This document shows, piece after piece, positions 1 to 64,000 of a stretch of DNA of 64,000 nucleotides. The stretch spans positions 2,845 through 66,844 of the IMG/VR virus record IMGVR_UViG_3300028392_000065; one strand, written 5' to 3'. Both the position numbers and the translations under genes were made by a program. The notes below the pieces were generated by a model that had not been told where the DNA came from, did not search any database, and was given only the letters and a program-made list of their open reading frames with translations. Position 1 is the stretch's first letter; the number at the start of each line of letters is the position of its first letter. This DNA is from a virus.

Positions 1-73
1 CGCCACCAGTTAAAGCACCACCTACCACAACCTGCCCAACAGCATTGCGTCGATACTCACTTTGTTTACTCAT
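1..73 (-). CDS. 5' part of a cationic/Gly-rich head-region protein (runs off the window)
   Basis: ATG at 73 overlaps the end of 66..326; reads MSKQSEYRRNAVGQVVVGGALTGG, similar in style to the N-terminus of 55864..57078. Confidence 0.55.
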   Translation of the reverse strand, partial: MSKQSEYRRNAVGQVVVGGALTGG

Positions 74-326
74 AAACTGTCCCCACAACTAACTCTGAAA
101 TAATCGAAGCAAACACATCAGGATCATGTTTAGCGGCCATTAAAGAAACCTTGATACCTGCGCGAGCAAGACCTTCAAGCGCATCTTTAAAATCTAAACC
201 TTCAGCCTTACGCTCTTCTAAATAAATGTTCACAATCTTAGTAGCATCAGAATTATTGTCCTGAGCAATGTGTGAACAGGCCGCAGCAATAGTTAAATCT
301 GCCTCGTACATAACATGAGCATCCAT
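66..326 (-). CDS. hypothetical protein downstream of portal
   Basis: 86-aa ORF tightly coupled to the portal gene. Confidence 0.7.
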   Translation of the reverse strand: MDAHVMYEADLTIAAACSHIAQDNNSDATKIVNIYLEERKAEGLDFKDALEGLARAGIKVSLMAAKHDPDVFASIISELVVGTVYE

Positions 327-327
327 A

Positions 328-1875
328 CTATTTTCCTTGTTGCGGTGGTTGTTGCCCTTGCGCTTGCTGGGCCTGCATCTGTGCCTGCACCTCAGGTGGT
401 TGTTGATCCATCATTTCAGCCTGAACAAACTGTTGTTTAGCCTGCAAATAAGCTGTATTAGCTTGAGCAAACTGAGTAGCCTCAGAACGCATCTGCATTT
501 GGCGACGGCGCTCCTCTTCTTCCTTGTTTAACTTAGGCAAACGAGCAGCATCACGAACAAAGTTTTCCATAGTTGGGTCAGGGAACCAAGTAACACCAGT
601 AGAAGCCATAGAAGACATAAACGAAGCCAACTGGTTAATATCTGGGCTATCAACGTCACCAGGAACAATCTTAGGTAGTTCAGCAAGTTTCCAACCATTA
701 GCCGCAAACAAACGAGGAATTGCATAACGATTCAACGTATCCGCAATAGAACCCGCAATAGAGTTCAAAGACGTACGAAAGATACCTGTTTTGTCAGTAT
801 GCAAACTGTAAGAACCAGCGCCCTGATGGCCCACCATAATAAAATCAGCCAAAATAGTCATAAGAATGCGCTGCTCATAACGCTGAATAATGGCATCCGT
901 ATTAAACGAACGTGAACCACCGCCACCCATAAGTTCAAACGAGTACAAAGGCTGCTTCGAATCTTGATCGTAAGCCATAGGGAACACGATGCCCTCTTGC
1001 TCATCACGACGAACAGACTTGACCATACGCTTAAAAGCTTCAACAGTTTGGGCTTGCTGAGAACCGGGCTTAGCACGCAAAAACTCTGCTGGAACCTTAA
1101 CAATAGGTAAGCCCGCCAAGTCACGCTCAACACCAACAGCTTCATACTCTTCAAGACGCTTCTTCATATACCAAGGACGGTAAGAGTTACGAAGCATCGA
1201 CATACCCTCAGGGTTGCCTTTTAAATGACGGTAACGAAACAGTAACGAACGCTCAATAGGCAAAACTTTAGTTTCATAACGAGGAGGAGCCAACTGAATC
1301 ATCGCAGACACGTCACCAGTATCGTCAAAAGCCCAACGCAACAAAGTTTCCTGCGCACGAATAGGCATCTTACGCCAACCAATCATGCCATCCGTATACT
1401 TAGAACGCTTAGAAGAATCCTTTTCCCAAGGACCAACCCGGCGCTTGTACACAATCTCGTGCCAAGACCAACCGTAAACAACACACGTCAAAGCCTCAGA
1501 AATAAAATCTTTCCATGTATGCGACATATCATCCATACACGTTTCCACAAGCTTAGCCGCATCAGCATCATCCTTAGACTTACCAGCAGGCTCAACACGC
1601 CACTCAATGTTACGAAGCAAACGATCAACAACAAAAATCATTGACCCAACAAGAGGGTCATTCTCAGACATTTCCTTAAAGACCTGCACAGCCTTACGAC
1701 CACGCAACTGCGGAAGGAACTGCTCATCAATGTAACCACCAGCACGCTTAAGACCAGTAGAACCAAGTTCCATAAAAGGCGAAACACTCTTTAACTCTTC
1801 CAAAGCCTGCAAATCAGCCGGAGTAGCATTCAAACCATCTGTCTGACGATAAGCCAGACGAGCATCATCAGCCAT
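328..1875 (-). CDS. portal protein (DUF935/Mu gp29-like)
   Basis: 515 aa; motifs YGWSWHEIVYK, GNPEGMSMLRNSYRPW, ERDLAGLP, GSYSLH typical of this portal family; head-module position. Confidence 0.88.
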   Translation of the reverse strand: MADDARLAYRQTDGLNATPADLQALEELKSVSPFMELGSTGLKRAGGYIDEQFLPQLRGRKAVQVFKEMSENDPLVGSMIFVVDRLLRNIEWRVEPAGKSKDDADAAKLVETCMDDMSHTWKDFISEALTCVVYGWSWHEIVYKRRVGPWEKDSSKRSKYTDGMIGWRKMPIRAQETLLRWAFDDTGDVSAMIQLAPPRYETKVLPIERSLLFRYRHLKGNPEGMSMLRNSYRPWYMKKRLEEYEAVGVERDLAGLPIVKVPAEFLRAKPGSQQAQTVEAFKRMVKSVRRDEQEGIVFPMAYDQDSKQPLYSFELMGGGGSRSFNTDAIIQRYEQRILMTILADFIMVGHQGAGSYSLHTDKTGIFRTSLNSIAGSIADTLNRYAIPRLFAANGWKLAELPKIVPGDVDSPDINQLASFMSSMASTGVTWFPDPTMENFVRDAARLPKLNKEEEERRRQMQMRSEATQFAQANTAYLQAKQQFVQAEMMDQQPPEVQAQMQAQQAQGQQPPQQGK

Positions 1876-2619
1876 TTACATTCCGTTCATTCGGCGATAG
1901 CGCTCCATATCCGTAGCAGATTGGTTAATCTCCTGGCGGCGAGCACTTTCGTGTTTAGACCTAAGACCGGCAACAGTTTGACGGCGTGCACTGATAGTAC
2001 CACGCGAGCGTTCATGTGCGTAAATAGACCCTGCAGCACCCAAAATACCTGCAGCCATAACTCCAGTACCAGTACGTGAAATAAACTTACCTTGACGAGC
2101 CAACTTAGCACTTTTAACTCTTTGATCACCATGACGCTGAAGTTCATGCAAAGCAGCACCACGCAACCCAGAATCTTTACCTTCAGCAGCCAAACGACGA
2201 CCCGCAACAGTTAGACCGTGCTGAGCACGCGCTGCTTCATTAGCATGTTCGGAAACACGCAAAGGAAAACTTTGATGCTCAGAAGTAGCTTGCATAGTGA
2301 CATTAGTTCGAGGCTTAGGGCCAGAGTTCCATTTATGATAAGCAGCTTCATTACTACGATGTGTTGCCAAATCTTTCAAATTAGTACGGCGCTGACTATT
2401 TATGTCTTTAAACTTTTTAGCAGCATGCCGAGATTGAGCACTAGCGCGATCAGAGCGGTAATTAACCGTACCCCCATAAGCCTTTACACCTAAACCGGAA
2501 CCAGCAACACCTAAGCCAGCTTCCATACCACGGTTAGTTTGCTTCTTAGAAGACTTATCCCACTCAGAATTACGTCCAACTTCAGAGTTACCGCCAAAAC
2601 GTGACTGCGTAATTGTCAT
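1876..2619 (-). CDS. basic Gly/Ala-rich virion-associated protein
   Basis: 247 aa, R/K-rich with Gly-rich hydrophobic stretches; lies between TerL and portal. Confidence 0.65.
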   Translation of the reverse strand: MTITQSRFGGNSEVGRNSEWDKSSKKQTNRGMEAGLGVAGSGLGVKAYGGTVNYRSDRASAQSRHAAKKFKDINSQRRTNLKDLATHRSNEAAYHKWNSGPKPRTNVTMQATSEHQSFPLRVSEHANEAARAQHGLTVAGRRLAAEGKDSGLRGAALHELQRHGDQRVKSAKLARQGKFISRTGTGVMAAGILGAAGSIYAHERSRGTISARRQTVAGLRSKHESARRQEINQSATDMERYRRMNGM

Positions 2620-5600
2620 GACCCATTCCTTTTAGCCTTAAGTGATCCAACAGCAAGTGCTGCACCACCAAGTGCAAGACCCGCACCAAGATTACGTCCA
2701 GAAACTTGCATGTGGGGAACATTATGTAAAGCATCACGCGCTTCCTTAGCATCAATCTTGGCCTTGTTAGCCGCATTTGTTGCATTGTTAGCCAAAGATT
2801 CGTGATGCTGCAACATTTTGCGCTCGTTACCTGCCCTAAAGAAACCAAAAGGCTTAGAACGAGCAGCTTGATAACTGGCTTGAGAACTAGCAACATTCTT
2901 ATTAGCTTGGTTAGCGAGTTTTTTAGCGGCAGTAGCAGTAGCGTTCTTGGCATCAGCCGCAACAGGAGCAGTCGTAGGTAACTTGCCAGAATTACCCAAA
3001 GTCTTAAGACCATAAGCAGTAGTGCCAATACCCGCAACTAAACCAGTAGTAGAAGCCTTAGGTGCCCTAAAACCAGACTGGTTGCCATATTCATCGTAAG
3101 CCTTGTAAATCTGGCTACCCAGATAACCACCGCCAACAATAGAAGCACCAGCCAAAGCACGATAATCCCTATTTTCACCAAGATTAGGCTTAGGCTTCAC
3201 AGATTTAAGAGGTTTGTTCGTATTTTGGCCAACATGAACACCCTTGATTGAATAAACACCATTATTAGTAGGAACAATAGAACTACCAGGCTTAGAAGGC
3301 GCTGGGACAGCATTACTACCAGCACGAACATTAGTAGCAGTAGCGCGACCGCCAGTAGGGACAAGACCACCTGCTTTAGGACGAATAGCAAGTTCCTTGC
3401 CCTTAACTGCTTGACGATGGTAAGCCATACCAGCCTCATCAGCCATAGCCTTACGATCAACAGCAAACGTGCCACCTTGACCACCCGGAACAGCCAACTT
3501 AGTGCGAGGCCTAGCAGGAGCAACATCCTTTAACGGTGTACTTGTGCGAGGACCAAAAGCCTCTGCCCTTTTAGCATCTTTAGCAGCAGAAGCTTGAATG
3601 CTCCCAAGAATTTCTGCTGAAGACCGACCGCCACGAGCGCCTGACCTAGCACCTCGAACTGCATCAGCAGCACCCCGAAGCACACGCGAACCACCAAGCG
3701 ACGCCTTATTCACACCACCCTGCGACATTCTATGAGCACCATAAACACCACCAGTACCAACCAAAGAAGTACCGGCAATAGCAGCATCACGCTTCAACTT
3801 CTTAGTAGCCCCATATTTAACACTCATGTAAGGGATATTTTCAGCATCGAGCTTAGGCTTCTTAGGCACATAATGAACAGGATTTTCAAGATAACGCTGA
3901 CCAAGTTTAGTTTCAGCAAACCTATCTAAACGAACACCTTTATTTACAGTGCTCAAACGATTCTGATTGTACTTATGAGCCCCATAAGCCACCGCACCAA
4001 TAGCACCAACCCCAAAAGCAGCAGCACCAATACGCCTAGGAGTAAACCGAACATTACGAGTAGCAGTACCCTCAACAGAAGGAGAAGCAACAACAACCCC
4101 GTGTGTAGGTCGAACCAACGGCTTCACAGTGCTATGGCCATTAGCAGTAGCCGCAGCATGCTCCGCTTCCATACGCTCAAGATCACGAAAAACACGCTGC
4201 TGAGGATTCACCGAAGGCTTACGCTTCTTAGCCTTAGACACCTCATCATACGCATAACCAACTGAACCAGCGCCACCAAAACGTGACTGCTCCGCAAGGG
4301 TATCGTCACCAAAAGACTTATTAATACCTTGCTTTTTGTAGTGCTTAAGGTACTCATCCATGTGCTTCTTACGATGCAAAGTTTGACCTACCATACCGCC
4401 GGCAACCGCAGACCCATAACTAGCCGCAATAGCACCACCACCAATAGCCAAAAGATGCTTATTCTTAAGGTTAGCAATCTTATTTGGGTGCTTTGCAATA
4501 TAGTGGCGTGCGCCATATGCAGCGCCAGCCAAAGGCAAAGTGCCTAAAGTGGTACCAAGGTTTTGACTAGCAGCAGACCTAGCCCTTAAACCAGCAGGCG
4601 CTTGCTGAGCAGCTCTAGCCGTACCAATTGCTCTACCTGCAATAGGGATAGTAGACAAATAAGCAATCTTACGACCATCACGTAAAACTTTAGACTTAAG
4701 TTCTTGATCTGATTTATGCACACTCATAGCAGCAGCCTTTCTTTTAGCGTCAGCCTTAGACGAAGCGCCCCAAGCATTTAATGATAGCAATAAGCGAGTA
4801 GGTTCACCATTAGGTTTATGTTCGGGGCCCGGCATGTTACCCATACGAGCAAGAAAAGAAGCCCGACGAGGATTATTGCCAGCCTTAACTGGTGGCTTTA
4901 AATTATGACCCTCGGCTTTAGCAGAAGCACGACCCTTAGCGTTTAGGCCGCCATTAGGATTCTTGCCCTCTTCACGAGTCCACGCAGGAGTATCAAACTT
5001 TTTTACTTTATGAGCACCATAAGCGCTACCGCCCACCACAGTAGAAGCAACAGCCGCATCGGTTGCAATGTGCGCAACATGTGCCTCACGCGCATCTTTG
5101 ACTGGCTTCACTTTACGAGGGTCCCCAAATACATAATGTGACCTATGTGGGGTAAAACTAGATACACCGTCATAGCCCATACGTCGTGCCGTTGGCATTT
5201 CCCGAATGAAAGCACGAGACTTGCCGCCCATTGCACGTCGTTGTTGCCTATGAAGCATCTCTGCGTATAATCGTCTATCATGTTGATCAATGAACTTGGC
5301 ATCATGAGGAATTTGTACACGCACAACCTGAGGCTCTCCATTGCGCTTGCCCCTAGCATATTCATTGGCAAGATCACGGTCACGTGTTAAATAAACGCCC
5401 GCACCATTGTTACCTGTAGAGCGATTGCGCCCCTTGCGTGTCAACCCATCGCCAGGTGTATTATCCCCATCAGTTCGGCGTTTGTACGAACTTGACGTCT
5501 TGTAGCGAATGTTGGGGTCAGCCAATTTGAAACCGTCCGCATGAATCCTTGCCGCATCAGCACTGTTCGTACCGTGCAAGAATTCGTTAGGTGCCAAAGG

Positions 5601-5654
5601 CTTATGCGGAAAATAACGCTCAATTAGTTTGCGCTTGGCAGAAAAAGAAGACAT
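2616..5654 (-). CDS. large modular virion protein: N-terminal ADP-ribosyltransferase-like domain plus repeated cationic Gly-rich modules
   Basis: 1012 aa; FLHGT...GAGVYLT...ANEYA...GYDGV ART-like signature; a GGLNAKGRA...RRASFLARM phage domain; modules separated by [VI]xK[ASG]. Confidence 0.7.
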   Translation of the reverse strand: MSSFSAKRKLIERYFPHKPLAPNEFLHGTNSADAARIHADGFKLADPNIRYKTSSSYKRRTDGDNTPGDGLTRKGRNRSTGNNGAGVYLTRDRDLANEYARGKRNGEPQVVRVQIPHDAKFIDQHDRRLYAEMLHRQQRRAMGGKSRAFIREMPTARRMGYDGVSSFTPHRSHYVFGDPRKVKPVKDAREAHVAHIATDAAVASTVVGGSAYGAHKVKKFDTPAWTREEGKNPNGGLNAKGRASAKAEGHNLKPPVKAGNNPRRASFLARMGNMPGPEHKPNGEPTRLLLSLNAWGASSKADAKRKAAAMSVHKSDQELKSKVLRDGRKIAYLSTIPIAGRAIGTARAAQQAPAGLRARSAASQNLGTTLGTLPLAGAAYGARHYIAKHPNKIANLKNKHLLAIGGGAIAASYGSAVAGGMVGQTLHRKKHMDEYLKHYKKQGINKSFGDDTLAEQSRFGGAGSVGYAYDEVSKAKKRKPSVNPQQRVFRDLERMEAEHAAATANGHSTVKPLVRPTHGVVVASPSVEGTATRNVRFTPRRIGAAAFGVGAIGAVAYGAHKYNQNRLSTVNKGVRLDRFAETKLGQRYLENPVHYVPKKPKLDAENIPYMSVKYGATKKLKRDAAIAGTSLVGTGGVYGAHRMSQGGVNKASLGGSRVLRGAADAVRGARSGARGGRSSAEILGSIQASAAKDAKRAEAFGPRTSTPLKDVAPARPRTKLAVPGGQGGTFAVDRKAMADEAGMAYHRQAVKGKELAIRPKAGGLVPTGGRATATNVRAGSNAVPAPSKPGSSIVPTNNGVYSIKGVHVGQNTNKPLKSVKPKPNLGENRDYRALAGASIVGGGYLGSQIYKAYDEYGNQSGFRAPKASTTGLVAGIGTTAYGLKTLGNSGKLPTTAPVAADAKNATATAAKKLANQANKNVASSQASYQAARSKPFGFFRAGNERKMLQHHESLANNATNAANKAKIDAKEARDALHNVPHMQVSGRNLGAGLALGGAALAVGSLKAKRNGS

Positions 5655-6586
5655 TATTGTCCGCCCCCAAAAATTCCTTGATGTGTTTTAAGTTTTCTAT
5701 TACTATGCCCAACTAAATCATTTACATACTTTTGATGTTTAACAGCCTTTTTGTTATACATATCAATTTCTTTTTGAAGACTAATTATTGCCGCTTTATG
5801 CGCCGCTAATTGTTTTTTAGTTAAAGGTTTACGGCGACCATAAGGATCAGGTGACATCTCCATAAACAACCCTAATTGCTTATCTTCCAAAGGATAGGTC
5901 CACCGATTTACTTCTTCATCAACCATATTTTGTGTGTAATGAATCTTGTACTCATGATCTATTTTAGGCTTACCGCCATAATGAATTCCCTTAACAGCAT
6001 GTTTAGAATTATGAATAACATCAGACATTGAACCTTTTTTAGGTTTATGCCCCACATCTTCATTAAATCTATCTAAAGCTTGACGATTATATTTAGTCGA
6101 ACTGGTGCCATAAACACTATGCATAACTTTTGAATCATGCAAAGGAACTCTTGTTGTTCTTCTATTATTTGTATAATCAAAACCTTTTGGTACTGCATTT
6201 TTAATTTGCCGCTGAATTGCCCCTAAAGAATGCGCACCATTATGTTCATTAATTTCTCGGCCACCATGGCCCAAGCGAATATAACCCATACTTGGACGCC
6301 CAGTTTTAATTTCATGACGAAGCATGTTAGCAAACTGTGGATTGTGGTTAGGATCAATAGCAAGAGTCGTGTAACCACGCTTATGTGCACCCTCACGAAA
6401 CTCTCGCTTATGATGATTTAACTTATGCTCGACATACTCATCTTTAGTCATAACCAGCTTAGGCTTACCGCGACCAGTAACAACCAAATGATCACCGGGT
6501 TTTAATTTATGTTTGTTCTTATCAAACTCATAAACTTTAGATACTAAAGACTTGGCAATGTTACCCAAATCAGACAAAGAAGACAT
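5654..6586 (-). CDS. Lys/His-rich hypothetical protein
   Basis: 310-aa ORF coupled to both neighbours. Confidence 0.7.
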   Translation of the reverse strand: MSSLSDLGNIAKSLVSKVYEFDKNKHKLKPGDHLVVTGRGKPKLVMTKDEYVEHKLNHHKREFREGAHKRGYTTLAIDPNHNPQFANMLRHEIKTGRPSMGYIRLGHGGREINEHNGAHSLGAIQRQIKNAVPKGFDYTNNRRTTRVPLHDSKVMHSVYGTSSTKYNRQALDRFNEDVGHKPKKGSMSDVIHNSKHAVKGIHYGGKPKIDHEYKIHYTQNMVDEEVNRWTYPLEDKQLGLFMEMSPDPYGRRKPLTKKQLAAHKAAIISLQKEIDMYNKKAVKHQKYVNDLVGHSNRKLKTHQGIFGGGQ

Positions 6587-6588
6587 AA

Positions 6589-7023
6589 CTACACCAACGT
6601 AGACTTAAGTTGCCAAGCCCACTTCTGATGCATATCAATACGCTCAGCAATAAAATTGCATGCACCCTGTTGATTAACCGCATTTCCCTCTTTAAAAGCC
6701 TGCATAAGATTCAAAATAACACCATGGTTCAACTCATACAAAGCACGAACCATACCTAATGCATCCGAAGGATTCTTTTCTGTAGTTCCACGTAAAGAAA
6801 CAAACTCAGACAAACGAAAAGGGGCAGGCGCATCAAGCTTCCTTAAAATTTCAGCAATAGGGTCAATAGAACTGTAAACATCTTCATAAATCTCTTGAAA
6901 AAACTCATGCAACTGCGGAAAATCCTTACCCACAACATTCCAATGAAAACCATGCGCATGAGTGTACTCATTAAAAACATCAGCTAAACAGCGTCTCAAC
7001 GCCTCAATAAGTTTCGTGTTCAT
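6589..7023 (-). CDS. dps: Dps / ferritin-like DNA protection protein
   Basis: HGFHWNVVGKDFPQLHEFF...DPIAE ferroxidase signature and C-terminal HQKWAWQL. Confidence 0.92.
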   Translation of the reverse strand: MNTKLIEALRRCLADVFNEYTHAHGFHWNVVGKDFPQLHEFFQEIYEDVYSSIDPIAEILRKLDAPAPFRLSEFVSLRGTTEKNPSDALGMVRALYELNHGVILNLMQAFKEGNAVNQQGACNFIAERIDMHQKWAWQLKSTLV

Positions 7024-7268
7024 TACTTAGCCTGACTGTGATCTGAATCAATATGCTGTTCTAACTTAGACTCTACTCTATGCAAAGCCTTGATGACATC
7101 AGGCAAACTATTACCCCCATTAGCGTGGGGTTGAATAGCATAGGTCATTTGGTCAATGTAAGCCTTAATCGGCTTAACAATACCCCACTTAACTAAAATG
7201 CCACCCAACGTAAGGATGGCAACCAAAGCCCCAGCAACTTGACCGGCATGAATAATTGAACTATCCAC
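7023..7268 (-). CDS. single-TM membrane protein (lysis-associated)
   Basis: N-terminal hydrophobic helix, IQPHANGGNSLPD motif, next to the holin. Confidence 0.65.
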   Translation of the reverse strand: MDSSIIHAGQVAGALVAILTLGGILVKWGIVKPIKAYIDQMTYAIQPHANGGNSLPDVIKALHRVESKLEQHIDSDHSQAK

Positions 7269-7552
7269 TATGACTTCTTATTTTCTTGAACAGCAGACTC
7301 TAAAGCGTCCACAAAATCAGACAGGGACGGGGCTTTACCTTTACCAAAACGAGGATCATGAGGATTCAAAGCATCAACAACTACAGGAATTACTGCAACT
7401 ACAAGCAAAGAAATAGCAGGAGACAAATGAAAAGAATCAACACAATCAATGCCAACAGCAAGTAAGCCACCTAAAACAATCTTTAAGGCCGAGGCCGTAG
7501 GACTAGTAGCAAGCCACTTAAGAAAAGACTTCATACGAACCTCATAACACAA
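7268..7552 (-). CDS. putative holin
   Basis: two hydrophobic helices followed by LNPHDPRFG, as in actinophage holins; start may be at 7534. Confidence 0.6.
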   Translation of the reverse strand: MCYEVRMKSFLKWLATSPTASALKIVLGGLLAVGIDCVDSFHLSPAISLLVVAVIPVVVDALNPHDPRFGKGKAPSLSDFVDALESAVQENKKS

Positions 7553-7600
7553 GAAACAGATAATACAAGGCTAAACGCACAAAGCATCTAGTGCAATAGA

Positions 7601-9112
7601 TTAAAGGTAAAAAGCACCAACACCAGCAGTATCGTCAACAAGTTGTACCTCGCCTGTACGACCAAAGAACTCGTCATCACGCTCAAAGACAGGCGTAATA
7701 TCTTTAAACTTACTAGCAACATCGTCAGATTTCTTAACACCCTCACCACTAGTAGGTGGTGCCATACGCTCAGCAGCATGATGCGCTAAAGCAAAAGCTG
7801 CAACATCATCAGACAAATGAGCATTCCAACGACCAGGGTTATATACTTCCTCAACAGTCGTACCCTTATGAGCGTTAAATGCTGGAGTATTGCGAGGCAA
7901 ACGATACTTATCTTGCTCAACAGCAGTAATGTAATTAGTCAGCATCTCCGTGCGCTTACCGCCAGACATCACAAATTTAACCACACGCTCATCAACAAGA
8001 TCGTGAACCACATTGCCAATACCTGTAGCATCATGAACCGCCAAAGCCTGATACTCAGAAACCACACGATTAAACACACCAATCATGTCAGGCCAAGACT
8101 TACGGTTAAACCTACGATAGTAAACAACCCTGCGCTTATCATCATCAATACGATAAATAACAATAACCGTCTTATCCTGCTCCTTAGCCCAGTCAGCACC
8201 AGCCACATAAGTGCCAGTATTAGAGTGACGCTCAAAAATCCATTCATCATCATTACCAGAATGAGTTTCATCAATAGGAACCATGTCAATAAACGTTCTA
8301 TTCAACTTATCTAAATCAAACGCACGAGAACCACCAGCAGGCTCACCAAGCTCATACTCAACACGAAACATTTCAGCCGGCACAGACATACGCTTACGCT
8401 CAATAAAATCAGGATCCATCCAGCCATGAGGTTTTAACTGTTCCCTGTAACACCACGTACGAACAGGCATACCTTTCTTCAAAGCTTCATCCATCACACT
8501 AGAAAAAGTGCCAACAGGGTTCTGCCACGTACTAGAAGCCACAACCATTTCCGCTACCTCAACACCACGAGTATTAGGCTTAGTCATAGCCTGACCCATA
8601 GCGGCGTCATAAATCTTACGCTCCATTTCATCAATCTCATCCAACAAAGTCATCTGAGGGTGAGGGCCACGAACAGTCTTTTGAGACGCAGGCAAAGGCC
8701 GAATCCAATTACCACCAGAAAACGTAATCTGTGTCTTAATTTGGCTAGCAATAGCATGCCTTGGAGCAGTCCGATGCTGAAGCAAAGCCTCAACATGCTC
8801 ATGAATATTTTGTGACTGAGCCATAGACCCACCAAGCAAAGTCACGTTTATTTCAAGAATGGCAGCTTTAGTCAAAGCCAACAAAGCCAACATGTAAGAC
8901 TTACCTGTACCGCGAGAGCCATACCATAAAGCCCAGTTAAACTCATTACCAAAATAGGCTTCAGCAAAAGCGTCAAACGGGGCAGTGTGATCAGGGCAAA
9001 CCTGCACCCTAGGAAGTTCGACACCCCACAGTGCTTTAACTGTCCACCACAATTCTTCAGGGTTAGTTGGGGGTCTAGTAAGACTAAATACAGGTGCGTC
9101 TGTGTCTGCCAT
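7601..9112 (-). CDS. terL: terminase large subunit
   Basis: Walker A GSRGTGKS, Walker B LLDEID, nuclease motifs GADWAKEQD, HDATGIG, DDVAAFALA. Confidence 0.92.
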   Translation of the reverse strand: MADTDAPVFSLTRPPTNPEELWWTVKALWGVELPRVQVCPDHTAPFDAFAEAYFGNEFNWALWYGSRGTGKSYMLALLALTKAAILEINVTLLGGSMAQSQNIHEHVEALLQHRTAPRHAIASQIKTQITFSGGNWIRPLPASQKTVRGPHPQMTLLDEIDEMERKIYDAAMGQAMTKPNTRGVEVAEMVVASSTWQNPVGTFSSVMDEALKKGMPVRTWCYREQLKPHGWMDPDFIERKRMSVPAEMFRVEYELGEPAGGSRAFDLDKLNRTFIDMVPIDETHSGNDDEWIFERHSNTGTYVAGADWAKEQDKTVIVIYRIDDDKRRVVYYRRFNRKSWPDMIGVFNRVVSEYQALAVHDATGIGNVVHDLVDERVVKFVMSGGKRTEMLTNYITAVEQDKYRLPRNTPAFNAHKGTTVEEVYNPGRWNAHLSDDVAAFALAHHAAERMAPPTSGEGVKKSDDVASKFKDITPVFERDDEFFGRTGEVQLVDDTAGVGAFYL

Positions 9113-9146
9113 GAATAAATCCTTTTGCCGTGTGTATTTAATCTAG

Positions 9147-9217
9147 CACAGTCACTAGGAGTCGAACCTAGGCTATCGGTTTTGGAGACCGAGGTGCTAC
9201 CGTAACACTTTGACTGC
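9147..9217 (-). tRNA. tRNA-Trp (CCA)
   Basis: Cloverleaf: acceptor GCAGTCA/TGACTGT, D stem GTGT/GCAC, anticodon stem TCGGT/ACCGA with loop CT-CCA-AA, T arm CTAGG-TTCGACT-CCTAG, discriminator G; 3' CCA not encoded. Confidence 0.9.
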
Positions 9218-9528
9218 ATTGCAATGCAACAATTAATGCACTTTTGTTATATTTCAATGCAACAAATATAACAAAACCCAGCCATGAATTAACAGAGGAC
9301 TGGGTGTTTATACTTCCATAGTAACACTTACTTGATACTTTCCAAGTTACACTACTAATTTCACAGGTTCTACGCTACTAAAAGCACAAAACCCCTGTCC
9401 GGGCTCAAAGGTTTAAAATCGAGCACCGCAACAGGGGTTTTGGCAGGGCGGTATTGGTACACCATACGGAGCCACAATACTGCAGGTTAGTGAAGGCTTA
9501 TCCTAGGCAACCCACACTAAGAGAAATA

Positions 9529-9630
9529 TTACCAGAAGTTATGACCGGTCTTCATCCAATACAGCGTGTCTAAAAACAGAAACAAAGACACTGCAGCCCA
9601 AGCTGCTGCCATCCATACAATTAACTTCAT
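9529..9630 (-). CDS. 33-aa single-TM microprotein (not in the ORF track)
   Basis: ATGA overlap with the endolysin stop; MKLIVWMAAAWAAVSLFLFLDTLYWMKTGHNFW. Confidence 0.6.
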   Translation of the reverse strand: MKLIVWMAAAWAAVSLFLFLDTLYWMKTGHNFW

Positions 9631-10043
9631 GACGGCATCTTACTTAACTGGAGATCAACGTCGTTGTACTGAGAAGCCCAACCAAGGTACTTCTTACCCC
9701 AATTCTTAGCAAACCAATCAATGTGCACTTCGCCGATATATCCAGGAGTAGGTGCGTCCGTAGAAATAACCACATCCTTTTTATCGGACTGCATCGCCAC
9801 ATGCCCATACTGGCCACCATCCCAAAAATGCACAGCACCGATACCAGCCTTCTTCGAGTCAGTATGGCGGTGTTCCTTAGGGACATGATTCCATGCATCA
9901 ATAGCTGAGGCGTACTTCACCGGCAAACCCCAAGCGTTCTGGCAAGTTGCATGGCAACGACCAATTGCTATTTCTTTATGCTGCAATCTCCACACGTTCA
10001 TGTGTGAAAATGCCTGTGTGCCTGTTATTCGTGACGTAGGCAT
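9627..10043 (-). CDS. CHAP-like endolysin / peptidoglycan hydrolase
   Basis: Cys in GRCHATC, SAIDAW, GQYGHVA His motif, YLGW; probable start MPTSR just after the upstream stop. Confidence 0.72.
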   Translation of the reverse strand: MPTSRITGTQAFSHMNVWRLQHKEIAIGRCHATCQNAWGLPVKYASAIDAWNHVPKEHRHTDSKKAGIGAVHFWDGGQYGHVAMQSDKKDVVISTDAPTPGYIGEVHIDWFAKNWGKKYLGWASQYNDVDLQLSKMPS

Positions 10044-10044
10044 A

Positions 10045-10362
10045 TTAGTAGCCACCATTACGGCGTCGACCCATTGATGCGCCAGTACTGATAAGAGCAC
10101 CAGTTCCACCTACACCTGCGGCGGCAATACCTGCACGCTTGTAGTCAAGTTGACGTCCCATAAGTGGGCCACCACCTGGGTTTAGTTTCCCAGGGACTGC
10201 GCCACCAGTTCTAGGGGCAAAATAGTCTTTTGCTTTTTCAGCACCACGTGCAAAGCGTGAAGTTAACTTTTCTGTACCTTTAGCTGCTTCAAGAGCTAGG
10301 GCTTTTTCAATTTCTTCAAAGTCGCGGTATGCCTTACTGATGGCGTATGAATGCTGTGACAT
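10045..10362 (-). CDS. small basic Gly-rich protein, first gene of the late arm
   Basis: 105 aa; ISKA and IEKA motifs and C-terminal AGIAAAGVGGTG stretch; SD GCAGGAG. Confidence 0.7.
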   Translation of the reverse strand: MSQHSYAISKAYRDFEEIEKALALEAAKGTEKLTSRFARGAEKAKDYFAPRTGGAVPGKLNPGGGPLMGRQLDYKRAGIAAAGVGGTGALISTGASMGRRRNGGY

Positions 10363-10650
10363 GTGATCTCCTGCAAATAAAAAATGACACCTATGAGTCT
10401 ATGCACTTTCTTTATTGTGTGCAATGAATCTAGTGTGTCATTGTTATTATCAGTTTTTGTGTTGTTAGGGCCTATATGTTCTAGCCTCAGGCCCTTTTTG
10501 CTTGCCCTTGATTGCCCTTTTATTTTTTGTACCTCAAAAAAGCCTTCGGCTAAGTCTAGCATATGCTTTCTAACTGCAACACCAATTATGAACTTTCTTA
10601 AATATTGTTATTTGCCCGTAATCAGAAAAGAATTTTAGGAATAAAAAGGC

Positions 10651-10659
10651 TGGTATAAT
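10651..10659 (+). promoter_or_regulatory. extended -10 promoter for the replication arm
   Basis: TGG-TATAAT in the AT-rich divergent intergenic region upstream of the helicase. Confidence 0.5.
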
Positions 10660-10790
10660 TACAAGTACATGGGGAGGGGGAAAGTATGCCCTCTCTCAGT
10701 ACCTAAATTTCCCTAAAAGAACCTCAAGCACTACTCTTAGAAACCCTAGGAATAGAGCTTGGGGTTCTTTTGCATTTAAATGGAGAAAAT

Positions 10791-12038
10791 ATGACAGCAA
10801 CTATTAACAAAGAAGAAATAATCAATGACACTCCAGCAGAAATATTATTCATCTCAGCCTTAATGGATACAGGTACCTATGTACCTGGTACTTATGGAAT
10901 TACTACAGAAAAGATTGATAGATTTCGTAATGTTCATGATTATTGTTTAGAACATCAAGAGAAGGATCATAAAGCACCGACTCCTCAGTTAATTAAGAAA
11001 AAGTTTCCTAAGTTTCCTTACATTGCAAATGTAGGTATTAAATTTGCTGCTAATAGGCTTCATGAGGAACATAGGACAAGAGTTTTGCAAACTGCTCTTG
11101 GTTCAGCTGCTCATTCTTTAACTGAAGAAGCAAACGATGAAGCAGTTGCTTTGTTGAAACAAGCCCTTAGTAAAGTTCAGCCATTGGCTGGTAACGGTGT
11201 TAGTGCCTATGACTACAGTTTGTTTGATGAAGACAATGACATAGACATGTGTGCTGTACCTAAAGGCCCTATTAGAAACATTACTGGTGGCATTGCTCCC
11301 GGTGACTTGTGGTTTGTTGCCGCCCGCATGGGTGTCGGTAAATCATGGCGTTTAGTTGAGCACGCCGTAGCTGCTGCAGAAAGTGGATGGAATATAATTT
11401 ACTTCAGTTTAGAAATGACTGAGCGCGAAGTTATTGACCGTATCCACCGCGTAGCTTTAAGTGGTTGGAAAAACAAATGGGGCGAAATTAAATTAGATCA
11501 ACGCGTCTCGTTATTTGATGAGTTCAAAGAAGCCAACAAAGTTCAAATTGATGTGTATTCCAAAGACTTGAAGCGTAGGGACCCAACCATGGTTGAAACT
11601 TACGCTAAAGAAAAGACTTTGTACCTCATCGACCATGTTGGTTTGATGAGCACTGAAAGTGGCTCTCGTTCTGTTGAGGATTGGCGTGCTATGGCTCAAA
11701 TATCTAACCAGTTGAAAGAAGTGGCTCTCCAGCAAAATGTTCCTATTATTGCCGGAGCGCAAGTTAATCGTGCAGGTAACAGTTCAACTAGTGCCCCAGG
11801 TGCTGAGCATTTAGCACAATCTGACGCATTAGGGCAAGACGCTGATGCTGTAATCACATTGATGAAGCAATCTGAGCGAGTCACACTTAACTCAATGGCT
11901 AAATACCGTCACGGTAAGTCTGGGTCTAAATGGTACACACTGTTTGAGCCAGACTTTGGTAACTTTGAGGTTTTAACTCCTGAAGAAGCTTACAAAATCA
12001 AAATGGTTGATGAAGCAAGTGCAGGTGAAGAAATTTAG
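10791..12038 (+). CDS. dnaB: DnaB-like replicative helicase
   Basis: AARMGVGKS Walker A, FSLEM, LIDHVGL, AQVNR, SDALGQDAD; SD GGAG before ATG 10791. Confidence 0.92.
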   Translation: MTATINKEEIINDTPAEILFISALMDTGTYVPGTYGITTEKIDRFRNVHDYCLEHQEKDHKAPTPQLIKKKFPKFPYIANVGIKFAANRLHEEHRTRVLQTALGSAAHSLTEEANDEAVALLKQALSKVQPLAGNGVSAYDYSLFDEDNDIDMCAVPKGPIRNITGGIAPGDLWFVAARMGVGKSWRLVEHAVAAAESGWNIIYFSLEMTEREVIDRIHRVALSGWKNKWGEIKLDQRVSLFDEFKEANKVQIDVYSKDLKRRDPTMVETYAKEKTLYLIDHVGLMSTESGSRSVEDWRAMAQISNQLKEVALQQNVPIIAGAQVNRAGNSSTSAPGAEHLAQSDALGQDADAVITLMKQSERVTLNSMAKYRHGKSGSKWYTLFEPDFGNFEVLTPEEAYKIKMVDEASAGEEI

Positions 12039-12889
12039 TGGCTAAACCTACTCAAGATCAGATAACTAAAATAGTTCAAGAAGCAATCACTTCAGCAAGA
12101 GGGGGAGAGGTTGCATTTTGCTGCCCAGTACATGAAGATACAAATGCTTCGGCATCAGTAAATGTAGAAAAAGGGGTTTGGTATTGCTTTACTTGCCAAG
12201 CAAGCGGGAAAGTAGACAAAAAAGCAAAAATCCCTTCGATTACAGAAATAATCAAACTTTTATCAGGAAAAACACCTTTAAAGACTTATCCTGAGGCTTG
12301 GTTAGATTTGTTCGACATTACTGGGCCTAGTGAGTATTGGGTTAAACGCTATGGTTTGCGTGTAGCTGCTAAACACAGATGCGGAACGCATTATGAAACT
12401 GGTGCCCCAACTTATCCAATACGGCAAGCAGACGGTACATTGTTAGGCGTCGTATCACGTCAAGAAGGTAGTAAGGCTAAATACTTATATCCCAGCGGTA
12501 TTAGGACTTCGGCTACTTTCTACGGCACCTATAAACCATCTAAAGTGATTGTTTTAGTTGAAGGCGCATCGGATGTCATGGCTTTAGATCAAAGTGGTAT
12601 ACCTCAAGAATGGACAGTTCTTGGGTGCTTTGGTTCTGGGTTGCATGCGCCACAGGTCGAACTGATACAAGATTTATTGCCAAAGGTAGTAGTTACTGCT
12701 TTTGACAATGATAAAGCGGGTTGGAATGCGGCAGATAGAGCCGTACTACAACTTAAAAGTGTTGCACCAGTTGTAGCACATCAATGGGCGGACTTAAATG
12801 TTAATGATCCGGGTGATGCTAAAGTGTCAGACCGAATAGTTAGCATTAGGAAAACCTTAAGTGAAAGTTCCTACAAAAAATACGCATAA
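12038..12889 (+). CDS. DNA primase (CHC2 zinc finger + TOPRIM)
   Basis: CPVHED...WYCFTC; VLVEGASD; AFDND.AG. Confidence 0.9.
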   Translation: MAKPTQDQITKIVQEAITSARGGEVAFCCPVHEDTNASASVNVEKGVWYCFTCQASGKVDKKAKIPSITEIIKLLSGKTPLKTYPEAWLDLFDITGPSEYWVKRYGLRVAAKHRCGTHYETGAPTYPIRQADGTLLGVVSRQEGSKAKYLYPSGIRTSATFYGTYKPSKVIVLVEGASDVMALDQSGIPQEWTVLGCFGSGLHAPQVELIQDLLPKVVVTAFDNDKAGWNAADRAVLQLKSVAPVVAHQWADLNVNDPGDAKVSDRIVSIRKTLSESSYKKYA

Positions 12890-12897
12890 GGAGAAAC

Positions 12898-13233
12898 ATG
12901 TCAGTCTTTGATGATGACGACACGTTTGAAGGTGAAGAAGAAACGCCTGAATACGTAAGTGCAATCGACTACGATCAATACCCATTTGTTGTGACTGTTG
13001 GGGATAAAGTCGAAGCAAAAGTAAGTCAAGAAATAACAATCAATGGCCGTAAGGTGTGGGTAACATCTGGCCTCGTATCACAAGCACTTCCAGGTGAAGA
13101 TGCAGAAGATGCGACCGCAAGAGTAAGAGAAATTGTTCTAAGTAACTATTTTGTTATTGAACAAGAGTTCGCAGACCGAATCGATGCAAGAATCATCGAA
13201 CACCAATCAAACAAGCAAATAGAAGGAAAATAA
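12898..13233 (+). CDS. acidic hypothetical protein
   Basis: 111-aa ORF with SD AAGGAG. Confidence 0.7.
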   Translation: MSVFDDDDTFEGEEETPEYVSAIDYDQYPFVVTVGDKVEAKVSQEITINGRKVWVTSGLVSQALPGEDAEDATARVREIVLSNYFVIEQEFADRIDARIIEHQSNKQIEGK

Positions 13234-13237
13234 GCCA

Positions 13238-14080
13238 ATGCCAATTGACTATTTAACAGGCGCACAAGCCTTAAAGAACGCAGCAAACACAGACAAGCCT
13301 TCAGCGGGTCAGAGCTTCTACCCAATCTACACATTGAAGAAGGGCGAACCGGTTAAGGGTTGGTTTGTCACCAGGTACGATGAAAACCTAGATAGCGACT
13401 TCCTTGTCTACTCAGAAATCAGCACCTTTGATGGAATGAAGGATGGACGTCAAGCACCTAACGGTTTGAAAGAAATCCCAGTTAATGGATACAAGGATTC
13501 GCTTGTGAGTCGTGTGAACCGTGGACGCCTAGACATTGACGACGAAGGCAACCCAATTGCAGCTCGCCCGAAGGCAAAGATGATGTTCAACTTTGTTACT
13601 GACGAAGGAAAGCACATTCTTCTTAAGGTCACGAAGCCTAAAGGCCTAGAACTTTTAGCTAAGTTTGTTGACGAAGATGATAATTTGGAAGAGGGCTTTG
13701 ACTGGCTATCTATGCCGTTTACCTTGAGCCTTAAGGGTGAAAAGGGCGATCAGCGTTTGTCGGTTAAGCCACACCGTGATGAAAACCCGATTGATTTGCC
13801 TGAGCCTTACGACTGCCGCAAGGTGATCAATGAACTACGTGACAAGTTTGATGCTTGGGACACGGGGTTTGAAGCCAGTGAGGAAGCAGATGTTGTTCAG
13901 GACGAGGTTGACGACTACATCGCACCGGACCCAGAAAACATGTACGACGTGTACATGAACTGCACAAAGGCGCGTTTGCGCACCAAGCTACGCCTTCAGC
14001 ACCCAGACTTTGACCTTACAGGTTTGGGGCATGAGGAACTGGCCGAACTTGCCGTTAGCGTCGGTCTAATCCTGACCTAA
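13238..14080 (+). CDS. putative ssDNA-binding protein
   Basis: 280 aa between primase and polymerase, with an acidic C-terminal region; function inferred from context. Confidence 0.45.
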   Translation: MPIDYLTGAQALKNAANTDKPSAGQSFYPIYTLKKGEPVKGWFVTRYDENLDSDFLVYSEISTFDGMKDGRQAPNGLKEIPVNGYKDSLVSRVNRGRLDIDDEGNPIAARPKAKMMFNFVTDEGKHILLKVTKPKGLELLAKFVDEDDNLEEGFDWLSMPFTLSLKGEKGDQRLSVKPHRDENPIDLPEPYDCRKVINELRDKFDAWDTGFEASEEADVVQDEVDDYIAPDPENMYDVYMNCTKARLRTKLRLQHPDFDLTGLGHEELAELAVSVGLILT

Positions 14081-14097
14081 CAGTCAAACCACTCATT

Positions 14098-14138
14098 AAA
14101 AGAGGGGGAAGGCCACACAAGGTCTTCCCTCTCTTTTT
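14098..14138 (+). terminator. intrinsic terminator
   Basis: AAAAGAGGGGGAAGGCC-acacaa-GGTCTTCCCTCTCTTTT plus T tract. Confidence 0.7.
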
Positions 14139-14153
14139 ACACAAAGGAAAAAC

Positions 14154-16814
14154 ATGGGAAAGTTTTGGAGCGCGCATACTCACAGTAAGTTTTCTGCGAA
14201 AGACGGGCTCTCACCTGTAAAGGAAATAGTTGAAAGAGCCAAAGTCTTAGAGTATCCCGCATTAGGGCTTACTGATCATGGAAACATGGCAGGTGCAGTC
14301 CAGTTGTACACAAACTGTAAGAAAAACGACATCAAGCCTTTACCTGGAATTGAAGCTTACGTGGCTTTTGAACGAAACGGTAAAGAAACCAAAACAATGC
14401 ACCTAGGTTTGCTTTCCATAAGTGAAAAAGGCTACCGAAACCTTGTAGGTTTAAGTAATCACGCACATAAGGAATGGGCAAGGCTTCGTGCATTAAAACG
14501 TTCTCCTGGCAAAGCAGTTATGGACTTTGTTGATTTCGCTAGAGCATCGGAAGATGGAAGGCTCGAAGGAATCGTAGCAATGACCGGATGCTGGTTCGGG
14601 CTACTACCAGAAATGCTTAAAGTAAAAAGTAATACGGTAGATGTACGTGTGGCAAACGTATTGAACACGTTAAGGGAATGGTTTGATGACAATCTTTACC
14701 TTGAGATACAAAATCATGGAATCAAAACACCTACACAGGATGAAGAAAAGCATGCAGAGTTTCTTTATCAAATAGCGCAAAAGCAAGGCTTGCCGATAGT
14801 TATCAATCAGGATTCGCATTATGTGTATCCGACAGAACAAGCAATACATGACACCATGAAACGCTTAACTTCTTTTTCTGAAGATCCAGAAGAAGGACTG
14901 TTTCCAGGTGATGGTTATCATATGGTTGATGACATTTGGATGCAGGACTATCACGAACCACACATTTACAAAGCTGGAATGGAAGGTTTAGACGACCTTG
15001 CTTCCAAAGCAAACGTGGTTATTCCAGAACTAGACACATTTAAATTAAAAGTGCCTGACACAACCTACAGCGGCAACCCCGATGTAGAACTGGAAGAAAC
15101 AGCATCTGCTGCTTTGTCTAAAAAAATTGACACTGGCGCAATACCCGCATCTAAGAAAGCAAAGTATCTAAACCGTATCGACGAAGAGTTAGAGATTATT
15201 TATTCTGCCGGATTTGCTGGCTATTTAATGTACGCATACACCTTGTGTAAATACATGAGAGAAAACGACATTATTTACAATGCACGTGGTTCGGCGGCAG
15301 GCTCAATGCTCTGCTGGCTACTAGAAATCACTCCAGTAGATCCAATTAAATACGATTTACTCTTTGACAGATTCTTGTCAAAAGACCGCACTAAACCACC
15401 AGACATCGACCTGGACGTAGAACACACACGTAGAAATGACGTTATTCAATGGATGGACGAAAACTTCAACATTGTAAACATTTCCACGTGGATGAAAATG
15501 CGTGCACAAGAAGATGAATACGGAAAATTAGTAGGCAGTTTGGCAGTCAGGTACAACACTTACGCCAACAAGATGGGTATAAAAGATTTACCCATGGACC
15601 ATAAGATGAAAGAAAACCTTATGGATTTGTCGGTGAAAGAAGCGTTTTCTGGATACGGGACACACGCCGCTGGCTTGCTCGTCACACCGGATGAGCATGT
15701 TGCAGGTGTGGTGCCGCTTTTGCACGTAGTTTCAAGTGAAGCGATGGTTTCATCTTTTGATAAAGACGACATTGAAACATTAGGTTTGTTAAAGATTGAC
15801 CTTTTGGGACTTAAAACACTGTCGGCTTTGCGAAAGATGGAAGAATACACCGGAGTAAAGCGGACAGATATTCCGTTTAACGACTCCAAAGTGTTTTCCA
15901 AAATGTCCAAAGGTGAAACTGCTGGATTGTTCCAACTTGAAGGTGGATCTAGCCGTAACGGTATTAGGCGACTAAAACCAAAAAACCTTAACGACGTTAT
16001 TGCTTCAATGGCGCTGTTTAGGCCAGGAACAATGGACTCCGGAGCCACCGAAGATTTCATTAACCGTAGGCACAAACTAGCCCCTATTCCAGAACGGCAC
16101 GAAATAATTTCTACACACACAAAATCAACATATGGCGTATTGCTTTATCAAGAACAAGTAATCAATGTAATGCGTAGTGTTGGTCTTGCTGCTGAAGAAA
16201 TTGAAAAAGTAAGAAAAATCATCAAGTCATCAAGAGGTCTAAGTCCCGAACTTGAAAAACTGCAAGAAGGCATTGCTGTACTTGCAAGAAGTAAAGGGAT
16301 GAGCGATTCAGATATTGCTTGGTTAAAAGAAGCGTTTGATGCATACGCTGGATACGGCTTTAACAAAGCTCACGCCACATCGTACGGCATTGTCGCCTAC
16401 CAAACAGGTTACTACGCAGTCCATTACCCACTAGAGTTTTGGACCGCAATGCTTGAAGCATACATAGGAAGTGACCAAGAAAAAATCTATCTTGTAGAAG
16501 CCGTCAAACAAGGAATACGCATCTTTGATGCACACGTAAACCTTTCGGGCGTCAACTATTCGCTAGATAAAAAATACAAAGCAATAAGAAAAGGTCTACT
16601 CGCCGTACCAGGTGTAGGCCCGTCAGCTGCAGAAGAAATTGTGAAATACGCACCGTACGCAAACCTTGACGAGTTAGCACTAAAAGTTAACGGTACAAGA
16701 GTTAAAGGCTCCAAAGACCTTGGGGTTGGAAAACATCCATCGGAATGTGGTTCACAAATCCAAGCGCTATTCGAACACAACGCACTAACTGACCTAGAAA
16801 GAGAAGCAAAGTGA
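14154..16814 (+). CDS. dnaE: DNA polymerase III alpha subunit (C-family, PHP domain)
   Basis: HTHS, LTDHG, RGSAAGS, PDIDLD, KIDLLGL, YGFNKAHA motifs. Confidence 0.95.
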   Translation: MGKFWSAHTHSKFSAKDGLSPVKEIVERAKVLEYPALGLTDHGNMAGAVQLYTNCKKNDIKPLPGIEAYVAFERNGKETKTMHLGLLSISEKGYRNLVGLSNHAHKEWARLRALKRSPGKAVMDFVDFARASEDGRLEGIVAMTGCWFGLLPEMLKVKSNTVDVRVANVLNTLREWFDDNLYLEIQNHGIKTPTQDEEKHAEFLYQIAQKQGLPIVINQDSHYVYPTEQAIHDTMKRLTSFSEDPEEGLFPGDGYHMVDDIWMQDYHEPHIYKAGMEGLDDLASKANVVIPELDTFKLKVPDTTYSGNPDVELEETASAALSKKIDTGAIPASKKAKYLNRIDEELEIIYSAGFAGYLMYAYTLCKYMRENDIIYNARGSAAGSMLCWLLEITPVDPIKYDLLFDRFLSKDRTKPPDIDLDVEHTRRNDVIQWMDENFNIVNISTWMKMRAQEDEYGKLVGSLAVRYNTYANKMGIKDLPMDHKMKENLMDLSVKEAFSGYGTHAAGLLVTPDEHVAGVVPLLHVVSSEAMVSSFDKDDIETLGLLKIDLLGLKTLSALRKMEEYTGVKRTDIPFNDSKVFSKMSKGETAGLFQLEGGSSRNGIRRLKPKNLNDVIASMALFRPGTMDSGATEDFINRRHKLAPIPERHEIISTHTKSTYGVLLYQEQVINVMRSVGLAAEEIEKVRKIIKSSRGLSPELEKLQEGIAVLARSKGMSDSDIAWLKEAFDAYAGYGFNKAHATSYGIVAYQTGYYAVHYPLEFWTAMLEAYIGSDQEKIYLVEAVKQGIRIFDAHVNLSGVNYSLDKKYKAIRKGLLAVPGVGPSAAEEIVKYAPYANLDELALKVNGTRVKGSKDLGVGKHPSECGSQIQALFEHNALTDLEREAK

Positions 16815-17725
16815 GTATAAAAGAAACATTAATTCAAAAACTGCACGATAAAGAAAAGTCGCGCCCACGATCAACACAAACAGAGGTTGGTCCAAGCGAA
16901 ATTGGTGGCTGTGCAACAAAAGTGTGGCATCGAGTCAACCAGACGGAAGAAACCAACTTTGATACCTTAAAGCTAGCGTCAATGATGGGCACTGCAATTC
17001 ATTCAATGATTGAAGATGCTTTCCAAGGTGATCCAAGATACGTACTCGAAGAAGAACTTGAGTACAACGGAATCATGGGGCACGTTGACCTAATTGACAC
17101 TGAAACCAACACCATTTGGGACTGGAAAACCACAACCAAAAAGTCACTGGCATATTTTGGTAGCAATAAGCAGTACGAGTCACAAATTCAACTGTACGCA
17201 TACATTGCCAACATGAACGGCATCCCAATCGAATGGGTTGGTCTTGTGGCTATCTCAAGGGACGGAAACGAACTAGACATTGTTGAAAAAGTGCTACCGT
17301 ATGATGAATCCGTAGCCCTTAAGGCTTTGGAGAGATACGCGCACATCAAATCGCTTGAGGAACCACCTGCTCCTGAAAAAGAAGCGTCTTTCTGTGCTGA
17401 TTACTGCCAGTTTTATGGCGCATGCGAAGGCATCCAGTACCCATCTAACGAAGCATTGATTGAAAACATTGAACTCATTGAAATGATTGAGGATTACACC
17501 GAACTTCAAAATGAGTCAAAGAAAATTGCTGCGCAACTGGACTACATCAAAACACAACTTACTGGAACTAATGGAATAACTCCTGACGGAACAACCGTAA
17601 GGTGGTCTGAAGTTTCAGGTAGATCTTCAATCGATGAAGATGAAGTAATGAAAAAACTTGGATACTTACCTAAAAAGACCGGGCAGCCATCTAAGCGTTT
17701 CACAATCAAACCAACTAAGGGGTAA
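16811..17725 (+). CDS. Cas4-like / PD-(D/E)XK exonuclease
   Basis: PSEIGGC, GTAIH, GHVD...DWKT, QIQLY, C..C.F...C cluster. Confidence 0.85.
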   Translation: MSIKETLIQKLHDKEKSRPRSTQTEVGPSEIGGCATKVWHRVNQTEETNFDTLKLASMMGTAIHSMIEDAFQGDPRYVLEEELEYNGIMGHVDLIDTETNTIWDWKTTTKKSLAYFGSNKQYESQIQLYAYIANMNGIPIEWVGLVAISRDGNELDIVEKVLPYDESVALKALERYAHIKSLEEPPAPEKEASFCADYCQFYGACEGIQYPSNEALIENIELIEMIEDYTELQNESKKIAAQLDYIKTQLTGTNGITPDGTTVRWSEVSGRSSIDEDEVMKKLGYLPKKTGQPSKRFTIKPTKG

Positions 17726-17727
17726 AA

Positions 17728-17970
17728 ATGTCAAAGAAAATTGACAAACCGTGGCTAAAAGAACCTTTACAAGAAGGAGAGTGTGGCCCATGCAAAATGG
17801 TTAACCAGTGGTTACCACCAGCGCAATCAATTCTCTGTATTGAACATGCTAATAATCAAATTAAAAAAATTAGTTCACTCATGTTTAAGTTATCCACAAA
17901 CAGAGATGAAAGCATTACTTACAGCACATTAGAAATAGTCAAAATGATTAAGCAAGCATTGGGTAGTTAA
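17728..17970 (+). CDS. hypothetical protein
   Basis: 80-aa ORF in operon, CxxC. Confidence 0.6.
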   Translation: MSKKIDKPWLKEPLQEGECGPCKMVNQWLPPAQSILCIEHANNQIKKISSLMFKLSTNRDESITYSTLEIVKMIKQALGS

Positions 17971-18130
17971 ATCTATGCGAATTAATAAAAAACCTTGGTA
18001 TGAACTAAAGTGCAATGTAGTAATAAATGAAGATGGAGATAGGTGTACGCGCTTTGAATATAGTAAAACTAAGCAGTACACAAAATTCCTAATGAATAAA
18101 CACAGAATGATGGCACATAAGGAGAAAGAA

Positions 18131-18625
18131 ATGACAAACTATAAAGAAGCGTTAGTTGTTACTGCCGAAATGGGTATAAAAATTATGCCTTTTGAAACAG
18201 ATAACGCACACGTTATGTTGCATGATGAAGTTCAAGGATTCATTGAGCGAGTGCAACTACCTACGCTTGGCGTAGACATGTGGCTAAACGAAAATGGTAA
18301 AAACACTGGACTTCCGCAAAACAATTTTGCTACTTTTTTGTTTGAAAAAGAACACAAAAGTTTTGATTCAATTCGTGGAAATGTTGTTTTTACTGGCGAA
18401 GCAGATGAAAAAGGCGAAACCTTAGGTCTTACTAGTTCAAAAATTAAACAACTGTTGGATTTTTTAGCTCGGATGACTAAGTTGATAGAAAGCACTGAGT
18501 TGACTGACGATCAGTTGGCTAATTGCCGTAGACATGGCGGAGCCATTAATCCCGTAAATTGCTGGGAATGTCTAGTTGAAGCACGAGAAGAAAACGATGA
18601 GCCTGATTGGGGAACAGAAGAATGA
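18131..18625 (+). CDS. DUF3846-like protein
   Basis: VQGFIE...MWLNENGK...N.FAT...IRGNVVFTG; SD AAGGAGA before 18131 (the frame is also open from 17975). Confidence 0.7.
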   Translation: MTNYKEALVVTAEMGIKIMPFETDNAHVMLHDEVQGFIERVQLPTLGVDMWLNENGKNTGLPQNNFATFLFEKEHKSFDSIRGNVVFTGEADEKGETLGLTSSKIKQLLDFLARMTKLIESTELTDDQLANCRRHGGAINPVNCWECLVEAREENDEPDWGTEE

Positions 18626-19008
18626 ACGCAGAACAACTAGCGTATCGTATCGAAGAAATGATACGTACCGTAAAACACCGCATCATGAACGTTGGCGTCG
18701 CGGAATATGATGAAGGCGAAGTTCAAAAAATTGAGCAAAAGTCCACTCCAAATTTGATAAGAGAAACAATTGAAGAAGTAGACGACGCCATTGTTTACTT
18801 GGCTTTTCTCCGAACAAAACTAAGTGAGTCACAAAGCGAATGGTTACAGTCAATGGGAAAAACTTACGTCTTTGACTTAGACGAAGATTCAGTGCCGTTG
18901 CCAGGACAAATAATGGTCACAACCTTTGGGGATGACGTTAGCCGCATAGCTTGGCGTTCAGATAAATTTGATCGCTGGGGACCACCGATTGAGGGCAAAA
19001 ATGGCTGA
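18622..19008 (+). CDS. hypothetical protein
   Basis: ATGA-coupled; helical EEVDDAIVY motif. Confidence 0.65.
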   Translation: MNAEQLAYRIEEMIRTVKHRIMNVGVAEYDEGEVQKIEQKSTPNLIRETIEEVDDAIVYLAFLRTKLSESQSEWLQSMGKTYVFDLDEDSVPLPGQIMVTTFGDDVSRIAWRSDKFDRWGPPIEGKNG

Positions 19009-19087
19009 AACGATTGCTTTTCTTGTCACATTGGGTCTACTTACTATCGTTTTGTACATTCAGAAGCAAAACTGGTAGAAATGTAGT

Positions 19088-19555
19088 ATGAATTCAGCCG
19101 GAGTAGATTATGGGGTAAGGCGAATAGCCTATGCTCATCCACACGTTAATGTGTTTGAAGAGTTGATTTTGCCTAGTGGCGACGACTTAACAAACATTTA
19201 CCGTATGGCTACTTGGTTGAAAGAACAAATTACGAAGACGCGCCCTGAGTTGACTGTTATTGAGCAGCCAATTCAGGGCGTTAGTCGTAACGTAAGGACA
19301 GGGTTATCCCTTGGAATGGTAGCCGGAGCATTATCCTATGTAGCGCAAGATGTAGGATCTAAAGTAGTAACGATTGGACCTTCATCATGGAAAAAAGCGG
19401 TAATTGGTAATGGACATGCAGATAAGCAAGCCGTCGCAAAATGGCTTGAAACCAGGCATCCTTCATACTACGAATACTGCCTTAAACACAAAAAACCCCA
19501 AGACATCATCGATTCCACCTGCTTGGCGCTATACGGCGAGGCGCGACTGGCGTGA
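19088..19555 (+). CDS. RuvC-like Holliday junction resolvase
   Basis: GVDYG, VIEQP, SSWKKAVIGNGHADK, D.IDS. Confidence 0.88.
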   Translation: MNSAGVDYGVRRIAYAHPHVNVFEELILPSGDDLTNIYRMATWLKEQITKTRPELTVIEQPIQGVSRNVRTGLSLGMVAGALSYVAQDVGSKVVTIGPSSWKKAVIGNGHADKQAVAKWLETRHPSYYEYCLKHKKPQDIIDSTCLALYGEARLA

Positions 19556-19838
19556 TGATGCAGAGTGCAAAGGTTTACCTTTAGAAATCTTTTACGGGAC
19601 TGACGATGCGCCTATGACCGCATATCAGATTAAAACCGCCAAAAAGATTTGTGGCACTTGCGATGTTCAAAGAGACTGCTTAATAACTTCGTTAATTGAT
19701 AGAGAACCACACGGAGTTTGGGGTGGTTACACCAGTTTTGAAAGACGAGCTGCTCTAGATAGAAACATTAATTACAAAGCGTGTATAGATGATTACGATG
19801 ACGGGTCATTTATCGAACCGCGTAGGAGAAAGAAATGA
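19404..19838 (+). CDS. whiB: WhiB family Fe-S transcription factor (start uncertain)
   Basis: WRDDAEC...AKKICGTCDVQRDC...GVWGG...ERR. Confidence 0.9.
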   Translation: MVMDMQISKPSQNGLKPGILHTTNTALNTKNPKTSSIPPAWRYTARRDWRDDAECKGLPLEIFYGTDDAPMTAYQIKTAKKICGTCDVQRDCLITSLIDREPHGVWGGYTSFERRAALDRNINYKACIDDYDDGSFIEPRRRKK

Positions 19839-20332
19839 CGGTTAAAAAATCTGCCGTAGCAAAAAGCGTAGCAAAATCTAAAAAAGTTACAGCTCTTTCT
19901 ATTGTGCAAGAAAAATACAATGCTGACGCTAAACGTGCCTTGGAGTTAAAAAGACAATTTAAGACCACCGCACAAATTGCTAGAGAACTTGATCTTACTG
20001 AGCGTGAAGTGTCCGCAATGACAACTGAAGCTATCCGTAAAGCCGCAATGCTTGTTGATGAAGGCGCAAAACAAGAAATTCTTTCTTTAGAACTTGAAAG
20101 CTACGACATGATGCAACAAGCAGTGTATCAAGATGCACTTATGGGTGATGTTAAAGCCATTGAAACGGTGCTTAAAATTAGCGCAATGAGAACAAAGATT
20201 TTAGGTATTGATAACAATCAGGCAAGCAATGTCACTAACAACACAATTGTTGTTTCAGGAACATCTGAAGAATATGTAAACGCTTTGCGTAAAGTAGCCG
20301 AACTACCAGTTATAAAGCATGAGGAACAATGA
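19835..20332 (+). CDS. HTH DNA-binding protein, possible terminase small subunit
   Basis: ALELKR..TAQIAREL HTH followed by GDVKAIETVLKI...R.KILGID. Confidence 0.6.
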   Translation: MTVKKSAVAKSVAKSKKVTALSIVQEKYNADAKRALELKRQFKTTAQIARELDLTEREVSAMTTEAIRKAAMLVDEGAKQEILSLELESYDMMQQAVYQDALMGDVKAIETVLKISAMRTKILGIDNNQASNVTNNTIVVSGTSEEYVNALRKVAELPVIKHEEQ

Positions 20333-21486
20333 GTTTAAGTAATAAAGGAACCGTTAATAACACGGATGGGCCGTCGGGACACAACCATTCTTTAAATAAT
20401 CTTTTTGACGTTGAACCTGACAGTGCAGTAAATGGCGAAATCTTGCGTTCACAAAACGGATATTGGGTGCCAAAACAAGCCTTGCAAACCCCAGCGGGAA
20501 TAAATTTTACTAACGCAACCGTTACAAGCGGGGGTTCTTCTGTACAAACAGAAATAGGGTCGCTAACTGTTAATTTAGAATATCCTTCATACACGTTAAT
20601 TAATTTTGCTGCCGAAATTTCTGTTCCTAGCGGGCAAACTACAGGTACTGCTTTAAGAACAAACATTAGCGGTACATCAATAGCAGACATTAAAGCTGGC
20701 GGATTATTTACGAACGTTAACTATGGTGGAACCCCACCAGCAAGTTTCAATAACTACATCACTTACGTTGCGGACAATAACTTCGTGGAAAACCAACTAG
20801 TAACCATTTCTGGTACCAGCAACTCAACATATTTTGATTCAACTTCCGGTAAACCTGGTTTAGTAGTTAACACTGACACTTATCCTTTAAGTGACACGCA
20901 ATTTACTGTTTTAATGTACAAAAATCCGCCTTTAACAAATCAAACTATACCTACTGATGGGGGAACGGCTACAGCAGTTTCGTGGGTAGGAATCAATGAT
21001 TCAAACAACGTGGCTATTTCAAGTGCCGCAGACGCAGGTATTGATGCTAATGGTGATTCACTAGTAACATTTACCACTTCAGCTAGCCACAATTTGTCGG
21101 TAGGCCAGTCAATAGTTATCGAAACAACAGGCACTGCTAACGCATGGACAAATGCTGTGCCGCAAAAAGTAATTTCTATACCGTGGGATTCAAGCACTGG
21201 AAGTGCATCGACAACCCAGTTCAAAGTCATCAACAGCGGTGGCACAGGATCTTCAATCACAAATACAAACGTAAACTTTGGATCGCCATTAAACTTTAAT
21301 CCGGCCCAATTTATTTCTGTAACGCAATCAGAAACAGGTGTTACAGGTAGCCATCAACGAACAGGCTATTTAATAAAATATTTGCCAAAAGGTAAAACAA
21401 AAATTACTTTAAACTCTTATACAACTTTTACTGTTGGCACAGTAAGTTTCAACAATGCTTCAATGCATGTAATCCCGTTAGGATAA
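20329..21486 (+). CDS. Thr/Ser/Gly-rich beta-structured virion-like protein
   Basis: 385 aa; LNNLFDV, VTFTTSASHNLSVGQSIVI motif also seen in capsid and tail proteins here. Confidence 0.65.
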   Translation: MSLSNKGTVNNTDGPSGHNHSLNNLFDVEPDSAVNGEILRSQNGYWVPKQALQTPAGINFTNATVTSGGSSVQTEIGSLTVNLEYPSYTLINFAAEISVPSGQTTGTALRTNISGTSIADIKAGGLFTNVNYGGTPPASFNNYITYVADNNFVENQLVTISGTSNSTYFDSTSGKPGLVVNTDTYPLSDTQFTVLMYKNPPLTNQTIPTDGGTATAVSWVGINDSNNVAISSAADAGIDANGDSLVTFTTSASHNLSVGQSIVIETTGTANAWTNAVPQKVISIPWDSSTGSASTTQFKVINSGGTGSSITNTNVNFGSPLNFNPAQFISVTQSETGVTGSHQRTGYLIKYLPKGKTKITLNSYTTFTVGTVSFNNASMHVIPLG

Positions 21487-21489
21487 AAA

Positions 21490-21708
21490 GTGAAGAAAAA
21501 CAAAGATAACAGTTGCCACTTTATTGAGGCACCGCGCCTAATCAATGCCGAAGTGTTATTCATTAGAAGACATGCAGGGTGCGTATGCGGTTGGCAATCC
21601 GAAGAGCACTCAAAAGATAAAACCGAACGTAAACAAATGTGGGCTGACCACAAAGCTAATCTTCAGAATCCCAATATTCAACAGACCATGGAGTCCCAAA
21701 GCCAATAG
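21490..21708 (+). CDS. hypothetical protein
   Basis: 72 aa, CVCGW...W.DH possible Zn-binding motif. Confidence 0.5.
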   Translation: MKKNKDNSCHFIEAPRLINAEVLFIRRHAGCVCGWQSEEHSKDKTERKQMWADHKANLQNPNIQQTMESQSQ

Positions 21709-21853
21709 TGCTTCGACCAGAGGAAGTTGAATCTGCGTTCAAAGCATTAATGTTTTCAACTTCCTCTGCATCCTCTGTGTCACTTTCAGATTCTTCTATG
21801 AGTACATTGACAATTTCGTCACCAAACAATTTAATGACGATTTGTCTTTTCAT
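21656..21853 (-). CDS. acidic hypothetical protein
   Basis: coupled (TAATG) to the metallophosphoesterase. Confidence 0.55.
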   Translation of the reverse strand: MKRQIVIKLFGDEIVNVLIEESESDTEDAEEVENINALNADSTSSGRSTIGFGTPWSVEYWDSED

Positions 21854-23037
21854 TAGAGAATACTCATTTCATACCAAGCGCCGTTCGCTGTAACAAAGTT
21901 TAGCAAACCGGCTTTAGCATCCTCACCTCTGCGGTGCCTATACCAAGTAGACCCACCATCAAGTGCAGGCACCTGCATAAACACGCGGTCTTTACCGCTG
22001 TCCTGAACTTTATGGTGATGTAGATGCGCCCCAAGTAAAATGTGCGCTTCACCTACAGGCTGCCTGCCGTGGGACTGTTCCTGCCACCACTTCACAGGAT
22101 CACGACCAAACTGGTGCCCGTGAGCCATAGCAAGAATAGTCCCGCTAGTTTCTAAAGTTACGGTTAATTCGTCAGGGTGCGGAAAAATAAAAGATACATT
22201 GCCGTAAACTTCAGGGTTTTGTTCGCAAGCATCTTTTACAGCAACCCCGGCTTCAATAGCCCAAGAGTCGGTGTAAGACCTAACTATCCCGCCTCTACGC
22301 TCCGCCTCATCATGATTACCGGGAATTACCGGAATTACTAAATTTTCCACCATTGGAGCAAGGGTTTTTATCTGATACATCATTGCACGGCGCAAAACTC
22401 GATACTGCTCAGTGATAGTCAAGTCGATACGCCCAGCTGCCGCCGCATTGCCGTGCTGGCTCTGATTACCTTCAAGACAGTCGCCAAGCCAAGGAGCCAC
22501 AACTTCACCAATACCGTAGCCAAGTTTACGTATGTCTTTAAGTCGATAAACAGAAGCGTCAAAACGACTCAACATGTTATCTAGAATGACTGCTGAGCCA
22601 CCGCCATCAACTTTGCCTATCTGAGTGTCGCCTACAGCAAAAACGGCTGTAAAGTCCCCCGTAGGTGCTTGCCGCTTAGATGGTTTATGCTTTCTAACTT
22701 CGTCTATTAAAGCCTCGGCATCTAAACGCATTTCTTGACTAAATTTGGCTTTAGGGACAAAAGTGGCTCTAAAAGACTCAAGCCACTCACCGTTGAAAGT
22801 TTGCCAACTAGAGCGGCGTAAATTAGTAATACTCCAATGATCAGGGTTCAAATTAAATTGGTCAAAGATTTCTGTAGCTTCAGGATCATCTTGATTAAGT
22901 TCCCTAGGCTTTGTGATAGCAACCCCGCCACTATTGTCATATTCAATCTTGGGTTCCCAACCCTTAGGGATATTTGGGTGCTTGCCACGCGGGTCCGGAC
23001 TACCTGGCCCCATATCAACGAAATCGTTAAGAGCCAC
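21853..23037 (-). CDS. calcineurin-like metallophosphoesterase
   Basis: GDTQIGK, GDCLEG, GNHDE, AHGH, AHLHH motifs. Confidence 0.85.
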   Translation of the reverse strand: MALNDFVDMGPGSPDPRGKHPNIPKGWEPKIEYDNSGGVAITKPRELNQDDPEATEIFDQFNLNPDHWSITNLRRSSWQTFNGEWLESFRATFVPKAKFSQEMRLDAEALIDEVRKHKPSKRQAPTGDFTAVFAVGDTQIGKVDGGGSAVILDNMLSRFDASVYRLKDIRKLGYGIGEVVAPWLGDCLEGNQSQHGNAAAAGRIDLTITEQYRVLRRAMMYQIKTLAPMVENLVIPVIPGNHDEAERRGGIVRSYTDSWAIEAGVAVKDACEQNPEVYGNVSFIFPHPDELTVTLETSGTILAMAHGHQFGRDPVKWWQEQSHGRQPVGEAHILLGAHLHHHKVQDSGKDRVFMQVPALDGGSTWYRHRRGEDAKAGLLNFVTANGAWYEMSIL

Positions 23038-23248
23038 AAATACACCAGCCGTTCAAGTGTTCGTAAACGGTTTGTCGCCCTATTGAATGGCCGTCGCGCT
23101 TTAATGCTTGAAAGATTTTATACGGGGTTACATGAACCTCAATCCAACCATTCAATATGTGTTGATCTGAAGCGTCTAGATTGTCATAAAGACGTTGAAA
23201 AGAACACATTTTTATCTTTTTTACGGGTTCGTCAAGTCGGAGAGCCAT
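23027..23248 (-). CDS. small DNA-binding-like protein
   Basis: 73 aa from MALRLDE, ending GRQTVYEH..GWCIC; SD GAAAGG. Confidence 0.6.
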   Translation of the reverse strand: MALRLDEPVKKIKMCSFQRLYDNLDASDQHILNGWIEVHVTPYKIFQALKRDGHSIGRQTVYEHLNGWCICGS

Positions 23249-23336
23249 TACCTTACCTTTCTTGTCGGGGTTTACCTTTAGCATACTTGTTAAGGAAACA
23301 AAGTCAAGAAGTCGCAACACACCGAAAGGAGGAAAA

Positions 23337-23468
23337 ATGCCTACATATGAAGTAGAGGCTGTAGTGCGAGTTACTATTGACGCACCAAGTCCGGATGAAG
23401 CAAGCGAGCGAGTTGAGCAAGAATTGGAAAACCACTGCTCAGACATTAAGATAACTGCAGTAATGTAA
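23337..23468 (+). CDS. 43-aa hypothetical protein
   Basis: SD AAGGAGG then MPTYEVEAVV; followed by a hairpin. Confidence 0.55.
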   Translation: MPTYEVEAVVRVTIDAPSPDEASERVEQELENHCSDIKITAVM

Positions 23469-23500
23469 AAGACCCTCTAGAAAACTAGAGGGCCTTTTAC
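23465..23500 (+). terminator. hairpin / intrinsic terminator
   Basis: GTAAAAGACCCTCTAG-aaaa-CTAGAGGGCCTTTTAC. Confidence 0.6.
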
Positions 23501-23528
23501 TCAACATAACAAAGGAGAAAGAAACGCA

Positions 23529-24050
23529 ATGGATAACGCAACCAACGAATCTAATGTACCACAAGATTCCAACAGTTCTTCGCGTTTTATTGAGATATTG
23601 AGTAAAATAAAAAGTTTTTCTTTATCTCAACCAAAACAACAAGCGGAAGCATATAAGCGTCTTATCGACGGAACTATGGACTTAGCTTTAGGCTTACGTC
23701 GAATACAGTTAGAGTATGGCGATAATGCTAAAGTGCCAAACCCTAAGTTAAGCGCCCAAATCCAGTTGATTCTAGACAAAGCATCGGATTCTTTAACTGC
23801 AAAGAAATCTTATGTATCTGCGTACGAACAGAACCCTAACGCTTTTTCGTATGAAAAAAATGCCCCTAAAAAGCATTTTGATCAATGGTATGAAGAACAC
23901 GGAAAATACACGACTAAAACATCAATCAGCACAACTGTAAGTGAACCCGAAGCCGATAAAACTTCGGAAACAGAAGTTATGCTTGAAATTGCTGATGATT
24001 TAAGTAATGCCCTACTGAAACTAGTTAAAAGGATCAAAGGAAAGCGATGA
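23529..24050 (+). CDS. hypothetical protein
   Basis: 173-aa ORF with SD AAGGAG. Confidence 0.7.
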   Translation: MDNATNESNVPQDSNSSSRFIEILSKIKSFSLSQPKQQAEAYKRLIDGTMDLALGLRRIQLEYGDNAKVPNPKLSAQIQLILDKASDSLTAKKSYVSAYEQNPNAFSYEKNAPKKHFDQWYEEHGKYTTKTSISTTVSEPEADKTSETEVMLEIADDLSNALLKLVKRIKGKR

Positions 24051-24391
24051 ACCCCTTCTCCGGATTTATTAGGAAATTTGAACTGCTAGACCAGGACTTA
24101 CAAGACATTGCTGAAGAAATTGAAACCTACAGCAGTGATTTGAAAGATGCTATTGGTAAATATGAAAAAGCCAGAGCGGAAGCGACACTAACTGTTACAG
24201 GTACTGTGCTTGAAAAAGAATCACAAGCCACTCTTGCCACTATGGGAGAAAGATGGGGTGTGTTAGAAGCCAAGCACATGTTCGATGTTTGTAAAATACG
24301 CATCGGGATACTTGAAACACGCGTGGCCGCTGTCCAGTCGGCATCATCACTGGTTAAAGCAGAAGCCTCTCTATCCGGAGCCTATAACTAA
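24047..24391 (+). CDS. coiled-coil hypothetical protein
   Basis: 114 aa, ATGA-coupled. Confidence 0.7.
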   Translation: MNPFSGFIRKFELLDQDLQDIAEEIETYSSDLKDAIGKYEKARAEATLTVTGTVLEKESQATLATMGERWGVLEAKHMFDVCKIRIGILETRVAAVQSASSLVKAEASLSGAYN

Positions 24392-24717
24392 TGACTATTG
24401 ACCGTAAAAACCTTTACAAAAGGTGCAACGGTCACTGCGAAAAATGCGGTGGTGCGTTACCTGAAAGCTGGGCTGCGCACCACCGTAAACTCCGCTCACA
24501 AGGCGGAAAAGACACTCTCGACAATGTTGTAGCTCTGCACCATGAATGCCACAACCTAGGCACCAAAAGTGTTCACTTGAATCCAAAAGTTTCATATGAA
24601 TCAGGACACATGGTCAGGTCATACAGCAACCCAGAAGAAACACCAATAGAAATACCATTTACCGGTCTTGTTTTACTTAACAAGGAAGGTGAATACGTTA
24701 TAACCAACACAACATAA
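24391..24717 (+). CDS. HNH endonuclease
   Basis: CEKCG...HHRKLRSQGG...N...HHECH. Confidence 0.88.
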   Translation: MTIDRKNLYKRCNGHCEKCGGALPESWAAHHRKLRSQGGKDTLDNVVALHHECHNLGTKSVHLNPKVSYESGHMVRSYSNPEETPIEIPFTGLVLLNKEGEYVITNTT

Positions 24718-24729
24718 CAGGAGAAACAC

Positions 24730-25725
24730 ATGGCACACCACTTCGACTCAGGAATGTTTGCACGCAAACCAGCCTGGCACGAATTAGGAACCGTACTAGA
24801 CACTTGGCCAGGCTCTTTTGAAGAAGCCCGTATCCAAGCAGGTCTCACTTGGGACCCAGTAACAACCCGCCTTTGGGCAGCCGACACAGACGAAATGGAT
24901 GATGTAGCGTTTAATGCTGATCACCAGCTTGTTGAAGGTTGGAAAAGAATCGTACGTAGCGACAATAAAGAACTGCTGTCTATTCAGCGTGATTCGTACG
25001 CTGTCATTACTAATGGCGAATTTGGAAACATTATCGATTATGTTTTAGGTGATAATGACATGGTTGGAACTTCTAACCTAAAGTTTGAAACACTTATTAG
25101 TTTGCATGGTGGTAAGCAAATTATTGCCACGATGTACCTTGATGAACCAGTCGTACTCCCTAACGATCCTTCAGCAACCTACCCGTACCTGGTGTTTATT
25201 TCACGCCATGATGGGCAAGGTGGTTTGAAGTTAGGGCCTACAGCAGTACGGGTAGTTTGTGCTAATACCCAAGCTATTGCGGAAAGCGAAATGGAATCAC
25301 ATAAGTTTGCTTTCACTATTAAGCACACTAAAGACTGGGCGTCTAAGTTAACTAACGCTAAGTTGGCTATTCAGCGCAGTTTGACTTCATTTAAGGGCTG
25401 GGAAGAGTACGCACGATACATGGCAACTCAAAATGCACCTCAAAGTATGGCGGAAGATTTCCTAGATAAATGGATTCCGTACTCAACTGACATGTCAGAC
25501 GTGGAAAGGAACAACGCGACTAAGAAGCGGAGTACTTTTTGGTCTGTTTACTACAGCAATACTTGTGAGGGCATTGTTGGAACTAAATGGGGGCTTTTGC
25601 AGGCTGCTATTGAGATTGAGGATCACTTTGTTCGGGCTAATTCCCTTGATACACGTGTTACCCGTACGTTAACTCGTTTGGATAACAATAAAGGTAATGC
25701 GTACAAGGTTCTTGCACAGCTTTAA
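24730..25725 (+). CDS. DUF932 family phage/plasmid protein
   Basis: PAWHELG, SRHDG, VRVVCANT, GTKWGLLQA..E..DH. Confidence 0.85.
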   Translation: MAHHFDSGMFARKPAWHELGTVLDTWPGSFEEARIQAGLTWDPVTTRLWAADTDEMDDVAFNADHQLVEGWKRIVRSDNKELLSIQRDSYAVITNGEFGNIIDYVLGDNDMVGTSNLKFETLISLHGGKQIIATMYLDEPVVLPNDPSATYPYLVFISRHDGQGGLKLGPTAVRVVCANTQAIAESEMESHKFAFTIKHTKDWASKLTNAKLAIQRSLTSFKGWEEYARYMATQNAPQSMAEDFLDKWIPYSTDMSDVERNNATKKRSTFWSVYYSNTCEGIVGTKWGLLQAAIEIEDHFVRANSLDTRVTRTLTRLDNNKGNAYKVLAQL

Positions 25726-25736
25726 CCTATAAAGGC

Positions 25737-25776
25737 GGCGTAGGGCCAGGAAACACGGCAAAACTGGCCCTACGCC
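25737..25776 (+). other. perfect 13-bp inverted repeat after the DUF932 gene
   Basis: GGCGTAGGGCCAG-N14-CTGGCCCTACGCC; no U tract. Confidence 0.6.
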
Positions 25777-25848
25777 ACTTGGGAAGAGACCAGCCTTCCC
25801 CAATATAACCTTATGTTTAAATTACTTTGTTTTCTATCCCAATTGGTG

Positions 25849-25878
25849 TTGCATAACTGTCACAAAGTGTGCTATAAT
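25849..25878 (+). promoter_or_regulatory. strong sigma70/SigA-type promoter upstream of the ribozyme array
   Basis: TTGCAT-N18-TATAAT with TGn extension. Confidence 0.75.
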
Positions 25879-25916
25879 AGAAGTATTCGAGCGGTAATCG
25901 TGCTGCCCGAAAATAC

Positions 25917-25949
25917 CCCATCAAACGCCCTGTTTGGTGGGTTTTTTCT
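25917..25949 (+). terminator. terminator-like hairpin in the leader
   Basis: CCCATCAAAC-gccct-GTTTGGTGGG-TTTTTT, directly before SD AAGGAGA. Confidence 0.6.
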
Positions 25950-25968
25950 ATTTAAGGAGAAAATAGAA

Positions 25969-26268
25969 ATGACCACAACATCCACAAGTGAACACCACGA
26001 TTGCGCACATAGTCAGTGCCAGCACGTTGTTGCGTACAGCGACGAGCGTTACTGCTACATGCATGAACCACCAGTTTTTGATGATCATAACTGTGTGGTT
26101 CTTAATTGTGCTCACTGGAAGACAGGCAAGACATTCCGTCCGCTTGAACAACCAGTTGCTGTTGCTGCAGGTCCAAGTTATTCAGAGCAAGTATTGGCCG
26201 ATGCTAAAGCAGAAGCAGCCAAGCTTGCAGATGACTGGGACTGGCCACTGCCAAACGACGATTTCTAA
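25969..26268 (+). CDS. His/Cys-rich small protein (cassette 0)
   Basis: 99 aa from MTTTSTSEHHDC; SD AAGGAGA; its stop abuts HHR1. Confidence 0.75.
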   Translation: MTTTSTSEHHDCAHSQCQHVVAYSDERYCYMHEPPVFDDHNCVVLNCAHWKTGKTFRPLEQPVAVAAGPSYSEQVLADAKAEAAKLADDWDWPLPNDDF

Positions 26269-26329
26269 GTCGAAACCGCCTAGTGCGGTCCATCAGGATT
26301 AACCACCTGATGCTGATGAGACAGGTTAA
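26269..26329 (+). ncRNA. type II hammerhead ribozyme HHR1
   Basis: GTC-GAAA-CCGC/GCGG-TC^(26290)-CATCAGG/CCTGATG-CTGATGA-GAC; loop I TTAACC pairs with 3' GGTTAA. Confidence 0.93.
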
Positions 26330-26340
26330 AGGAGACAGAA

Positions 26341-26517
26341 ATGAACAACAACACAAGTAGAGCTCAAGAACTTATTGGCGTTGGCAAAGCTACTTTGCTC
26401 CTACCAATAGTTCTAATCGGCCTTGGCTTTATCGCCCTCAAGGATGTTGTACGCCGCACAAACCGTGTTGCAGAGATCCTAGACGGTGCCATCGAAGAGT
26501 CGAAACTTCCTCAATAG
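26341..26517 (+). CDS. 58-aa single-TM protein (cassette 1; not in the ORF track)
   Basis: SD AAGGAGA; MNNNTSRAQELIGVGKATLLLPIVLIGLGFIALKDVVRR...; the stop lies within HHR2 stem-loop III. Confidence 0.75.
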   Translation: MNNNTSRAQELIGVGKATLLLPIVLIGLGFIALKDVVRRTNRVAEILDGAIEESKLPQ

Positions 26518-26561
26518 GGGAAGTCTGCTGGGGTAACCGCCCAGCACTGATGAGACAGGTT
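26499..26561 (+). ncRNA. type II hammerhead ribozyme HHR2
   Basis: GTC-GAAA-CTTCCTC/GGGGAAG-TC^(26525)-TGCTGGG/CCCAGCA-CTGATGA-GAC; pseudoknot AACC/GGTT. Confidence 0.92.
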
Positions 26562-26596
26562 CCCAATAGCAATCCTGCTGTTGGGCTTTTTCTTTT
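26562..26596 (+). terminator. terminator-like hairpin between HHR2 and the next RBS
   Basis: CCCAATAGCA-atcc-TGCTGTTGGG-CTTTTTCTTTT. Confidence 0.6.
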
Positions 26597-26607
26597 AAGG
26601 AGAAAAC

Positions 26608-26955
26608 ATGAACGACGATAACAAGGTACGTGGCCTCGGAGAAATCTTCCTACAGGCATTGTTCGAAGCACCTGGTGTTCTAGTTGCTTCAGCCCAGCGT
26701 ATCCAACAGCGTGAGCTTGAAGAAGCAGTTCTGGCACATGTGCGCAACCAGCCACACAACCAGACCATCTGCAGCTCATGCGCACCAACGGTCCCAGCCA
26801 CCGCAGTCAAGGACTGCACTGTCCACGACTTCGGCAAGTGTGTTGTTGACTGCCGTTACCGCACAGGCTTCCCAGGCAAGTGCACCAAAGAGAAGGACTG
26901 GCCTTACTCGCACGGTGACGGTAACTGCAAGCCAGACTGCTACGGTCGCCCGTAA
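26608..26955 (+). CDS. Cys-rich small protein (cassette 2)
   Basis: 115 aa; SD AAGGAGA; Cys/His-rich C-terminal half. Confidence 0.75.
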   Translation: MNDDNKVRGLGEIFLQALFEAPGVLVASAQRIQQRELEEAVLAHVRNQPHNQTICSSCAPTVPATAVKDCTVHDFGKCVVDCRYRTGFPGKCTKEKDWPYSHGDGNCKPDCYGRP

Positions 26956-26958
26956 CAA

Positions 26959-27018
26959 GTCGAAACGCCGTGAGGCGTCTGCCGGAACTGACCTACCGGT
27001 ACTGAGGATGACAGGTCA
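26959..27018 (+). ncRNA. type II hammerhead ribozyme HHR3
   Basis: GTC-GAAA-CGCC(GTGA)GGCG-TC^(26979)-TGCCGG/CCGGTA-CTGAGGA-T-GAC (extra nt after A9); pseudoknot TGACCT/AGGTCA. Confidence 0.88.
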
Positions 27019-27034
27019 AAAAAAGGAGACGGAA

Positions 27035-27316
27035 ATGTTTTGGACAATTGCAACCTACATTTGGCGCATCGCAGAAGTGCTAGTTTTACTCGTACTAGCC
27101 CCAGTGTTGTACCGCATGACCAAAGAACTGTTCGATGACACAAAGTGCCTCAGCTGTTCACGTGTAAGCATCGAAGTATGGGCATGTCATGCTGATCGCA
27201 AATATTGCATCAACTGCTGTGGCTGCCCAGAGCATGCAGATACAACGCATCCATATCGTCACTGCAGCACAGCGCCAGCAAACACGTGGTGCGGTAAATG
27301 TGCTGAAGTTGATTAG
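27035..27316 (+). CDS. TM + Cys-rich (Zn-binding-like) protein (cassette 3)
   Basis: 93 aa from MFWTIAT; SD AAGGAGA; CLSC, CINCCGC, CGKC. Confidence 0.75.
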   Translation: MFWTIATYIWRIAEVLVLLVLAPVLYRMTKELFDDTKCLSCSRVSIEVWACHADRKYCINCCGCPEHADTTHPYRHCSTAPANTWCGKCAEVD

Positions 27317-27375
27317 TCGAAACGCCGCGAGGCGTCTGCTGGGATTGACCTACCAGCACTGAGGAGATAGGTCAA
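27316..27375 (+). ncRNA. type II hammerhead ribozyme HHR4
   Basis: GTC-GAAA-CGCC(GCGA)GGCG-TC^(27336)-TGCTGG/CCAGCA-CTGAGGA-GAT; pseudoknot TTGACCT/AGGTCAA. Confidence 0.92.
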
Positions 27376-27386
27376 AGGAGAAAGAA

Positions 27387-27569
27387 ATGGATGCTAAGAC
27401 AGCATTGGAACATGCAATCGAAGACGCCGAATACATGGCAAAGCGTTTTGGGCGAGGTTCACAAGAACTTGCAGTCCAATACAAAGAAACAGCAATTGCT
27501 CTGCGTAAGGTTCACTCTGCACTGTTCGCAACTAAGCGCGTTTACAAGAAGCGCGAAGCTACTAACTAA
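27387..27569 (+). CDS. 60-aa helical protein (cassette 4)
   Basis: SD AAGGAGA; flanked by HHR4 and HHR5. Confidence 0.75.
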   Translation: MDAKTALEHAIEDAEYMAKRFGRGSQELAVQYKETAIALRKVHSALFATKRVYKKREATN

Positions 27570-27571
27570 AA

Positions 27572-27629
27572 ATCGAAACGCCGTGAGGCGTCTGCCGGCA
27601 TAGCCAACTGGCACTGATGAGACAGGCTA
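27572..27629 (+). ncRNA. type II hammerhead ribozyme HHR5
   Basis: ATC-GAAA-CGCC(GTGA)GGCG-TC^(27592)-TGCCGG/CTGGCA-CTGATGA-GAC; pseudoknot TAGCC/GGCTA. Confidence 0.9.
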
Positions 27630-27640
27630 AAGGAGAAGAA

Positions 27641-27907
27641 ATGACTACTCAAGTAACGTACAAGTCGATCAAAGATTTGTACAAAGTAATTGCTGAAATT
27701 GACGAAAACCAAATGGTTACAGTCACACTCATCCCTTGGGCTTACGAGCCAATCAAATACGTCAACACATTTGATATGACAACCGCTCCATACATGGAAG
27801 TCGTAAACTCTCTCAGCGGATTAGTTGACATCTCTATCGCAGAATACAACAGCAATCCCCACGACGATAAATATCAAGACTCAGATCATAAAGTAGAAGG
27901 TGAGTAA
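27641..27907 (+). CDS. hypothetical protein after HHR5
   Basis: SD AAGGAGA then MTTQVTYK, 88 aa. Confidence 0.75.
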   Translation: MTTQVTYKSIKDLYKVIAEIDENQMVTVTLIPWAYEPIKYVNTFDMTTAPYMEVVNSLSGLVDISIAEYNSNPHDDKYQDSDHKVEGE

Positions 27908-28361
27908 CATGGCTAAAGCAAATCGAATCAAAAGTTTGCTAGCAATGGGTGTTAACAAAGAAGAACTAAAAATTCACATTGTTATGCAAGATGTAGATAA
28001 CTACATAGTTCAAATCATGTTAGACAATGATTTAGCGAGGAGGTTACATTCCAAACTTGAACAAAAATTACTTGACTTGGATTTAGAAATTCATATTCAA
28101 CGCCAGCAAAAAAATAACAATGTGCCAAAATTAAAAGAATTAACACTAGTTACACGCACATGTCCTGTTTGTAATTTGTCTAACAATGTTTATGTGAAAA
28201 CAGAAGGTTTAAGAAAGTGGGAATTTGAAGGGTACAAAATCCAAGACGCTTTCCCAGAACTTACTGCTGAACAACGCGAAACGTTAAAGAGCGGATTCCA
28301 CAACAAATGTTGGGAAGAAGTATTTGCTGATTTAGAAGAAATGGACGATTATGCAGATTAA
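27900..28361 (+). CDS. hypothetical protein with C-terminal Zn-finger-like motif
   Basis: CPVC...IQDAFPEL..EQRE.L.SG.H..CW. Confidence 0.7.
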   Translation: MSNMAKANRIKSLLAMGVNKEELKIHIVMQDVDNYIVQIMLDNDLARRLHSKLEQKLLDLDLEIHIQRQQKNNNVPKLKELTLVTRTCPVCNLSNNVYVKTEGLRKWEFEGYKIQDAFPELTAEQRETLKSGFHNKCWEEVFADLEEMDDYAD

Positions 28362-28542
28362 TAAAAAAATGTTTAATGCTTCACAGAAAGAATTATCTTT
28401 TCTACTCATTAAACACCAAGACCTTTTGCCGCTATTAACAAACCCGTTAAAAAAGGTAGAAGATCGGCTAGACGAGTTTTGTGTAGCTTGGCTAACCAAA
28501 AGAAACAAAATCCAAATCAATCAGGAGAAAAATAATGGATAA
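28351..28542 (+). CDS. hypothetical protein
   Basis: 63-aa ORF filling the operon gap. Confidence 0.5.
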   Translation: MQINKKMFNASQKELSFLLIKHQDLLPLLTNPLKKVEDRLDEFCVAWLTKRNKIQINQEKNNG

Positions 28543-28843
28543 CTCAATTGGAGTATTTGTTGCAACTATCGCGTTTATTTTAGGCGTTATAGCTTGCTAC
28601 ACTTTTCTAAACAACAAGTTAATTGAAGCAAACGGCACCATTCAATTGCTGAAAAATTCAATCGAAATCAAAAACATCGTCACTAAGTCGCTACAAAAAG
28701 AATTAACAAGTTTGCAGTTTGATTTAGATAACTGGGTTTGCGATAGGCCGCATCTTGGCGACATCAATACTTTGATGCAAGACATGCCGAGATTTACATT
28801 AGATCAACAAATTGAAGAAGTTAAAGAAACGTTTGACATTTGA
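28535..28843 (+). CDS. TM + coiled-coil hypothetical protein
   Basis: SD AGGAG, N-terminal TM helix. Confidence 0.7.
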   Translation: MDNSIGVFVATIAFILGVIACYTFLNNKLIEANGTIQLLKNSIEIKNIVTKSLQKELTSLQFDLDNWVCDRPHLGDINTLMQDMPRFTLDQQIEEVKETFDI

Positions 28844-28844
28844 T

Positions 28845-28874
28845 TTGCGTACCGTTGTGTAAGTGTGGTACAAT
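28845..28874 (+). promoter_or_regulatory. sigma70/SigA-type promoter
   Basis: TTGCGT-N18-TACAAT with TGn; closely resembles the 25849 promoter. Confidence 0.72.
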
Positions 28875-28984
28875 AGATACATCGGGTTGGGACAACTCTA
28901 TCCGATACTAAATACACCGCCTAGGAGGATAACCTAAGCTACACAATGTAAGTAGCCGGACAAACCTTAAGGCAAAAAAACTAC

Positions 28985-29016
28985 AAGCTCTGACACAAAT
29001 TGTGTCGGGGCTTTTT
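28985..29016 (+). terminator. terminator-like hairpin ending a ~135-nt leader
   Basis: AAGCTCTGACACA-aat-TGTGTCGGGGCTT-TTT. Confidence 0.65.
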
Positions 29017-29031
29017 CTATTTGGAGGGCAA

Positions 29032-29421
29032 GTGGAGAAATCAAAAAACTATGCACAATGGCTAATTAAGCGTTCTAGAAACAGAAACACGCAGTTAGTT
29101 ACAGAAGCAATACAAAAAGCCCATGAAAAATACGTAAAGCAAATCAACTCTGATCTTTACGATGTTTGCATGGAGCAAGTCGGTCGCATCCTAGAAGATT
29201 ATTTACCTACAGAATCTGCCACCATCCAAGCCTCAAACGTAGCCGAAAACATTAAATTTCATTTGCACGATTCGCTTTCAGACATACACAAAGACATGCG
29301 ACAGCAAATGGTCAACATTTCTAACACGCTCCTAACGCAGTTTAGCCTTAACGTACATGAGTTAGAAGAACTAATGAACAATGAGAAAGCAGGTCCAGGT
29401 GGATACGCCATTAGTAAATAG
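29032..29421 (+). CDS. hypothetical protein
   Basis: SD GGAGG then GTG; 129 aa. Confidence 0.65.
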   Translation: MEKSKNYAQWLIKRSRNRNTQLVTEAIQKAHEKYVKQINSDLYDVCMEQVGRILEDYLPTESATIQASNVAENIKFHLHDSLSDIHKDMRQQMVNISNTLLTQFSLNVHELEELMNNEKAGPGGYAISK

Positions 29422-29644
29422 GCAATACCCATTCGGATCTGTTGAAGTGCACTACAACGAAAAAGAAGGTGTGTCTGGACGTTACATCGTAATTGCGACA
29501 AGCAATAACGGTGACATCAAAGCACGCCTTTTTGAAAACGAAACCGCATGGTCCGATGCAGAACGATACGCAAACGACTGCTTACACAAAATACTCAAAG
29601 ACGCAGGTCGCGACTTTGACTACACACAAAACATCAGCCTCTAA
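29381..29644 (+). CDS. hypothetical protein
   Basis: 87-aa ORF in operon. Confidence 0.6.
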   Translation: MRKQVQVDTPLVNRQYPFGSVEVHYNEKEGVSGRYIVIATSNNGDIKARLFENETAWSDAERYANDCLHKILKDAGRDFDYTQNISL

Positions 29645-29653
29645 GGAGAAAAC

Positions 29654-29875
29654 ATGGCAAAGAAAACTAAGCCAATGGTTTGGCTACGTAACCGAATGAG
29701 TGAACTTGGATACAGTTCGTTAGAACAAGTTGCCCAAGCCGTAGGTATTAACCGCGGAAACCTTTACAGGTACTTCACTTTAGAAACCCGCCCAAGCATC
29801 GCACTGCTACCAGCGCTATGCAAGGCCCTCGATGTTGATTACGAAACAATGCTAAAAGCACTACACGTTTCTTAA
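29654..29875 (+). CDS. XRE-family HTH DNA-binding protein
   Basis: SLEQVAQAVGINRGNLYRY...RPS...LCKAL. Confidence 0.85.
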   Translation: MAKKTKPMVWLRNRMSELGYSSLEQVAQAVGINRGNLYRYFTLETRPSIALLPALCKALDVDYETMLKALHVS

Positions 29876-29989
29876 TTGCCTACGATGCTCAGCTACTTCC
29901 CTGGCTGAGCATCTAGGGGAAATAAGAAACACCTTATTACCCGCACACCACAGAGGTGTGTGTAACAAAAAAAACAAGGAGAAAGTAGC

Positions 29990-30898
29990 ATGAACGCTAC
30001 AACCCCAGACGGTGTAACCGTCGCCCAAGCTGCAAAAGAAATGGCAGCAAACGTACGAACCAAGGCTGCAATCAAACTGCAGTACCTACGCACACTAGCA
30101 GGCAAAATCATTGCCGACACCGCTGCATCACGCAGCAAGATTGTTTCATACTTCAAAGGTGCTTTTGGTTTCATTTGGAACGCTATCCCGCACACGGTAC
30201 GTGGAACAATCCTTTCATCAATGATGGCCACACGAGAAGGCTATCTAGCACTCGTACACCTCATCAAAACCGCAGTTGGTTTTGTAACTAAAGGGCTTGC
30301 AAAAGTTAACCACTTTGTTGATCGCGCAATTTTCAAAGCCGGAACAATGTTTGCTAAATTAGTCGGTATCTTCTCAAAGAAAGCTTCAGAGAAGGTAACT
30401 ACATGGAACATCAAGTTCTCTGGTGTACGCGCCAAGGTTACAAACTTCCTAACAATCAGCACAACCATTATCAGCACCAAGTTGACGCAAGCATTTACAG
30501 GCACAAAAGCTGTAAACTTCACCACAACTGGTGCTTCCGTGTTCACTGGTCTTGTTGCCGCTAATGCTCTTACAAAGGGTGCGGTTTCTAGTGCAATTAA
30601 GTTGATTCCATTCGTAGGAAAAATTGTTGCTGCCGGTATGTCTGGCCTAGGTGTTTTAGCGTCACTACTTGCTATCGCAACTGCTGGCGCGGTTATTGGT
30701 GCAGTAAGTTACTTCAAATTTAACTTTCCTTGGAACCGCAAGTCTGAGGATGCTGAAGTAATTGATCTTAGTGACATTGCGATTAACGACTCTGTTGAAA
30801 CGGTAGAAACTTTCTTAGCTTCAGAGGAAGAGTCACTGGCCGCTATTGTTAACCAGTACCGTCCTACCAACATCAACAAGGGCAAGAAGCGCAAATAG
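29990..30898 (+). CDS. basic membrane-associated hypothetical protein
   Basis: 302 aa with amphipathic helices and a C-terminal TM segment. Confidence 0.7.
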   Translation: MNATTPDGVTVAQAAKEMAANVRTKAAIKLQYLRTLAGKIIADTAASRSKIVSYFKGAFGFIWNAIPHTVRGTILSSMMATREGYLALVHLIKTAVGFVTKGLAKVNHFVDRAIFKAGTMFAKLVGIFSKKASEKVTTWNIKFSGVRAKVTNFLTISTTIISTKLTQAFTGTKAVNFTTTGASVFTGLVAANALTKGAVSSAIKLIPFVGKIVAAGMSGLGVLASLLAIATAGAVIGAVSYFKFNFPWNRKSEDAEVIDLSDIAINDSVETVETFLASEEESLAAIVNQYRPTNINKGKKRK

Positions 30899-31860
30899 TG
30901 CTTATAAGACAAGCGATGAGGAGTCAGGTCGATGATTGGCTTGACTCCTCATCGCCTTTTCTCAAAGAACCTTTAATGGGGTATGAACGATGGGAATCAA
31001 ACGATAGCGGTGTTTGGTATCCTATGGTTCAACCCCGTTCTAAAGGCTATGGGATACACGTGGCGCAACTTTTGGCAGTCAACCACCACAGTTTTTATAG
31101 CGCGGTAAACGAGGTGTCTCTGGAAGTAAAGCCAGATGTACCTTACCTGTATCCCGTAATAGTTCAATGGGAATCCTTGATTGAAATAAACAATAAAGGA
31201 AAACGTGCCCCTACCGAACATGCCGCTTCATTTATGATGGACTACCCGTGCGTAGCAATCACACGATTCGATAGCCCAGCATCAGATGAAAGGTACGCGC
31301 AAGACAACATCCACTTGGAATTTGATTCAGATCGTCACCCATACGGAGACTTAATACAAATAAGTCCAGAAATTGTGTGCCATGGATTTGTACCAATGTG
31401 GACCGTAATACCGATTAGTGAAAAGATAGCCAAACATCTAATTCATTCAGTCAGGGCATTAGAAAGCCAAGACTCAATGGGCATGCTGCAGTTTGACTGC
31501 ATATGCGAACTGGAAGGCTATCACGAAGAAGATTGTGCATACGAAAACGATTACCACAAAGATTGTGACTGTTACTTTACAGAAAACATTATGGCTACCG
31601 TTGAACGTCTGTACGATAAACCACCAAACCCACAAAAACGAATGGACAACCTAGGCTTGGAATTATGGGACATGGCTCTCGATAGTTTTCATAAAGGCTG
31701 GGAAGTTATTCATAACACGGAAGGACCAGAATGGGTCTCTTACTCACGGCTGTATCAATCGCCGTTCTTGGATTCTCCTGGGCTAAGCGCCAAGGAGTTG
31801 AAGGAATGGCAAGACTCAACCACTTCTCAAATGCAGCAGGAATACTCACGCGTATCCTGA
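30898..31860 (+). CDS. hypothetical protein
   Basis: 320 aa, acidic, tandem DCxC/H motifs. Confidence 0.7.
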   Translation: MLIRQAMRSQVDDWLDSSSPFLKEPLMGYERWESNDSGVWYPMVQPRSKGYGIHVAQLLAVNHHSFYSAVNEVSLEVKPDVPYLYPVIVQWESLIEINNKGKRAPTEHAASFMMDYPCVAITRFDSPASDERYAQDNIHLEFDSDRHPYGDLIQISPEIVCHGFVPMWTVIPISEKIAKHLIHSVRALESQDSMGMLQFDCICELEGYHEEDCAYENDYHKDCDCYFTENIMATVERLYDKPPNPQKRMDNLGLELWDMALDSFHKGWEVIHNTEGPEWVSYSRLYQSPFLDSPGLSAKELKEWQDSTTSQMQQEYSRVS

Positions 31861-32036
31861 CAGTATTTGATGCGCTACGGCAAGTAGCGATGTGGTTTAC
31901 CGGAGGCGGTGTGGGTTCCGGCCCACTCGGCGTTCCAATACCGGCAAAGGCTAGTACACCAGCACCCGGACCAGCACCGCGACTATTTGGGGATAGCATT
32001 AAACCCGAACCCCGAATAGAAACTGTGTTTTCTTAA
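31806..32036 (+). CDS. Pro/Gly-rich hypothetical protein
   Basis: SD AAGGAG before ATG 31806; 76 aa. Confidence 0.45.
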   Translation: MARLNHFSNAAGILTRILTVFDALRQVAMWFTGGGVGSGPLGVPIPAKASTPAPGPAPRLFGDSIKPEPRIETVFS

Positions 32037-32132
32037 TAGGTGCACGCCTGATCCTATTCCTAGAGGGATGAACGACAACCTGCAGCTACTGTGCATGATA
32101 GTACAAGGTTGTTTGGCTACTTGTTAAGTAAA

Positions 32133-32181
32133 GCCAATTAGGGCACCCCTTCGGGGGTGCCCTAACTTGGTCTTTTTTTTT
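32133..32181 (+). terminator. intrinsic terminator where the two arms converge
   Basis: TTAGGGCACCCC-TTCG-GGGGTGCCCTAA then a T9 tract; lies between convergent genes. Confidence 0.85.
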
Positions 32182-32208
32182 GCCCAAAAACAGGTCATTT
32201 TGCCACTT

Positions 32209-33624
32209 TTAAATAACCAAACACCTAAAAGCAATAGCAGTAGAATTAAGCCCAAAATAAATATAAGTGAGCGTAGTAGCACCATCAGTGTACTTAACAG
32301 AAAATGCCTTATTACCAACCGTAGCTGTACCTTGAGTAAATGGAAGCAAACTCCAAGGCAGCAAAGCGTTAGCCATGCAATCAAACTTGAAAAAACGACC
32401 AGTAGCATCTTTTTGAAGGTAAATTAACCCATTACTACCATTCTCAAATGCAGTACCAGTAGTGACAGTTTCCGAACCACCATACTGGTAACTGGTTAGT
32501 AAAGAAGTCCATGTATTAGTAGGAATGTCGTAATAGTCTAAGTTTCCTGTAGCGCCTCCTCTGAAAGAGTACAAACGGCGACCATTAATAATTGCAGACT
32601 CGTTAGTCCATGTAGTGTTGGTAGATGATCTGACCCAGTTGAGACTTACCCCTCCAGCACCAGCTGCTGATGCGCGTGCGCCACTAAGTGTAGACCATGT
32701 ATTACCCGAAATAGAATATCTATAGATGGCAGTAGAAGCATTGCCAGTTAAATAAATAAAATCATCATTACCTTCAATAGTGAAAGTGTTGGCTGAAGAA
32801 GGCGTCGCTGACCAACCTGACACAGTAAGAGATGTAGCATCATTTGCGGTAATAGTCCTGACTTGGCCAGTAGCTGTGTTTGTTCCATTAATACGAACCT
32901 GAAAGTTTACCCACTGGTTAGTAGCCCAAGTTTTGGAAGAAGAAACTAAAGTAGTAGAAGTTCCTGTGTTGACGGTGCCTGTAGAAAAAGACGCTAAATA
33001 ACCACATGTAGTTTTCATAGCTAAATCTGCCGCGGCTCCCGTAGGTGCGCCTGTAATGCTTAACGCAGCAGACCACGTATTAGTGGCAACATCGTAATAC
33101 TTAAAGCCTGGTGTAGTCGCACCAGGCAAAAATACATAGTAGCGCCCAGTAAGTAGCAGGTATGTGCTTGTGCTGTCCGGGGCTGTAGTAAACGCCGAAG
33201 AAACTGTAAAAGTAGCGTTAGTTCCAACTGTATTAGAAGCAATTACGCGGTCCTGTCCCGCACCAGTGCCACCCGTAATACGAATAGTATATCCAGCAAG
33301 AGATCCAACAGTTGTAACGGCGGAGTTTAAAGTTGTTGTGGAGCCACCTGTAGCAGTACCAGTAGGCCCATTAGTATGATAAGCCCCGCAAACACCGGTA
33401 CCAAAAGTACCATTCGCGAATGAAGGAGTTGGTAAAAGCACATAAGCGTCTTCATTAGGATCATACAAATATACAGACGTAGAACTAGCCACATACATTA
33501 CCTGCTGGTCAGGTCCTTCTGACTGAATAAACGTTGAACCTGTAGCAGGAGTAGCAGGAAGGTTATTCACCATTTCCCACTGCTTGCGGTCAAGAATTTT
33601 TCTAAGATTTACCGTAGTTGCCAT
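32209..33624 (-). CDS. tail fibre / receptor-binding protein with Kelch-like propeller
   Basis: YDVATNTWS, YSISGNTWS, YDIPTNTWT repeats; last gene of the tail module. Confidence 0.7.
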   Translation of the reverse strand: MATTVNLRKILDRKQWEMVNNLPATPATGSTFIQSEGPDQQVMYVASSTSVYLYDPNEDAYVLLPTPSFANGTFGTGVCGAYHTNGPTGTATGGSTTTLNSAVTTVGSLAGYTIRITGGTGAGQDRVIASNTVGTNATFTVSSAFTTAPDSTSTYLLLTGRYYVFLPGATTPGFKYYDVATNTWSAALSITGAPTGAAADLAMKTTCGYLASFSTGTVNTGTSTTLVSSSKTWATNQWVNFQVRINGTNTATGQVRTITANDATSLTVSGWSATPSSANTFTIEGNDDFIYLTGNASTAIYRYSISGNTWSTLSGARASAAGAGGVSLNWVRSSTNTTWTNESAIINGRRLYSFRGGATGNLDYYDIPTNTWTSLLTSYQYGGSETVTTGTAFENGSNGLIYLQKDATGRFFKFDCMANALLPWSLLPFTQGTATVGNKAFSVKYTDGATTLTYIYFGLNSTAIAFRCLVI

Positions 33625-33636
33625 AAGTTATTTTCC

Positions 33637-33906
33637 TTAAGATACGACTATTGATTGCCGCAGAACACCCGCGGTATTAGCAAATTGTGAATATTGGTCC
33701 ATAATTGCAGACACACCACCAAAGTTAGAAACGCTAGTAACAGTTCCTGCAGTAACGGCAACACGCTGTGCACCAACCGATTGATCACGAAACCCTTGAT
33801 TCTGAGCAATATCAGCCAAAAGAATCTCAATATTGTTCAAAATAGACAGCACACTTTGCTGCGTTACTTCAACGTTTAAATCACCAAACGCATTACGTAC
33901 TGCCAT
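33637..33906 (-). CDS. minor tail protein
   Basis: 89 aa, coupled. Confidence 0.6.
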   Translation of the reverse strand: MAVRNAFGDLNVEVTQQSVLSILNNIEILLADIAQNQGFRDQSVGAQRVAVTAGTVTSVSNFGGVSAIMDQYSQFANTAGVLRQSIVVS

Positions 33907-34997
33907 TATGTTCCATCCTCAATCCAAAGAGTCAAACTAGACTGCGAAGTATCCCACCACAAATACTTTGTACCTAATGATACCGTAGGGGAACTTGCCT
34001 GCACATATGTTTGTATCACAGACGCACCCAGCATATTTGAAGAAACAGTGCCTACATCAGCTTGGGTTACTGCAGTACCAGAAATTTTACTAGGTAAAAT
34101 TCCTGCACTAGTAGCAATGTCAGCATTAACAATGCTTGAAGAAGTTAAATTACCAGAACTATCGGCATGAACAACACCCGGTTGGCCTGAAGGATAAGTT
34201 CCTACCTGCGTATACATAACTTGTTGAACAGTAACAATCATTGAGGCAACAGCCGGAGACGCAGGCGATGTAGTCGCTGCTTGAGCCTCTAAAGTATTCG
34301 CCGCATCATTACTCATCCACACAAACTCAAGATAATCATTAGCCGCCAAGGTAAGCACATAATTCCAAGCAGGAAGAACATGATGATTCTGGTTAGAAGT
34401 AGTTACCTCACCATTAGTCCAAGTTAAATCTGTACCATTTTTACGCAACCAAAAATTTGCTATAGAAGTTCCATTATTTGAAACTTGTGCGGAAAACTGG
34501 ATATTGTATGTTCCTGCGTAATTAAACGTAATTCTCGATTTATAGGTGGAATTTATAGTAATTCCGTTATTTTCCGCAGTTGTGTTTAATGTAATGACTT
34601 TAGGGGTATTAGCGGCAGTTAATGTTTGTGTTGTCGTGTCATAAAAAGACCCATAATAACCTAAAGCACCGCCAGCACCAGTCGCTCCTGTAGCACCATT
34701 AGCACCGTTAACTACGTTAAATGTTGATGTCGCTGAATCAGAATACGTAATCGTGTAGGTATCTGTTGTACCAGCTGCGCCAGTACCTGAAGTACGAACA
34801 ATACTAGAAATACCATTACCAGTGGGACCAGGGACAGTACTATCCGCACCATCAGAACCTTTAAGTCCTTGAGGGCCCTGGGGGCCCACAGAAGCCGCTG
34901 TGAGGCTTACAGAAGACGTCTGAACATCAAGAGTAATGTTATTGTCAACAACCGTCAGATTGACCGTATCCTTGCCAATTTCGACAATTTCACTCAT
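33906..34997 (-). CDS. collagen-repeat tail fibre protein
   Basis: GPQGPQG and GATGATG triplets, C1q/BclA-like domain. Confidence 0.75.
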   Translation of the reverse strand: MSEIVEIGKDTVNLTVVDNNITLDVQTSSVSLTAASVGPQGPQGLKGSDGADSTVPGPTGNGISSIVRTSGTGAAGTTDTYTITYSDSATSTFNVVNGANGATGATGAGGALGYYGSFYDTTTQTLTAANTPKVITLNTTAENNGITINSTYKSRITFNYAGTYNIQFSAQVSNNGTSIANFWLRKNGTDLTWTNGEVTTSNQNHHVLPAWNYVLTLAANDYLEFVWMSNDAANTLEAQAATTSPASPAVASMIVTVQQVMYTQVGTYPSGQPGVVHADSSGNLTSSSIVNADIATSAGILPSKISGTAVTQADVGTVSSNMLGASVIQTYVQASSPTVSLGTKYLWWDTSQSSLTLWIEDGT

Positions 34998-35338
34998 CGA
35001 GTAACCTCAGGAACAATAGTCACATCACCGCGAAGAAGCTTGCGAACCTCACTACCCGTATAAAGTTCAAGATCATAAACACCCGTACCAGGAGGCATAG
35101 CGGCAGTTAAAGCAGCTGAAGCAGTAATAGTAACCAACCCATCAGCACCTAAAGCAATACCGCCATTTTCAGTAGTTAACAACAAAACAGGAGAAGTATC
35201 CGTATAGTTCTTACGAACCATCAGAGATGCAGTAAAGCCACTAAAATTAACAGCAACATTATTGATTTTGTACGTAAAAGCAAGAGACCAAGTTCCACCT
35301 TGATCAATTTTTATCGGATAAACATGAGCGTTAGCCAT
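34994..35338 (-). CDS. minor tail protein (BppU-N-like)
   Basis: IDQGGTW...GVYDLEL...L.G.V...PEVT. Confidence 0.7.
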   Translation of the reverse strand: MANAHVYPIKIDQGGTWSLAFTYKINNVAVNFSGFTASLMVRKNYTDTSPVLLLTTENGGIALGADGLVTITASAALTAAMPPGTGVYDLELYTGSEVRKLLRGDVTIVPEVTR

Positions 35339-35817
35339 TAGACAGGCCCAGACCTTCCCATTTCAATAAGGTTTGTACCATCAGAAATAAAATTAACCAC
35401 CCAATATTTACCTGTAACAGCACCAGTAACTATAGTAGAAGCGGCCTTAAAACCCGTACTAAAAGTAATCGTATAAGACGTAGTGCCAGAAGTTAAAATC
35501 ATTACAGCCGCCCTAGTACCTGCCACAGGAACAGTAGTCGTATAAGACGCGTTAGCGGTTGGGGTGACAACAACAGAATTACTAGAAGCCAAAGCCAAAG
35601 CAGTAGTGCCGTTAGCTAGCACAGTATGCTTGTTAGCAATTTTTGTAAAATCAGTAGCGTAAGACAAAAAATTCCAAGTCGTAACACCATCACCAATTTT
35701 AAACAAACCTGTATCAGTACCTGAAATAACACAACCAATTTCGCCTTGCGCTAAAACAGGGTTGGCAGAATTCCAATTTGAATACGAATCTCGCCGTAAC
35801 TGTATTTGAGTAGCCAT
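35338..35817 (-). CDS. tail fibre protein with Mtd/hyaluronidase-type N-terminal domain
   Basis: MATQIQLRRD..W..ANPVLAQGEIG...FKIGDG...W..L. Confidence 0.75.
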   Translation of the reverse strand: MATQIQLRRDSYSNWNSANPVLAQGEIGCVISGTDTGLFKIGDGVTTWNFLSYATDFTKIANKHTVLANGTTALALASSNSVVVTPTANASYTTTVPVAGTRAAVMILTSGTTSYTITFSTGFKAASTIVTGAVTGKYWVVNFISDGTNLIEMGRSGPV

Positions 35818-36272
35818 TAACTAATTACCCCAACCCATGATGTCGTATTTGCAAGCCCGCCATCAATACTATCAACAATGCTTGTATTTACAGAGTCAAT
35901 AAGAACAGACAAGCCAAACGGGGCAATCGTGTAACTACGGGCGGTACCACCAATAACAACTGGCGAAGAAAGTGGCACAGTAAACAGCAAACTGCCACCA
36001 GTTAAAGCTGTACAAACCCCAATGTGAGTAATGGTTTTATTTGTGATGTTTGAAAAAGTAAGCGCACCAGTGTTTGCCGTAGCATTACCACTAGGACTAG
36101 TCCAACTAATTAACTGCCTACTAATACCGGGAATTTGGTTAGTTGCAGTATTAGAAGGATCAGGTTGCGCACTATAAATAGAAGCATAAGATGCGATAGC
36201 GCTAGGAGTCGTTCCGTTAAAACTATTAAAAAAAGCAGTAACTGCTGCACTGGATACTGTACCTAAAGCCAT
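35817..36272 (-). CDS. minor tail protein
   Basis: ITHIGV.TALTGG motif, related to 40792..41184. Confidence 0.65.
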   Translation of the reverse strand: MALGTVSSAAVTAFFNSFNGTTPSAIASYASIYSAQPDPSNTATNQIPGISRQLISWTSPSGNATANTGALTFSNITNKTITHIGVCTALTGGSLLFTVPLSSPVVIGGTARSYTIAPFGLSVLIDSVNTSIVDSIDGGLANTTSWVGVIS

Positions 36273-36281
36273 AACAACATC

Positions 36282-39227
36282 CTACATCCCTGGGGGCTGA
36301 CGATACAGACGTCCCAAAAAATGTACACTATTCTTACGAGGAACTAATTGGCCCAAGGTATCGTCCCACTCTTGATCACAATAAAACATAGCATACGCTG
36401 TAATACGAGCCGGAGCGGGCTGCTTATATACCTTGTAATGCTGATTGTTTTCAGGCGTATCGTTAGCAATAACGCCAACAGATTGCGAAGTAAAGTCATA
36501 AGAAAAAGGAGTAGTGTCTTGGAATTGCCCAGTGGGTATAGAAGTTTCTGAAGAAACATTAGGCCAATAACCCGCTTTTTCGTAATAAGTACCCCAAGCC
36601 ACAATTGGCGTATTAGACGTATAAGTTGCAGAATCCGTAGCGTTAGAACCAGTAGGCAATTTAGTTTCCCAAGCTTGTTCAAAAAACGGATAAGCCTGAC
36701 CATACTTATATGAAAAGCCATCATTTCCAGAGTAAGTACCGTTAGACAAAATTTTATTGATGCTTACAGTAGCCGTACTTGTATCATTTTTAGCAATGTG
36801 GACATCTGAAGTTTTTACATAAAACGTTAAAGTATTAGCACCAGTTCTGTTTTTAACAGTGTAAATAACTCCAGTAGGTATTTTGTTTGTACCAGTTTTA
36901 ATGTAAAAAGTATCACCCTTATACATTTTGTGCGCGTCTTTAAAAGTTGCGGTAATAAGTCTTTTGGAAACCCCACCCACCAGTGCAGAAGGAGCGATAC
37001 TTAACTTCACTCCAGCAAAACCTTTACCAGCAGTTGAAGTAAGAGGTGCAGGAATATGCGGCATGTGAAAAGCAGAAATAGTATCTTCATACCAAATAGA
37101 TACGTGGAAAGGCACTTTATAAAGCGTTCCATCATCTTTATACGCCGCAAAATTAGAGTTAATAATAGTCCCTTTAGAACTTAATAAAATAGGAACTTTA
37201 ACCCAATTTTTGTTGGAAAAAGTAGTGCTAGCTGCACCAATTAGAGACGCATAAGGCGCAGCCGCAGAATTATGTGGACCGCTTTTAAGATTTACCCCGT
37301 TGTACACACTGCTAGGAGAATAACTAGAAGTTAAGTTAGTCCAAGGGAAAGCATCAACGTTCGACACTTTATCCCAAACACGTACCTTAGAAGCGATAGG
37401 GACATAGCCAGATGCTGGTTTGCCATCACCAGGAGCATAAGTCCATGGATACAATAAATCCTCAACCGCAGGCGCGTACTTACCTATCTGTAACTGACGG
37501 GCCACAATCAAAGAATCCCTACCCCGTTTACGAATTTCTTGAACAGTTAGTTGATCCCTAAACTTAGAATCAATAACCAAAGTAACGGTATTATCTTCCC
37601 CGCTGTAAGAGTGTTCAGTAATGTGAAATAGCGTTCCTTGACGATTACCAAACAAACCACGAACCAAAATACTCATACCGGCAGTAATCATCTGGCGTGC
37701 AAAACCAGCACCACTGTTTAACTGCGGGTCGGTATGCAAAGTAATGCTTCCAGTCATACCAGGATCAGAAAGCATGTCTAATTGTTTCTGGGCAACTAAC
37801 TTAGCACTGCTGGCACTCAAACCGTCATAAAATTGCAAAGACGCTTCTTTAGCCATATGCGATTTATTAAAATCTGGATTAGTAGGAGTAGCAGGATAGT
37901 TAACAGAATTAGCGGCAAAAGGCTCAAAAGTTGCAGCCGTACCATTAGCATTAAAAGTAATATTATTAAAAGCTTGGCCACTTAAAGTCTTACCGCTACC
38001 ATAAACCGTATTTACTTCCTGCGAATAATCTTTAGTAATAGAAACTTTTACACCCGGCCACAGCAAATCAACAATCAAAGTATCAGAAGCTGGAGTGTTC
38101 AATCTAGTTCGATGTTTAAAATACGGCACTCGCCCTTTATCAAGAAGCAAACTAAAACAGCCACGCTGAGTTTGCATAGACGACAATAAGTTTTGAATAT
38201 AGTTAGACAAAACAGGCTCAAAATTGCCAGTAGATCGTGTGAGCATCCCAGACCACACATCACCTTTTTTAATAAAACTAGGGTCAGGAGTGTACACATA
38301 AGAATACGTAGAGTTAGCACTTTGAGAAGAAGTTTTAACCGTAAAATCTGCAGGATCATAAATATGTTCAGGCATCGACTTATACCAATAAGGAACAGCA
38401 GTATCAAAAGCCCGACAAGGTGCCAACCTAGAAGAAGGATACTTCAAAAACTGACTAGCAATAGCATGTTCATAAGTCATAGGACGAGATAAATACTCTG
38501 GCTTAGCCAAAAAATTATCCATTTGTTTCATAGCACCATTACAAGTAATGGTTAAAGTATTTCCTGCTTCAGTTTCCTCATAATCAAAAGAAACAAAATA
38601 ACCTTCCCATTTATACAGCACATCACCAGTCGGAGCGCCACGTAAAGTCCAATGTGTAGTGTCAGTATTAGGTTGCCAATTGAAAAGCGACCAATGTGTA
38701 GTGTCAATTTGTGGAGTATTAAACGCAGTTGTCGCACTTCTATTTACAATGCAAACATAAACGTTACCATTTGTAGATAATACGTAATCACCAACGGAAT
38801 AAGTATCTAAACGGTTCCAACTAGTCCAAGTAGCAGGAAAAGGCCCAACACTTAACTTAGAAACGTAATAAGAGCCATTGTAAGAAACCGTAGTCCCCAC
38901 ATTGTAAGTATTGGTTTGAGACCACGCAGACACGTTGCTTGTCAAATACTGCGGGGACATCCAACAAATATCAACATTAGCTTCAGGTACAAGCCACTTC
39001 AAATCACCCATACCTGGAGTATCAAGCAAAGTAATGCTGTGAAAAGATAAAGTGGCAACACCTGGACCAAAAGGATCCGTAGTGGTCAAATTTTCAACAT
39101 TGGTAGCAGCATTGCGAAAAAATGTAACATCAGTCGGCACACTATCCTCAGAAGGTAGTGGGTCAACTAAAATCCTCCAATAACCAGATTCAGTTAAACT
39201 AGTTGTGTTAATGACAGGCGGTTTCAT
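36282..39227 (-). CDS. large minor tail (hub/Tal-like) protein with CBM5/12-like repeats
   Basis: 981 aa; W...TY.VG..V.YNG repeats. Confidence 0.7.
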   Translation of the reverse strand: MKPPVINTTSLTESGYWRILVDPLPSEDSVPTDVTFFRNAATNVENLTTTDPFGPGVATLSFHSITLLDTPGMGDLKWLVPEANVDICWMSPQYLTSNVSAWSQTNTYNVGTTVSYNGSYYVSKLSVGPFPATWTSWNRLDTYSVGDYVLSTNGNVYVCIVNRSATTAFNTPQIDTTHWSLFNWQPNTDTTHWTLRGAPTGDVLYKWEGYFVSFDYEETEAGNTLTITCNGAMKQMDNFLAKPEYLSRPMTYEHAIASQFLKYPSSRLAPCRAFDTAVPYWYKSMPEHIYDPADFTVKTSSQSANSTYSYVYTPDPSFIKKGDVWSGMLTRSTGNFEPVLSNYIQNLLSSMQTQRGCFSLLLDKGRVPYFKHRTRLNTPASDTLIVDLLWPGVKVSITKDYSQEVNTVYGSGKTLSGQAFNNITFNANGTAATFEPFAANSVNYPATPTNPDFNKSHMAKEASLQFYDGLSASSAKLVAQKQLDMLSDPGMTGSITLHTDPQLNSGAGFARQMITAGMSILVRGLFGNRQGTLFHITEHSYSGEDNTVTLVIDSKFRDQLTVQEIRKRGRDSLIVARQLQIGKYAPAVEDLLYPWTYAPGDGKPASGYVPIASKVRVWDKVSNVDAFPWTNLTSSYSPSSVYNGVNLKSGPHNSAAAPYASLIGAASTTFSNKNWVKVPILLSSKGTIINSNFAAYKDDGTLYKVPFHVSIWYEDTISAFHMPHIPAPLTSTAGKGFAGVKLSIAPSALVGGVSKRLITATFKDAHKMYKGDTFYIKTGTNKIPTGVIYTVKNRTGANTLTFYVKTSDVHIAKNDTSTATVSINKILSNGTYSGNDGFSYKYGQAYPFFEQAWETKLPTGSNATDSATYTSNTPIVAWGTYYEKAGYWPNVSSETSIPTGQFQDTTPFSYDFTSQSVGVIANDTPENNQHYKVYKQPAPARITAYAMFYCDQEWDDTLGQLVPRKNSVHFLGRLYRQPPGM

Positions 39228-40792
39228 TGAGTAAGTACCCCGTAAATTCGGTCAAGTTTAGCAATTTCGTTTTTAATAGCACCATCAGTTAAAACAGATA
39301 ACGGTTGATAGTAACCCAAAATATCATAAACATACATGTCACTAGAACAATCAACACTATAAGGATTAGAAGTTAAACTGTCATTACCGGCTAAATATGT
39401 GGGACTAATACCAACAAACAGATTTGCTGTCGAACCAACTAAATCCGTTCCAGTACGTGGAGAATAACTAGCAAACTTAGATAAATGCACGGTGCCATCA
39501 GCAACAATAAGACGGACTCTTTTGTTACCATAATCTAAACTAAAACCAACAACTAGTGGCTGCATCTTTCCAATAAAAAAGTTAGTTTTTAAACTAGCCA
39601 ATTTACTTTCGCCATAGTTTAAAGACACAATGCCATTTTGATACCACCTTACAGTCATCCTGTTATCGGAATCTTTATAAATAGTTGGGGTAGTGCTATT
39701 AGTCATGTAGCCAATAGAAAAAATCGTTGACCAATCTTTGTCGACATCAAAGCCAGTATCAACCCCATTTTGATAAAGAGTGTCTTGGCCGGCAGCATCA
39801 GGCATAACTACAGCCAAAGCTGTAAAAGTTGTATCAGAATTTAAATTCCACGGAGTATAAGTCGTATAAAGAAAATCGCCGTTAAACAGTGGGACAGTAG
39901 GAAAACCATATTCTGTATCATTTAAAACAATTTCGTTAGAAATAGTGGCCGCTGGATAACGGCCAGTAACCGTACTCAAACTACGAGCAGTTCCAGAATA
40001 AGAAGACCATGAACCACTTGAATAACCAGACTGAGCAACCCAGCGGTTACTTGAAGAAAACGTCGAACTAGGTAGAGTGTTAGAAGAATCGTTATAAGAC
40101 AAATAGTTAGAATCGCTGGTGTAACCCAAAACTTTTGTTGCCGCGTAACTAATAACCGATAATCCACTAGTTACATAAGCATCCCCGGTGTCTAAAGTTT
40201 GTTCAACACCTGACGCGTCATATGGAAAACCGTTAATAACCACATAACTACCAGTGCTAAAAAGCGCTTGTTTTAAAGGAACAATATTTGAATTGTAAAC
40301 AATAGGTGGTGTTACAGAAAGAGAAAGCGATGCCCTAGCAGTAGTAAAAGTGCTACCTAAACTTAAACTTTGCTCTAAATAATCCGAAGTTTGAAAAAAC
40401 TCCCATTCGGTAATTGCAAAAGAAGTAGAAATAGGATCACTAGGGTTATTAACAACCGAAACTACATTTAACTGAACAATGTTAAGTGTTTCGTTCAACC
40501 CGCCAACAGTAGCAGTAAAATAGTAACGCGACCTATTATCAACGCTACTCGCAATAGTGCTTAAACTTGCACCGCTAATTGCTGCAGCAGTAGGAACAAC
40601 TTTATATACAGACGCCGAAGGAAAATCGCGCGGAAATGGGCCAAAAGTTGAAATATTTAAATACAAAGTGCCAGAAATACCAGCAAAAGTTAAACTGCCC
40701 GTACTAGTAGCGTTTGTTAGGCTCGTAGCTTTAGTAGAAAGATTAGCAATAAGCCCTGACTCGTTGGCAGCAGACGCAGGAAGATAAGACAT
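39224..40792 (-). CDS. minor tail protein (possible LamG-like C-terminal domain)
   Basis: 522 aa, S/T-rich, in the tail-tip module. Confidence 0.65.
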   Translation of the reverse strand: MSYLPASAANESGLIANLSTKATSLTNATSTGSLTFAGISGTLYLNISTFGPFPRDFPSASVYKVVPTAAAISGASLSTIASSVDNRSRYYFTATVGGLNETLNIVQLNVVSVVNNPSDPISTSFAITEWEFFQTSDYLEQSLSLGSTFTTARASLSLSVTPPIVYNSNIVPLKQALFSTGSYVVINGFPYDASGVEQTLDTGDAYVTSGLSVISYAATKVLGYTSDSNYLSYNDSSNTLPSSTFSSSNRWVAQSGYSSGSWSSYSGTARSLSTVTGRYPAATISNEIVLNDTEYGFPTVPLFNGDFLYTTYTPWNLNSDTTFTALAVVMPDAAGQDTLYQNGVDTGFDVDKDWSTIFSIGYMTNSTTPTIYKDSDNRMTVRWYQNGIVSLNYGESKLASLKTNFFIGKMQPLVVGFSLDYGNKRVRLIVADGTVHLSKFASYSPRTGTDLVGSTANLFVGISPTYLAGNDSLTSNPYSVDCSSDMYVYDILGYYQPLSVLTDGAIKNEIAKLDRIYGVLTQ

Positions 40793-41184
40793 TACAACAA
40801 CCGCAAAACAAGAGACTCTTTAGGCAAAGTAACAGAAGAACCACTCTGTACAACCAAAGTTTGTACTAATTCCCCACAAGCAATAACATTGCCGCCAGTC
40901 AAAGCGTCACACAAAGCCCACCCAACAATGCGCCCCCAATCTGCACTAGCAGTGTTAAAAACTGCGGAATAAGCATTAGAAGCACTACTCTGGCCATATT
41001 TCCAATATGCCGACCCAGCACTAATCGCAATTCTTGAATAGCCCCCACCAGAAGGTTCTACCAAAGTTGCCGAAGTAGCATTCTGATCCGGTAAAGCAGT
41101 GACTAAACCCAAATAAAACGTTCCAGAACCATTAAAAACACTTTGTAACATTAAATTATTACCGTAGTTAGTAAATGCGCCCAT
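40792..41184 (-). CDS. minor tail protein
   Basis: EPSGGGYSR...F.TA.ADWG....A..DA.TGGN family motif. Confidence 0.75.
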   Translation of the reverse strand: MGAFTNYGNNLMLQSVFNGSGTFYLGLVTALPDQNATSATLVEPSGGGYSRIAISAGSAYWKYGQSSASNAYSAVFNTASADWGRIVGWALCDALTGGNVIACGELVQTLVVQSGSSVTLPKESLVLRLL

Positions 41185-41685
41185 TTATGCTCCTGTAGTA
41201 ACTGAAGAATCAGTAGACAAAATAACTGTAGGGTTACGAGTTACAGTCATGTTGACAGTAGCACGCCGGCTGTGCAAAAACTCTAACTGCGTGTTAATAG
41301 TAAAGTCGGCAGCAAAACACTGCCAAATTTGTTGTGCATTACCTAAAGTAACTTTAATCAAAAACTGGTTAGCTCGAATAGCGTCAACCAAAGTTTGAAT
41401 ACGATTACGAACAGTAATGTTATCCGTACCCAAAACATAAATATTTAATGCCTCTGTCACATTTTCGCGCAAAGCATTTACCACATACTTACCTTCAACA
41501 AATGGGTTAGTAACCTCGTCTTTACGAAAAGTAGTAGCAGAATTTTCAAAAGAACCTTTAGCGATTTTGTAAGAAGAACCGTCATTAACATTTAACCATG
41601 CGCCAGTATAAGCAGAAACACCGCCACTGTTATAAATGTTGTCAGTAGAAATACTAACCTTTACACTTAAACCTGCATCAGCCAT
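41185..41685 (-). CDS. distal tail protein-like
   Basis: immediately after the tape measure gene. Confidence 0.55.
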   Translation of the reverse strand: MADAGLSVKVSISTDNIYNSGGVSAYTGAWLNVNDGSSYKIAKGSFENSATTFRKDEVTNPFVEGKYVVNALRENVTEALNIYVLGTDNITVRNRIQTLVDAIRANQFLIKVTLGNAQQIWQCFAADFTINTQLEFLHSRRATVNMTVTRNPTVILSTDSSVTTGA

Positions 41686-44600
41686 TAGTTACCCACCGGT
41701 TGCATCAAACGTTGAAGTTTTTGCTTAGCGTTAACCTTACGTAAAAATTCCTCAGGATCATTAGACTGAACTGTAATAGGCCCATTGATTTGCGTTGAAT
41801 GGTCATACTGTTGACTCGTCACATTACTCACGTGACTAGTGTAAGAAGCCATGCGAGAAGTAATAGCTTCACCACTGCTCACATAACCGCCACTAGCAAA
41901 CTTATTATTGTTCAAAGCATCAAGGAACTGAACACCATAATTCTTGACAGCATCAGCCTTAACCACATACTCGCCGTTAGAAAGCATTGCGGGAATAGAG
42001 TCAGACTTACCCGTACCAGGCCCAGTAATAAAACCGCCTTCGGCTTTGTACTTTACCGTACCATCTGGATTTGTTTTAGGGTTAACTTCGCTAGGAGCAA
42101 CAGAAAAGTGGGCTGCCCCGCCACGCCCACCTTTAATCTTTGTTGACCAATGCCCCTGATGATAAGTATAAGTTGCTCCCTTATAAACACCAGTGTCGCC
42201 TTCTTCAGGGGAACGAACCGTAATTGTTCCACCATGATTAGGGGCAGTATATTGCCCGGCTACGCGAATGTTGATATCAGGAATATTGCCCAACTCATCG
42301 TTAATACCTTGGATTAAAGAATTCATAGTGTCAGTAGCAGCTTTACCCGCAACAGTAGGCATGCCATTCAAAGCAGCTTGCAAACGCCCAGAAGCACTAT
42401 CCCCAGCAACCTGAACATTATCGCCAAAATTTAAAATATCATTATATGCGCGAGATTGCTGAGTAGCCAACTGCTGCCTCATATCAGCAATTTGAGTTTC
42501 ATGAATAGTTTTAGCACGCGCAACAGCTTTCTTATAATCTTTCTCAGAATAATCCATTTGCTGTTTAAGATTTTCACGATCACGCTCAGCCTGAGTGTTG
42601 AACGGACTCTTTTGATACTCTTTAGACAAATTCATACGAGTTTGAACTTCTTTATTTGTATCGGCAACCAAACCCTTATTTTGCGACATATCCTGCAACA
42701 AACGCGCAACTTCTTGAGCATTATTAGGGTTCATCAAATCCAAAGTGCGAATAGCGTCATCAGAAAGACCCATCTTCTTCAGTTTTTTAATATTAGCCAT
42801 TTGCTGACCCAAAGAAATGTTTTGCTGCTTCAAATTACCCACAGTACTATAAGCATCCGTAGTTCGAGCGGCCGCAATACGTTCAAAAGGATTACTAAAA
42901 GACTTAGCAAAATCTTGCGTCTGACGCTTAACATTCAAATAAAACGCTTTATATTGGCGTTGACGATTTTCAAGATAATCAGCCTCTTGATACGCAGATT
43001 GACGCTGATAATCACGGCTAGCATGAGAAAGACTAACTTGAAAATCTTCATTTTGTTCAGCAACCTGATGATTCAAATTAGCAATTTGCTTAGCCAAACT
43101 ATTAGCCCTGGCTAAACCGCTCGCAGTGATGTCAACTTCAGCTTGACGCGCATCCTTAGCACCTTGTTCAGTAGGAGCAGCGCTTTTAATAGCATGAACA
43201 CCGACACCAACATCGGAAATAATGTTTTGAATACCTCCGGTGCCAGATTGCTGTAAAGAACGCGTCTGCATAGTCTGACTAAAAGCAGTAGTCAAACCAG
43301 CAAATTCAGAAGATGAAGCAGCAAGATCCTTGTTACCTAATTGCTCACTTAAACGCTGCAGTGCCAAAGTAGCGTCACCGCCAGCTTTCGCTAAATACTG
43401 GTTTGACAAAGAAGCCCCATAAGCAGCTTGAGCCGCTAAATCGTTTTGTTTAACGTAAGCATCAATTGCTTTTTTAGTGTCCGAACTAGCGCTGTTATAC
43501 AAAACAGGCGAAGCAGCAATTTGTTGAACAGTTTTCTTTTTACTTGAAGCATAATCTTCCGCAGCAAAAAGCGAACTAGTACTAGATAAATCTTCTCCTC
43601 CAGCTTTACTAGCAGAAATACGCAGAGACTCTGCTTCAGCAGGAGTAGTTTCAGAAGACTTTAAAGACAAGCGAGTTCTAGCTAAATCTTTCCAATTGTG
43701 TTCAGTCAGATATTTGCCAGTAGCGTTTAAATTCTTTTTGTTAAAAAAGCCATTTTTTATAAGCTCATCCCAAGTTTCTGGAAGAGATCCATAACCTTTC
43801 GACATCAATCCTTCAACGTCTCCAACGTTAACAACAGTAGTTCCAGTTTTTGCCAAAGTTTCATTAAGCAACTTAGTCAAAATAATGCCTACTTTTTCGT
43901 TGGCTGTCTTACCACCAAAACCAAGCACACCGCCAGTATTAACATCCCCGTGGTCTGCAACTCTACGCGCACCAGCAATCAAATCAAGAGTTGTCTTTGT
44001 GTTAATTAGTAAAGGATTTTTATATACAGATCCTGCCGTATCCTCAGTTGTCTGTATCTCACCACGAATTAACTGAACAGCATTATTAAACCTATCGCTA
44101 GATCCAGTTCTAGGCATAGCGTTTGCTGCAGCACGGAACAAACCAGCAAACTCTTTAACAGCATCAGGCTTTTTTAAATAAGTAGTAATTTCGTTTTCAA
44201 CATCTTTTTGAAACAGCGAGTCACGCGTATGTATGACATCCTGCATCATCCTACTTAATTGCGCTGGGTTGTTGCCAGAAGCATGATAAAGAGCAGTTAT
44301 TTGAGCCGCAACATCTTTAGCACTAGTTTGCGGGCCAAAATCTTGACCAGCCGCATAAGAAGAAGATTGCGCGTTAGCAATAGCATCATTGGCTGCACGA
44401 TCATTACCATCAAAATGTATCGCATGCTGCCAATCTCTTTGCTCGTTAGCGTAACTCGTAGCCTTAGCATTAACGTCCGTAGTTGATGAAGCCGTAACGG
44501 TTTGGTAACCCAAAGTGTTAGTTTTTGCTGCGTAAGCATTGTAAACAGAGTTAGCATCAGCCATACCAGTACCATTGAGACTTTTATTAAATTCATTCCT

Positions 44601-46676
44601 TTGCTGCTGCATTTTAGAAAAAATAGCCATGCCAGCCATAACAGCAAACATAGGTAGCATTTGCCCAAGCATTGTTTGATTACCCTCAGCAGTACGTAAA
44701 ATGCCCATAGGGCCAGAAGCTCCACCTGCACCACGAGTGTTTACAAACTGCCCAACAGCACCAATTTTCTTAGCAGTATCTTTCAAATTAACGGCAGCAT
44801 CCTGCGCAGCATAACCTAAAGCTTTAAGGTTCTTAGCAAAACCTGCAGTGCCGGCATCAGAAACAAACCCAGTCATTGCAGCGATACGCTTCTGCATGTT
44901 AGTCATGTCGGCCGGCAAATTACCCAAAGGCATAGGAGCATGCACATTTGCGTTATAAGCGTTTAACTGGCCACGAGCATTTTCGCCAACAATTGCACGC
45001 TGCTGCTCCATAGGTAAAATACCACCACCAGCCTTCAAAGAAGCCATGTTATTTTTGTAAGCTTGGCTCTCATCAATCCTTAACAAAGGCTTTGAAATAG
45101 AATCACGAGTCCAATTAGACTCAAGATTAGCTACGCCACGTATGGCAGCGCCTGCAACACCAAAAGGATTACGCACAACTTCTTTGGCAACACCCACAGG
45201 AGTAGGAATACTTTGATACTGCTTATATAACTTTTCAGCTTGATTGATCATAGACATTTCTTTAGTCTGCGCACCAAGCCTATACAGTAGGCTAGATGGT
45301 GGCGGACCAGTCATGCCTGCCGCCAAACGACCTTCGGTAGTGGCAATACCTTGAGCCGCTTCAGAACGACCCAACCTAAACATAGACATCTTAGAAGAAT
45401 CTTTAAGCCAACTTAAAGCCAAACTACCCATAGAAAGCAAAGCAAGAGTTTTTAAAACACCAGCAATAGCAGAAAGAACGGGCAATACAGGACCAAAACC
45501 AGCAAAAACCCCAACAAGTTTTCCAATAGCGGAAGCGGCACCATTAGCTAAACCTAAAACACCACCCAAAAAGCCCAAAAAAGGTTTGCCTGCAGTAGCA
45601 GCAGTTTGAGAAACTTTTTCGTTCAACGTTTGTATTTTGTCATTTACACCATTCAATGCATCAGACGCTGCAACGTTAGTAGACCCATTATTAAAAGCAG
45701 CAGTAGCAGCACCAACTACTTGACGCAAATCACCCTGCTTGGCAATAGCCTGAATAGACTTCAAAGCATTAACAGACCCAATACCCAAATTATCAAGCGT
45801 CTGAGCCGCAGCAGGGCCCTGCTTATTAATAGCATCAGTAAAACGGTAAATAACTTCAGTAGGATCATTCTTAAAAAGTTCAGCCAAAGAATCCGTAGTC
45901 ATATTCATGGCCTTGGCATATTCTTTAATTTCAGGAGAACCTGTAGTTACAGACTTTTGCAAATCCAGCAAAACCTTGTTAAAAGCATTAGCAGATCTAA
46001 AACCATCCTCGCCCATGCGAGAAAACGCTGTAGACATGCCAAAAACGGCACCTTCGCTTACACCAGCAATAGACGCAATAGGCGCAATAGCTTTTGAAAA
46101 AGCCAAAACTGAAGATGCCGAAGCACCAAACTTAGCCGAAACAGTAACTAAAGAGTCACTAAAACCCTTAACCATACTATTTGAATTACCAAAAGACTTA
46201 GTAAGGTTAAGCATGTCAGTAACCATGCCAGAACCCCACTCACCAGTGGCGGCTTGAAGTTTAATAAACTCACTGCCAAGTTTGCCTACCTCTTTAGTAG
46301 TCGTAACACCAGCCGTAGTCAAAGTTTTAGTGGTAGCGATTGCCTTGTCCATACCTACAGGAAAGTCTTTAGCAAACTTCATAGTAATGTCAGACAGACC
46401 TTTAAACTGTTTACCAGCGGCTACAGCCGTTGCAGACACAGTAGACAACTGCTGCTGATAAGCCGCAGCAGTAGCAACAGCAACCTTATTAGACCCAGCA
46501 ACACTTTGCAGACGTTGAGTAAGACTTAAAAAAGCACTATTAAGCCCATTTAATTTACCAACAGCACTGTCCGTGCTTTTAGCCATTTGCTGGACTTGAG
46601 CAATACCTTGAGAAAGAGCAGCGTTAAGAGGAGCAACATTAGCATTAAAATCAATTGAAACATCTTGATTAAGCAT
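41685..46676 (-). CDS. tape measure protein
   Basis: 1663 aa, helical and Ala-rich; TP901-type core; C-terminal GGFITGPGTGKSDSIPAMLSNGEYVV. Confidence 0.93.
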   Translation of the reverse strand: MLNQDVSIDFNANVAPLNAALSQGIAQVQQMAKSTDSAVGKLNGLNSAFLSLTQRLQSVAGSNKVAVATAAAYQQQLSTVSATAVAAGKQFKGLSDITMKFAKDFPVGMDKAIATTKTLTTAGVTTTKEVGKLGSEFIKLQAATGEWGSGMVTDMLNLTKSFGNSNSMVKGFSDSLVTVSAKFGASASSVLAFSKAIAPIASIAGVSEGAVFGMSTAFSRMGEDGFRSANAFNKVLLDLQKSVTTGSPEIKEYAKAMNMTTDSLAELFKNDPTEVIYRFTDAINKQGPAAAQTLDNLGIGSVNALKSIQAIAKQGDLRQVVGAATAAFNNGSTNVAASDALNGVNDKIQTLNEKVSQTAATAGKPFLGFLGGVLGLANGAASAIGKLVGVFAGFGPVLPVLSAIAGVLKTLALLSMGSLALSWLKDSSKMSMFRLGRSEAAQGIATTEGRLAAGMTGPPPSSLLYRLGAQTKEMSMINQAEKLYKQYQSIPTPVGVAKEVVRNPFGVAGAAIRGVANLESNWTRDSISKPLLRIDESQAYKNNMASLKAGGGILPMEQQRAIVGENARGQLNAYNANVHAPMPLGNLPADMTNMQKRIAAMTGFVSDAGTAGFAKNLKALGYAAQDAAVNLKDTAKKIGAVGQFVNTRGAGGASGPMGILRTAEGNQTMLGQMLPMFAVMAGMAIFSKMQQQRNEFNKSLNGTGMADANSVYNAYAAKTNTLGYQTVTASSTTDVNAKATSYANEQRDWQHAIHFDGNDRAANDAIANAQSSSYAAGQDFGPQTSAKDVAAQITALYHASGNNPAQLSRMMQDVIHTRDSLFQKDVENEITTYLKKPDAVKEFAGLFRAAANAMPRTGSSDRFNNAVQLIRGEIQTTEDTAGSVYKNPLLINTKTTLDLIAGARRVADHGDVNTGGVLGFGGKTANEKVGIILTKLLNETLAKTGTTVVNVGDVEGLMSKGYGSLPETWDELIKNGFFNKKNLNATGKYLTEHNWKDLARTRLSLKSSETTPAEAESLRISASKAGGEDLSSTSSLFAAEDYASSKKKTVQQIAASPVLYNSASSDTKKAIDAYVKQNDLAAQAAYGASLSNQYLAKAGGDATLALQRLSEQLGNKDLAASSSEFAGLTTAFSQTMQTRSLQQSGTGGIQNIISDVGVGVHAIKSAAPTEQGAKDARQAEVDITASGLARANSLAKQIANLNHQVAEQNEDFQVSLSHASRDYQRQSAYQEADYLENRQRQYKAFYLNVKRQTQDFAKSFSNPFERIAAARTTDAYSTVGNLKQQNISLGQQMANIKKLKKMGLSDDAIRTLDLMNPNNAQEVARLLQDMSQNKGLVADTNKEVQTRMNLSKEYQKSPFNTQAERDRENLKQQMDYSEKDYKKAVARAKTIHETQIADMRQQLATQQSRAYNDILNFGDNVQVAGDSASGRLQAALNGMPTVAGKAATDTMNSLIQGINDELGNIPDINIRVAGQYTAPNHGGTITVRSPEEGDTGVYKGATYTYHQGHWSTKIKGGRGGAAHFSVAPSEVNPKTNPDGTVKYKAEGGFITGPGTGKSDSIPAMLSNGEYVVKADAVKNYGVQFLDALNNNKFASGGYVSSGEAITSRMASYTSHVSNVTSQQYDHSTQINGPITVQSNDPEEFLRKVNAKQKLQRLMQPVGN

Positions 46677-46688
46677 CAGTCACTCCTT

Positions 46689-47042
46689 TCACATAGGTCT
46701 TTTAACCTCGGCGCCACGCATTTGCTCAGCTTGATAAGCCGGCATTAATACCATTGTAGAGCCTGGAAGCCTATCATTCTCGTCTGTAGCACGATCCTTT
46801 GTGTAACAGCCCCAACACTGCTTAACAACAGGCTCGTATGCATGACGGTCCTGTTCCCACTCCCAATCAGAAGTACCACACAATTGACAGCGAGAACCAT
46901 TTTCTAAAAGATAAGCCGCCAACTTGGCTCTATCCTCACCAGCCCACTCCAACAACGCTGAATGAGGCATGCCGTTTTCGGAACACCACTGCACCTCCAT
47001 AAAGAAGGTTGGGTCATACCTTAGACGGCTTCGGTGAAAGGG
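46689..47042 (-). CDS. tail assembly chaperone, -1 frameshifted extension (GT)
   Basis: The -1 frame is open from slippery C CCT TTC (47036-47042) into the 46689..47000 ORF. Confidence 0.8.
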   Translation of the reverse strand, partial: PFHRSRLRYDPTFFMEVQWCSENGMPHSALLEWAGEDRAKLAAYLLENGSRCQLCGTSDWEWEQDRHAYEPVVKQCWGCYTKDRATDENDRLPGSTMVLMPAYQAEQMRGAEVKRPM

Positions 47043-47407
47043 ACATCAAGCCCGCTAGAGTTCACCTCAACACAACCAAGAAACAGTTCAGTCAACTCGC
47101 CACGAGACCAGTCATTAGAAGTCCAAATTTGCGTAGCCTGATCAAGAGTCAAAGCGGGAGTGACAGCAGAAGCCGCAATCAAAGCAGGAGCAAAAGTATC
47201 AGAATTATAAGTAATACCTTCACGCTTTTGAGCCGGGGTAGGCGGATGAGCCGCCAACAAATCATCATAAGCCTTCGAGCCAATAGCCCTAAGAGTGACA
47301 ACAAAATCAGTCGTACCAGACTTACCAGTAGGTACATTAATAGTAATTTCCTTGGTGCGAGCAGGCTTCTGAAGCAAGTCTTCCAAAGTAGCAATCTTAC
47401 GTGCCAT
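47021..47407 (-). CDS. tail assembly chaperone (G)
   Basis: SD AAGGA then MARKIAT; between major tail and tape measure; ends at the slippery site. Confidence 0.82.
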   Translation of the reverse strand: MARKIATLEDLLQKPARTKEITINVPTGKSGTTDFVVTLRAIGSKAYDDLLAAHPPTPAQKREGITYNSDTFAPALIAASAVTPALTLDQATQIWTSNDWSRGELTELFLGCVEVNSSGLDVPFTEAV

Positions 47408-47469
47408 GATATATTTCCTTCGCTTGGTCTGTTTAAGCTTACGCTTATTACGAGGTGTAGGGCCTGACA

Positions 47470-47520
47470 TAAAAAAAGTATAGGGGGAACGCCGAGAGAG
47501 GAACGACGCGCCCCCTATAC
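47470..47520 (-). terminator. intrinsic terminator after the major tail gene
   Basis: GTATAGGGGG...CCCCCTATAC then T7 on the minus strand. Confidence 0.75.
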
Positions 47521-47529
47521 AAGATTAGA

Positions 47530-48528
47530 TTAACCGTGAACGGCTGCTACAGAAACAACGTTACTGTAAGTACCGACACCGTTAGCGTTACGCGCAGCAA
47601 CACGGAAGTACAGAGTCTTTGAAGTACCCTGTGAAGTCGTGAGAGCAACGCTACCGCTAGTTACAGGAGTAGTTGGTGTAGTGTTCAATACTTGAGCCAC
47701 GGAGTCAACATACAGCGAACCAGTCGAAGCCGAGATTGAAGTCGCAGTCAACTGAGTAATCGTATTAAACGTACCGTTTGAAGTTGTCGAAACCTGAACG
47801 ACGTAAGGCGTGGCCGCTTCCGAACCACCAGCAGTTAGCGTACCAGTGTAAGAAGGAACATCCCAGTCCAGACCAATCGAAGGCGTAGTGCCAGATGCAG
47901 TCTGAGTCAAACGAACAGCAGTCAAGTTAAGAGGAGCAGAAGGTGCAGCAGTAGATGAAGTAACCGTAGCAGCCTCAGCAGGTTCCTGAGGAACAGCAGC
48001 AGTCACCGTGAAAGTCTGAACAGTGTTAGACGTAATTGCACCAGCAGTACGAGCAGTCACAACAACAGGCCAAATTTCAACAATGTTGTTAGTTGCAGGC
48101 TCCTGGTTAGTACCTTGTGAAACCGAAGTCGGGTTAGCAAAACGAGAAACAACAATGTATCCCTTAGTTCCGCGAGCCAACTTAGTCCAAGCAAAGTCAA
48201 CAGCAGACTGCGAAGTGTTAACGTCAGTGTAAGAAGCATCATCACGGTAAAAATCTGCAGTAAACGAAGCATTTACAGTACCAGGGATATTGCCTTCAAA
48301 AAGAGTGTCAATAGTAGGTGTAGGAACAGTGTTACCAGTTGACTGAGCGGTAATAGAAATCACAAAAGGAGTGAGATCGTAACATGTATCAATCTCGGCT
48401 TGAGTGATAGTAGCACTACCACCAGTCACTGAATTCCAAGCTGTTGAATAACCGCTAAGTCCAGCGAAAGCACCCGTGACTGGGTAAAACCCAATCCACG
48501 TATTGTTATTCGGAATAATTCTTGCCAT
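47530..48528 (-). CDS. major tail protein with C-terminal FN3 domain
   Basis: position; PSAPLNL...W......YFRVAARN.NG.G. Confidence 0.82.
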   Translation of the reverse strand: MARIIPNNNTWIGFYPVTGAFAGLSGYSTAWNSVTGGSATITQAEIDTCYDLTPFVISITAQSTGNTVPTPTIDTLFEGNIPGTVNASFTADFYRDDASYTDVNTSQSAVDFAWTKLARGTKGYIVVSRFANPTSVSQGTNQEPATNNIVEIWPVVVTARTAGAITSNTVQTFTVTAAVPQEPAEAATVTSSTAAPSAPLNLTAVRLTQTASGTTPSIGLDWDVPSYTGTLTAGGSEAATPYVVQVSTTSNGTFNTITQLTATSISASTGSLYVDSVAQVLNTTPTTPVTSGSVALTTSQGTSKTLYFRVAARNANGVGTYSNVVSVAAVHG

Positions 48529-48585
48529 GGGTTGTGGCCTCCTAAGCCATTCGTACGAAAATAAATACCGGTATATCCGATACTA

Positions 48586-49056
48586 CTACAAAGTCGGGGT
48601 AAAACTATTACGGGAACAAACAAGTCCAAACGAATCATAAACCTGCCAATAAGGCGGATTTACCGTATCCACACGCGAAACAGCACCCAAATTAGTCCAC
48701 TGCACAGCCGTAATCTTAAATGGCTGATTCACCCCAAAAGTATTATGCAAAACATTATTAGGACCACCATCAATAGCATTACGAGCCTTATTAGCAATCC
48801 AATCAACCTGCTTACGCGACCCACCAAAATAGCGAAGCGACCAATTAACAGTCCAATCCAAATTACCGTCAAGGTCATTAATCATTACGCTAGCCCCACC
48901 AGAAACCAAAACCATGTACGGAACATAAACACTTTGGTTAGGTTGACCTTTAAGCCAACCACCCTCAGCAGGAGCAATACCATCCCCAACAAGTTCGCCA
49001 GTATCAGTAGAAAGCTGGTAAATAAGCAAATCCGTTAAAGCACCATGATCAATCAT
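48586..49056 (-). CDS. tail terminator-like protein
   Basis: VGDG.AP...PY.VL motif directly upstream of the major tail gene. Confidence 0.65.
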   Translation of the reverse strand: MIDHGALTDLLIYQLSTDTGELVGDGIAPAEGGWLKGQPNQSVYVPYMVLVSGGASVMINDLDGNLDWTVNWSLRYFGGSRKQVDWIANKARNAIDGGPNNVLHNTFGVNQPFKITAVQWTNLGAVSRVDTVNPPYWQVYDSFGLVCSRNSFTPTL

Positions 49057-49331
49057 TCAACGATACCTTTAGCAATCTCACTCGAACGTTCATCAAACTT
49101 TTTAGACAAAGAAACAGCGTGCCGAGACAACTTAGCAGAATCAACATTAGCGCCCACAACAGGGCTTACCGTAGCCACAACACCCGTAGACGTCTGATGA
49201 AGCGTAGTCACCACATTACCCTCATGTGCAGCCCCCACAACAGCCTGGGCCTCACGATACATCCTCTGCGGCACCATCTCAGCCTTCTGGCGCATAACCA
49301 AAAGCATTTGCTCAAACTCTGTCAAATTCAT
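49053..49331 (-). CDS. head-tail region hypothetical protein
   Basis: ATGA-coupled on both sides. Confidence 0.6.
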   Translation of the reverse strand: MNLTEFEQMLLVMRQKAEMVPQRMYREAQAVVGAAHEGNVVTTLHQTSTGVVATVSPVVGANVDSAKLSRHAVSLSKKFDERSSEIAKGIVE

Positions 49332-49807
49332 ACATACCACTCCGAAGGAATAGCAGGAGAAGCCTCCCAGCCCTCCCAGCGCTGAACACCCGTAACAGAC
49401 ATGTTACGCACAGCCTCAAGTTGCCCAGAAGCCTGAACATCCATCACACGAAAAGCACGATTAACCATCAACACATCATGATGAGCAGTCACAATAACCA
49501 CATCATTAACCTGAGGCATAGTTGGCTGTCCCTCCTCATCAAACAAAGGAATAGACACAGAACCACTAGAAAAATATTGTGGCTCTTCACCCAAAGAATA
49601 CTGCTGAGGGCCACCAACAGTAGTCACACGCGCCTTACCAGCATAAACAGTAGAAAGCACAGTAGCTGTAGCATCACCAGTAGTAGTGTCCAAAGTAGGT
49701 TTACCTGGACGATCAATACGTACTTCAGAAGCCATGTTCATTTCCGCATACTTACGGGCATAACGGCGTACAAGATTAGTGTTAATTTTGTACACAATTA
49801 CCCCCAA
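49328..49807 (-). CDS. head-to-tail stopper-like protein
   Basis: M...V.I.RP...VYAGKARV...VNDVV motif; position. Confidence 0.65.
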   Translation of the reverse strand: MGVIVYKINTNLVRRYARKYAEMNMASEVRIDRPGKPTLDTTTGDATATVLSTVYAGKARVTTVGGPQQYSLGEEPQYFSSGSVSIPLFDEEGQPTMPQVNDVVIVTAHHDVLMVNRAFRVMDVQASGQLEAVRNMSVTGVQRWEGWEASPAIPSEWYV

Positions 49808-50298
49808 ACAATCGGCTCATTCTGCACATCAGAATGCCACCAATCCACAGCACGCCCAGGATGATAATCACCATAATTTTGACGGCCAGCAAGATAATTA
49901 TCATTAAAGCCAATACCAAACACCAAAGGTGCAATCTCAGGATCCCAATTAACGCTCAAAACATTATTAGCAACCACAGGGTCAAACCAGCCATACTGAG
50001 CCTTATACTGGTCACGCAAAGACTGAGCCAAATCATTAAACCGCTGCTGCAACTGACCAATCTGCACAGACACACCATCAGCAGAAACATCAACCTCGCG
50101 AGCAAACCTCGAAGCTACAACCTCCGCAGCAACAGCCGCCGTATACAAAGGGGCACCATAAATGTCAGCCCACTCACTATTAAGGAAAGTAATTTCCTCA
50201 TCAGTCAGCAAAGGAAAATTAGGGTCAACATCACCCAAATAGAAACGGATAGTATCCTTTTCAGAAGTACTTGGATCACCACTATAAGTCCACGACAT
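49798..50298 (-). CDS. head-to-tail adaptor-like protein
   Basis: WTYSGDP....D.IRF.LGD.....LLTDEEI. Confidence 0.7.
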   Translation of the reverse strand: MSWTYSGDPSTSEKDTIRFYLGDVDPNFPLLTDEEITFLNSEWADIYGAPLYTAAVAAEVVASRFAREVDVSADGVSVQIGQLQQRFNDLAQSLRDQYKAQYGWFDPVVANNVLSVNWDPEIAPLVFGIGFNDNYLAGRQNYGDYHPGRAVDWWHSDVQNEPIVWG

Positions 50299-50331
50299 AG
50301 GACAATCCTAACTTAAAATAGTTACTATTTA

Positions 50332-50829
50332 TTAATGGCGGCCATGTTTCTTATCGTGAGCAATACCAGCAACGCCAGCGCCAAATAACGACCCACCAGC
50401 AATACCCCCTGCAAGCCGTTGTCTGCCTTTAAGTTCAGCAACACGAGTGTTAACTCTGCCCGTATTGAATTCATTCATTGCAGCACGGTGAGGAGCATCA
50501 TAATGACCGTACTTTAAACTACTGCTTCCAGTTTTTAGTTGGTCTCTTGCTTTGCCGCGCAATCCGCGTTCATTAGCTGTTTGAAGACGCTGCAACAAAC
50601 GCGTTTTACCATATCTATGATCACCCATAGCGCGAGTAAAGCCACGCGTATAAGCAGACTTCTCAACATCATCAAGAGCACCAACAACACCATCAAAGCC
50701 ACGCAAAGCTTTAGAAACTAGAAACGATTTTTCAACAGACATACGAGCCTCCCGGCAATCTTTACATTTACAAGTACAGCCCTTTGCTGCAATCCCATGC
50801 TTACAACCACAACCACACGCAGCACACAT
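50332..50829 (-). CDS. protein with a Cys-rich N-terminus and a cationic Gly-rich C-terminus
   Basis: MCAACGCGC...CTCKCKDC, then VEKS/VSKA/VEKS motifs. Confidence 0.7.
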   Translation of the reverse strand: MCAACGCGCKHGIAAKGCTCKCKDCREARMSVEKSFLVSKALRGFDGVVGALDDVEKSAYTRGFTRAMGDHRYGKTRLLQRLQTANERGLRGKARDQLKTGSSSLKYGHYDAPHRAAMNEFNTGRVNTRVAELKGRQRLAGGIAGGSLFGAGVAGIAHDKKHGRH

Positions 50830-50831
50830 AA

Positions 50832-51134
50832 CTAATCCTTTTCCTCAATCCAACGATTAGCAATCCACGTTTCAAGACGAAGCCAATTAGCCGCGCCAAC
50901 AACTTCCTGACCCTGAGTATAAACAGCGCCATTATAAGTTAAAGTTTTCATAGCCAAATACTTCTTGGCCTTACCGGTATCCGCAGCAATGTCATTACGC
51001 GTAGCAACACGCTGCAACTCTTTATTAGCCACAGAAACATCATTCTGACTCGCAGTAGAAGCACGCGTCGTCTTAGACGTAGCTTTACGAATAGGAGTCT
51101 GAGTCTTACCATTAACAGCCTTGGTCTGAGGCAT
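50832..51134 (-). CDS. hypothetical protein
   Basis: 100 aa, coupled. Confidence 0.65.
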   Translation of the reverse strand: MPQTKAVNGKTQTPIRKATSKTTRASTASQNDVSVANKELQRVATRNDIAADTGKAKKYLAMKTLTYNGAVYTQGQEVVGAANWLRLETWIANRWIEEKD

Positions 51135-51142
51135 AATAAACC

Positions 51143-51766
51143 CTACTTAACGTAAGTGCTAAAAACAGCAGAATAAGTGCCCGTAATACCACCAACAACA
51201 GCAGCAACACGGAAATCATACATTGAAGTCGTATTCAAACCAGAAATAACTTGACTTTCAGTTTTAGACCCGACAGCAGAATTAGTAGTCCAACTAGTAG
51301 CGGAAGACAGCTTGTACTGAACATAATAATCCGTCACCGTAATAGCGCCAGACGTACTATCAATAGGCTCATACCAAGACAAAGAAAACGCCCCAGCAGC
51401 TTGACCAACAATAGTGCCATTAACTGCGTAAGGAACACCCGCAACAGCATAAGCATTAACAACCGCAGGATTTAAATACGTTGGCATAGGTGTGTACTTT
51501 ACAGAACTATTATTTGACGTATCCGCAAGACCATTAAGGTCCAACACACCATTATTGTACGTACCACTCTTAGAACGCTGACGTGCATTTGGAAGCCGGC
51601 GGGCGCTGGGGTCCTGAACAGGAACAACCCAGCGCTTCGCCAACAACGATTGAAGTGTCTTCATACCTAGTACTTGGGCATCAGTAAGAACCGTACCCTT
51701 AGCGATAGTTGTATTACGGTACGCCAAATCACGCGCAGCACGTAGGACAGTAGACACTCGGTACAT
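51143..51766 (-). CDS. FN3-domain virion protein
   Basis: LSW......TDYYVQYK....W......ISGL....YDFRVAA. Confidence 0.75.
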   Translation of the reverse strand: MYRVSTVLRAARDLAYRNTTIAKGTVLTDAQVLGMKTLQSLLAKRWVVPVQDPSARRLPNARQRSKSGTYNNGVLDLNGLADTSNNSSVKYTPMPTYLNPAVVNAYAVAGVPYAVNGTIVGQAAGAFSLSWYEPIDSTSGAITVTDYYVQYKLSSATSWTTNSAVGSKTESQVISGLNTTSMYDFRVAAVVGGITGTYSAVFSTYVK

Positions 51767-51768
51767 AA

Positions 51769-52830
51769 TTACGCAACCAAACTCGGGAAGAATACACCCA
51801 TGTCAGGCGCAACAATCTTCATGTCGTAAGTCATTTCAGCTTCAATACGATCAGAAGCAATATGCTCCATACGGAAACGCTTAATCTTAATACCTTCAGA
51901 ATTACCACCAAGGTAGCCGTTCCACGTAAACGTGTAACCAGCAGAAGGTGTCATCAGCGAAGGAGCAGACGGAGCGTAGCAAAGAAGAGCAGACTTCGAA
52001 TCATTAATGAAGTTGAAGTTAGCACGAGCATCCTGAGCCTTAGCATCAGGAATCTGAATGCCAGTACCATCGCCAGCAGCAGTAGTGCTAGTAGTAGTAG
52101 CAGTAGCATACGAAGTGTACAGTTCCTTAACACCAAACATCGTAGCAATAAGGTCCTCAGTCACAATACCGCGCTGAGTGTACTTAATACGATCAATGAT
52201 ATCTGGGTGCTGCTTAAGAGCGGTCATAACATCCGCACCAAGAACCATGATGTTAGGAGCAAAACCAGTGTTCTTACGGAAAGCAATAACAGCACGAGCA
52301 ACGTCACCAATAGGGTCAGAACCAGCATCAGACCACTTTGAATAAGGCACAGTTCCAGAAAAACCAGTCTGCGTCAAACCATTGTAAACGGGATTAGAGT
52401 TACCAGCAGTAAGATCAACATCCCAAGTATTAGAAGTAAAGTACTTAGCAGCCCAATCAACATCGCGCTTAAGAAGCAATTGGTTAGTTACAAACTCGGT
52501 GCTGTCGCGGTCGAGGATAAAGTTGCTATCAGCATTCGCACGTAGCTGATCATCAATGTCCTTATGAACACCATAGACATGGGCAAAGTACTGGTCCGTA
52601 GTAACGTTCCAACCCACACCAGGAGTCTCAGTAGAAGGAGCACGACGAGCAACGTCAGTACGACGCCAATCGCTCTTGCTGTACTTCCAGTACAAGTCAG
52701 ACTGCTTCTTAACAGGAACCTTAGGGAACACCTTATCGGCAATGTAAGAATCAGCAGACTGCATGTATGCGACGCTGACATTAGTCAACGGCACATTTAC
52801 GTGCAAATCGGATTGTGATGGATTTGGCAT
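51769..52830 (-). CDS. major capsid protein
   Basis: 353 aa; DLHVNVPLTNVSVAY...IADKVFP.VPV..QSD.Y, PSAGYTF, typical of a lambda E-like MCP group. Confidence 0.9.
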   Translation of the reverse strand: MPNPSQSDLHVNVPLTNVSVAYMQSADSYIADKVFPKVPVKKQSDLYWKYSKSDWRRTDVARRAPSTETPGVGWNVTTDQYFAHVYGVHKDIDDQLRANADSNFILDRDSTEFVTNQLLLKRDVDWAAKYFTSNTWDVDLTAGNSNPVYNGLTQTGFSGTVPYSKWSDAGSDPIGDVARAVIAFRKNTGFAPNIMVLGADVMTALKQHPDIIDRIKYTQRGIVTEDLIATMFGVKELYTSYATATTTSTTAAGDGTGIQIPDAKAQDARANFNFINDSKSALLCYAPSAPSLMTPSAGYTFTWNGYLGGNSEGIKIKRFRMEHIASDRIEAEMTYDMKIVAPDMGVFFPSLVA

Positions 52831-52849
52831 TAGTTAATTCACCTATTCC

Positions 52850-53776
52850 TTATCGGGCGGCCAGTAGGACTGGGATCAGTTCGCCTGGAGTAGACGAAGA
52901 AGCGAGAGCAACGCCAGCAATAACCGGCTGACGAACAGTAGAGATTGTTGTCGTAGCAGTACCATTAGCAGTTGTCGGTGCAGCACTATTAGTCCACGAC
53001 AAAGTGTCATTCGTGTTAGTAGTAGTGGTTACCGAGTTTAGGTAGAACGAACCATTATGTAGTCCAGGACCGCCAGAAACAGTAATCAAGTCACCAACCT
53101 TAAACGTTGTGGCAGCACCAATAGTGGTTGTAACAGTAGTTGTACTTGAAACAGTAAGCGCAACAGTGCTTGTAGCCACTGCATAAACCGAACTCACACC
53201 AGCCTTAGCGGCAGCACCAAGAGTATCTGAAGCAAGCTTGTCACCCGCAGAAATTGCGGTAGCAGCCGTACCAACAGCCTGACCGGTAATTACATACGAA
53301 ACGCCAAGGAAACCAACCTGAGCAGCAGCGCCTTCATACTGCGGCTTGTTCTGTAGAACACCAATTGAATAATCAGCGCTTGAAGTGCAAAGGCCTGCCT
53401 TCTTAGCACCAGTAATCTTAACAAAACGGTACTGCTGATTGTAGATAGCCTTAGTAACAGTACCAACAGCAGCAGTAGTTGTACCACTTGAGTTAGAAAC
53501 CGTGAAAGTGTTAGCAGCAGTAATCGTAGCAACTACGAAACCGCCATTATTACCAGAATTAGTTCCAGTATTAGCGATGTAAACAGTGTCACCAACAGAC
53601 AAACCATGATTAGTTGTTGTAACAACAGTGTTAGTTCCACCGCTAGCAGTAATGCTAGTAATTTTAAAGAACGTGGAAGGACCGCCACCTGCAGCAACAC
53701 CAGAAACACCGGTGTAGCCAGAGATAGAAGCATCCGCATTCAGAGAAAGGGATTTGAGGGAATCTTCAAAAGCCAT
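52850..53776 (-). CDS. capsid decoration/cement protein with inserted beta domains
   Basis: QYRFVK...IGVLQNKP......V...GVS; between scaffold and MCP. Confidence 0.72.
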   Translation of the reverse strand: MAFEDSLKSLSLNADASISGYTGVSGVAAGGGPSTFFKITSITASGGTNTVVTTTNHGLSVGDTVYIANTGTNSGNNGGFVVATITAANTFTVSNSSGTTTAAVGTVTKAIYNQQYRFVKITGAKKAGLCTSSADYSIGVLQNKPQYEGAAAQVGFLGVSYVITGQAVGTAATAISAGDKLASDTLGAAAKAGVSSVYAVATSTVALTVSSTTTVTTTIGAATTFKVGDLITVSGGPGLHNGSFYLNSVTTTTNTNDTLSWTNSAAPTTANGTATTTISTVRQPVIAGVALASSSTPGELIPVLLAAR

Positions 53777-53779
53777 GGT

Positions 53780-54676
53780 TTAGTACCGTCCTTCTGATAA
53801 GTAAGCATCGTATGCGCTTGGATTGGCTTCGAACATAGCCGAATAAGCCTGCTCGTATGAAACATCTGACTTGCCAACAAATTCTTGCGCAAGACCATCA
53901 ACAGTATCAAGAACAGAAACATTAGCTGTATCGCCAACATAACCAATCTCGTTGTACAAAGAATCACCAACAGAAGCAAACAATTCATCAAGAATGTCTA
54001 ACTCCTCATCAGTCAAAGTTTCAGCAATAGACTTCAAAATTGGGCCAAGAACCTCAGGGCTCACAGGCAGATTGTATTCAGCAGCCTTAGAAATGAAAGC
54101 ATCCTCAATGCGCGCATCTTCAATAGCAGCCGCATACTCAAACGCTTCAGCAGCCTGAGCCTTAGCAATCTCAACTTCATCCATAGCCTTAGCAATAACC
54201 ATTTCACGATCATAATCGGTTACAGCCTTGCTCAAATCTTCAAGAACAGAATCACCAAGTGACTTCTTCATGTGCTGACTACGGTAACGACCAGCGCCAT
54301 AACCTGCACCAGCCAAGCCAGTACCACCAGCTGCAGCACCAGCTGCAAGCTTACGCTTACGCGACCGAACAAAAGCTTCAGCAGCTTCCTCAGCATTACT
54401 ACCAAAACGAGCGCCAGCCTGACCAGCACCCTTTTCTACGTCTCCGTCTTCAACAAAGACAAACTCATTACCTTCGGCGTCATAAACTACATCGCCATGC
54501 TCAAGGACATCGATGTCTACAGACTCTCCGACCTCATCATATACTTCCGGCACTTGGCCCTCCTCATTGAAGCCTTCGTCATTTTTGGCGAAAGCGATTA
54601 AACCATGCTGGTTAGCAGGTCGGTCAACTACTGAAACCTCATCGATTTCAATGTCAAAAAGTTTCTTAATACTCAT
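53780..54676 (-). CDS. scaffolding protein with protease-like N-terminus
   Basis: IDEVSVVDRPANQ; acidic coiled coil; C-terminal A...NP.AY..Y. Confidence 0.75.
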   Translation of the reverse strand: MSIKKLFDIEIDEVSVVDRPANQHGLIAFAKNDEGFNEEGQVPEVYDEVGESVDIDVLEHGDVVYDAEGNEFVFVEDGDVEKGAGQAGARFGSNAEEAAEAFVRSRKRKLAAGAAAGGTGLAGAGYGAGRYRSQHMKKSLGDSVLEDLSKAVTDYDREMVIAKAMDEVEIAKAQAAEAFEYAAAIEDARIEDAFISKAAEYNLPVSPEVLGPILKSIAETLTDEELDILDELFASVGDSLYNEIGYVGDTANVSVLDTVDGLAQEFVGKSDVSYEQAYSAMFEANPSAYDAYLSEGRY

Positions 54677-54733
54677 CGTATTCCAATCCTTACGCAAATC
54701 AACAGAGTTTGCATTAGCCTTAACAAAAAAGTT

Positions 54734-55864
54734 TTACGTCCAAGGCTGATTACGAGCCGAGATACCATGGCGATAAGTAGCAACACTAGCCCCTGCAAGA
54801 GCCGCAGCCCCCGTAGCAAGCAAAGCGCCCTTCTTATTTCCCCGAACATTAATACTACTAGTACCAGCAGGTTTAGTAATTTTAATATGATTGGCAGCAC
54901 GATTAGCTGCAACTAAAGACCCGCCACCTGCAAGACCAGAATACATGCCTATACGACGTTGACGGTCAGCCTCAGGATCAACACGACGGTAAGCCTTTTC
55001 AACACCAGAAACCTTTTTGTTTCGGTTAGCATAAATCAAAGCACCACCACCAGCAATACCAGCCAAACCAGCCCCGCGAAAACGCTTAAGCTGCTTGTAC
55101 TTACGATGTAATCTGCTTATGTCACCTGCAACATCTGTGTTAGTTTTGCTGCTTTGGCCATGCATAACAAAAGCAGTGTCTCTTAACACGTTATTCATAG
55201 CCAAATGCCCACCCGTCGCAGCAGTTTGACCCACTAAAACAGCGCCCAAACCCGCTGTAGTACCAGCCCGCTGCCGATTAGTACGACCACTACTCAAACT
55301 TTTGCCATGCCCATTACCACTAACAGAACCGCTAGCCTTACTAATCAAAGTCATATCATTCTTAGCCATAGACCCAACCTTACCTTTACTAGAGTTCGTA
55401 CGCGCTAACTGTCCATTAATAGATCTACGTGCCATAACATCGCCAGCCAACTCAGCACCATGCAAAGTAAGCCAACCACCCGCAGCAACAGCACCAGCAA
55501 TCTTAGCTGGCTTACCAGCCTTAGGCATCAACTGAGCAACCTTAGGCGGCAAAGGCTTCTTCACATGAGATACCGGCTCATTCAACCAACCAGAACTCAC
55601 AAGTTTCTTACGACCAGGAACCTTAGACCGCCACGCAGCAGGAGTAGAAGCCAAAATAGCATGACCAGCACCAATAGTAGCCAAAGTATTTAAAGTGCGA
55701 GCAGTCTTCAACTCACGCTGCGATTGCTCCTTGCCAGAAGAAACCCCAGATTTAGAAACCTTACGCTTACGCACCAACATACCTGGGCGATAATGCCCCT
55801 CAACACCATGAAGACCAGCAGGGTTATTAGGTAAATTAGAATCATTTTGATCATAAACAGACAT
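54734..55864 (-). CDS. modular cationic Gly-rich head protein
   Basis: 376 aa; modules split by VSKS, ISKA, VEKA. Confidence 0.7.
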   Translation of the reverse strand: MSVYDQNDSNLPNNPAGLHGVEGHYRPGMLVRKRKVSKSGVSSGKEQSQRELKTARTLNTLATIGAGHAILASTPAAWRSKVPGRKKLVSSGWLNEPVSHVKKPLPPKVAQLMPKAGKPAKIAGAVAAGGWLTLHGAELAGDVMARRSINGQLARTNSSKGKVGSMAKNDMTLISKASGSVSGNGHGKSLSSGRTNRQRAGTTAGLGAVLVGQTAATGGHLAMNNVLRDTAFVMHGQSSKTNTDVAGDISRLHRKYKQLKRFRGAGLAGIAGGGALIYANRNKKVSGVEKAYRRVDPEADRQRRIGMYSGLAGGGSLVAANRAANHIKITKPAGTSSINVRGNKKGALLATGAAALAGASVATYRHGISARNQPWT

Positions 55865-57078
55865 TAGGTCATCATCGTCCCTCTACCCGCAGGGGCATTC
55901 ATAATCAAACCATACGCATTAGCATTAGAAACACCAAGACCACGACGATTTAACGTACTTGACATTAACATTTCACCACGACCATAAGCTTGTGCTTTAG
56001 CCTGCAAAACACCTGCAGACAACATTTGCAAAGGCGAAATAGGATTACGGCGAATAGGCAAAGCGTTATCCATCCACGCATAAATATTTTCATCCAAATC
56101 AGAATGCGAACGAATGTTCGAACTCTTAGACACACTATTCCCCGAATAATGATGCCTAGAATTTTGGTAAGCAGCCGCACCTGTAGCTGCCGCTGCCAAA
56201 CCAGTTAAAGCCATACCAGAAGGACCAGTATGCGTATGAGCAAGAACCCTTTTCATACGACCACCAGGCAAATTTGTAGGATAAGTTTTGAAATAATTAC
56301 GCCACTCAGCAGCACCCGCAACAGGCGTACCTTTAGGGAAACCAGAAGCCTTCTTATGCTCCTGTAAAATCTTTCTACCCTCAGCACCACGAACCTTTTG
56401 CCCAAACAAACGATCCGAATACCGACTTAACTTATTTTCGGCAGGACCTTTACCCGCATCACGTAACTTTTTCCACTCATCAATAGAGCGAAGATCCACC
56501 CTAGGTGAACCAGATTTTCTACGACCACTTGCACGGCCCGCAGTTTCCTCACGCAACTGGCGCTCAAAATGGCGATCAAGTGGCTTCAACGCATAACTAG
56601 CGCCCTGATAAGCAGCACCGCCAACAGCAGCACCAGCCACACCCGAATCAACATCATGCCGTTTAAGTGACTTATCAACAGAGTAATGCGCGCCCAAAAC
56701 AGTAGCAGGAATAGCTAGAGCAGTAGTAGCACCAATAAACTTACCGCGAGTCCTCAAAGACCAAGGAACGTTCTTACGCTTCTGGCCCAAATCACGCAAT
56801 GCCGTACCCTTACGCTTACCAGCCAAACGGTTCTCATACTGAGCTTCAATCTTTTGGCGATGCTTATACATGCCTTCGGTAGGAATCTTATCTACCGGAT
56901 TTCCATGAACATCAAGACCATACTTACCATTTTTAAGCGCATTAATTTTGGCATCATACTTAGCTTCATGCAGAGCATTATGGTGATTAGCAATACGGTT
57001 TGCGTTAACCGCTGCAGTACCAGAAACAAGCCCTGCACCTAAAGTTGCTTGACCATACCTTTTACTTTTCTCTGACAT
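55864..57078 (-). CDS. modular cationic Gly-rich head protein
   Basis: 404 aa; modules split by VDKS, VSKS. Confidence 0.7.
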   Translation of the reverse strand: MSEKSKRYGQATLGAGLVSGTAAVNANRIANHHNALHEAKYDAKINALKNGKYGLDVHGNPVDKIPTEGMYKHRQKIEAQYENRLAGKRKGTALRDLGQKRKNVPWSLRTRGKFIGATTALAIPATVLGAHYSVDKSLKRHDVDSGVAGAAVGGAAYQGASYALKPLDRHFERQLREETAGRASGRRKSGSPRVDLRSIDEWKKLRDAGKGPAENKLSRYSDRLFGQKVRGAEGRKILQEHKKASGFPKGTPVAGAAEWRNYFKTYPTNLPGGRMKRVLAHTHTGPSGMALTGLAAAATGAAAYQNSRHHYSGNSVSKSSNIRSHSDLDENIYAWMDNALPIRRNPISPLQMLSAGVLQAKAQAYGRGEMLMSSTLNRRGLGVSNANAYGLIMNAPAGRGTMMT

Positions 57079-57080
57079 AG

Positions 57081-57764
57081 CTAAGCATCGATTTCTTTAC
57101 GCTTGCCTTTACCATGAATAGAAAAGCCAGTAACTTCGCCCTTCTTAACCTTCTGCCAAGCCTCATCATCATGAATCTTATAACCAACCCACCAGCCAAC
57201 AGGAGTTGAATCAGGCAAACCCATCTTTTCAATCTTTTCAGGAGTCATAACAAAAGACTCAATCATGTCAGAAGCATGGAAAGGATTTTCCCCATCGCGG
57301 CGATGCTGATGCCCACCCTTACGAGACTTCAACACATACTCGTAAGCAGCGCGTTCCATCTCATCAGGAGAAATCCAATCACCTTGACGATCAACAACAG
57401 GCTGACCATTAAGTTCAACAACCGAAGCCCAACCAAAAACTTGTCGCTTATCCTCATCAGTCTTAGCAAACTCGCCAGCCCAAACAACAGAAACCCCATC
57501 GTTCTTACTCATGGCATCAGTATTATCAACAATGACGCCATTCTTTTTAGGGTTAATCATTTTAGGAACCAAACGACCCTTACGGCCACTCCCCCGCGTA
57601 TTAACATCTGACGGATCAGGGTTCATTTTAGAAATACCATCAACCGTGTACAAATATTCCCATACTTCTTCGGCATGAACCGAATCACCAAAAAGGGTTT
57701 TGCAAAGCTCGACAAAGCCAGGGTCAACTTCGTGTAGTGCCTTAACAATTTTTTGGGAATCCAT
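57081..57764 (-). CDS. XkdF-like prohead serine protease
   Basis: K.DEDKRQVFGWA...DRQGD....E.ERAAY...H...ESF...GWWVG....D...W..VK.G..TGFSI.G. Confidence 0.85.
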   Translation of the reverse strand: MDSQKIVKALHEVDPGFVELCKTLFGDSVHAEEVWEYLYTVDGISKMNPDPSDVNTRGSGRKGRLVPKMINPKKNGVIVDNTDAMSKNDGVSVVWAGEFAKTDEDKRQVFGWASVVELNGQPVVDRQGDWISPDEMERAAYEYVLKSRKGGHQHRRDGENPFHASDMIESFVMTPEKIEKMGLPDSTPVGWWVGYKIHDDEAWQKVKKGEVTGFSIHGKGKRKEIDA

Positions 57765-57832
57765 TGAGCCTCCTGAATACATACTTACCTCTATTCTGCT
57801 ACCTTTTAAACCTAAATGCATTAGTCCGCAGG

Positions 57833-60478
57833 TTACTTATTTAACATTTTGACCCTAAAAGCATTAACCGGTGGGTTACTAATGATATCTTGCTCGCCAG
57901 CATCTTCCATGAACTCTAAATCTACATCTGGCGTTCTTAAAGAAAGCAAATCTGTTAAATCATATACATCGTCAATTTGCTCAATAATACCATTGCCGCT
58001 CGCCAACGACTCAAGCTCTTCTTTGCTGCCTAAAATTATTGTAAAACAATTAGATGCGTCTACTTCAGTCTGGCGACCGTGTTCATCTTCTATTGTCACC
58101 AAACTTTCGCGTGGAATCTCAAATACTTCCACCTTGTAGTAAGTACTGTCGCCATCAAACGGAACAACGCGATACTCAGTAGTTTGGAACGACCTCCAGT
58201 TTGTGTCGCGTTTATCAATAACGTTTTTTCTATTTGCTTCACGCGCAATAAGTAAAGCGTCTTCATGGTTTAAATGCTTTCGCAAATGAGAAGGGGATGA
58301 TCCAAAATCTTCTAAATTGTTCGGATCAGCGAAAGACGCAAAATCTGCACCCTTAGAATAAGAGTAAGGCATTTCTGCAAACGCCCAATCATCCATGTAA
58401 TAATCCGACTGCGTGATAATTTCATCAATGACACTGTGTTTCAAATCTTCAGGATTAGGTGCAAAAAAACCGTGGTAAGCAAAAAGGGCGTCAAACTCTT
58501 TCTGATAATCTCCACTATGCGCCTTACTTGAAGATGCTTGCTTGGCAAAACTATCTGCAAAATTCATCAAATCGTTATTGTCATAAATACCATAAACGTC
58601 AGATTCCTCGCGCAATATTCCAGGGGAAAAATACAATGCGCGAGTATCCTCGTCAAACTCAGGAGGTTTAGATTCATTAATAGCATAAGCACCATACGAA
58701 CGGCTCTTCATTTGACGGTTCTCATATCCGCGAGATTCTAAAACCTTCTCAGCATTTTTAGGCTTAAACAAATCCTTAACATTATCTTGCTTAGGTTTAA
58801 AAGCACTTTTTAAATCAGACAACTTAGCTTCCGGCTTTTGTGCTGCAACCTTACGCGACTCAGCCAAACGACGAGACTCAGCCAGATACTTAGCATCCTT
58901 AGCGTCACGCCTATCACGACGCTCACGGCGAGCCTTACGATCCTCTGGAGTTCTTGTCTTATCCTTAAAACGCCCACCTTCACCGCGAGGATGCTCGTTA
59001 TTAAAATCTTGTAACTGTTCCCCATCAAGATTTTTATAAATGTTAGGACCAACTGGCTCAACAAATTGACCTTCATTGGCTAATTCCACGTCAATAGTCT
59101 CAAGGTACAAGCCAGTACCAAACCCATTAATTTCATAAGGCTCCAAACGGGCATTTTCTATGTACCCATTGGGAGCAATACGATTAATGTTTGAAAAAGT
59201 AAACCTAGCGTTAGGCACTATTTCTTTAACATCAAAACCTTTGTCATCATTGTGCGCAGAGCCCACACGAGGCATATCCGCATTAACAGGAGCACCTGGA
59301 GGAATACGTACCATGTAGTAATCATTATCAAGGGTACGAGCAGTCACGTCACCAAAAAGATACTTACCATTAATAGACAAATCTTTTTTAGTAAACCCTG
59401 TTAAACCAAACTCAATTGCCAACCCAGTATAAAAACTTCCACTTTGGCTAACAACAGAATTAGCAATAGTTTTAGGGATTAAACAATAAAGTTCCATATC
59501 AGCAATAACATAAGGAGGGGTCTTTTCTCCTGGTGGACTATCGTAAGCGCCCATATGGAAATTAGTTGGCATTTTAGTCAAAGCCATACCTTCATATGCT
59601 CGACTCTTCATTTCACGATTCTCATAACCACGAGACTCTAAAACTGGAGCACTAGTCTCCTGTGGTTTAGGTTTAAATAAATCTCTAACGCTACTCGCAG
59701 GTTTAAAAAGGTCTTTTAAATTACTTTGTGTAGACCTATCTTGCGTAACTGCTGGCTTACCTACCTGACGATCACGAACATACTTAGCGTCTTTAGCATC
59801 TTTAGCATCACGACGATCACGCCTATCCCGGCGAGCACGCCTATCACTAATCTCAGAAATAGGCTTAGGCCCATCAGGCTTATCAGTAAAACGCCCACCC
59901 TCACCGCGAGGATGCTCTCTTTCATTAAAATTTTGTTTAGAAATTAACTCATCAGTCATTAAAGCTTCTCGATTACCTAAAGTAGACGCATAGTTCATCA
60001 ACTCGCGATCAGCGTAATCTTCACGAACAATAGGCTGCACAGTTGCCGACTTCATGACAGTTGCATACTTACCTAAACGGTCAAGTGGCACCCCGTGAAC
60101 CTCAGCAGCACGCTCAATAGCATTAGGCCACGGCATGCCTCCATTAGTCCACGTAGTAATCAATCGCTCTGTAGCTTCCACGGCTTGCTTATGAATAGCC
60201 TCAGCCAATAACTCACCGTACTTCTTAGAAGCATCGCCCATCACAGGCTTAGTTGCATTACCAAGTGCTTTTGAAATTGGCTCTAAATCAACACCGGAAA
60301 GTACTTCGTGTACATGATGTACATCAATAAGCGTAGAGTTTGCCAAAGGTTTTAAAACATTTTGCACAAGCCCGTGATAGCCCAATACAGCAACACCAAC
60401 GCCATTAACTACATCAGAATCATCAACAAGCGCTAAGGCATCACGCGAAGACTGCGAATCTGCCCACCATCGGTTCAT
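57833..60478 (-). CDS. large head-associated protein with a duplicated module
   Basis: 881 aa; two copies of HPRGEGGRF...RRDRRDAKDAK...VLESRGYENR.MKSR.Y. Confidence 0.75.
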   Translation of the reverse strand: MNRWWADSQSSRDALALVDDSDVVNGVGVAVLGYHGLVQNVLKPLANSTLIDVHHVHEVLSGVDLEPISKALGNATKPVMGDASKKYGELLAEAIHKQAVEATERLITTWTNGGMPWPNAIERAAEVHGVPLDRLGKYATVMKSATVQPIVREDYADRELMNYASTLGNREALMTDELISKQNFNEREHPRGEGGRFTDKPDGPKPISEISDRRARRDRRDRRDAKDAKDAKYVRDRQVGKPAVTQDRSTQSNLKDLFKPASSVRDLFKPKPQETSAPVLESRGYENREMKSRAYEGMALTKMPTNFHMGAYDSPPGEKTPPYVIADMELYCLIPKTIANSVVSQSGSFYTGLAIEFGLTGFTKKDLSINGKYLFGDVTARTLDNDYYMVRIPPGAPVNADMPRVGSAHNDDKGFDVKEIVPNARFTFSNINRIAPNGYIENARLEPYEINGFGTGLYLETIDVELANEGQFVEPVGPNIYKNLDGEQLQDFNNEHPRGEGGRFKDKTRTPEDRKARRERRDRRDAKDAKYLAESRRLAESRKVAAQKPEAKLSDLKSAFKPKQDNVKDLFKPKNAEKVLESRGYENRQMKSRSYGAYAINESKPPEFDEDTRALYFSPGILREESDVYGIYDNNDLMNFADSFAKQASSSKAHSGDYQKEFDALFAYHGFFAPNPEDLKHSVIDEIITQSDYYMDDWAFAEMPYSYSKGADFASFADPNNLEDFGSSPSHLRKHLNHEDALLIAREANRKNVIDKRDTNWRSFQTTEYRVVPFDGDSTYYKVEVFEIPRESLVTIEDEHGRQTEVDASNCFTIILGSKEELESLASGNGIIEQIDDVYDLTDLLSLRTPDVDLEFMEDAGEQDIISNPPVNAFRVKMLNK

Positions 60479-61458
60479 GACTTAACCAAACTACCCTTTT
60501 TAGTAGGAACAATACCCAACGAACTTAAAGCACTTTTAACGTCTTGCGCAATAAAAGTCGATGAACCAACCTTATCAGGAGACGTACCACGTAAACGTCT
60601 AGCCCTAGCAACAACTAGAGCATCATGATAATTACGTACACCACCAGCATTATCACCCAAAGCCGCCACATACTTCATAGCCGCCACAGAGGCTTTCTGA
60701 CTATCAGCATTAGCAAACTTATCGCCATTCTTATCCATAATAGAACCAAGAATTTTATTATGATCTGCAACCGAATAATCAGGGAAATGAATAGTCTTAG
60801 GAAAACGCCTATTAAAGCCAGGGTTAACATCCATAAGTTGCTTCAACTCATTAGGATAACCAGCAATAATAACTACCGTATCTGAACGGTTTTCTTCCAT
60901 TTCCTTCATCAACTGGTTAGCGGCGCGTTTACCGTATTCATCTTGAGCAAGCATGTAAGCCTCGTCAACAAAGACGACACCGCCCTTAGCTTCCTTAAAG
61001 ATTTCTTTAACCTTTTGTTCAACAGTATTTGAATATCCACCTGCAAGGTCAGCGCGGTCAACAACCGTAACCTTATTAGTAGGCAAGATGCCAGTAGCGT
61101 GATACAAGTCAGCAATGCTATGCGCAACCGTAGTCTTACCGGTACCCGGATTACCAGACAAAACAAGATGGTTAGTAACAGGGCTAGAAGCCAAACCAAG
61201 AGCTTTACGCCTCTGAGCATCCTCAGCCAAACTGACCAAAGAATCAACCTGATCCGCTACCGACTCCATACCAATCATCGAATGAAGTTTGGCACTAATC
61301 TCGGCAACCTTATCTCGCTTTACAGGAGTGGTAGGTTTAAGCGCCGGCGCTGTTGCACCACCTGAGCTAGCGGATGGTGCTTCGACACGACTTGCACCCG
61401 TCGGGACGAGAAGCCCAGGTTCTTTGACAGATGGCTTTTCGCCATCAAATCTTTTGGG
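60475..61458 (-). CDS. CbbX/SpoVK/EccA-type AAA+ ATPase domain, probably made as a -1 frameshift extension of the upstream protein
   Basis: HLVLSGNPGTGKTTVA, GGVVFVDEAY, IIAGYP, NPGFNRRF; frame open from the slippery site at 61452-61458. Confidence 0.85.
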   Translation of the reverse strand, partial: PKRFDGEKPSVKEPGLLVPTGASRVEAPSASSGGATAPALKPTTPVKRDKVAEISAKLHSMIGMESVADQVDSLVSLAEDAQRRKALGLASSPVTNHLVLSGNPGTGKTTVAHSIADLYHATGILPTNKVTVVDRADLAGGYSNTVEQKVKEIFKEAKGGVVFVDEAYMLAQDEYGKRAANQLMKEMEENRSDTVVIIAGYPNELKQLMDVNPGFNRRFPKTIHFPDYSVADHNKILGSIMDKNGDKFANADSQKASVAAMKYVAALGDNAGGVRNYHDALVVARARRLRGTSPDKVGSSTFIAQDVKSALSSLGIVPTKKGSLVKS

Positions 61459-64000
61459 GCCTCTTCACCACCTACCTTATTTAGATAACTTACCGCAGTA
61501 GCAAGAGACCAACCTTTTTGATAATCCATAGCTCTGTCCACAACAACATCTTCATTAATACCGAAGAAGCCGTAAGAATCTAAACCATTTTCATTTAAAC
61601 CAAGAGCGGCTTGACCCTCTTCGGTGTCCAAACCAAGAGCACTTCGAATTTTGTCGCGTGGAATTTTAGTAGCCTTGGCTAAATCATCTACTGTAGGTGT
61701 ATCTGTACCGAAAGACACAGATGACAAACCTTCTTTCAAAGACTTCAGGGTGCCAATGTTTTCTTTAGCCAACTTGTTAATTGCCGAATCACTGCGCTCA
61801 TCGCCTTTTTCGTCATACAACAAACTTGAAGTTATGTTAAAGGTTTTCTTGTTTGCGGGGTTTGTAGCAAAAGTACCGAGATCGCTCTGACTACCAATGG
61901 CTTGAATTTCATCAAACAATTGCGGTACAGAACCAGTGTAAAAAGCGCTATCTTCACCATCTAAAGGATTGATAAAAGGATGCTCGGCGTTTACAACATC
62001 AGACAGTTTTTCACCAAACTCAGAAACATAGTTAGCAACATCTTCGTAGGTATCAAAGTCTGGTCCCAAATCTTCAGGATCAGTAGATCCGTAAATACTT
62101 TTAGCCATGCTACTAACCGCTTTACCATCAGATAAAAGTTCAGCCACATAAGGCCCATCAGACTCAATAACTTTAGGAAGTAACAAAGCGTTATCGCGGT
62201 TCATTAACCAACGCAAAGCTTTAGTTTTATCAACCTTTGCTTCTTCCCAACTACCATTAGCATCACGGACCACAGGGGGAATAGCGCGTTCTGGCATAAC
62301 CATACCATTAGAGAACGTTTCAATTTCAGGTTGGAAATCAGCCATACGAGCCTTGTTAGCATTCATAATCAAACCTGCAAGCCCGCCCGTAGGCAAAGGA
62401 GTGCGCTCTATCGGGGCACTAGCCCCACCTGCTACCTCAGACTTTGCACCAGGCGTACCCGTAGAACCAGCGGCACCAGCAGTGCTCTTAGGCTCGGTAG
62501 CCCCATCAGATTCGTAGTCAAGACTTGAAGCTTTCGTACGCATCTCGCCCGCAGTTCTGTAATAACCACCGCGTAGTGAATTGGCCTTCATCCCAAACGG
62601 ACGAACATAACCCTTATCACTTGAATACAACTTTTGGCGAGCCCCTGCAGCACCCGACTGACTAAGGTTCTGCAAGAAACCCTCACCCGGATTATTACTA
62701 GTCAAAGGATGATAAGAAACGTTACGAATGTAGTAAGGGAACTGCTGTTGCAAAGTCTGCAAAGCAACCTCATAGCCCTTAGAGTTCAAAGACAACTCGG
62801 AAACACGCTTATTGCGCTCCTCACCAACTTTTTCATCAAAAACATCAGAAACACGACGTTCAAAACGGTCCTTAGAATAATTACGGCCCTCGTCCTCAAC
62901 CTGCTTACGCGCTTCCAACTCAATAGCCTTAAGCGTTTCAGAATCAAGGTTCTTGCTCTTTTCACGAGCATTATCGAGCATGCGCTGATTTACGTCCTTA
63001 AAAGACTCACCATTAGGACGCTGTGCAACAACCATACGCGCACGAGAAGCAATGATTTCTTTTTCCGCAGGAGACAAGTCACTAACATAAAGACCCGAAG
63101 CATCAACAGCATCAAGAATCTTTACATAACGGTCATACAATTGACGAGCACGATCAGTATTAGCCCTACCGCCACGGAAATTAGGGTCAAACTCAAGCGA
63201 AAACACACCCGAACTAGACACCACTGTAGCCATACGCGTACCAGTACGAGCAGCCGTGTAAATGTCCTCAGAAGTCAACCCACCCTGCTGGCGAGTACGC
63301 ACATACTGGCCGCCCTGCAAAGACTTTAAGTTCTTAAAATCAAAAGGTAAATAATGGTCATCAGCATAACCCACAGACTGAGAAACAACGTCACCATCCG
63401 CATCAATAATTACACCCTGCGAAGGAAGGATGTTACCAGCCTTACGGCTAACTTCAGCAATAAAAGGATCCGTAGGTAAAGTGTTCAACAAGTGACGAGC
63501 AGCAACATCCGCACGAACATTTAAACGCAACTCATCTGGTGTAAAAGCGCCCCCGCGACTGCGAGAAAGGTAATCAATTTCATGACCAGCGGCCTGCATC
63601 ACTAAATCGTTGCTAGAAGAACGATTCTTACCTTCTAATGCTGCGTCACGAATTGTTTGAGCAATTTTACTTTGCGGGTCACGTGATTCGGCAGCAATCT
63701 CAACAGCGCGCATGCTATTACTATTAAACTGTCTAACTAAATCTAAATCTGGTTCTTTTTCCGTACCACGGTAACGATATGCGGCTTCCTGAACATAAGG
63801 ACCTAAAACCTTTTCAGCTTCAGGGCCAACTTCACCCATGAAACGAGCAAAATGACCAAATTGATTAGTCGGATCTATTTCATATAAAACATTTCCACCG
63901 GTTCTAACCGTGTCAAAGAAACGAGAAAGCACAGAACGCGAGCCATCTTTTGGCTTTGCTAGGCTGTTTTGAAAAGCAGTACGAGTTTCAGGGTTAGTCA
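61320..64000 (-). CDS. very large head-region protein (5' end outside the window)
   Basis: reading frame open from the window edge to TAA at 61320 (>890 codons). Confidence 0.8.
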   Translation of the reverse strand, partial: TNPETRTAFQNSLAKPKDGSRSVLSRFFDTVRTGGNVLYEIDPTNQFGHFARFMGEVGPEAEKVLGPYVQEAAYRYRGTEKEPDLDLVRQFNSNSMRAVEIAAESRDPQSKIAQTIRDAALEGKNRSSSNDLVMQAAGHEIDYLSRSRGGAFTPDELRLNVRADVAARHLLNTLPTDPFIAEVSRKAGNILPSQGVIIDADGDVVSQSVGYADDHYLPFDFKNLKSLQGGQYVRTRQQGGLTSEDIYTAARTGTRMATVVSSSGVFSLEFDPNFRGGRANTDRARQLYDRYVKILDAVDASGLYVSDLSPAEKEIIASRARMVVAQRPNGESFKDVNQRMLDNAREKSKNLDSETLKAIELEARKQVEDEGRNYSKDRFERRVSDVFDEKVGEERNKRVSELSLNSKGYEVALQTLQQQFPYYIRNVSYHPLTSNNPGEGFLQNLSQSGAAGARQKLYSSDKGYVRPFGMKANSLRGGYYRTAGEMRTKASSLDYESDGATEPKSTAGAAGSTGTPGAKSEVAGGASAPIERTPLPTGGLAGLIMNANKARMADFQPEIETFSNGMVMPERAIPPVVRDANGSWEEAKVDKTKALRWLMNRDNALLLPKVIESDGPYVAELLSDGKAVSSMAKSIYGSTDPEDLGPDFDTYEDVANYVSEFGEKLSDVVNAEHPFINPLDGEDSAFYTGSVPQLFDEIQAIGSQSDLGTFATNPANKKTFNITSSLLYDEKGDERSDSAINKLAKENIGTLKSLKEGLSSVSFGTDTPTVDDLAKATKIPRDKIRSALGLDTEEGQAALGLNENGLDSYGFFGINEDVVVDRAMDYQKGWSLATAVSYLNKVGGEEAPKDLMAKSHLSKNLGFSSRRVQVVSKHHPLAQVVQQRRRLNLPLL

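What the first reader, a model, noticed from the sequence alone, without database searches (positions are those of the whole stretch)
26269..27629. Array of five type II hammerhead ribozymes punctuating a phage operon into single-gene RNAs
Seen: five copies of [G/A]TC-GAAA-stemIII-TC^-stemI-CTGA[T/G]GA-(T)-GA[C/T] at 26269, 26499, 26959, 27316 and 27572. All keep the hammerhead core (CUGAnGA, GAAA, GUC cleavage triplet). Stems I and III differ in sequence but keep their pairing. The loop I/3'-tail pseudoknot covaries between copies (TTAACC/GGTTAA, AACC/GGTT, TGACCT/AGGTCA, TTGACCT/AGGTCAA, TAGCC/GGCTA), so structure rather than sequence is being conserved. Each copy lies at the end of one small ORF and upstream of the AAGGAGA RBS of the next, downstream of a strong promoter (25849-25878). 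Established: hammerheads cleave after NUH, leaving 5'-OH and 2',3'-cyclic phosphate, and pseudoknotted type II forms are known in bacteria and phages, mostly without a known function. Inference: self-cleavage at 26290, 26525, 26979, 27336 and 27592 gives monocistronic RNAs of 235, 454, 357 and 256 nt. Their 5'-OH ends, capped by a hairpin, should resist 5'-monophosphate-dependent decay. This would be a protein-free operon-processing system.
Basis: partly seen in the sequence, partly recalled or inferred. Interest (0 to 1): 0.95.

Follow-up and report, generated by a model that had tools for sequence, protein, structure and literature searches.

The report
Five-hammerhead ribozyme array in phage operon
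Five genuine self-cutting hammerhead RNAs sit between six small genes of an uncultured freshwater phage and probably chop one long message into single-gene messages, an arrangement described in phages since 2011, so this is a clean but ordinary example.

Summary
All five elements match Rfam Hammerhead_II (two above the gathering score, three just below). All keep the catalytic core. Stems I, II, III and the loop I/3'-tail pseudoknot are supported by covariation across 11 copies from this phage and two relatives. My own scanner reproduces the five predicted cut sites and finds nothing in 100 simulated windows. Each copy lies between a stop codon and the next ribosome-binding site.

The interpretation, ribozyme processing of a polycistronic phage RNA into single-gene mRNAs, is the hypothesis Perreault et al. 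published in 2011 (PMC3088659). It remains unproven, and no RNA data were available here. Arrays with 7 to 9 candidate copies by my own motif scanner turned up in a small sample of other viral contigs, and Rfam confirmed two to four copies in four of seven loci re-checked. This scan has already reported larger arrays on other DNA.

What is specific here:
- Close relatives have the same genes with no ribozymes, or other genes between near-identical ribozymes.
- One relative's copy is a chimera of two of this window's copies.
- So the ribozyme islands are the conserved boundaries of a shuffled gene-cassette region.

Verdict: new member of a known kind, modest interest.

The parts
25849..25878 (+). 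Candidate sigma-70-type promoter: TTGCAT, 18-nt spacer, extended -10 TGcTATAAT
   Evidence: Read. It has a single copy in the window. It lies in a promoter/leader stretch with DNA similarity to L002, L003, L132 and L134. The simple consensus scan does not list it, because the -35 matches 3 of 6.
25886..25968 (+). Conserved 5' leader with two hairpins; the second (25917-25941) is terminator-like and is followed by a T-run and the RBS of O1
   Evidence: MFE -29.6 kcal/mol, z = -4.9, 0 of 200 shuffles fold as well. Terminator-like site. 76-86% DNA identity to relatives.
25969..26268 (+). O1, 99 aa, Cys/His-rich, no family
   Evidence: ORF. No Pfam or PHROG match.
26268..26330 (+). HHR1, type II hammerhead; predicted cut after C26290; pseudoknot TTAACC/GGTTAA abuts the RBS
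   Evidence: RF02276 37.2 bits, at or above the gathering score of 37. Scanner. Near-identical copy in L134 at 1047-1110.
26341..26517 (+). O2, 58 aa, hydrophobic core; last six codons and the stop codon lie inside HHR2 (stem II strand, GAAA, stem III loop)
   Evidence: No family.
26498..26564 (+). HHR2, type II hammerhead; predicted cut after C26525; pseudoknot AACC/GGTT
   Evidence: RF02276 46.8 bits. Scanner.
26562..26595 (+). Terminator-like hairpin plus T-run between HHR2 and the RBS of O3
   Evidence: 10 pairs, 5 G-C. MFE z = -3.0. Homologous hairpin follows core-degenerate hammerheads in L132 and L134.
26608..26955 (+). O3, 115 aa, Cys-rich C-terminus
   Evidence: 35% identical homologue in L001/L002 and 32% in L134. 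No family.
26958..27020 (+). HHR3, type II hammerhead with one extra U after the CUGAGGA box; predicted cut after C26979; pseudoknot TGACCT/AGGTCA
   Evidence: RF02276 30.8 bits, E 0.0016, below the gathering score. Scanner. Its 5' 49 nt occur unchanged in DNA contigs of runs X1 and X3 with unlike flanks.
27035..27316 (+). O4, 93 aa, N-terminal hydrophobic helix plus Cys-rich domain
   Evidence: 50% identical homologue in L001/L002. No family.
27315..27376 (+). HHR4, type II hammerhead; predicted cut after C27336; pseudoknot TTGACCT(A)/(T)AGGTCAA; outer stem II pair is G-U
   Evidence: RF02276 29.0 bits, E 0.0047, below the gathering score. Scanner.
27387..27569 (+). O5, 60 aa
   Evidence: No family. 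DNA similarity to L134 covers HHR4, the RBS and only the first six codons.
27571..27631 (+). HHR5, type II hammerhead; predicted cut after C27592; pseudoknot TAGCC/GGCTA; outer stem II pair mismatched (A/C)
   Evidence: RF02276 35.4 bits, E 1e-4, below the gathering score. Scanner.
27641..27907 (+). O6, 88 aa, first gene after the last ribozyme; followed without gaps by O7 and later genes
   Evidence: 72% identical homologue is the first gene after the leader in L001/L002.

Best explanation
The five elements are active type II hammerhead ribozymes, each stabilised by a loop I/3'-tail pseudoknot. A host-type promoter near 25849-25878 drives one transcript through O1 to O6 and beyond.

As each ribozyme emerges it folds and cuts after its GUC. 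This gives one leader+O1 piece, four single-gene pieces (O2, O3, O4, O5; 235, 454, 357 and 256 nt) and a remainder that starts with O6.

Every upstream product ends in the stem III hairpin with a 2',3'-cyclic phosphate, 8 to 24 nt after its stop codon. Every downstream product starts, with a 5'-OH, directly at the stem I hairpin. The loop of stem I stays knotted to the tail that runs into the AAGGAGA ribosome-binding site.

The likely benefit is insulation. Each small accessory gene gets the same defined, structured 5' and 3' ends and the same translation-initiation context whatever its neighbours are. Its mRNA decays independently of the rest.

Shown: the ribozyme identity, the structure conservation and the placement. 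Inferred: the cleavage, and the consequences for stability and translation.
For: Identity:
- RF02276 matches all 5 copies (2 of 5 at or above the gathering score).
- Every core nucleotide is present in all five.
- There are 0 scanner hits in 100 simulated windows against 5 observed.

Structure, on 11 copies (5 from the window, 3 from L134, 3 from L132):
- 93.8% of cells form pairs, against 18-48% when partners are slid.
- 9 of 21 pairs show double changes.
- The covariation score is 0.392 against 0.180 +/- 0.022 in shuffles (0 of 500 reach it).
- The pseudoknot shows A-U to G-C switches at 2 of its 6 pairs.

Placement:
- All five stops lie 8-24 nt upstream of the cut, never downstream.
- Start codons lie 49-56 nt after the cut, or 83 nt for HHR2, which has the extra hairpin.
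- In 187 scanner-defined type II hammerheads from the fetched loci, 157 have an ORF stop within 40 nt upstream of the cut, against 146 of 935 random positions.
- In the same set, 132 have SD plus start within 40 nt after the core, against 100 of 935 random positions.
- 164 of 169 nearby stops lie upstream of the cut.

Literature (passages read):
- Three tandem prophage hammerhead arrangements cleave during in vitro transcription, and one triple set cleaves in E. coli. [quoted passage not shown]
- Three type II hammerheads near phage-like genes cleave in vivo in Desulfovibrio vulgaris (PMC8782182).
- The synthetic hammerhead insulator RiboJ raises transcript about 2-fold and protein 2- to 10-fold in E. 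coli (PMC6206723).
Against: - No RNA evidence exists for this locus.
- Three of 5 copies score below Rfam's gathering threshold.
- Nested MFE folding is no better than shuffles for HHR3-5 (z = 0.0, -0.9, -0.8). It recovers the full three-way junction only for HHR1 and HHR3.
- HHR3 has an inserted U next to the core, and HHR5 has only two stem II pairs.
- Relatives L001, L002 and L003 express homologues of O6, O4 and O3 from the same promoter/leader with no hammerhead anywhere in their records (0 of 3 records). The ribozymes are therefore dispensable for these genes.
- Relatives carry copies with broken cores (L134 at 1949: 22.6 bits; L132 at 5176: no match at E <= 1) that keep their stems. This hints that something other than cutting may also be conserved.
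- The terminator-like hairpin after HHR2 may end many transcripts before O3.
Confidence: 0.7

Rival explanations
1. The hammerhead islands serve, besides or instead of RNA processing, as short conserved homology blocks at which related phages exchange, reorder, gain and lose single-gene cassettes by homologous recombination. Each cassette would carry its own processing site and RBS. This reading does not exclude cleavage.
For: - Between the window's operon and relatives L132 and L134 (DUF932 protein 59-60% identical), blastn similarity is confined to three kinds of island: the promoter/leader, the hammerhead islands (77-94% identity), and the terminator hairpin plus RBS. One island also runs into the 5' end of the O4 homologue. 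The rest of the cargo shows no similarity.
- Homologous genes are in a different order: O3-O4-O5-O6 here, and O6'-O4'-O3' tightly packed with no ribozymes in L002.
- The L134 copy at 1948-2012 matches HHR3 over its 5' 55 nt and HHR2's tail and terminator after the core, so the switch lies inside the ribozyme.
- O5 and a 71-aa L134 ORF share only HHR, RBS and the first six codons.
- DNA contigs from three runs:
  - records 9 and 15 follow the window through O1 and HHR1 and diverge right after its RBS at 26335;
  - records 6 and 18 hold HHR3's 49 nt unchanged between unlike flanks;
  - record 11 joins an HHR5-like 3' half, 271 other letters and an HHR3-like 5' half.
- The phage encodes an exonuclease (phrog_284).
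Against: - Mosaic boundaries fall at gene ends in most phages whatever lies there.
- Strong selection on a ribozyme would by itself leave conserved islands between fast-evolving ORFans.
- Short metagenome contigs can be mis-joined at repeats.
- Only a handful of relatives were available, so no enrichment test of breakpoints against other intergenic sites was possible.
Confidence: 0.3
2. Cleavage is a down-regulating or timing device rather than a stabiliser. Cutting would uncouple downstream genes from the promoter-proximal message and expose pieces to decay, or would be slow or conditional, so that expression ratios within the operon are set by ribozyme speed.
For: - Copies differ in features known to change rate: stem II of 3, 3, 3 (plus an inserted U), 3 with a wobble, and 2 pairs; pseudoknots of 4 to 8 pairs.
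- Perreault et al. suggest that slower phage variants could be regulated.
- The 2019 review speaks of 'different stabilities or translation efficiencies'.
Against: - Both ends of every product are closed by hairpins.
- The RBS is kept intact and next to a standard structure.
- RiboJ-type cleavage raises rather than lowers expression in E. coli.
- No ligand-binding or switch-like extension is visible.
Confidence: 0.15
3. Ribozyme-flanked ORFs are excised and circularised, by self-ligation or a host RNA ligase, into circular mRNAs or mobile RNA cassettes. This is the idea in the first reader's companion note, based on GAT/ATC across O5.
For: - Each excised piece carries the 3' half of one hammerhead and the 5' half of the next, and has 5'-OH and cyclic-phosphate ends.
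- The only two deviant stem II strands (27366-27368 and 27572-27574) flank O5 and are complementary to each other (note e1-6211280).
Against: - In 11 arrays of three or more copies, stem II is fully paired in cis in 50 of 51 copies.
- Pairing with the next copy (34 of 40) is no better than with the previous copy (35 of 40). Where neighbours differ (GCC/GGC beside GTC/GAC), the cis pairing is the one kept.
- By my own reckoning, one deviant in each strand set lands on adjacent copies in the right order 4 times in 25 by chance.
- Perreault et al. looked for spliced or circular products and found none.
Confidence: 0.03
4. The copies are inactive relics or purely structural hairpin modules that no longer cut.
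For: Relatives hold core-degenerate copies with preserved stems. Three window copies score below the Rfam threshold.
Against: All invariant core positions are intact in all five window copies, and helices covary. Stops are kept upstream of every cut site.
Confidence: 0.05

Closest known systems
Type II hammerhead ribozyme with loop I/3'-tail pseudoknot (Rfam RF02276; Perreault et al. 2011, PMC3088659)
   Same: Same core, same permutation (stems I and III capped, stem II open and only 2-3 bp) and same pseudoknot position. Two copies pass the family's gathering score.
   Different: Three copies fall 1.6-8 bits short of the threshold. One has an extra U between the CUGANGA box and stem II. In four of five copies the pseudoknot's 3' strand lies within 5 nt of the SD sequence (it overlaps the motif's first A in three), and one ORF ends inside a ribozyme.
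Clustered hammerheads flanking single genes or short gene blocks in prophages (Clostridium scindens, Azorhizobium caulinodans, Agrobacterium tumefaciens; Perreault et al. 2011)
   Same: Several hammerheads on one strand flank individual, non-conserved genes in phage DNA. The proposed role is processing of a long transcript into single-gene mRNAs.
   Different: There are five consecutive junctions here, against three in the one arrangement whose size the passages I read give (the A. tumefaciens triple); the figures were not seen. All are one type, on an uncultured lytic-looking freshwater phage rather than a prophage. Arrays with 7 to 9 scanner-defined candidates exist in other viral contigs (two to four Rfam-confirmed copies in four of them), so five is not exceptional.
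Type II hammerheads near phage-like genes in Desulfovibrio vulgaris, shown active in vivo by cyPhyRNA-seq (PMC8782182)
   Same: Same ribozyme type and phage-gene context. Two of them lie about 300 nt apart.
   Different: Those have in vivo end mapping. This locus has none.
RiboJ and related synthetic ribozyme insulators (PMC6206723; the original design paper is recalled, not read)
   Same: It works alike. A hammerhead upstream of an RBS removes upstream context and leaves a hairpin at the new 5' end, and transcript and protein levels rise.
   Different: RiboJ is an engineered type III-derived sTRSV ribozyme with an added hairpin, used once per gene. Here natural type II copies are chained, and the retained structure is stem I plus a pseudoknot.
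RNase III processing of the phage T7 early polycistronic RNA into single-gene mRNAs with stabilising 3' hairpins
   Same: The outcome would be the same: an early phage operon cut at every intergenic hairpin into individually stable messages.
   Different: T7 depends on a host protein enzyme. Here the RNA would cut itself and leave 5'-OH and cyclic-phosphate ends instead of 5'-phosphate and 3'-OH.
Repeated intergenic elements that bound shuffled ORFan cassettes, such as the promoter-stem-loop repeats of T4-type phages and integron attC sites (recalled; not checked here)
   Same: Short conserved elements separate highly variable single-gene cargo, and junctions between relatives fall at the elements.
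   Different: No recombinase or dedicated mechanism is evident. The element here is a ribozyme with an RNA-level role.

Membership tests
Hammerhead ribozyme, type II (RF02276) | Conserved core: C3 U4 G5 A6 N7 G8 A9, G12 A13 A14, the A15.1-U16.1 pair, and H17 at the cut site | tested here: met
   All five copies show CUGA-N-GA, GAAA and GUC in the right order and spacing (alignment). HHR3 has one inserted U after A9.
Hammerhead ribozyme, type II (RF02276) | Three helices around the core, with stems I and III closed by loops and stem II open; base pairs next to the core intact | tested here: met
   On 11 copies: stem III 100% paired, stem I 92.2%, stem II 96.8%. Seven pairs in stems I and III show double changes. 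The 1.1-2.1, 10.1-11.1 and 15.1-16.1 pairs are standard in all five.
Hammerhead ribozyme, type II (RF02276) | Pseudoknot of four or more pairs between loop I and the tail 3' of stem II | tested here: met
   4 to 8 pairs in each window copy. On 11 copies 89.1% of cells are paired, and 2 of 6 pairs switch A-U to G-C.
Hammerhead ribozyme, type II (RF02276) | Score at or above Rfam's gathering threshold (37 bits) | tested here: inconclusive
   2 of 5 pass (46.8, 37.2). 3 of 5 do not (35.4, 30.8, 29.0), though they have E 1e-4 to 5e-3 in the local scan.
Hammerhead ribozyme, type II (RF02276) | Mg2+-dependent self-cleavage after H17 | not testable with these tools
   No RNA run holds the stretch. 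This needs in vitro transcription or end-specific RNA-seq.
Clustered phage/prophage hammerheads (Perreault et al. 2011) | Several hammerheads on one strand flanking single genes or short gene blocks in phage DNA | tested here: met
   Five copies in five successive gaps between six ORFs. The record is a tailed phage with DNA polymerase, helicase, exonuclease and major head protein.
Clustered phage/prophage hammerheads (Perreault et al. 2011) | All copies cut within the native polycistronic RNA | not testable with these tools
   Shown for other arrays in the paper. Not tested for this one.
freshwater-2 RNA motif (RF02980) | Score at or above the gathering threshold (49.9 bits) | tested here: not met
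   25.0 and 20.1 bits, E 0.7 and 6.9, at 26506-26614 and 25921-25971. Only the hairpin, U-run and RBS part resembles it.
Intrinsic terminator (hairpins at 25917-25941 and 26562-26585) | G+C-rich stem followed by a T-run | tested here: inconclusive
   Both fit the pattern scan. However, the region has 16 such sites against 9.6 +/- 3.4 in shuffles, and termination itself was not tested.

The most novel reading that the evidence does not exclude
The hammerheads have two roles. They are RNA-processing sites. They are also the portable, conserved end-pieces of single-gene expression cassettes that this phage group swaps, reorders, gains and loses by recombination within the roughly 65-nt ribozyme islands. 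That would make a ribozyme-bounded cassette system for accessory genes, functionally comparable to integron or promoter-stem-loop cassettes. The ribozyme would guarantee that any newly acquired gene is expressed with standard mRNA ends and a standard RBS wherever it lands.
Probability: 0.25. Interest if true: 0.55.

Novelty: new member of a known kind. Interest (0 to 1): 0.3.

Why it matters
The biological role of bacterial and phage hammerheads is still formally unproven, 15 years after they were found. This locus is compact at about 1.8 kb. It has one promoter, five ribozymes of graded architecture and six tiny genes. Natural relatives carry the same genes without ribozymes, or the same ribozymes with other genes.

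That makes it a convenient natural test bed for two questions. Does self-cleavage insulate and stabilise single-gene messages? Do ribozyme islands guide cassette exchange?

It does not reveal a new kind of system. The arrangement and its interpretation are in print, and larger arrays are common in uncultured phages.

Tried and rejected
**Searches and tests that led nowhere**
- blastn (distant mode) of 25800-27950 against 50,697 phage records gave no match.
- No RNA holder is listed for the stretch. The three runs listed are DNA with small shares of the words, so transcript ends could not be examined. Parts of the stretch without contig cover are not interpreted.
- My first regex scanner missed HHR2 and under-counted arrays. 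It was replaced by the exhaustive scanner. Only the latter is used.
- Protein-anchored searches of viral contigs with O6 and O4 alignments returned only the two relatives already known, plus four remote loci (31% identity). None of these has a hammerhead by my scanner.
- The metagenome scan with the DUF932 alignment gave 12 loci. Only L132 and L134 reach into the operon.
- The O1-O6 cargo has no Pfam or PHROG family at E <= 0.01. I did not pursue their function.

**Weak or negative support**
- Nested MFE folding is weak support, because the pseudoknot competes with stem I in HHR4 and HHR5.
- The consensus promoter scan does not list the proposed promoter, and promoter-like sites are not enriched in the region (6 found against 13.5 expected).

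**Readings considered and rejected**
- freshwater-2, SNORD24 and snR83 hits and mir-17, mir-1976 and trpB hits in relatives are far below threshold and were rejected as chance.
- The circular-cassette reading was tested on stem II pairing and is not supported.

**Caveats on counts**
- L058's nine scanner hits, and those of L051 and L010, got no Rfam match at the gathering score. Those arrays are scanner-defined only.
They include the window's five and the relatives' four copies. Four duplicate loci (L124-L127) were dropped.

**Literature limits**
- Searches for later work on phage hammerhead arrays found nothing beyond the 2011 paper, the 2019 review and the 2021 method paper.
Perreault's Figures S1-S3 and Dataset S1 may hold larger arrays or this ribozyme subfamily.
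Full report
**1. What is there**

The window is bases 2845-66844 of a 66,844-base linear IMG/VR virus record, estimated 86% complete. It is a tailed dsDNA phage with DNA polymerase, DnaB-like helicase, exonuclease and major head protein. G+C is 39-46%. The only sequencing runs that share words with the stretch are metagenomes, two of them labelled freshwater.

The finding lies in a plus-strand block downstream of an HNH endonuclease gene (24391-24717) and a DUF932/phrog_1221 gene (24730-25725).

From 25849 the order of features is as follows:

| Feature | Coordinates | Size |
|---|---|---|
| Candidate promoter | 25849-25878 | |
| Structured leader | 25886-25968 | |
| O1 | 25969-26268 | 99 aa |
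| HHR1 | 26268-26330 | |
| O2 | 26341-26517 | 58 aa |
| HHR2 | 26498-26564 | |
| Terminator-like hairpin and T-run | 26562-26595 | |
| O3 | 26608-26955 | 115 aa |
| HHR3 | 26958-27020 | |
| O4 | 27035-27316 | 93 aa |
| HHR4 | 27315-27376 | |
| O5 | 27387-27569 | 60 aa |
| HHR5 | 27571-27631 | |
| O6 | 27641-27907 | 88 aa |

After O6 the genes are tightly packed with no further ribozymes. O1 to O6 have no Pfam or PHROG family.

**2. Are they hammerheads, and more than chance?**

- Rfam's Hammerhead_II model matches all five copies full-length on the plus strand. Scores are 46.8 and 37.2 bits (at or above the gathering score of 37) and 35.4, 30.8 and 29.0 bits (below it, E 1e-4 to 5e-3 in a 3.5-kb scan).
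- They are the only five matches in the whole record. No other ribozyme family reaches threshold in the window.
- All five show the CUGA-N-GA box, GAAA and the GUC triplet. HHR3 has one extra U between the box and stem II.
- Stem II is GUC/GAC in HHR1-3, has a G-U outer pair in HHR4, and has an A/C mismatch in HHR5.
- A scanner of my own requires the core motifs, a stem III of at least 3 pairs and a stem I of at least 4 pairs. It finds exactly these five, with cuts after 26290, 26525, 26979, 27336 and 27592. It finds none on the other strand and none in 100 first-order-Markov simulations of the window.

Two metagenome relatives add six copies. Four of these are Rfam matches of 36.1-44.2 bits. 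Two have broken cores: one scores 22.6 bits and the other has no match at E <= 1.

On the 11-copy alignment I tested the hammerhead structure including the pseudoknot:

| Measure | Observed | Control |
|---|---|---|
| Cells forming pairs | 93.8% | 18-48% with partners slid by 1-3 columns |
| Pairs with changes on both sides | 9 of 21 | 5 of 500 shuffles reach this |
| Covariation score | 0.392 | 0.180 +/- 0.022; 0 of 500 shuffles reach it |
| Pseudoknot pairs switching A-U to G-C | 2 of 6 | |

These copies are related, so the shuffle counts are not probabilities. The slid controls make the same point.

Thermodynamic folding alone is weak support, with z-scores of -2.6, -2.8, 0.0, -0.9 and -0.8. 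The nested algorithm trades stem I against the pseudoknot in HHR4 and HHR5.

**3. Placement**

- Every upstream ORF ends before the cut, by 22, 8, 24, 20 and 23 nt.
- O2's last six codons and its stop codon lie inside HHR2. The stop is at the loop of stem III. The same is true for two ORFs in L134, whose stops sit in stem III loops.
- Start codons follow the cut by 51, 83, 56, 51 and 49 nt.
- The pseudoknot's 3' strand lies within 5 nt of the AAGGAGA site in four copies, overlapping the motif's first A in three of them.

This layout is the rule, not a peculiarity. The sample was 187 scanner-defined type II hammerheads in all loci fetched.

| Feature | Hammerheads | Random positions |
|---|---|---|
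| ORF stop within 40 nt upstream of the cut | 157 of 187 | 146 of 935 |
| SD plus start within 40 nt after the core | 132 of 187 | 100 of 935 |

In addition, 164 of 169 nearby stops lie upstream of the cut.

**4. What is already known**

Perreault et al. 2011 (passages read) described natural type II hammerheads and their pseudoknot. [quoted passage not shown] Three tandem arrangements cleaved in vitro, and one triple set cleaved in E. coli. They looked for spliced or circular products and found none.

A 2019 review (passages) repeats the processing idea as still needing work. Three type II hammerheads near phage-like genes were shown to cut in vivo in Desulfovibrio vulgaris (passages).

Arrays are also common:
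Per locus-strand with at least one hit, my scanner counts 70 with one copy, 29 with two, 7 with three, 2 with four, 1 with five (the window), 2 with seven (L009, L056) and 1 with nine (L058).
- Rfam at the gathering score confirms 4 copies in L056, 3 in L055, 2 in L009 and 2 in L026. It confirms none in L058, L051 or L010.
- This scan's own earlier notes list arrays of 7 to 22 copies in other genomes, all filed under the 2011 arrangement.

**5. How it most likely works**

Cutting would leave each upstream piece ending in the stem III hairpin with a cyclic phosphate. Each downstream piece would begin, with a 5'-OH and no unpaired leader, at stem I. The loop of stem I remains paired to the tail next to the RBS.

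From general knowledge of bacterial mRNA decay (recalled, not checked here):
- 5'-monophosphate-stimulated RNase E and RNase J attack such 5' ends poorly.
- 3' exonucleases are blocked by a terminal hairpin and a cyclic phosphate.

The synthetic hammerhead insulator RiboJ, which leaves a 5' hairpin ahead of an RBS, raises transcript about 2-fold and protein 2- to 10-fold in E. coli (passages).

I therefore favour insulation with stabilisation of single-gene messages (confidence 0.7 that the copies cut and process the operon). The stability consequence is the least certain step. A recent paper shows that self-cleavage can enable translation initiation in eukaryotic RNA viruses (abstract). This is a reminder that cleavage next to a start site can act on translation itself.

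**6. What is specific to this locus**

- Relatives with a DUF932 protein 60% identical share the promoter and leader (76-86% DNA identity) but differ in what follows.
- L001, L002 and L003 have no hammerhead in their whole records (0 of 3).
- L002 carries homologues of O6 (72%), O4 (50%) and O3 (35%) packed end to end in the order O6'-O4'-O3'.
- L132 and L134 have hammerheads in the same operon but mostly different genes between them.
- DNA similarity to the window is confined to the promoter/leader, the hammerhead islands (one running into the start of the O4 homologue), and the terminator hairpin plus RBS.
- The L134 copy at 1948-2012 matches HHR3 in its 5' 55 nt and HHR2's tail and terminator after the core. 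Relative to this window it is a chimera with the switch inside the ribozyme, and its core is damaged.
- DNA contigs from three runs repeat the pattern. Two follow O1 and HHR1 and diverge just after its RBS. Two hold HHR3's 49 nt unchanged between unlike flanks. One links an HHR5-like 3' half, 271 other letters and an HHR3-like 5' half. Mis-joins at repeats cannot be excluded for such short contigs.

The ribozyme islands are thus the conserved boundaries of a shuffled accessory-gene region. Whether they promote the shuffling, or are merely what selection preserves, is open. I give the recombination reading 0.25-0.3. It is compatible with cleavage.

**7. The companion idea of circular cassettes**

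The deviant stem II strands of HHR4 and HHR5 flank O5 and complement each other (note e1-6211280). In 11 arrays of three or more copies:
- Stem II is fully paired in cis in 50 of 51 copies.
- Pairing with the next copy (34 of 40) is no better than with the previous one (35 of 40).
- Where neighbours differ, the cis partner is the one that covaries.

I rate this reading at 0.03.

**8. Verdict**

- Observation: confirmed.
- Interpretation: partly supported. Identity and layout are shown, function is inferred, and novelty was overstated.
- Novelty: new member of a known kind.
- Interest: 0.3, mainly as a compact natural test bed with informative relatives.

Noticed in passing
window 25886-25968: The 5' leader between the promoter and O1 folds unusually well (z = -4.9). 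It holds a terminator-like hairpin plus T-run only about 35-65 nt after the likely start site, and the T-run can pair with the SD region. It is conserved at the DNA level in L002, L003, L132 and L134. It could be an attenuator or antitermination target, or an RBS-masking element. It gives weak sub-threshold hits to Rfam freshwater-2.
   Followed up: partly
window 26562-26595; L134 2010-2040; L132 5238-5268: The same hairpin, T-run and RBS module follows a hammerhead in all three phages. In both relatives the hammerhead in front of it has a damaged CUGANGA box while keeping its stems and (in L132) its pseudoknot. In the window (HHR2) the core is intact.
   Followed up: partly
window 27387-27404 and L134 1455-1472: O5 and an unrelated 71-aa membrane-type ORF of L134 share the preceding hammerhead, the RBS and only their first six or so codons (M-D/E-A-K-T-A-L). 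This looks like a recombination joint just inside the coding region.
   Followed up: partly
window 27909-28361 (O7) and L009 5969-6136 (minus strand): The C-terminal domain of O7 (phrog_20898, unknown function, with a CxxC motif) also occurs (39% identity) in the gene right after the last copy of an unrelated seven-hammerhead array in L009.
   Followed up: no
L058 2154-5049; L009 6281-9593 (minus strand); L056 8404-11286: Other IMG/VR contigs carry arrays of 9, 7 and 7 scanner-defined type II hammerheads spaced 250-880 nt apart. Stem II covaries in cis between GUC/GAC and GCC/GGC within single arrays. None of L058's copies reached the Rfam gathering score.
   Followed up: partly
window 24391-25725: An HNH endonuclease gene and a DUF932 gene directly precede the ribozyme operon. 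Both genes occur in relatives L001, L002, L003 and L132; in L001, L002 and L132 one or two further ORFs lie between them. DUF932 has no known function.
   Followed up: no
window 9147-9217 (minus strand): A single tRNA gene (56.1 bits) lies on the strand opposite the replication block. The anticodon was not examined.
   Followed up: no

Follow-up and report, generated by a model that had tools for sequence, protein, structure and literature searches.

A predicted -1 ribosomal frameshift site linking a giant head-module protein to an AAA+ ATPase in a phage family

Is the AAA+ ATPase encoded behind a giant gene in this phage the product of a separate gene, or is it a C-terminal extension of the giant protein that ribosomes reach by slipping into the -1 frame? 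The question was raised by an earlier note on the window, the whole stretch of 64,000 nucleotides analysed here, which predicted two isoforms of the giant protein, one of them carrying the ATPase. Every comparative test that we ran supported this prediction, and we consider it very probable that the heptamer C CCA AAA is a programmed -1 ribosomal frameshift site that joins the two proteins. The relevant features are as follows.

57081-57821: XkdF-type protease gene, after the 881-aa gene
57833..60478, minus strand: 881-aa gene of no known family, its start overlapping the ATPase stop
60475..61278, minus strand: AAA+ ATPase domain of the CbbX/SpoVK/EccA type, 267 residues, with Walker A and Walker B motifs and profile matches
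61276..61278, minus strand: ATG, Met63 of the -1 reading, where that frame has its first start codon and where gene callers begin the protein
61279..61452, minus strand: -1 frame linker (RFDGEK...KVAEISAKLHS), 58 residues, Pro/Ala/Ser-rich, no start codon
61320..61451, minus strand: dual-coding overlap, the 0 frame giving the 43-residue tail DLMAKSHLSKNLGFSSRRVQVVSKHHPLAQVVQQRRRLNLPLL and the -1 frame the start of the linker
61320..63998, minus strand: giant head-module gene, 3′ part, 892 codons, 0 frame, open at the 5′ end and ending at TAA 61322-61320
61430..61446, minus strand: stem-loop GAUGGC-GAAAA-GCCAUC, 6 bp, 5 nt past the heptamer, candidate downstream stimulator
61458-61452, minus strand: slippery heptamer C CCA AAA, phased X XXY YYZ in the 0 frame of the giant ORF
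61467-61465, minus strand: TGA closing the -1 frame, 7 nt upstream of the heptamer
61468..61473, minus strand: SD-like AGGTGG within TAAGGTAGGTGGTGA, its end 9 nt from the heptamer, candidate stimulator on the upstream side

The slip site and its surroundings

The giant gene lies in the head block, two genes past the portal gene. Its 5′ part is found at the opposite end of the contig (L190, G000:C1:2-1738, minus), and joining the contig ends gives a product of 1179 aa. Around the heptamer the 0 frame reads GGT GGT GAA GAG GCC CCA AAA GAT; the in-frame heptamer that the earlier note had reported is exact to the base and in the correct phase. Past its Lys codon the 0 frame continues for 43 residues, with the TAA at 61322-61320 as the 44th codon. 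C CCA AAA falls in the V_VVA_AAR class, which parts of PMC4066793 describe as being among the most efficient heptamers measured in E. coli.

Signals are present on both sides of the heptamer. The hairpin GATGGC-GAAAA-GCCATC sits 5 nt downstream as had been described, and is matched or beaten by only 0.57% of 8771 control positions in the same 9 kb. The downstream fold is unremarkable when set against shuffled sequences (z -1.5 over 45 nt and -1.3 over 79 nt), and a search of Rfam over 61250-61600 returned nothing meaningful. The SD-like AGGTGG was also found upstream, although at a distance of 9 nt rather than the approximately 8 nt first given. A duplex between this region and a generic anti-SD is predicted at -9.7 kcal/mol, compared with a median of -5.5 at the 56 gene starts in the window. 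Moreover, G-rich GGTGGTGA-like elements recur upstream of the heptamer in relatives, but the same bases also encode a conserved Gly-Gly-Asp/Glu. The AGGTGG element may act as an upstream frameshift stimulator.

The -1 frame follows the course that had been claimed for it, closed by a TGA just upstream of the site and then open into the ATPase. It is stop-free from 61464 to 60478, the next stop being the TGA at 60477-60475, and its reading is RGPKRFDGEKPSVKEPGLLVPTGASRVEAPSASSGGATAPALKPTTPVKRDKVAEISAKLHSMIGMESVADQV, as earlier stated. Sixty-two open codons separate the closing TGA from the ATG at 61278, with no ATG, GTG or TTG before that point. The -1 frame of the giant ORF contains 126 stops in 846 codons, and the probability of 60 stop-free codons between the slip site and ATG 61278 is ~6e-5. 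The expected Pro/Ala/Ser linker is present between slip site and ATPase and holds the motif LLVPTG (LVPTG at 61410-61396).

The ATPase itself has a Walker A motif, GNPGTGKT, at 61155-61132 and a Walker B motif, VVFVDE, at 60978-60961. It matches PF00004 (E 7e-17, 62.5 bits against a cut-off of 21.2) and the NCBIfam models TIGR02881 (7e-54), TIGR03922 (6e-52) and TIGR02880 (7e-48), and by these profiles it is a member of the CbbX/SpoVK/EccA branch of AAA+ ATPases. The NCBIfam scores of 182.5, 176.9 and 163.3 bits, respectively, are far below the equivalog cut-offs of 422.95, 466.65 and 459.25, and the protein is therefore none of SpoVK, EccA or CbbX proper. Its alignment with CbbX (3SYK, E 7e-40) spans residues 57-312 and begins 6 residues before Met63, and that with TIGR02880 begins at residue 51. 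The first helix typical of these ATPases is thus cut off by the called ORF start, just as the earlier note had proposed. At its other end the ATPase stop TGA (60477-60475) overlaps the ATG of the next gene (60478-60476) as ATGA; relatives have a gene of 764-832 aa in place of this 881-aa gene.

Were the ATPase a separate gene, it would be translated by re-initiation or from a weak independent start at ATG 61278, and the heptamer would have been kept for the ...APK peptide that it encodes. That ATG is the first start codon of its frame, and its Met63 is invariant in 14/14 aligned relatives, all of which are called from that Met. The 0-frame stop of the giant gene lies 41 nt upstream of it, and in all split-type loci (those with the ATPase in the -1 frame) the equivalent distance is 27-66 nt. 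However, there is no SD at ATG 61278, where pairing is predicted at +0.6 kcal/mol against the median of -5.5 and 54/56 other starts are as strong or stronger. Moreover, the CbbX homology starts before Met63.

Conservation in related loci

Related loci were gathered via ATPase motifs, independently of the slip site. Both a giant homologue and the ATPase were found at 24 loci, comprising 17 that are split (14 non-redundant) and 7 in which the two are fused in one frame. These loci are mutually related, and counts across them represent non-independent events. The comparison of locus DNA leaves out the six closest relatives (P0003-P0008, 58-75% identity), and searches of viral contigs with the single ATPase and with an alignment (A2) found no close relatives. 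Across the 14 non-redundant split loci ATPase identity is 33-53%, and the ATPase lies in the -1 frame.

All 17 split-type loci contain CCCAAAA with CCA in the frame of the giant ORF, and all 17 carry CCCAAAAG in that same frame. Among non-redundant loci CCCAAAAG is invariant in 18/18, with variable flanks, and these include genomes of 63-73% G+C. A perfect hairpin of at least 5 bp is located 4-8 nt past the heptamer in 15 of the 18, each ranking within the best 1.2% of its own locus; a simple hairpin is absent at L002, L045 and L099. The stems vary (GAUGGC/GCCAUC, GCCCCC/GGGGGC, GGCUCC/GGAGCC and GCCUCC/GGAGGC), and no single consensus hairpin can be written because the hairpins are out of register in an ungapped alignment. 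Conservation of the heptamer and hairpin, which the earlier note had put forward as a check on its prediction, is therefore evident in relatives.

The -1 frame is equally constrained. In 8/14 split-type loci 7-10 nt separate its last stop from the heptamer, and it is stop-free from slip site to ATPase in all 14 that are non-redundant. A test of stop density was confined to split-type loci with at least 0.09 -1-frame stops per codon; the 11 such loci, with densities of 0.09-0.16, have 52-81 stop-free codons (per-locus P from 7e-3 to 6e-7). Relatives retain LVPTG; L073 and L083 have two copies of it, and the differences there are synonymous when read in the -1 frame. These two loci show 116 differences in the 300 nt upstream of the heptamer and 32 in the 280 nt from the heptamer onward, with lowered divergence in the dual-coding overlap. 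After the 0-frame stop and before the Met codon, the ratio of synonymous to non-synonymous changes in the -1 frame is 6:1. The 0 frame is also maintained, and the tail motif SSRxVxVVSKxHPL...RR..LPL(L/V) is kept across the giant family.

These patterns bear directly on whether the ATPase has its own start. Re-initiation has no need for 52-81 stop-free codons upstream, and a separate gene would have no need for a conserved, duplicated LVPTG motif or for mostly synonymous drift upstream of its Met. It would also leave unexplained why the hairpin keeps a fixed distance and why genomes of such high G+C use CCA AAA. In its favour, the peptide GG(D/E)xxPK is widespread in the giant family, and its conservation could be a partial cause of the DNA conservation at the slip site. 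Since the Met codon of 61278 is kept in all relatives, some independent initiation is possible. However, its equivalent is kept in the one-frame fusions too, where no start is needed. On balance we regard a separate gene as improbable.

The one-frame fusions occur at 7/24 loci (L128, L079, L006, L075, L032, L030 and L010), which are more distant, with 29-33% giant-protein identity over the best tblastn segment, about half of the query. Four of the seven keep both heptamer and hairpin, followed by a -1-frame stop 1-4 codons on, as in dnaX. Stops in the -1 frame are rare in those four, the probability of so near a stop being 0.015, 0.029, 0.016 and 0.095. The earlier note had held that an in-frame fusion in relatives would speak against frameshifting. 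Such fusions do exist, but we read them as support and not as refutation, because these natural fusions show the fused protein, as judged from its reading frame, to be a real product and because four of them retain the heptamer, the hairpin and an immediate -1 stop. The 0-frame tail motif was sought upstream of the slip site in the fusions and the idea was dropped, as an HMM built from 74 tails matched 0/7 (best E 0.21). A search with the ATPase for longer proteins found the giant profile in 0/120 matches; multi-domain cellular ATPases dominate that set, so it is uninformative on the frequency of fusion. Lastly, one locus, L192, has a different 180-codon -1 ORF in place of the ATPase.

The existence of fusions, together with a split that sits at a homopolymer run, is also what would be expected from a decayed gene or an artefact in which an assembly indel had split a single ORF. 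However, the same split in the same phase occurs at 17 loci from separate assemblies, and an indel error would not yield a conserved 0-frame tail with a conserved end of its own; we find an artefact hardly credible. Contigs of two DNA runs (0.08 and 0.04 of words) cover 61000-61211 and 61639-61789, outside the slip site. The frame could alternatively change at the RNA level, with RNA polymerase slipping on the C4A4 run to give transcripts one base longer or shorter, and the site does consist of two short homopolymer runs. Nevertheless, these runs are of 4 + 4, against ~9 A or T in the known bacterial cases that PMC5009743 describes, and a phased X XXY YYZ with a hairpin 5 nt downstream has the features of ribosomal slipping. 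Transcriptional slippage is thus very improbable.

Taken together, the heptamer, the hairpin, the open -1 frame, the conserved tail, the lack of an RBS and the CbbX homology make programmed -1 frameshifting very likely. Ribosomes translating the 1179-codon gene would reach C CCA AAA, where the hairpin that follows after 5 nt would slow them and base-pairing between 16S rRNA and the AGGTGG-type element upstream would perhaps hold them. A fraction would then slip one base back, with tRNA-Pro shifting its pairing from CCA to CCC and tRNA-Lys from one AAA to another. Without a slip, translation would run through the conserved tail of 43 residues to the 0-frame stop and yield the 1179-aa form; with a slip, it would continue through the 58-residue linker and the complete ATPase and yield a fusion of ~1461 aa. 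One gene would in this way supply the motor-free and the motor-bearing protein at a fixed ratio. The anatomy of the site, its conservation and phasing, the coding signature of both frames, the lack of an RBS for the ATPase and the natural fusions are observed in sequence; that ribosomes slip, how efficiently they do so, which isoform predominates and what the two do is inferred.

The giant protein and comparable systems

The giant protein has 637 cluster representatives in its family at E<=0.001, and searches against Pfam, PHROG and NCBIfam assigned it to no family (no Pfam match at E<=0.01). Its profile gave a single match, at chance level, among PDB sequences, and the protein atlas held nothing usable. 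A model of its core domain (pLDDT 91.5) weakly matches 'minor capsid protein' models in BFVD, with E-values no better than 1.5e-3 and a TM of 0.2; against the PDB it reaches Z<=5.2, with Z 4.2-4.5 to deaminase and JAB folds. For the full-length model (pLDDT 84.7) Foldseek found no PDB match at E<=0.001, and other structural matches were to helical hairpins (Z<=7.2). Among 50,697 records of cultured phages, megablast and tblastn with the giant and 881-aa proteins gave 0 matches; the ATPase alone matched 11 distant records.

We also considered the giant protein as a MuF or SPP1 gp7-type minor head protein. It resembles these proteins in lying downstream of the portal gene and in having a variable C-terminal module (the ATPase in most relatives, the 180-codon -1 ORF in L192) that is separate or fused across relatives, and MuF-like and VIP2 genes are likewise reported, in parts of PMC10885494, as separate or fused. 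Membership is nonetheless unsupported, as 0/41 members of the giant family match MuF in Pfam at E<=1 and hhalign against SPP1 gp7 gave a probability of 0.1. A tail-chaperone G/GT frameshift was rejected, since the slip site belongs to the head block and 15 kb separate it from the tape measure gene (41685-46676). A candidate tail-chaperone slip site lies elsewhere in the genome, C CCT TTC at 47042-47036, in a G/GT-like pair at 46689-47470. The earlier suggestion that C CCA AAA would be a second recoding site in this genome thus holds as a prediction from sequence.

A close parallel in layout is the tau/gamma cassette of E. coli dnaX, which as outlined in PMC5009743 shares the upstream SD-like element, a heptamer ending in a Lys codon, a simple downstream stem-loop and two products with a common N-terminal body. 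It differs in its heptamer (A AAA AAG rather than C CCA AAA) and in its outcome, the predicted shift in the phage yielding the longer product; moreover, the proteins here are unrelated to DNA polymerase III. Both polarities are seen in the phage family: the split loci represent one, and the one-frame loci where a -1 stop follows at once represent the other. Phage structural proteins made by frameshifting include the lambda tail chaperone gpG/gpGT, the major head and tail proteins of Lactobacillus phage A2 and the SPP1 tail protein (PMC5009743, PMC10885494, PMC5221750). As far as these sources describe them, they share a -1 slip late in a virion-module gene, from which a C-terminally extended form arises at a set ratio, but what the slip adds is a short structural or decoration segment or the T part of the chaperone. 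In the window, by contrast, a whole 267-residue AAA+ enzyme would be appended to a head-block gene. CbbX (3SYK, 3ZUH), EccA1 (9LUR) and SpoVK share the AAA+ core, whereas the phage ATPase is joined to an N-terminal body of 1136 residues. Retroviral Gag and Gag-Pol offer a further likeness, in that a -1 slip adds enzymes to a structural body that is otherwise produced by itself; the setting there is eukaryotic and the stimulator is a pseudoknot.

Possible roles and implications

With low confidence, we propose that the N-terminal body common to both forms may direct them to one assembly of the head pathway, where a few copies would bring in an ATP-driven remodeller. This guess is modelled on the co-assembly of Gag and Gag-Pol, from which we infer co-packaging of the ATPase form in the phage. 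A more specific idea starts from the short isoform, which ends in a conserved basic tail (...RVQVVSKxHPL...RRxLNLPLL) that the AAA+ ring replaces in the long form. CbbX-type rings act by pulling on the C-terminal peptide of a protein. The two isoforms might therefore be a motor and its substrate, the long copies, few in number and assembled together with many short ones via the shared body, threading or unfolding the short form by its tail, for example in procapsid loading or in readying for ejection. We think this unlikely. If it were true, the family would alternate freely between shifting to extend, shifting to stop and being permanently fused, and even the appended domain could be exchanged (L192); this would be a polymorphic system for head cargo, dosed by frameshifting.

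In tailed phages, programmed frameshifts are known chiefly from tail chaperones, and from a few capsid or tail proteins that acquire short extensions; in this family an entire ATP-driven remodeller would be dosed onto a large head-module protein. A search of mainly open-access literature found no published description of such a system. Since every relative examined has its ATPase called from Met63, the real product would have been missed throughout. With 637 cluster representatives the giant-protein family is sizeable, yet it is wholly uncharacterised; it lacks a Pfam domain, and the 50,697 phage records yielded no cultured member. Moreover, it may serve as a natural experiment in the evolution of recoding, as the heptamer and hairpin would lengthen the protein in some lineages and shorten it in others, and are lost in fixed fusions.

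The probable slip site and the ATPase in the -1 frame

Of the 66,844-base virus record, the window takes in the right-hand 64 kb. A large minus-strand ORF, the giant gene of the head module, enters at the window end and terminates at TAA 61322-61320. Near its 3′ end the 0 frame reads GGT GGT GAA GAG GCC CCA AAA GAT, and the codons GCC CCA AAA therefore make C CCA AAA a heptamer of the X XXY YYZ form, correctly phased with this ORF.

Features of the junction
61467-61465, minus strand: TGA closing the -1 frame just upstream of the heptamer
Minus strand: SD-like AGGTGG, ending 9 nt upstream of the heptamer
61458-61452, minus strand: slippery heptamer C CCA AAA
61446-61430, minus strand: hairpin GAUGGC-GAAAA-GCCAUC, beginning 5 nt past the heptamer

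After the closing TGA the -1 frame remains open for 329 codons, up to TGA 60477-60475, and holds no ATG, GTG or TTG upstream of ATG 61278, the codon of its residue 63 (Met63). The earlier note had read this layout as a -1 frameshift giving two isoforms, one with an ATPase. Everything that it stated on the sequence was borne out, save that the AGGTGG spacing of 9 nt is one base off its ~8. Phage A2 reportedly uses the same heptamer for its head frameshift. In E. coli, according to PMC4066793, C_CCA_AAR motifs belong to the class with the highest efficiency, and up to 54% was measured there for C_CCA_AAG combined with a strong stimulator.

The -1 ORF encodes an AAA+ ATPase (PF00004, E 7e-17) with Walker A (GNPGTGKT) and Walker B (VVFVDE) motifs. 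Its best model matches are SpoVK, EccA and CbbX (E 7e-54 to 7e-48), all scoring far under the equivalog cut-offs, and it matches the CbbX structures 3SYK and 3ZUH at E 7e-40. The alignments begin at residue 57 (CbbX) and residue 51 (TIGR02880), both upstream of Met63, and therefore a product from ATG 61278 would be without part of the family's N-terminal helix; this agrees with the earlier suggestion that the ORF track cuts off the first helix.

By predicted anti-SD duplex, compared with 56 other starts in the window, no ribosome-binding site was found for ATG 61278. Its duplex is +0.6 kcal/mol against a median of -5.5 for gene starts in the window, and 54 of the 56 match or exceed it; the sequence preceding the heptamer gives -9.7 kcal/mol. 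The closest ATPase relatives (P0003-P0008, 58-75% ATPase identity, from a large protein collection) and 7 further relatives are all called from the same Met. The equivalent of Met63 is also present in one-frame fusions of giant protein and ATPase (SMVGM, SMIGM). Because these fusions need no start there and keep the Met, it is, on this comparison, not only a start.

Conservation of the junction in related loci

DNA loci were gathered solely via ATPase peptide or DNA motifs, never via the slip site. Apart from the window and L001, which is the window's own copy, 22 of the fetched loci had a giant-protein homologue by tblastn. The junction was examined in 24 loci, including the window and two partial loci; these are related to each other, and the counts are not of independent events.

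Junction types in the 24 loci
Split, 17 loci (14 non-redundant): the window, L002, L126, L151, L083, L072/L073, L115, L004/L005, L090, L042, L011, L003, L044/L045, L099
One-frame fusion with heptamer, 4 loci (heptamer position): L032 (4955), L030 (4922), L010 (4946), L075 (4017, reverse strand)
One-frame fusion without heptamer, 3 loci: L128, L079, L006

In the split loci the giant ORF of ~1100-1190 codons ends 27-66 nt upstream of the Met63 equivalent, the ATPase lies in the -1 frame, and all 17 carry CCCAAAA phased so that CCA is a codon of the giant ORF. When the 18 non-redundant loci that bear the heptamer are aligned without gaps, CCCAAAAG is invariant between variable flanks, even at 63-73% G+C, where CCA and AAA would be unusual codon choices. 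A hairpin (perfect stem of at least 5 bp) starts 4-8 nt downstream of the heptamer in 15/18 loci, each ranking in the top 1.2% of the positions in its locus; none of this kind was found at that spacing in L002, L045 and L099. Heptamer and hairpin are thus conserved in relatives, a check that the earlier note had proposed. Since the stems differ in sequence among loci, the comparison argues for selection on the hairpin structure. Whole-segment folding z-scores are modest (window, -1.5).

In the 11 split loci whose giant ORFs have a -1-frame stop density of at least 0.09 per codon (0.09-0.16), 52-81 stop-free -1 codons run from slip site to ATPase (P 7e-3 to 6e-7 per locus); three split loci of 63-73% G+C are uninformative for this test. 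L073 and L083 differ at 116/300 nt before the heptamer and at only 32/280 nt after it, a lowered divergence that fits the expectation for two constrained frames. From the 0-frame stop to the Met codon, the pair shows 6 synonymous changes and 1 non-synonymous change in the -1 frame. Within L073:4758-5040, compared with L083 (reverse strand), ~150 nt in mid-overlap are almost identical, while 39% of positions differ just upstream; this near-identity fits dual coding, with recent recombination as the alternative.

An assembly indel, which would also produce a split, is excluded, because the 0-frame tail motif SSRxVxVVSKxHPL...RR..LPL(L/V), its own end included, recurs across the giant-protein family. 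The linker between slip site and Met63 keeps the motif LVPTG across split loci; it is doubled in L073 and L083, where the two copies differ at -1-frame third positions. G-x-LVPTG sites lie in the linker (61396-61410), at L073:4824 and 4869, at L192:6337 in a protein downstream of the junction, and as GGLVPTGG at ~3365 in the window's 1012-aa protein (ORF 2616-5654, minus), between terminase and portal. This recurrence may mark a site for a protease or for docking, or it may be fortuitous (~1 chance match is expected in the window).

The one-frame fusions are distant family members, with 29-33% identity over the giant protein's best tblastn segment (~half of the query). They show the body-plus-ATPase protein to be a real, selected product. 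In-frame fusions in relatives had been expected to count against a frameshift; we found them in 7/24 loci and, the fused protein being a real product, read them as support. L032, L030, L010 and L075, 56-76% identical to each other, retain CCCAAAAG, followed 5-6 nt downstream by a GC-rich hairpin; the hairpin of split loci such as L083 lies one base closer to the heptamer. Here the 0 frame continues into the ATPase and the -1 frame stops 1, 1, 1 and 4 codons past the heptamer (P 0.015, 0.029, 0.016 and 0.095, respectively). Such stops are rare in these ORFs (84-92% GC3), and those present are built with rare T-ending codons. These four loci share the shift-to-stop layout of E. coli dnaX, whereas the split loci are its reverse. 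Such reversals are described for dnaX in a review (PMC5009743), according to which one nucleotide can swap the roles at an efficiency near one half. We infer that the one-frame loci with the heptamer would still frameshift.

The giant protein and its genome

The same 292-residue stretch of the giant protein is coded, with 2 differences, at both contig ends (L190, G000:C1:2-1738, minus, and window 63120-63998). This repeat indicates circular permutation or terminal redundancy of the genome, and the 66.8 kb record is therefore probably complete, rather than 86% complete. With the ends joined, the giant gene encodes 1179 aa; for the frameshift fusion the predicted length is 1461 aa.

Gene order
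Large terminase
Three genes, the third encoding the 1012-aa protein
247-aa gene
Portal (phrog_113, 5e-86)
86-aa gene, then 394-aa gene
Giant gene and ATPase
881-aa gene, its start overlapping the ATPase stop
XkdF-type protease, then four more genes
Major head protein (phrog_1005, 4e-87), then tail genes

The giant protein matched no family in Pfam, PHROG or NCBIfam, and neither it nor the 881-aa protein matched cultured phage records. No convincing solved-fold match was obtained with the full-length model (pLDDT 84.7) or the core-domain model (pLDDT 91.5). The core (L002:2713-3960) is a confidently modelled alpha/beta domain with invariant DHYLPF and GGxYxRTR motifs; its fold likeness is weak only, to JAB/MPN, cytidine-deaminase-like and BFVD 'minor capsid protein' models, and these likenesses are leads only. 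Membership of MuF was not supported. The 1012-aa protein matches DUF6321 at 6e-19 and, weakly and below cut-off (E 0.0011), ART-PolyVal, the ADP-ribosyltransferase of polyvalent proteins; these matches make a virion protein of the polyvalent type a possibility.

In the usual arrangement, a tail-chaperone pair (46689-47470, minus) precedes the tape measure gene (41685-46676). Its 149-aa ORF carries C CCT TTC in frame at 47036-47042 (minus), four codons before the stop, and the -1 frame opens just upstream and continues into a 103-aa ORF. With this slip-site candidate in the sequence, the ATPase junction would be a second recoding site in the genome, as had been proposed.

Breadth of the family and the appended module

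Searched against 1.84 billion cluster representatives, the giant-protein profile matched 637 at E<=0.001, of which 509 also reached E<=1e-30. In protein sequences, where codons are not seen, a G-rich...PK motif lies in the last 110 residues of 77/120 closer family members and in the last 120 residues of 35/103 further representatives. At L192:5054, on a contig binned with a Microlunatus genome, a giant gene carries in-frame CCCAAAAG, and its -1 frame includes RLVPTG. The ORF in that frame (180 codons) has no ATPase match and no convincing Pfam family, and the module appended by frameshifting may thus differ between lineages. As a working guess, the shared body would carry both isoforms into one head-pathway assembly, and a set fraction would thereby bear a CbbX-type remodeller.
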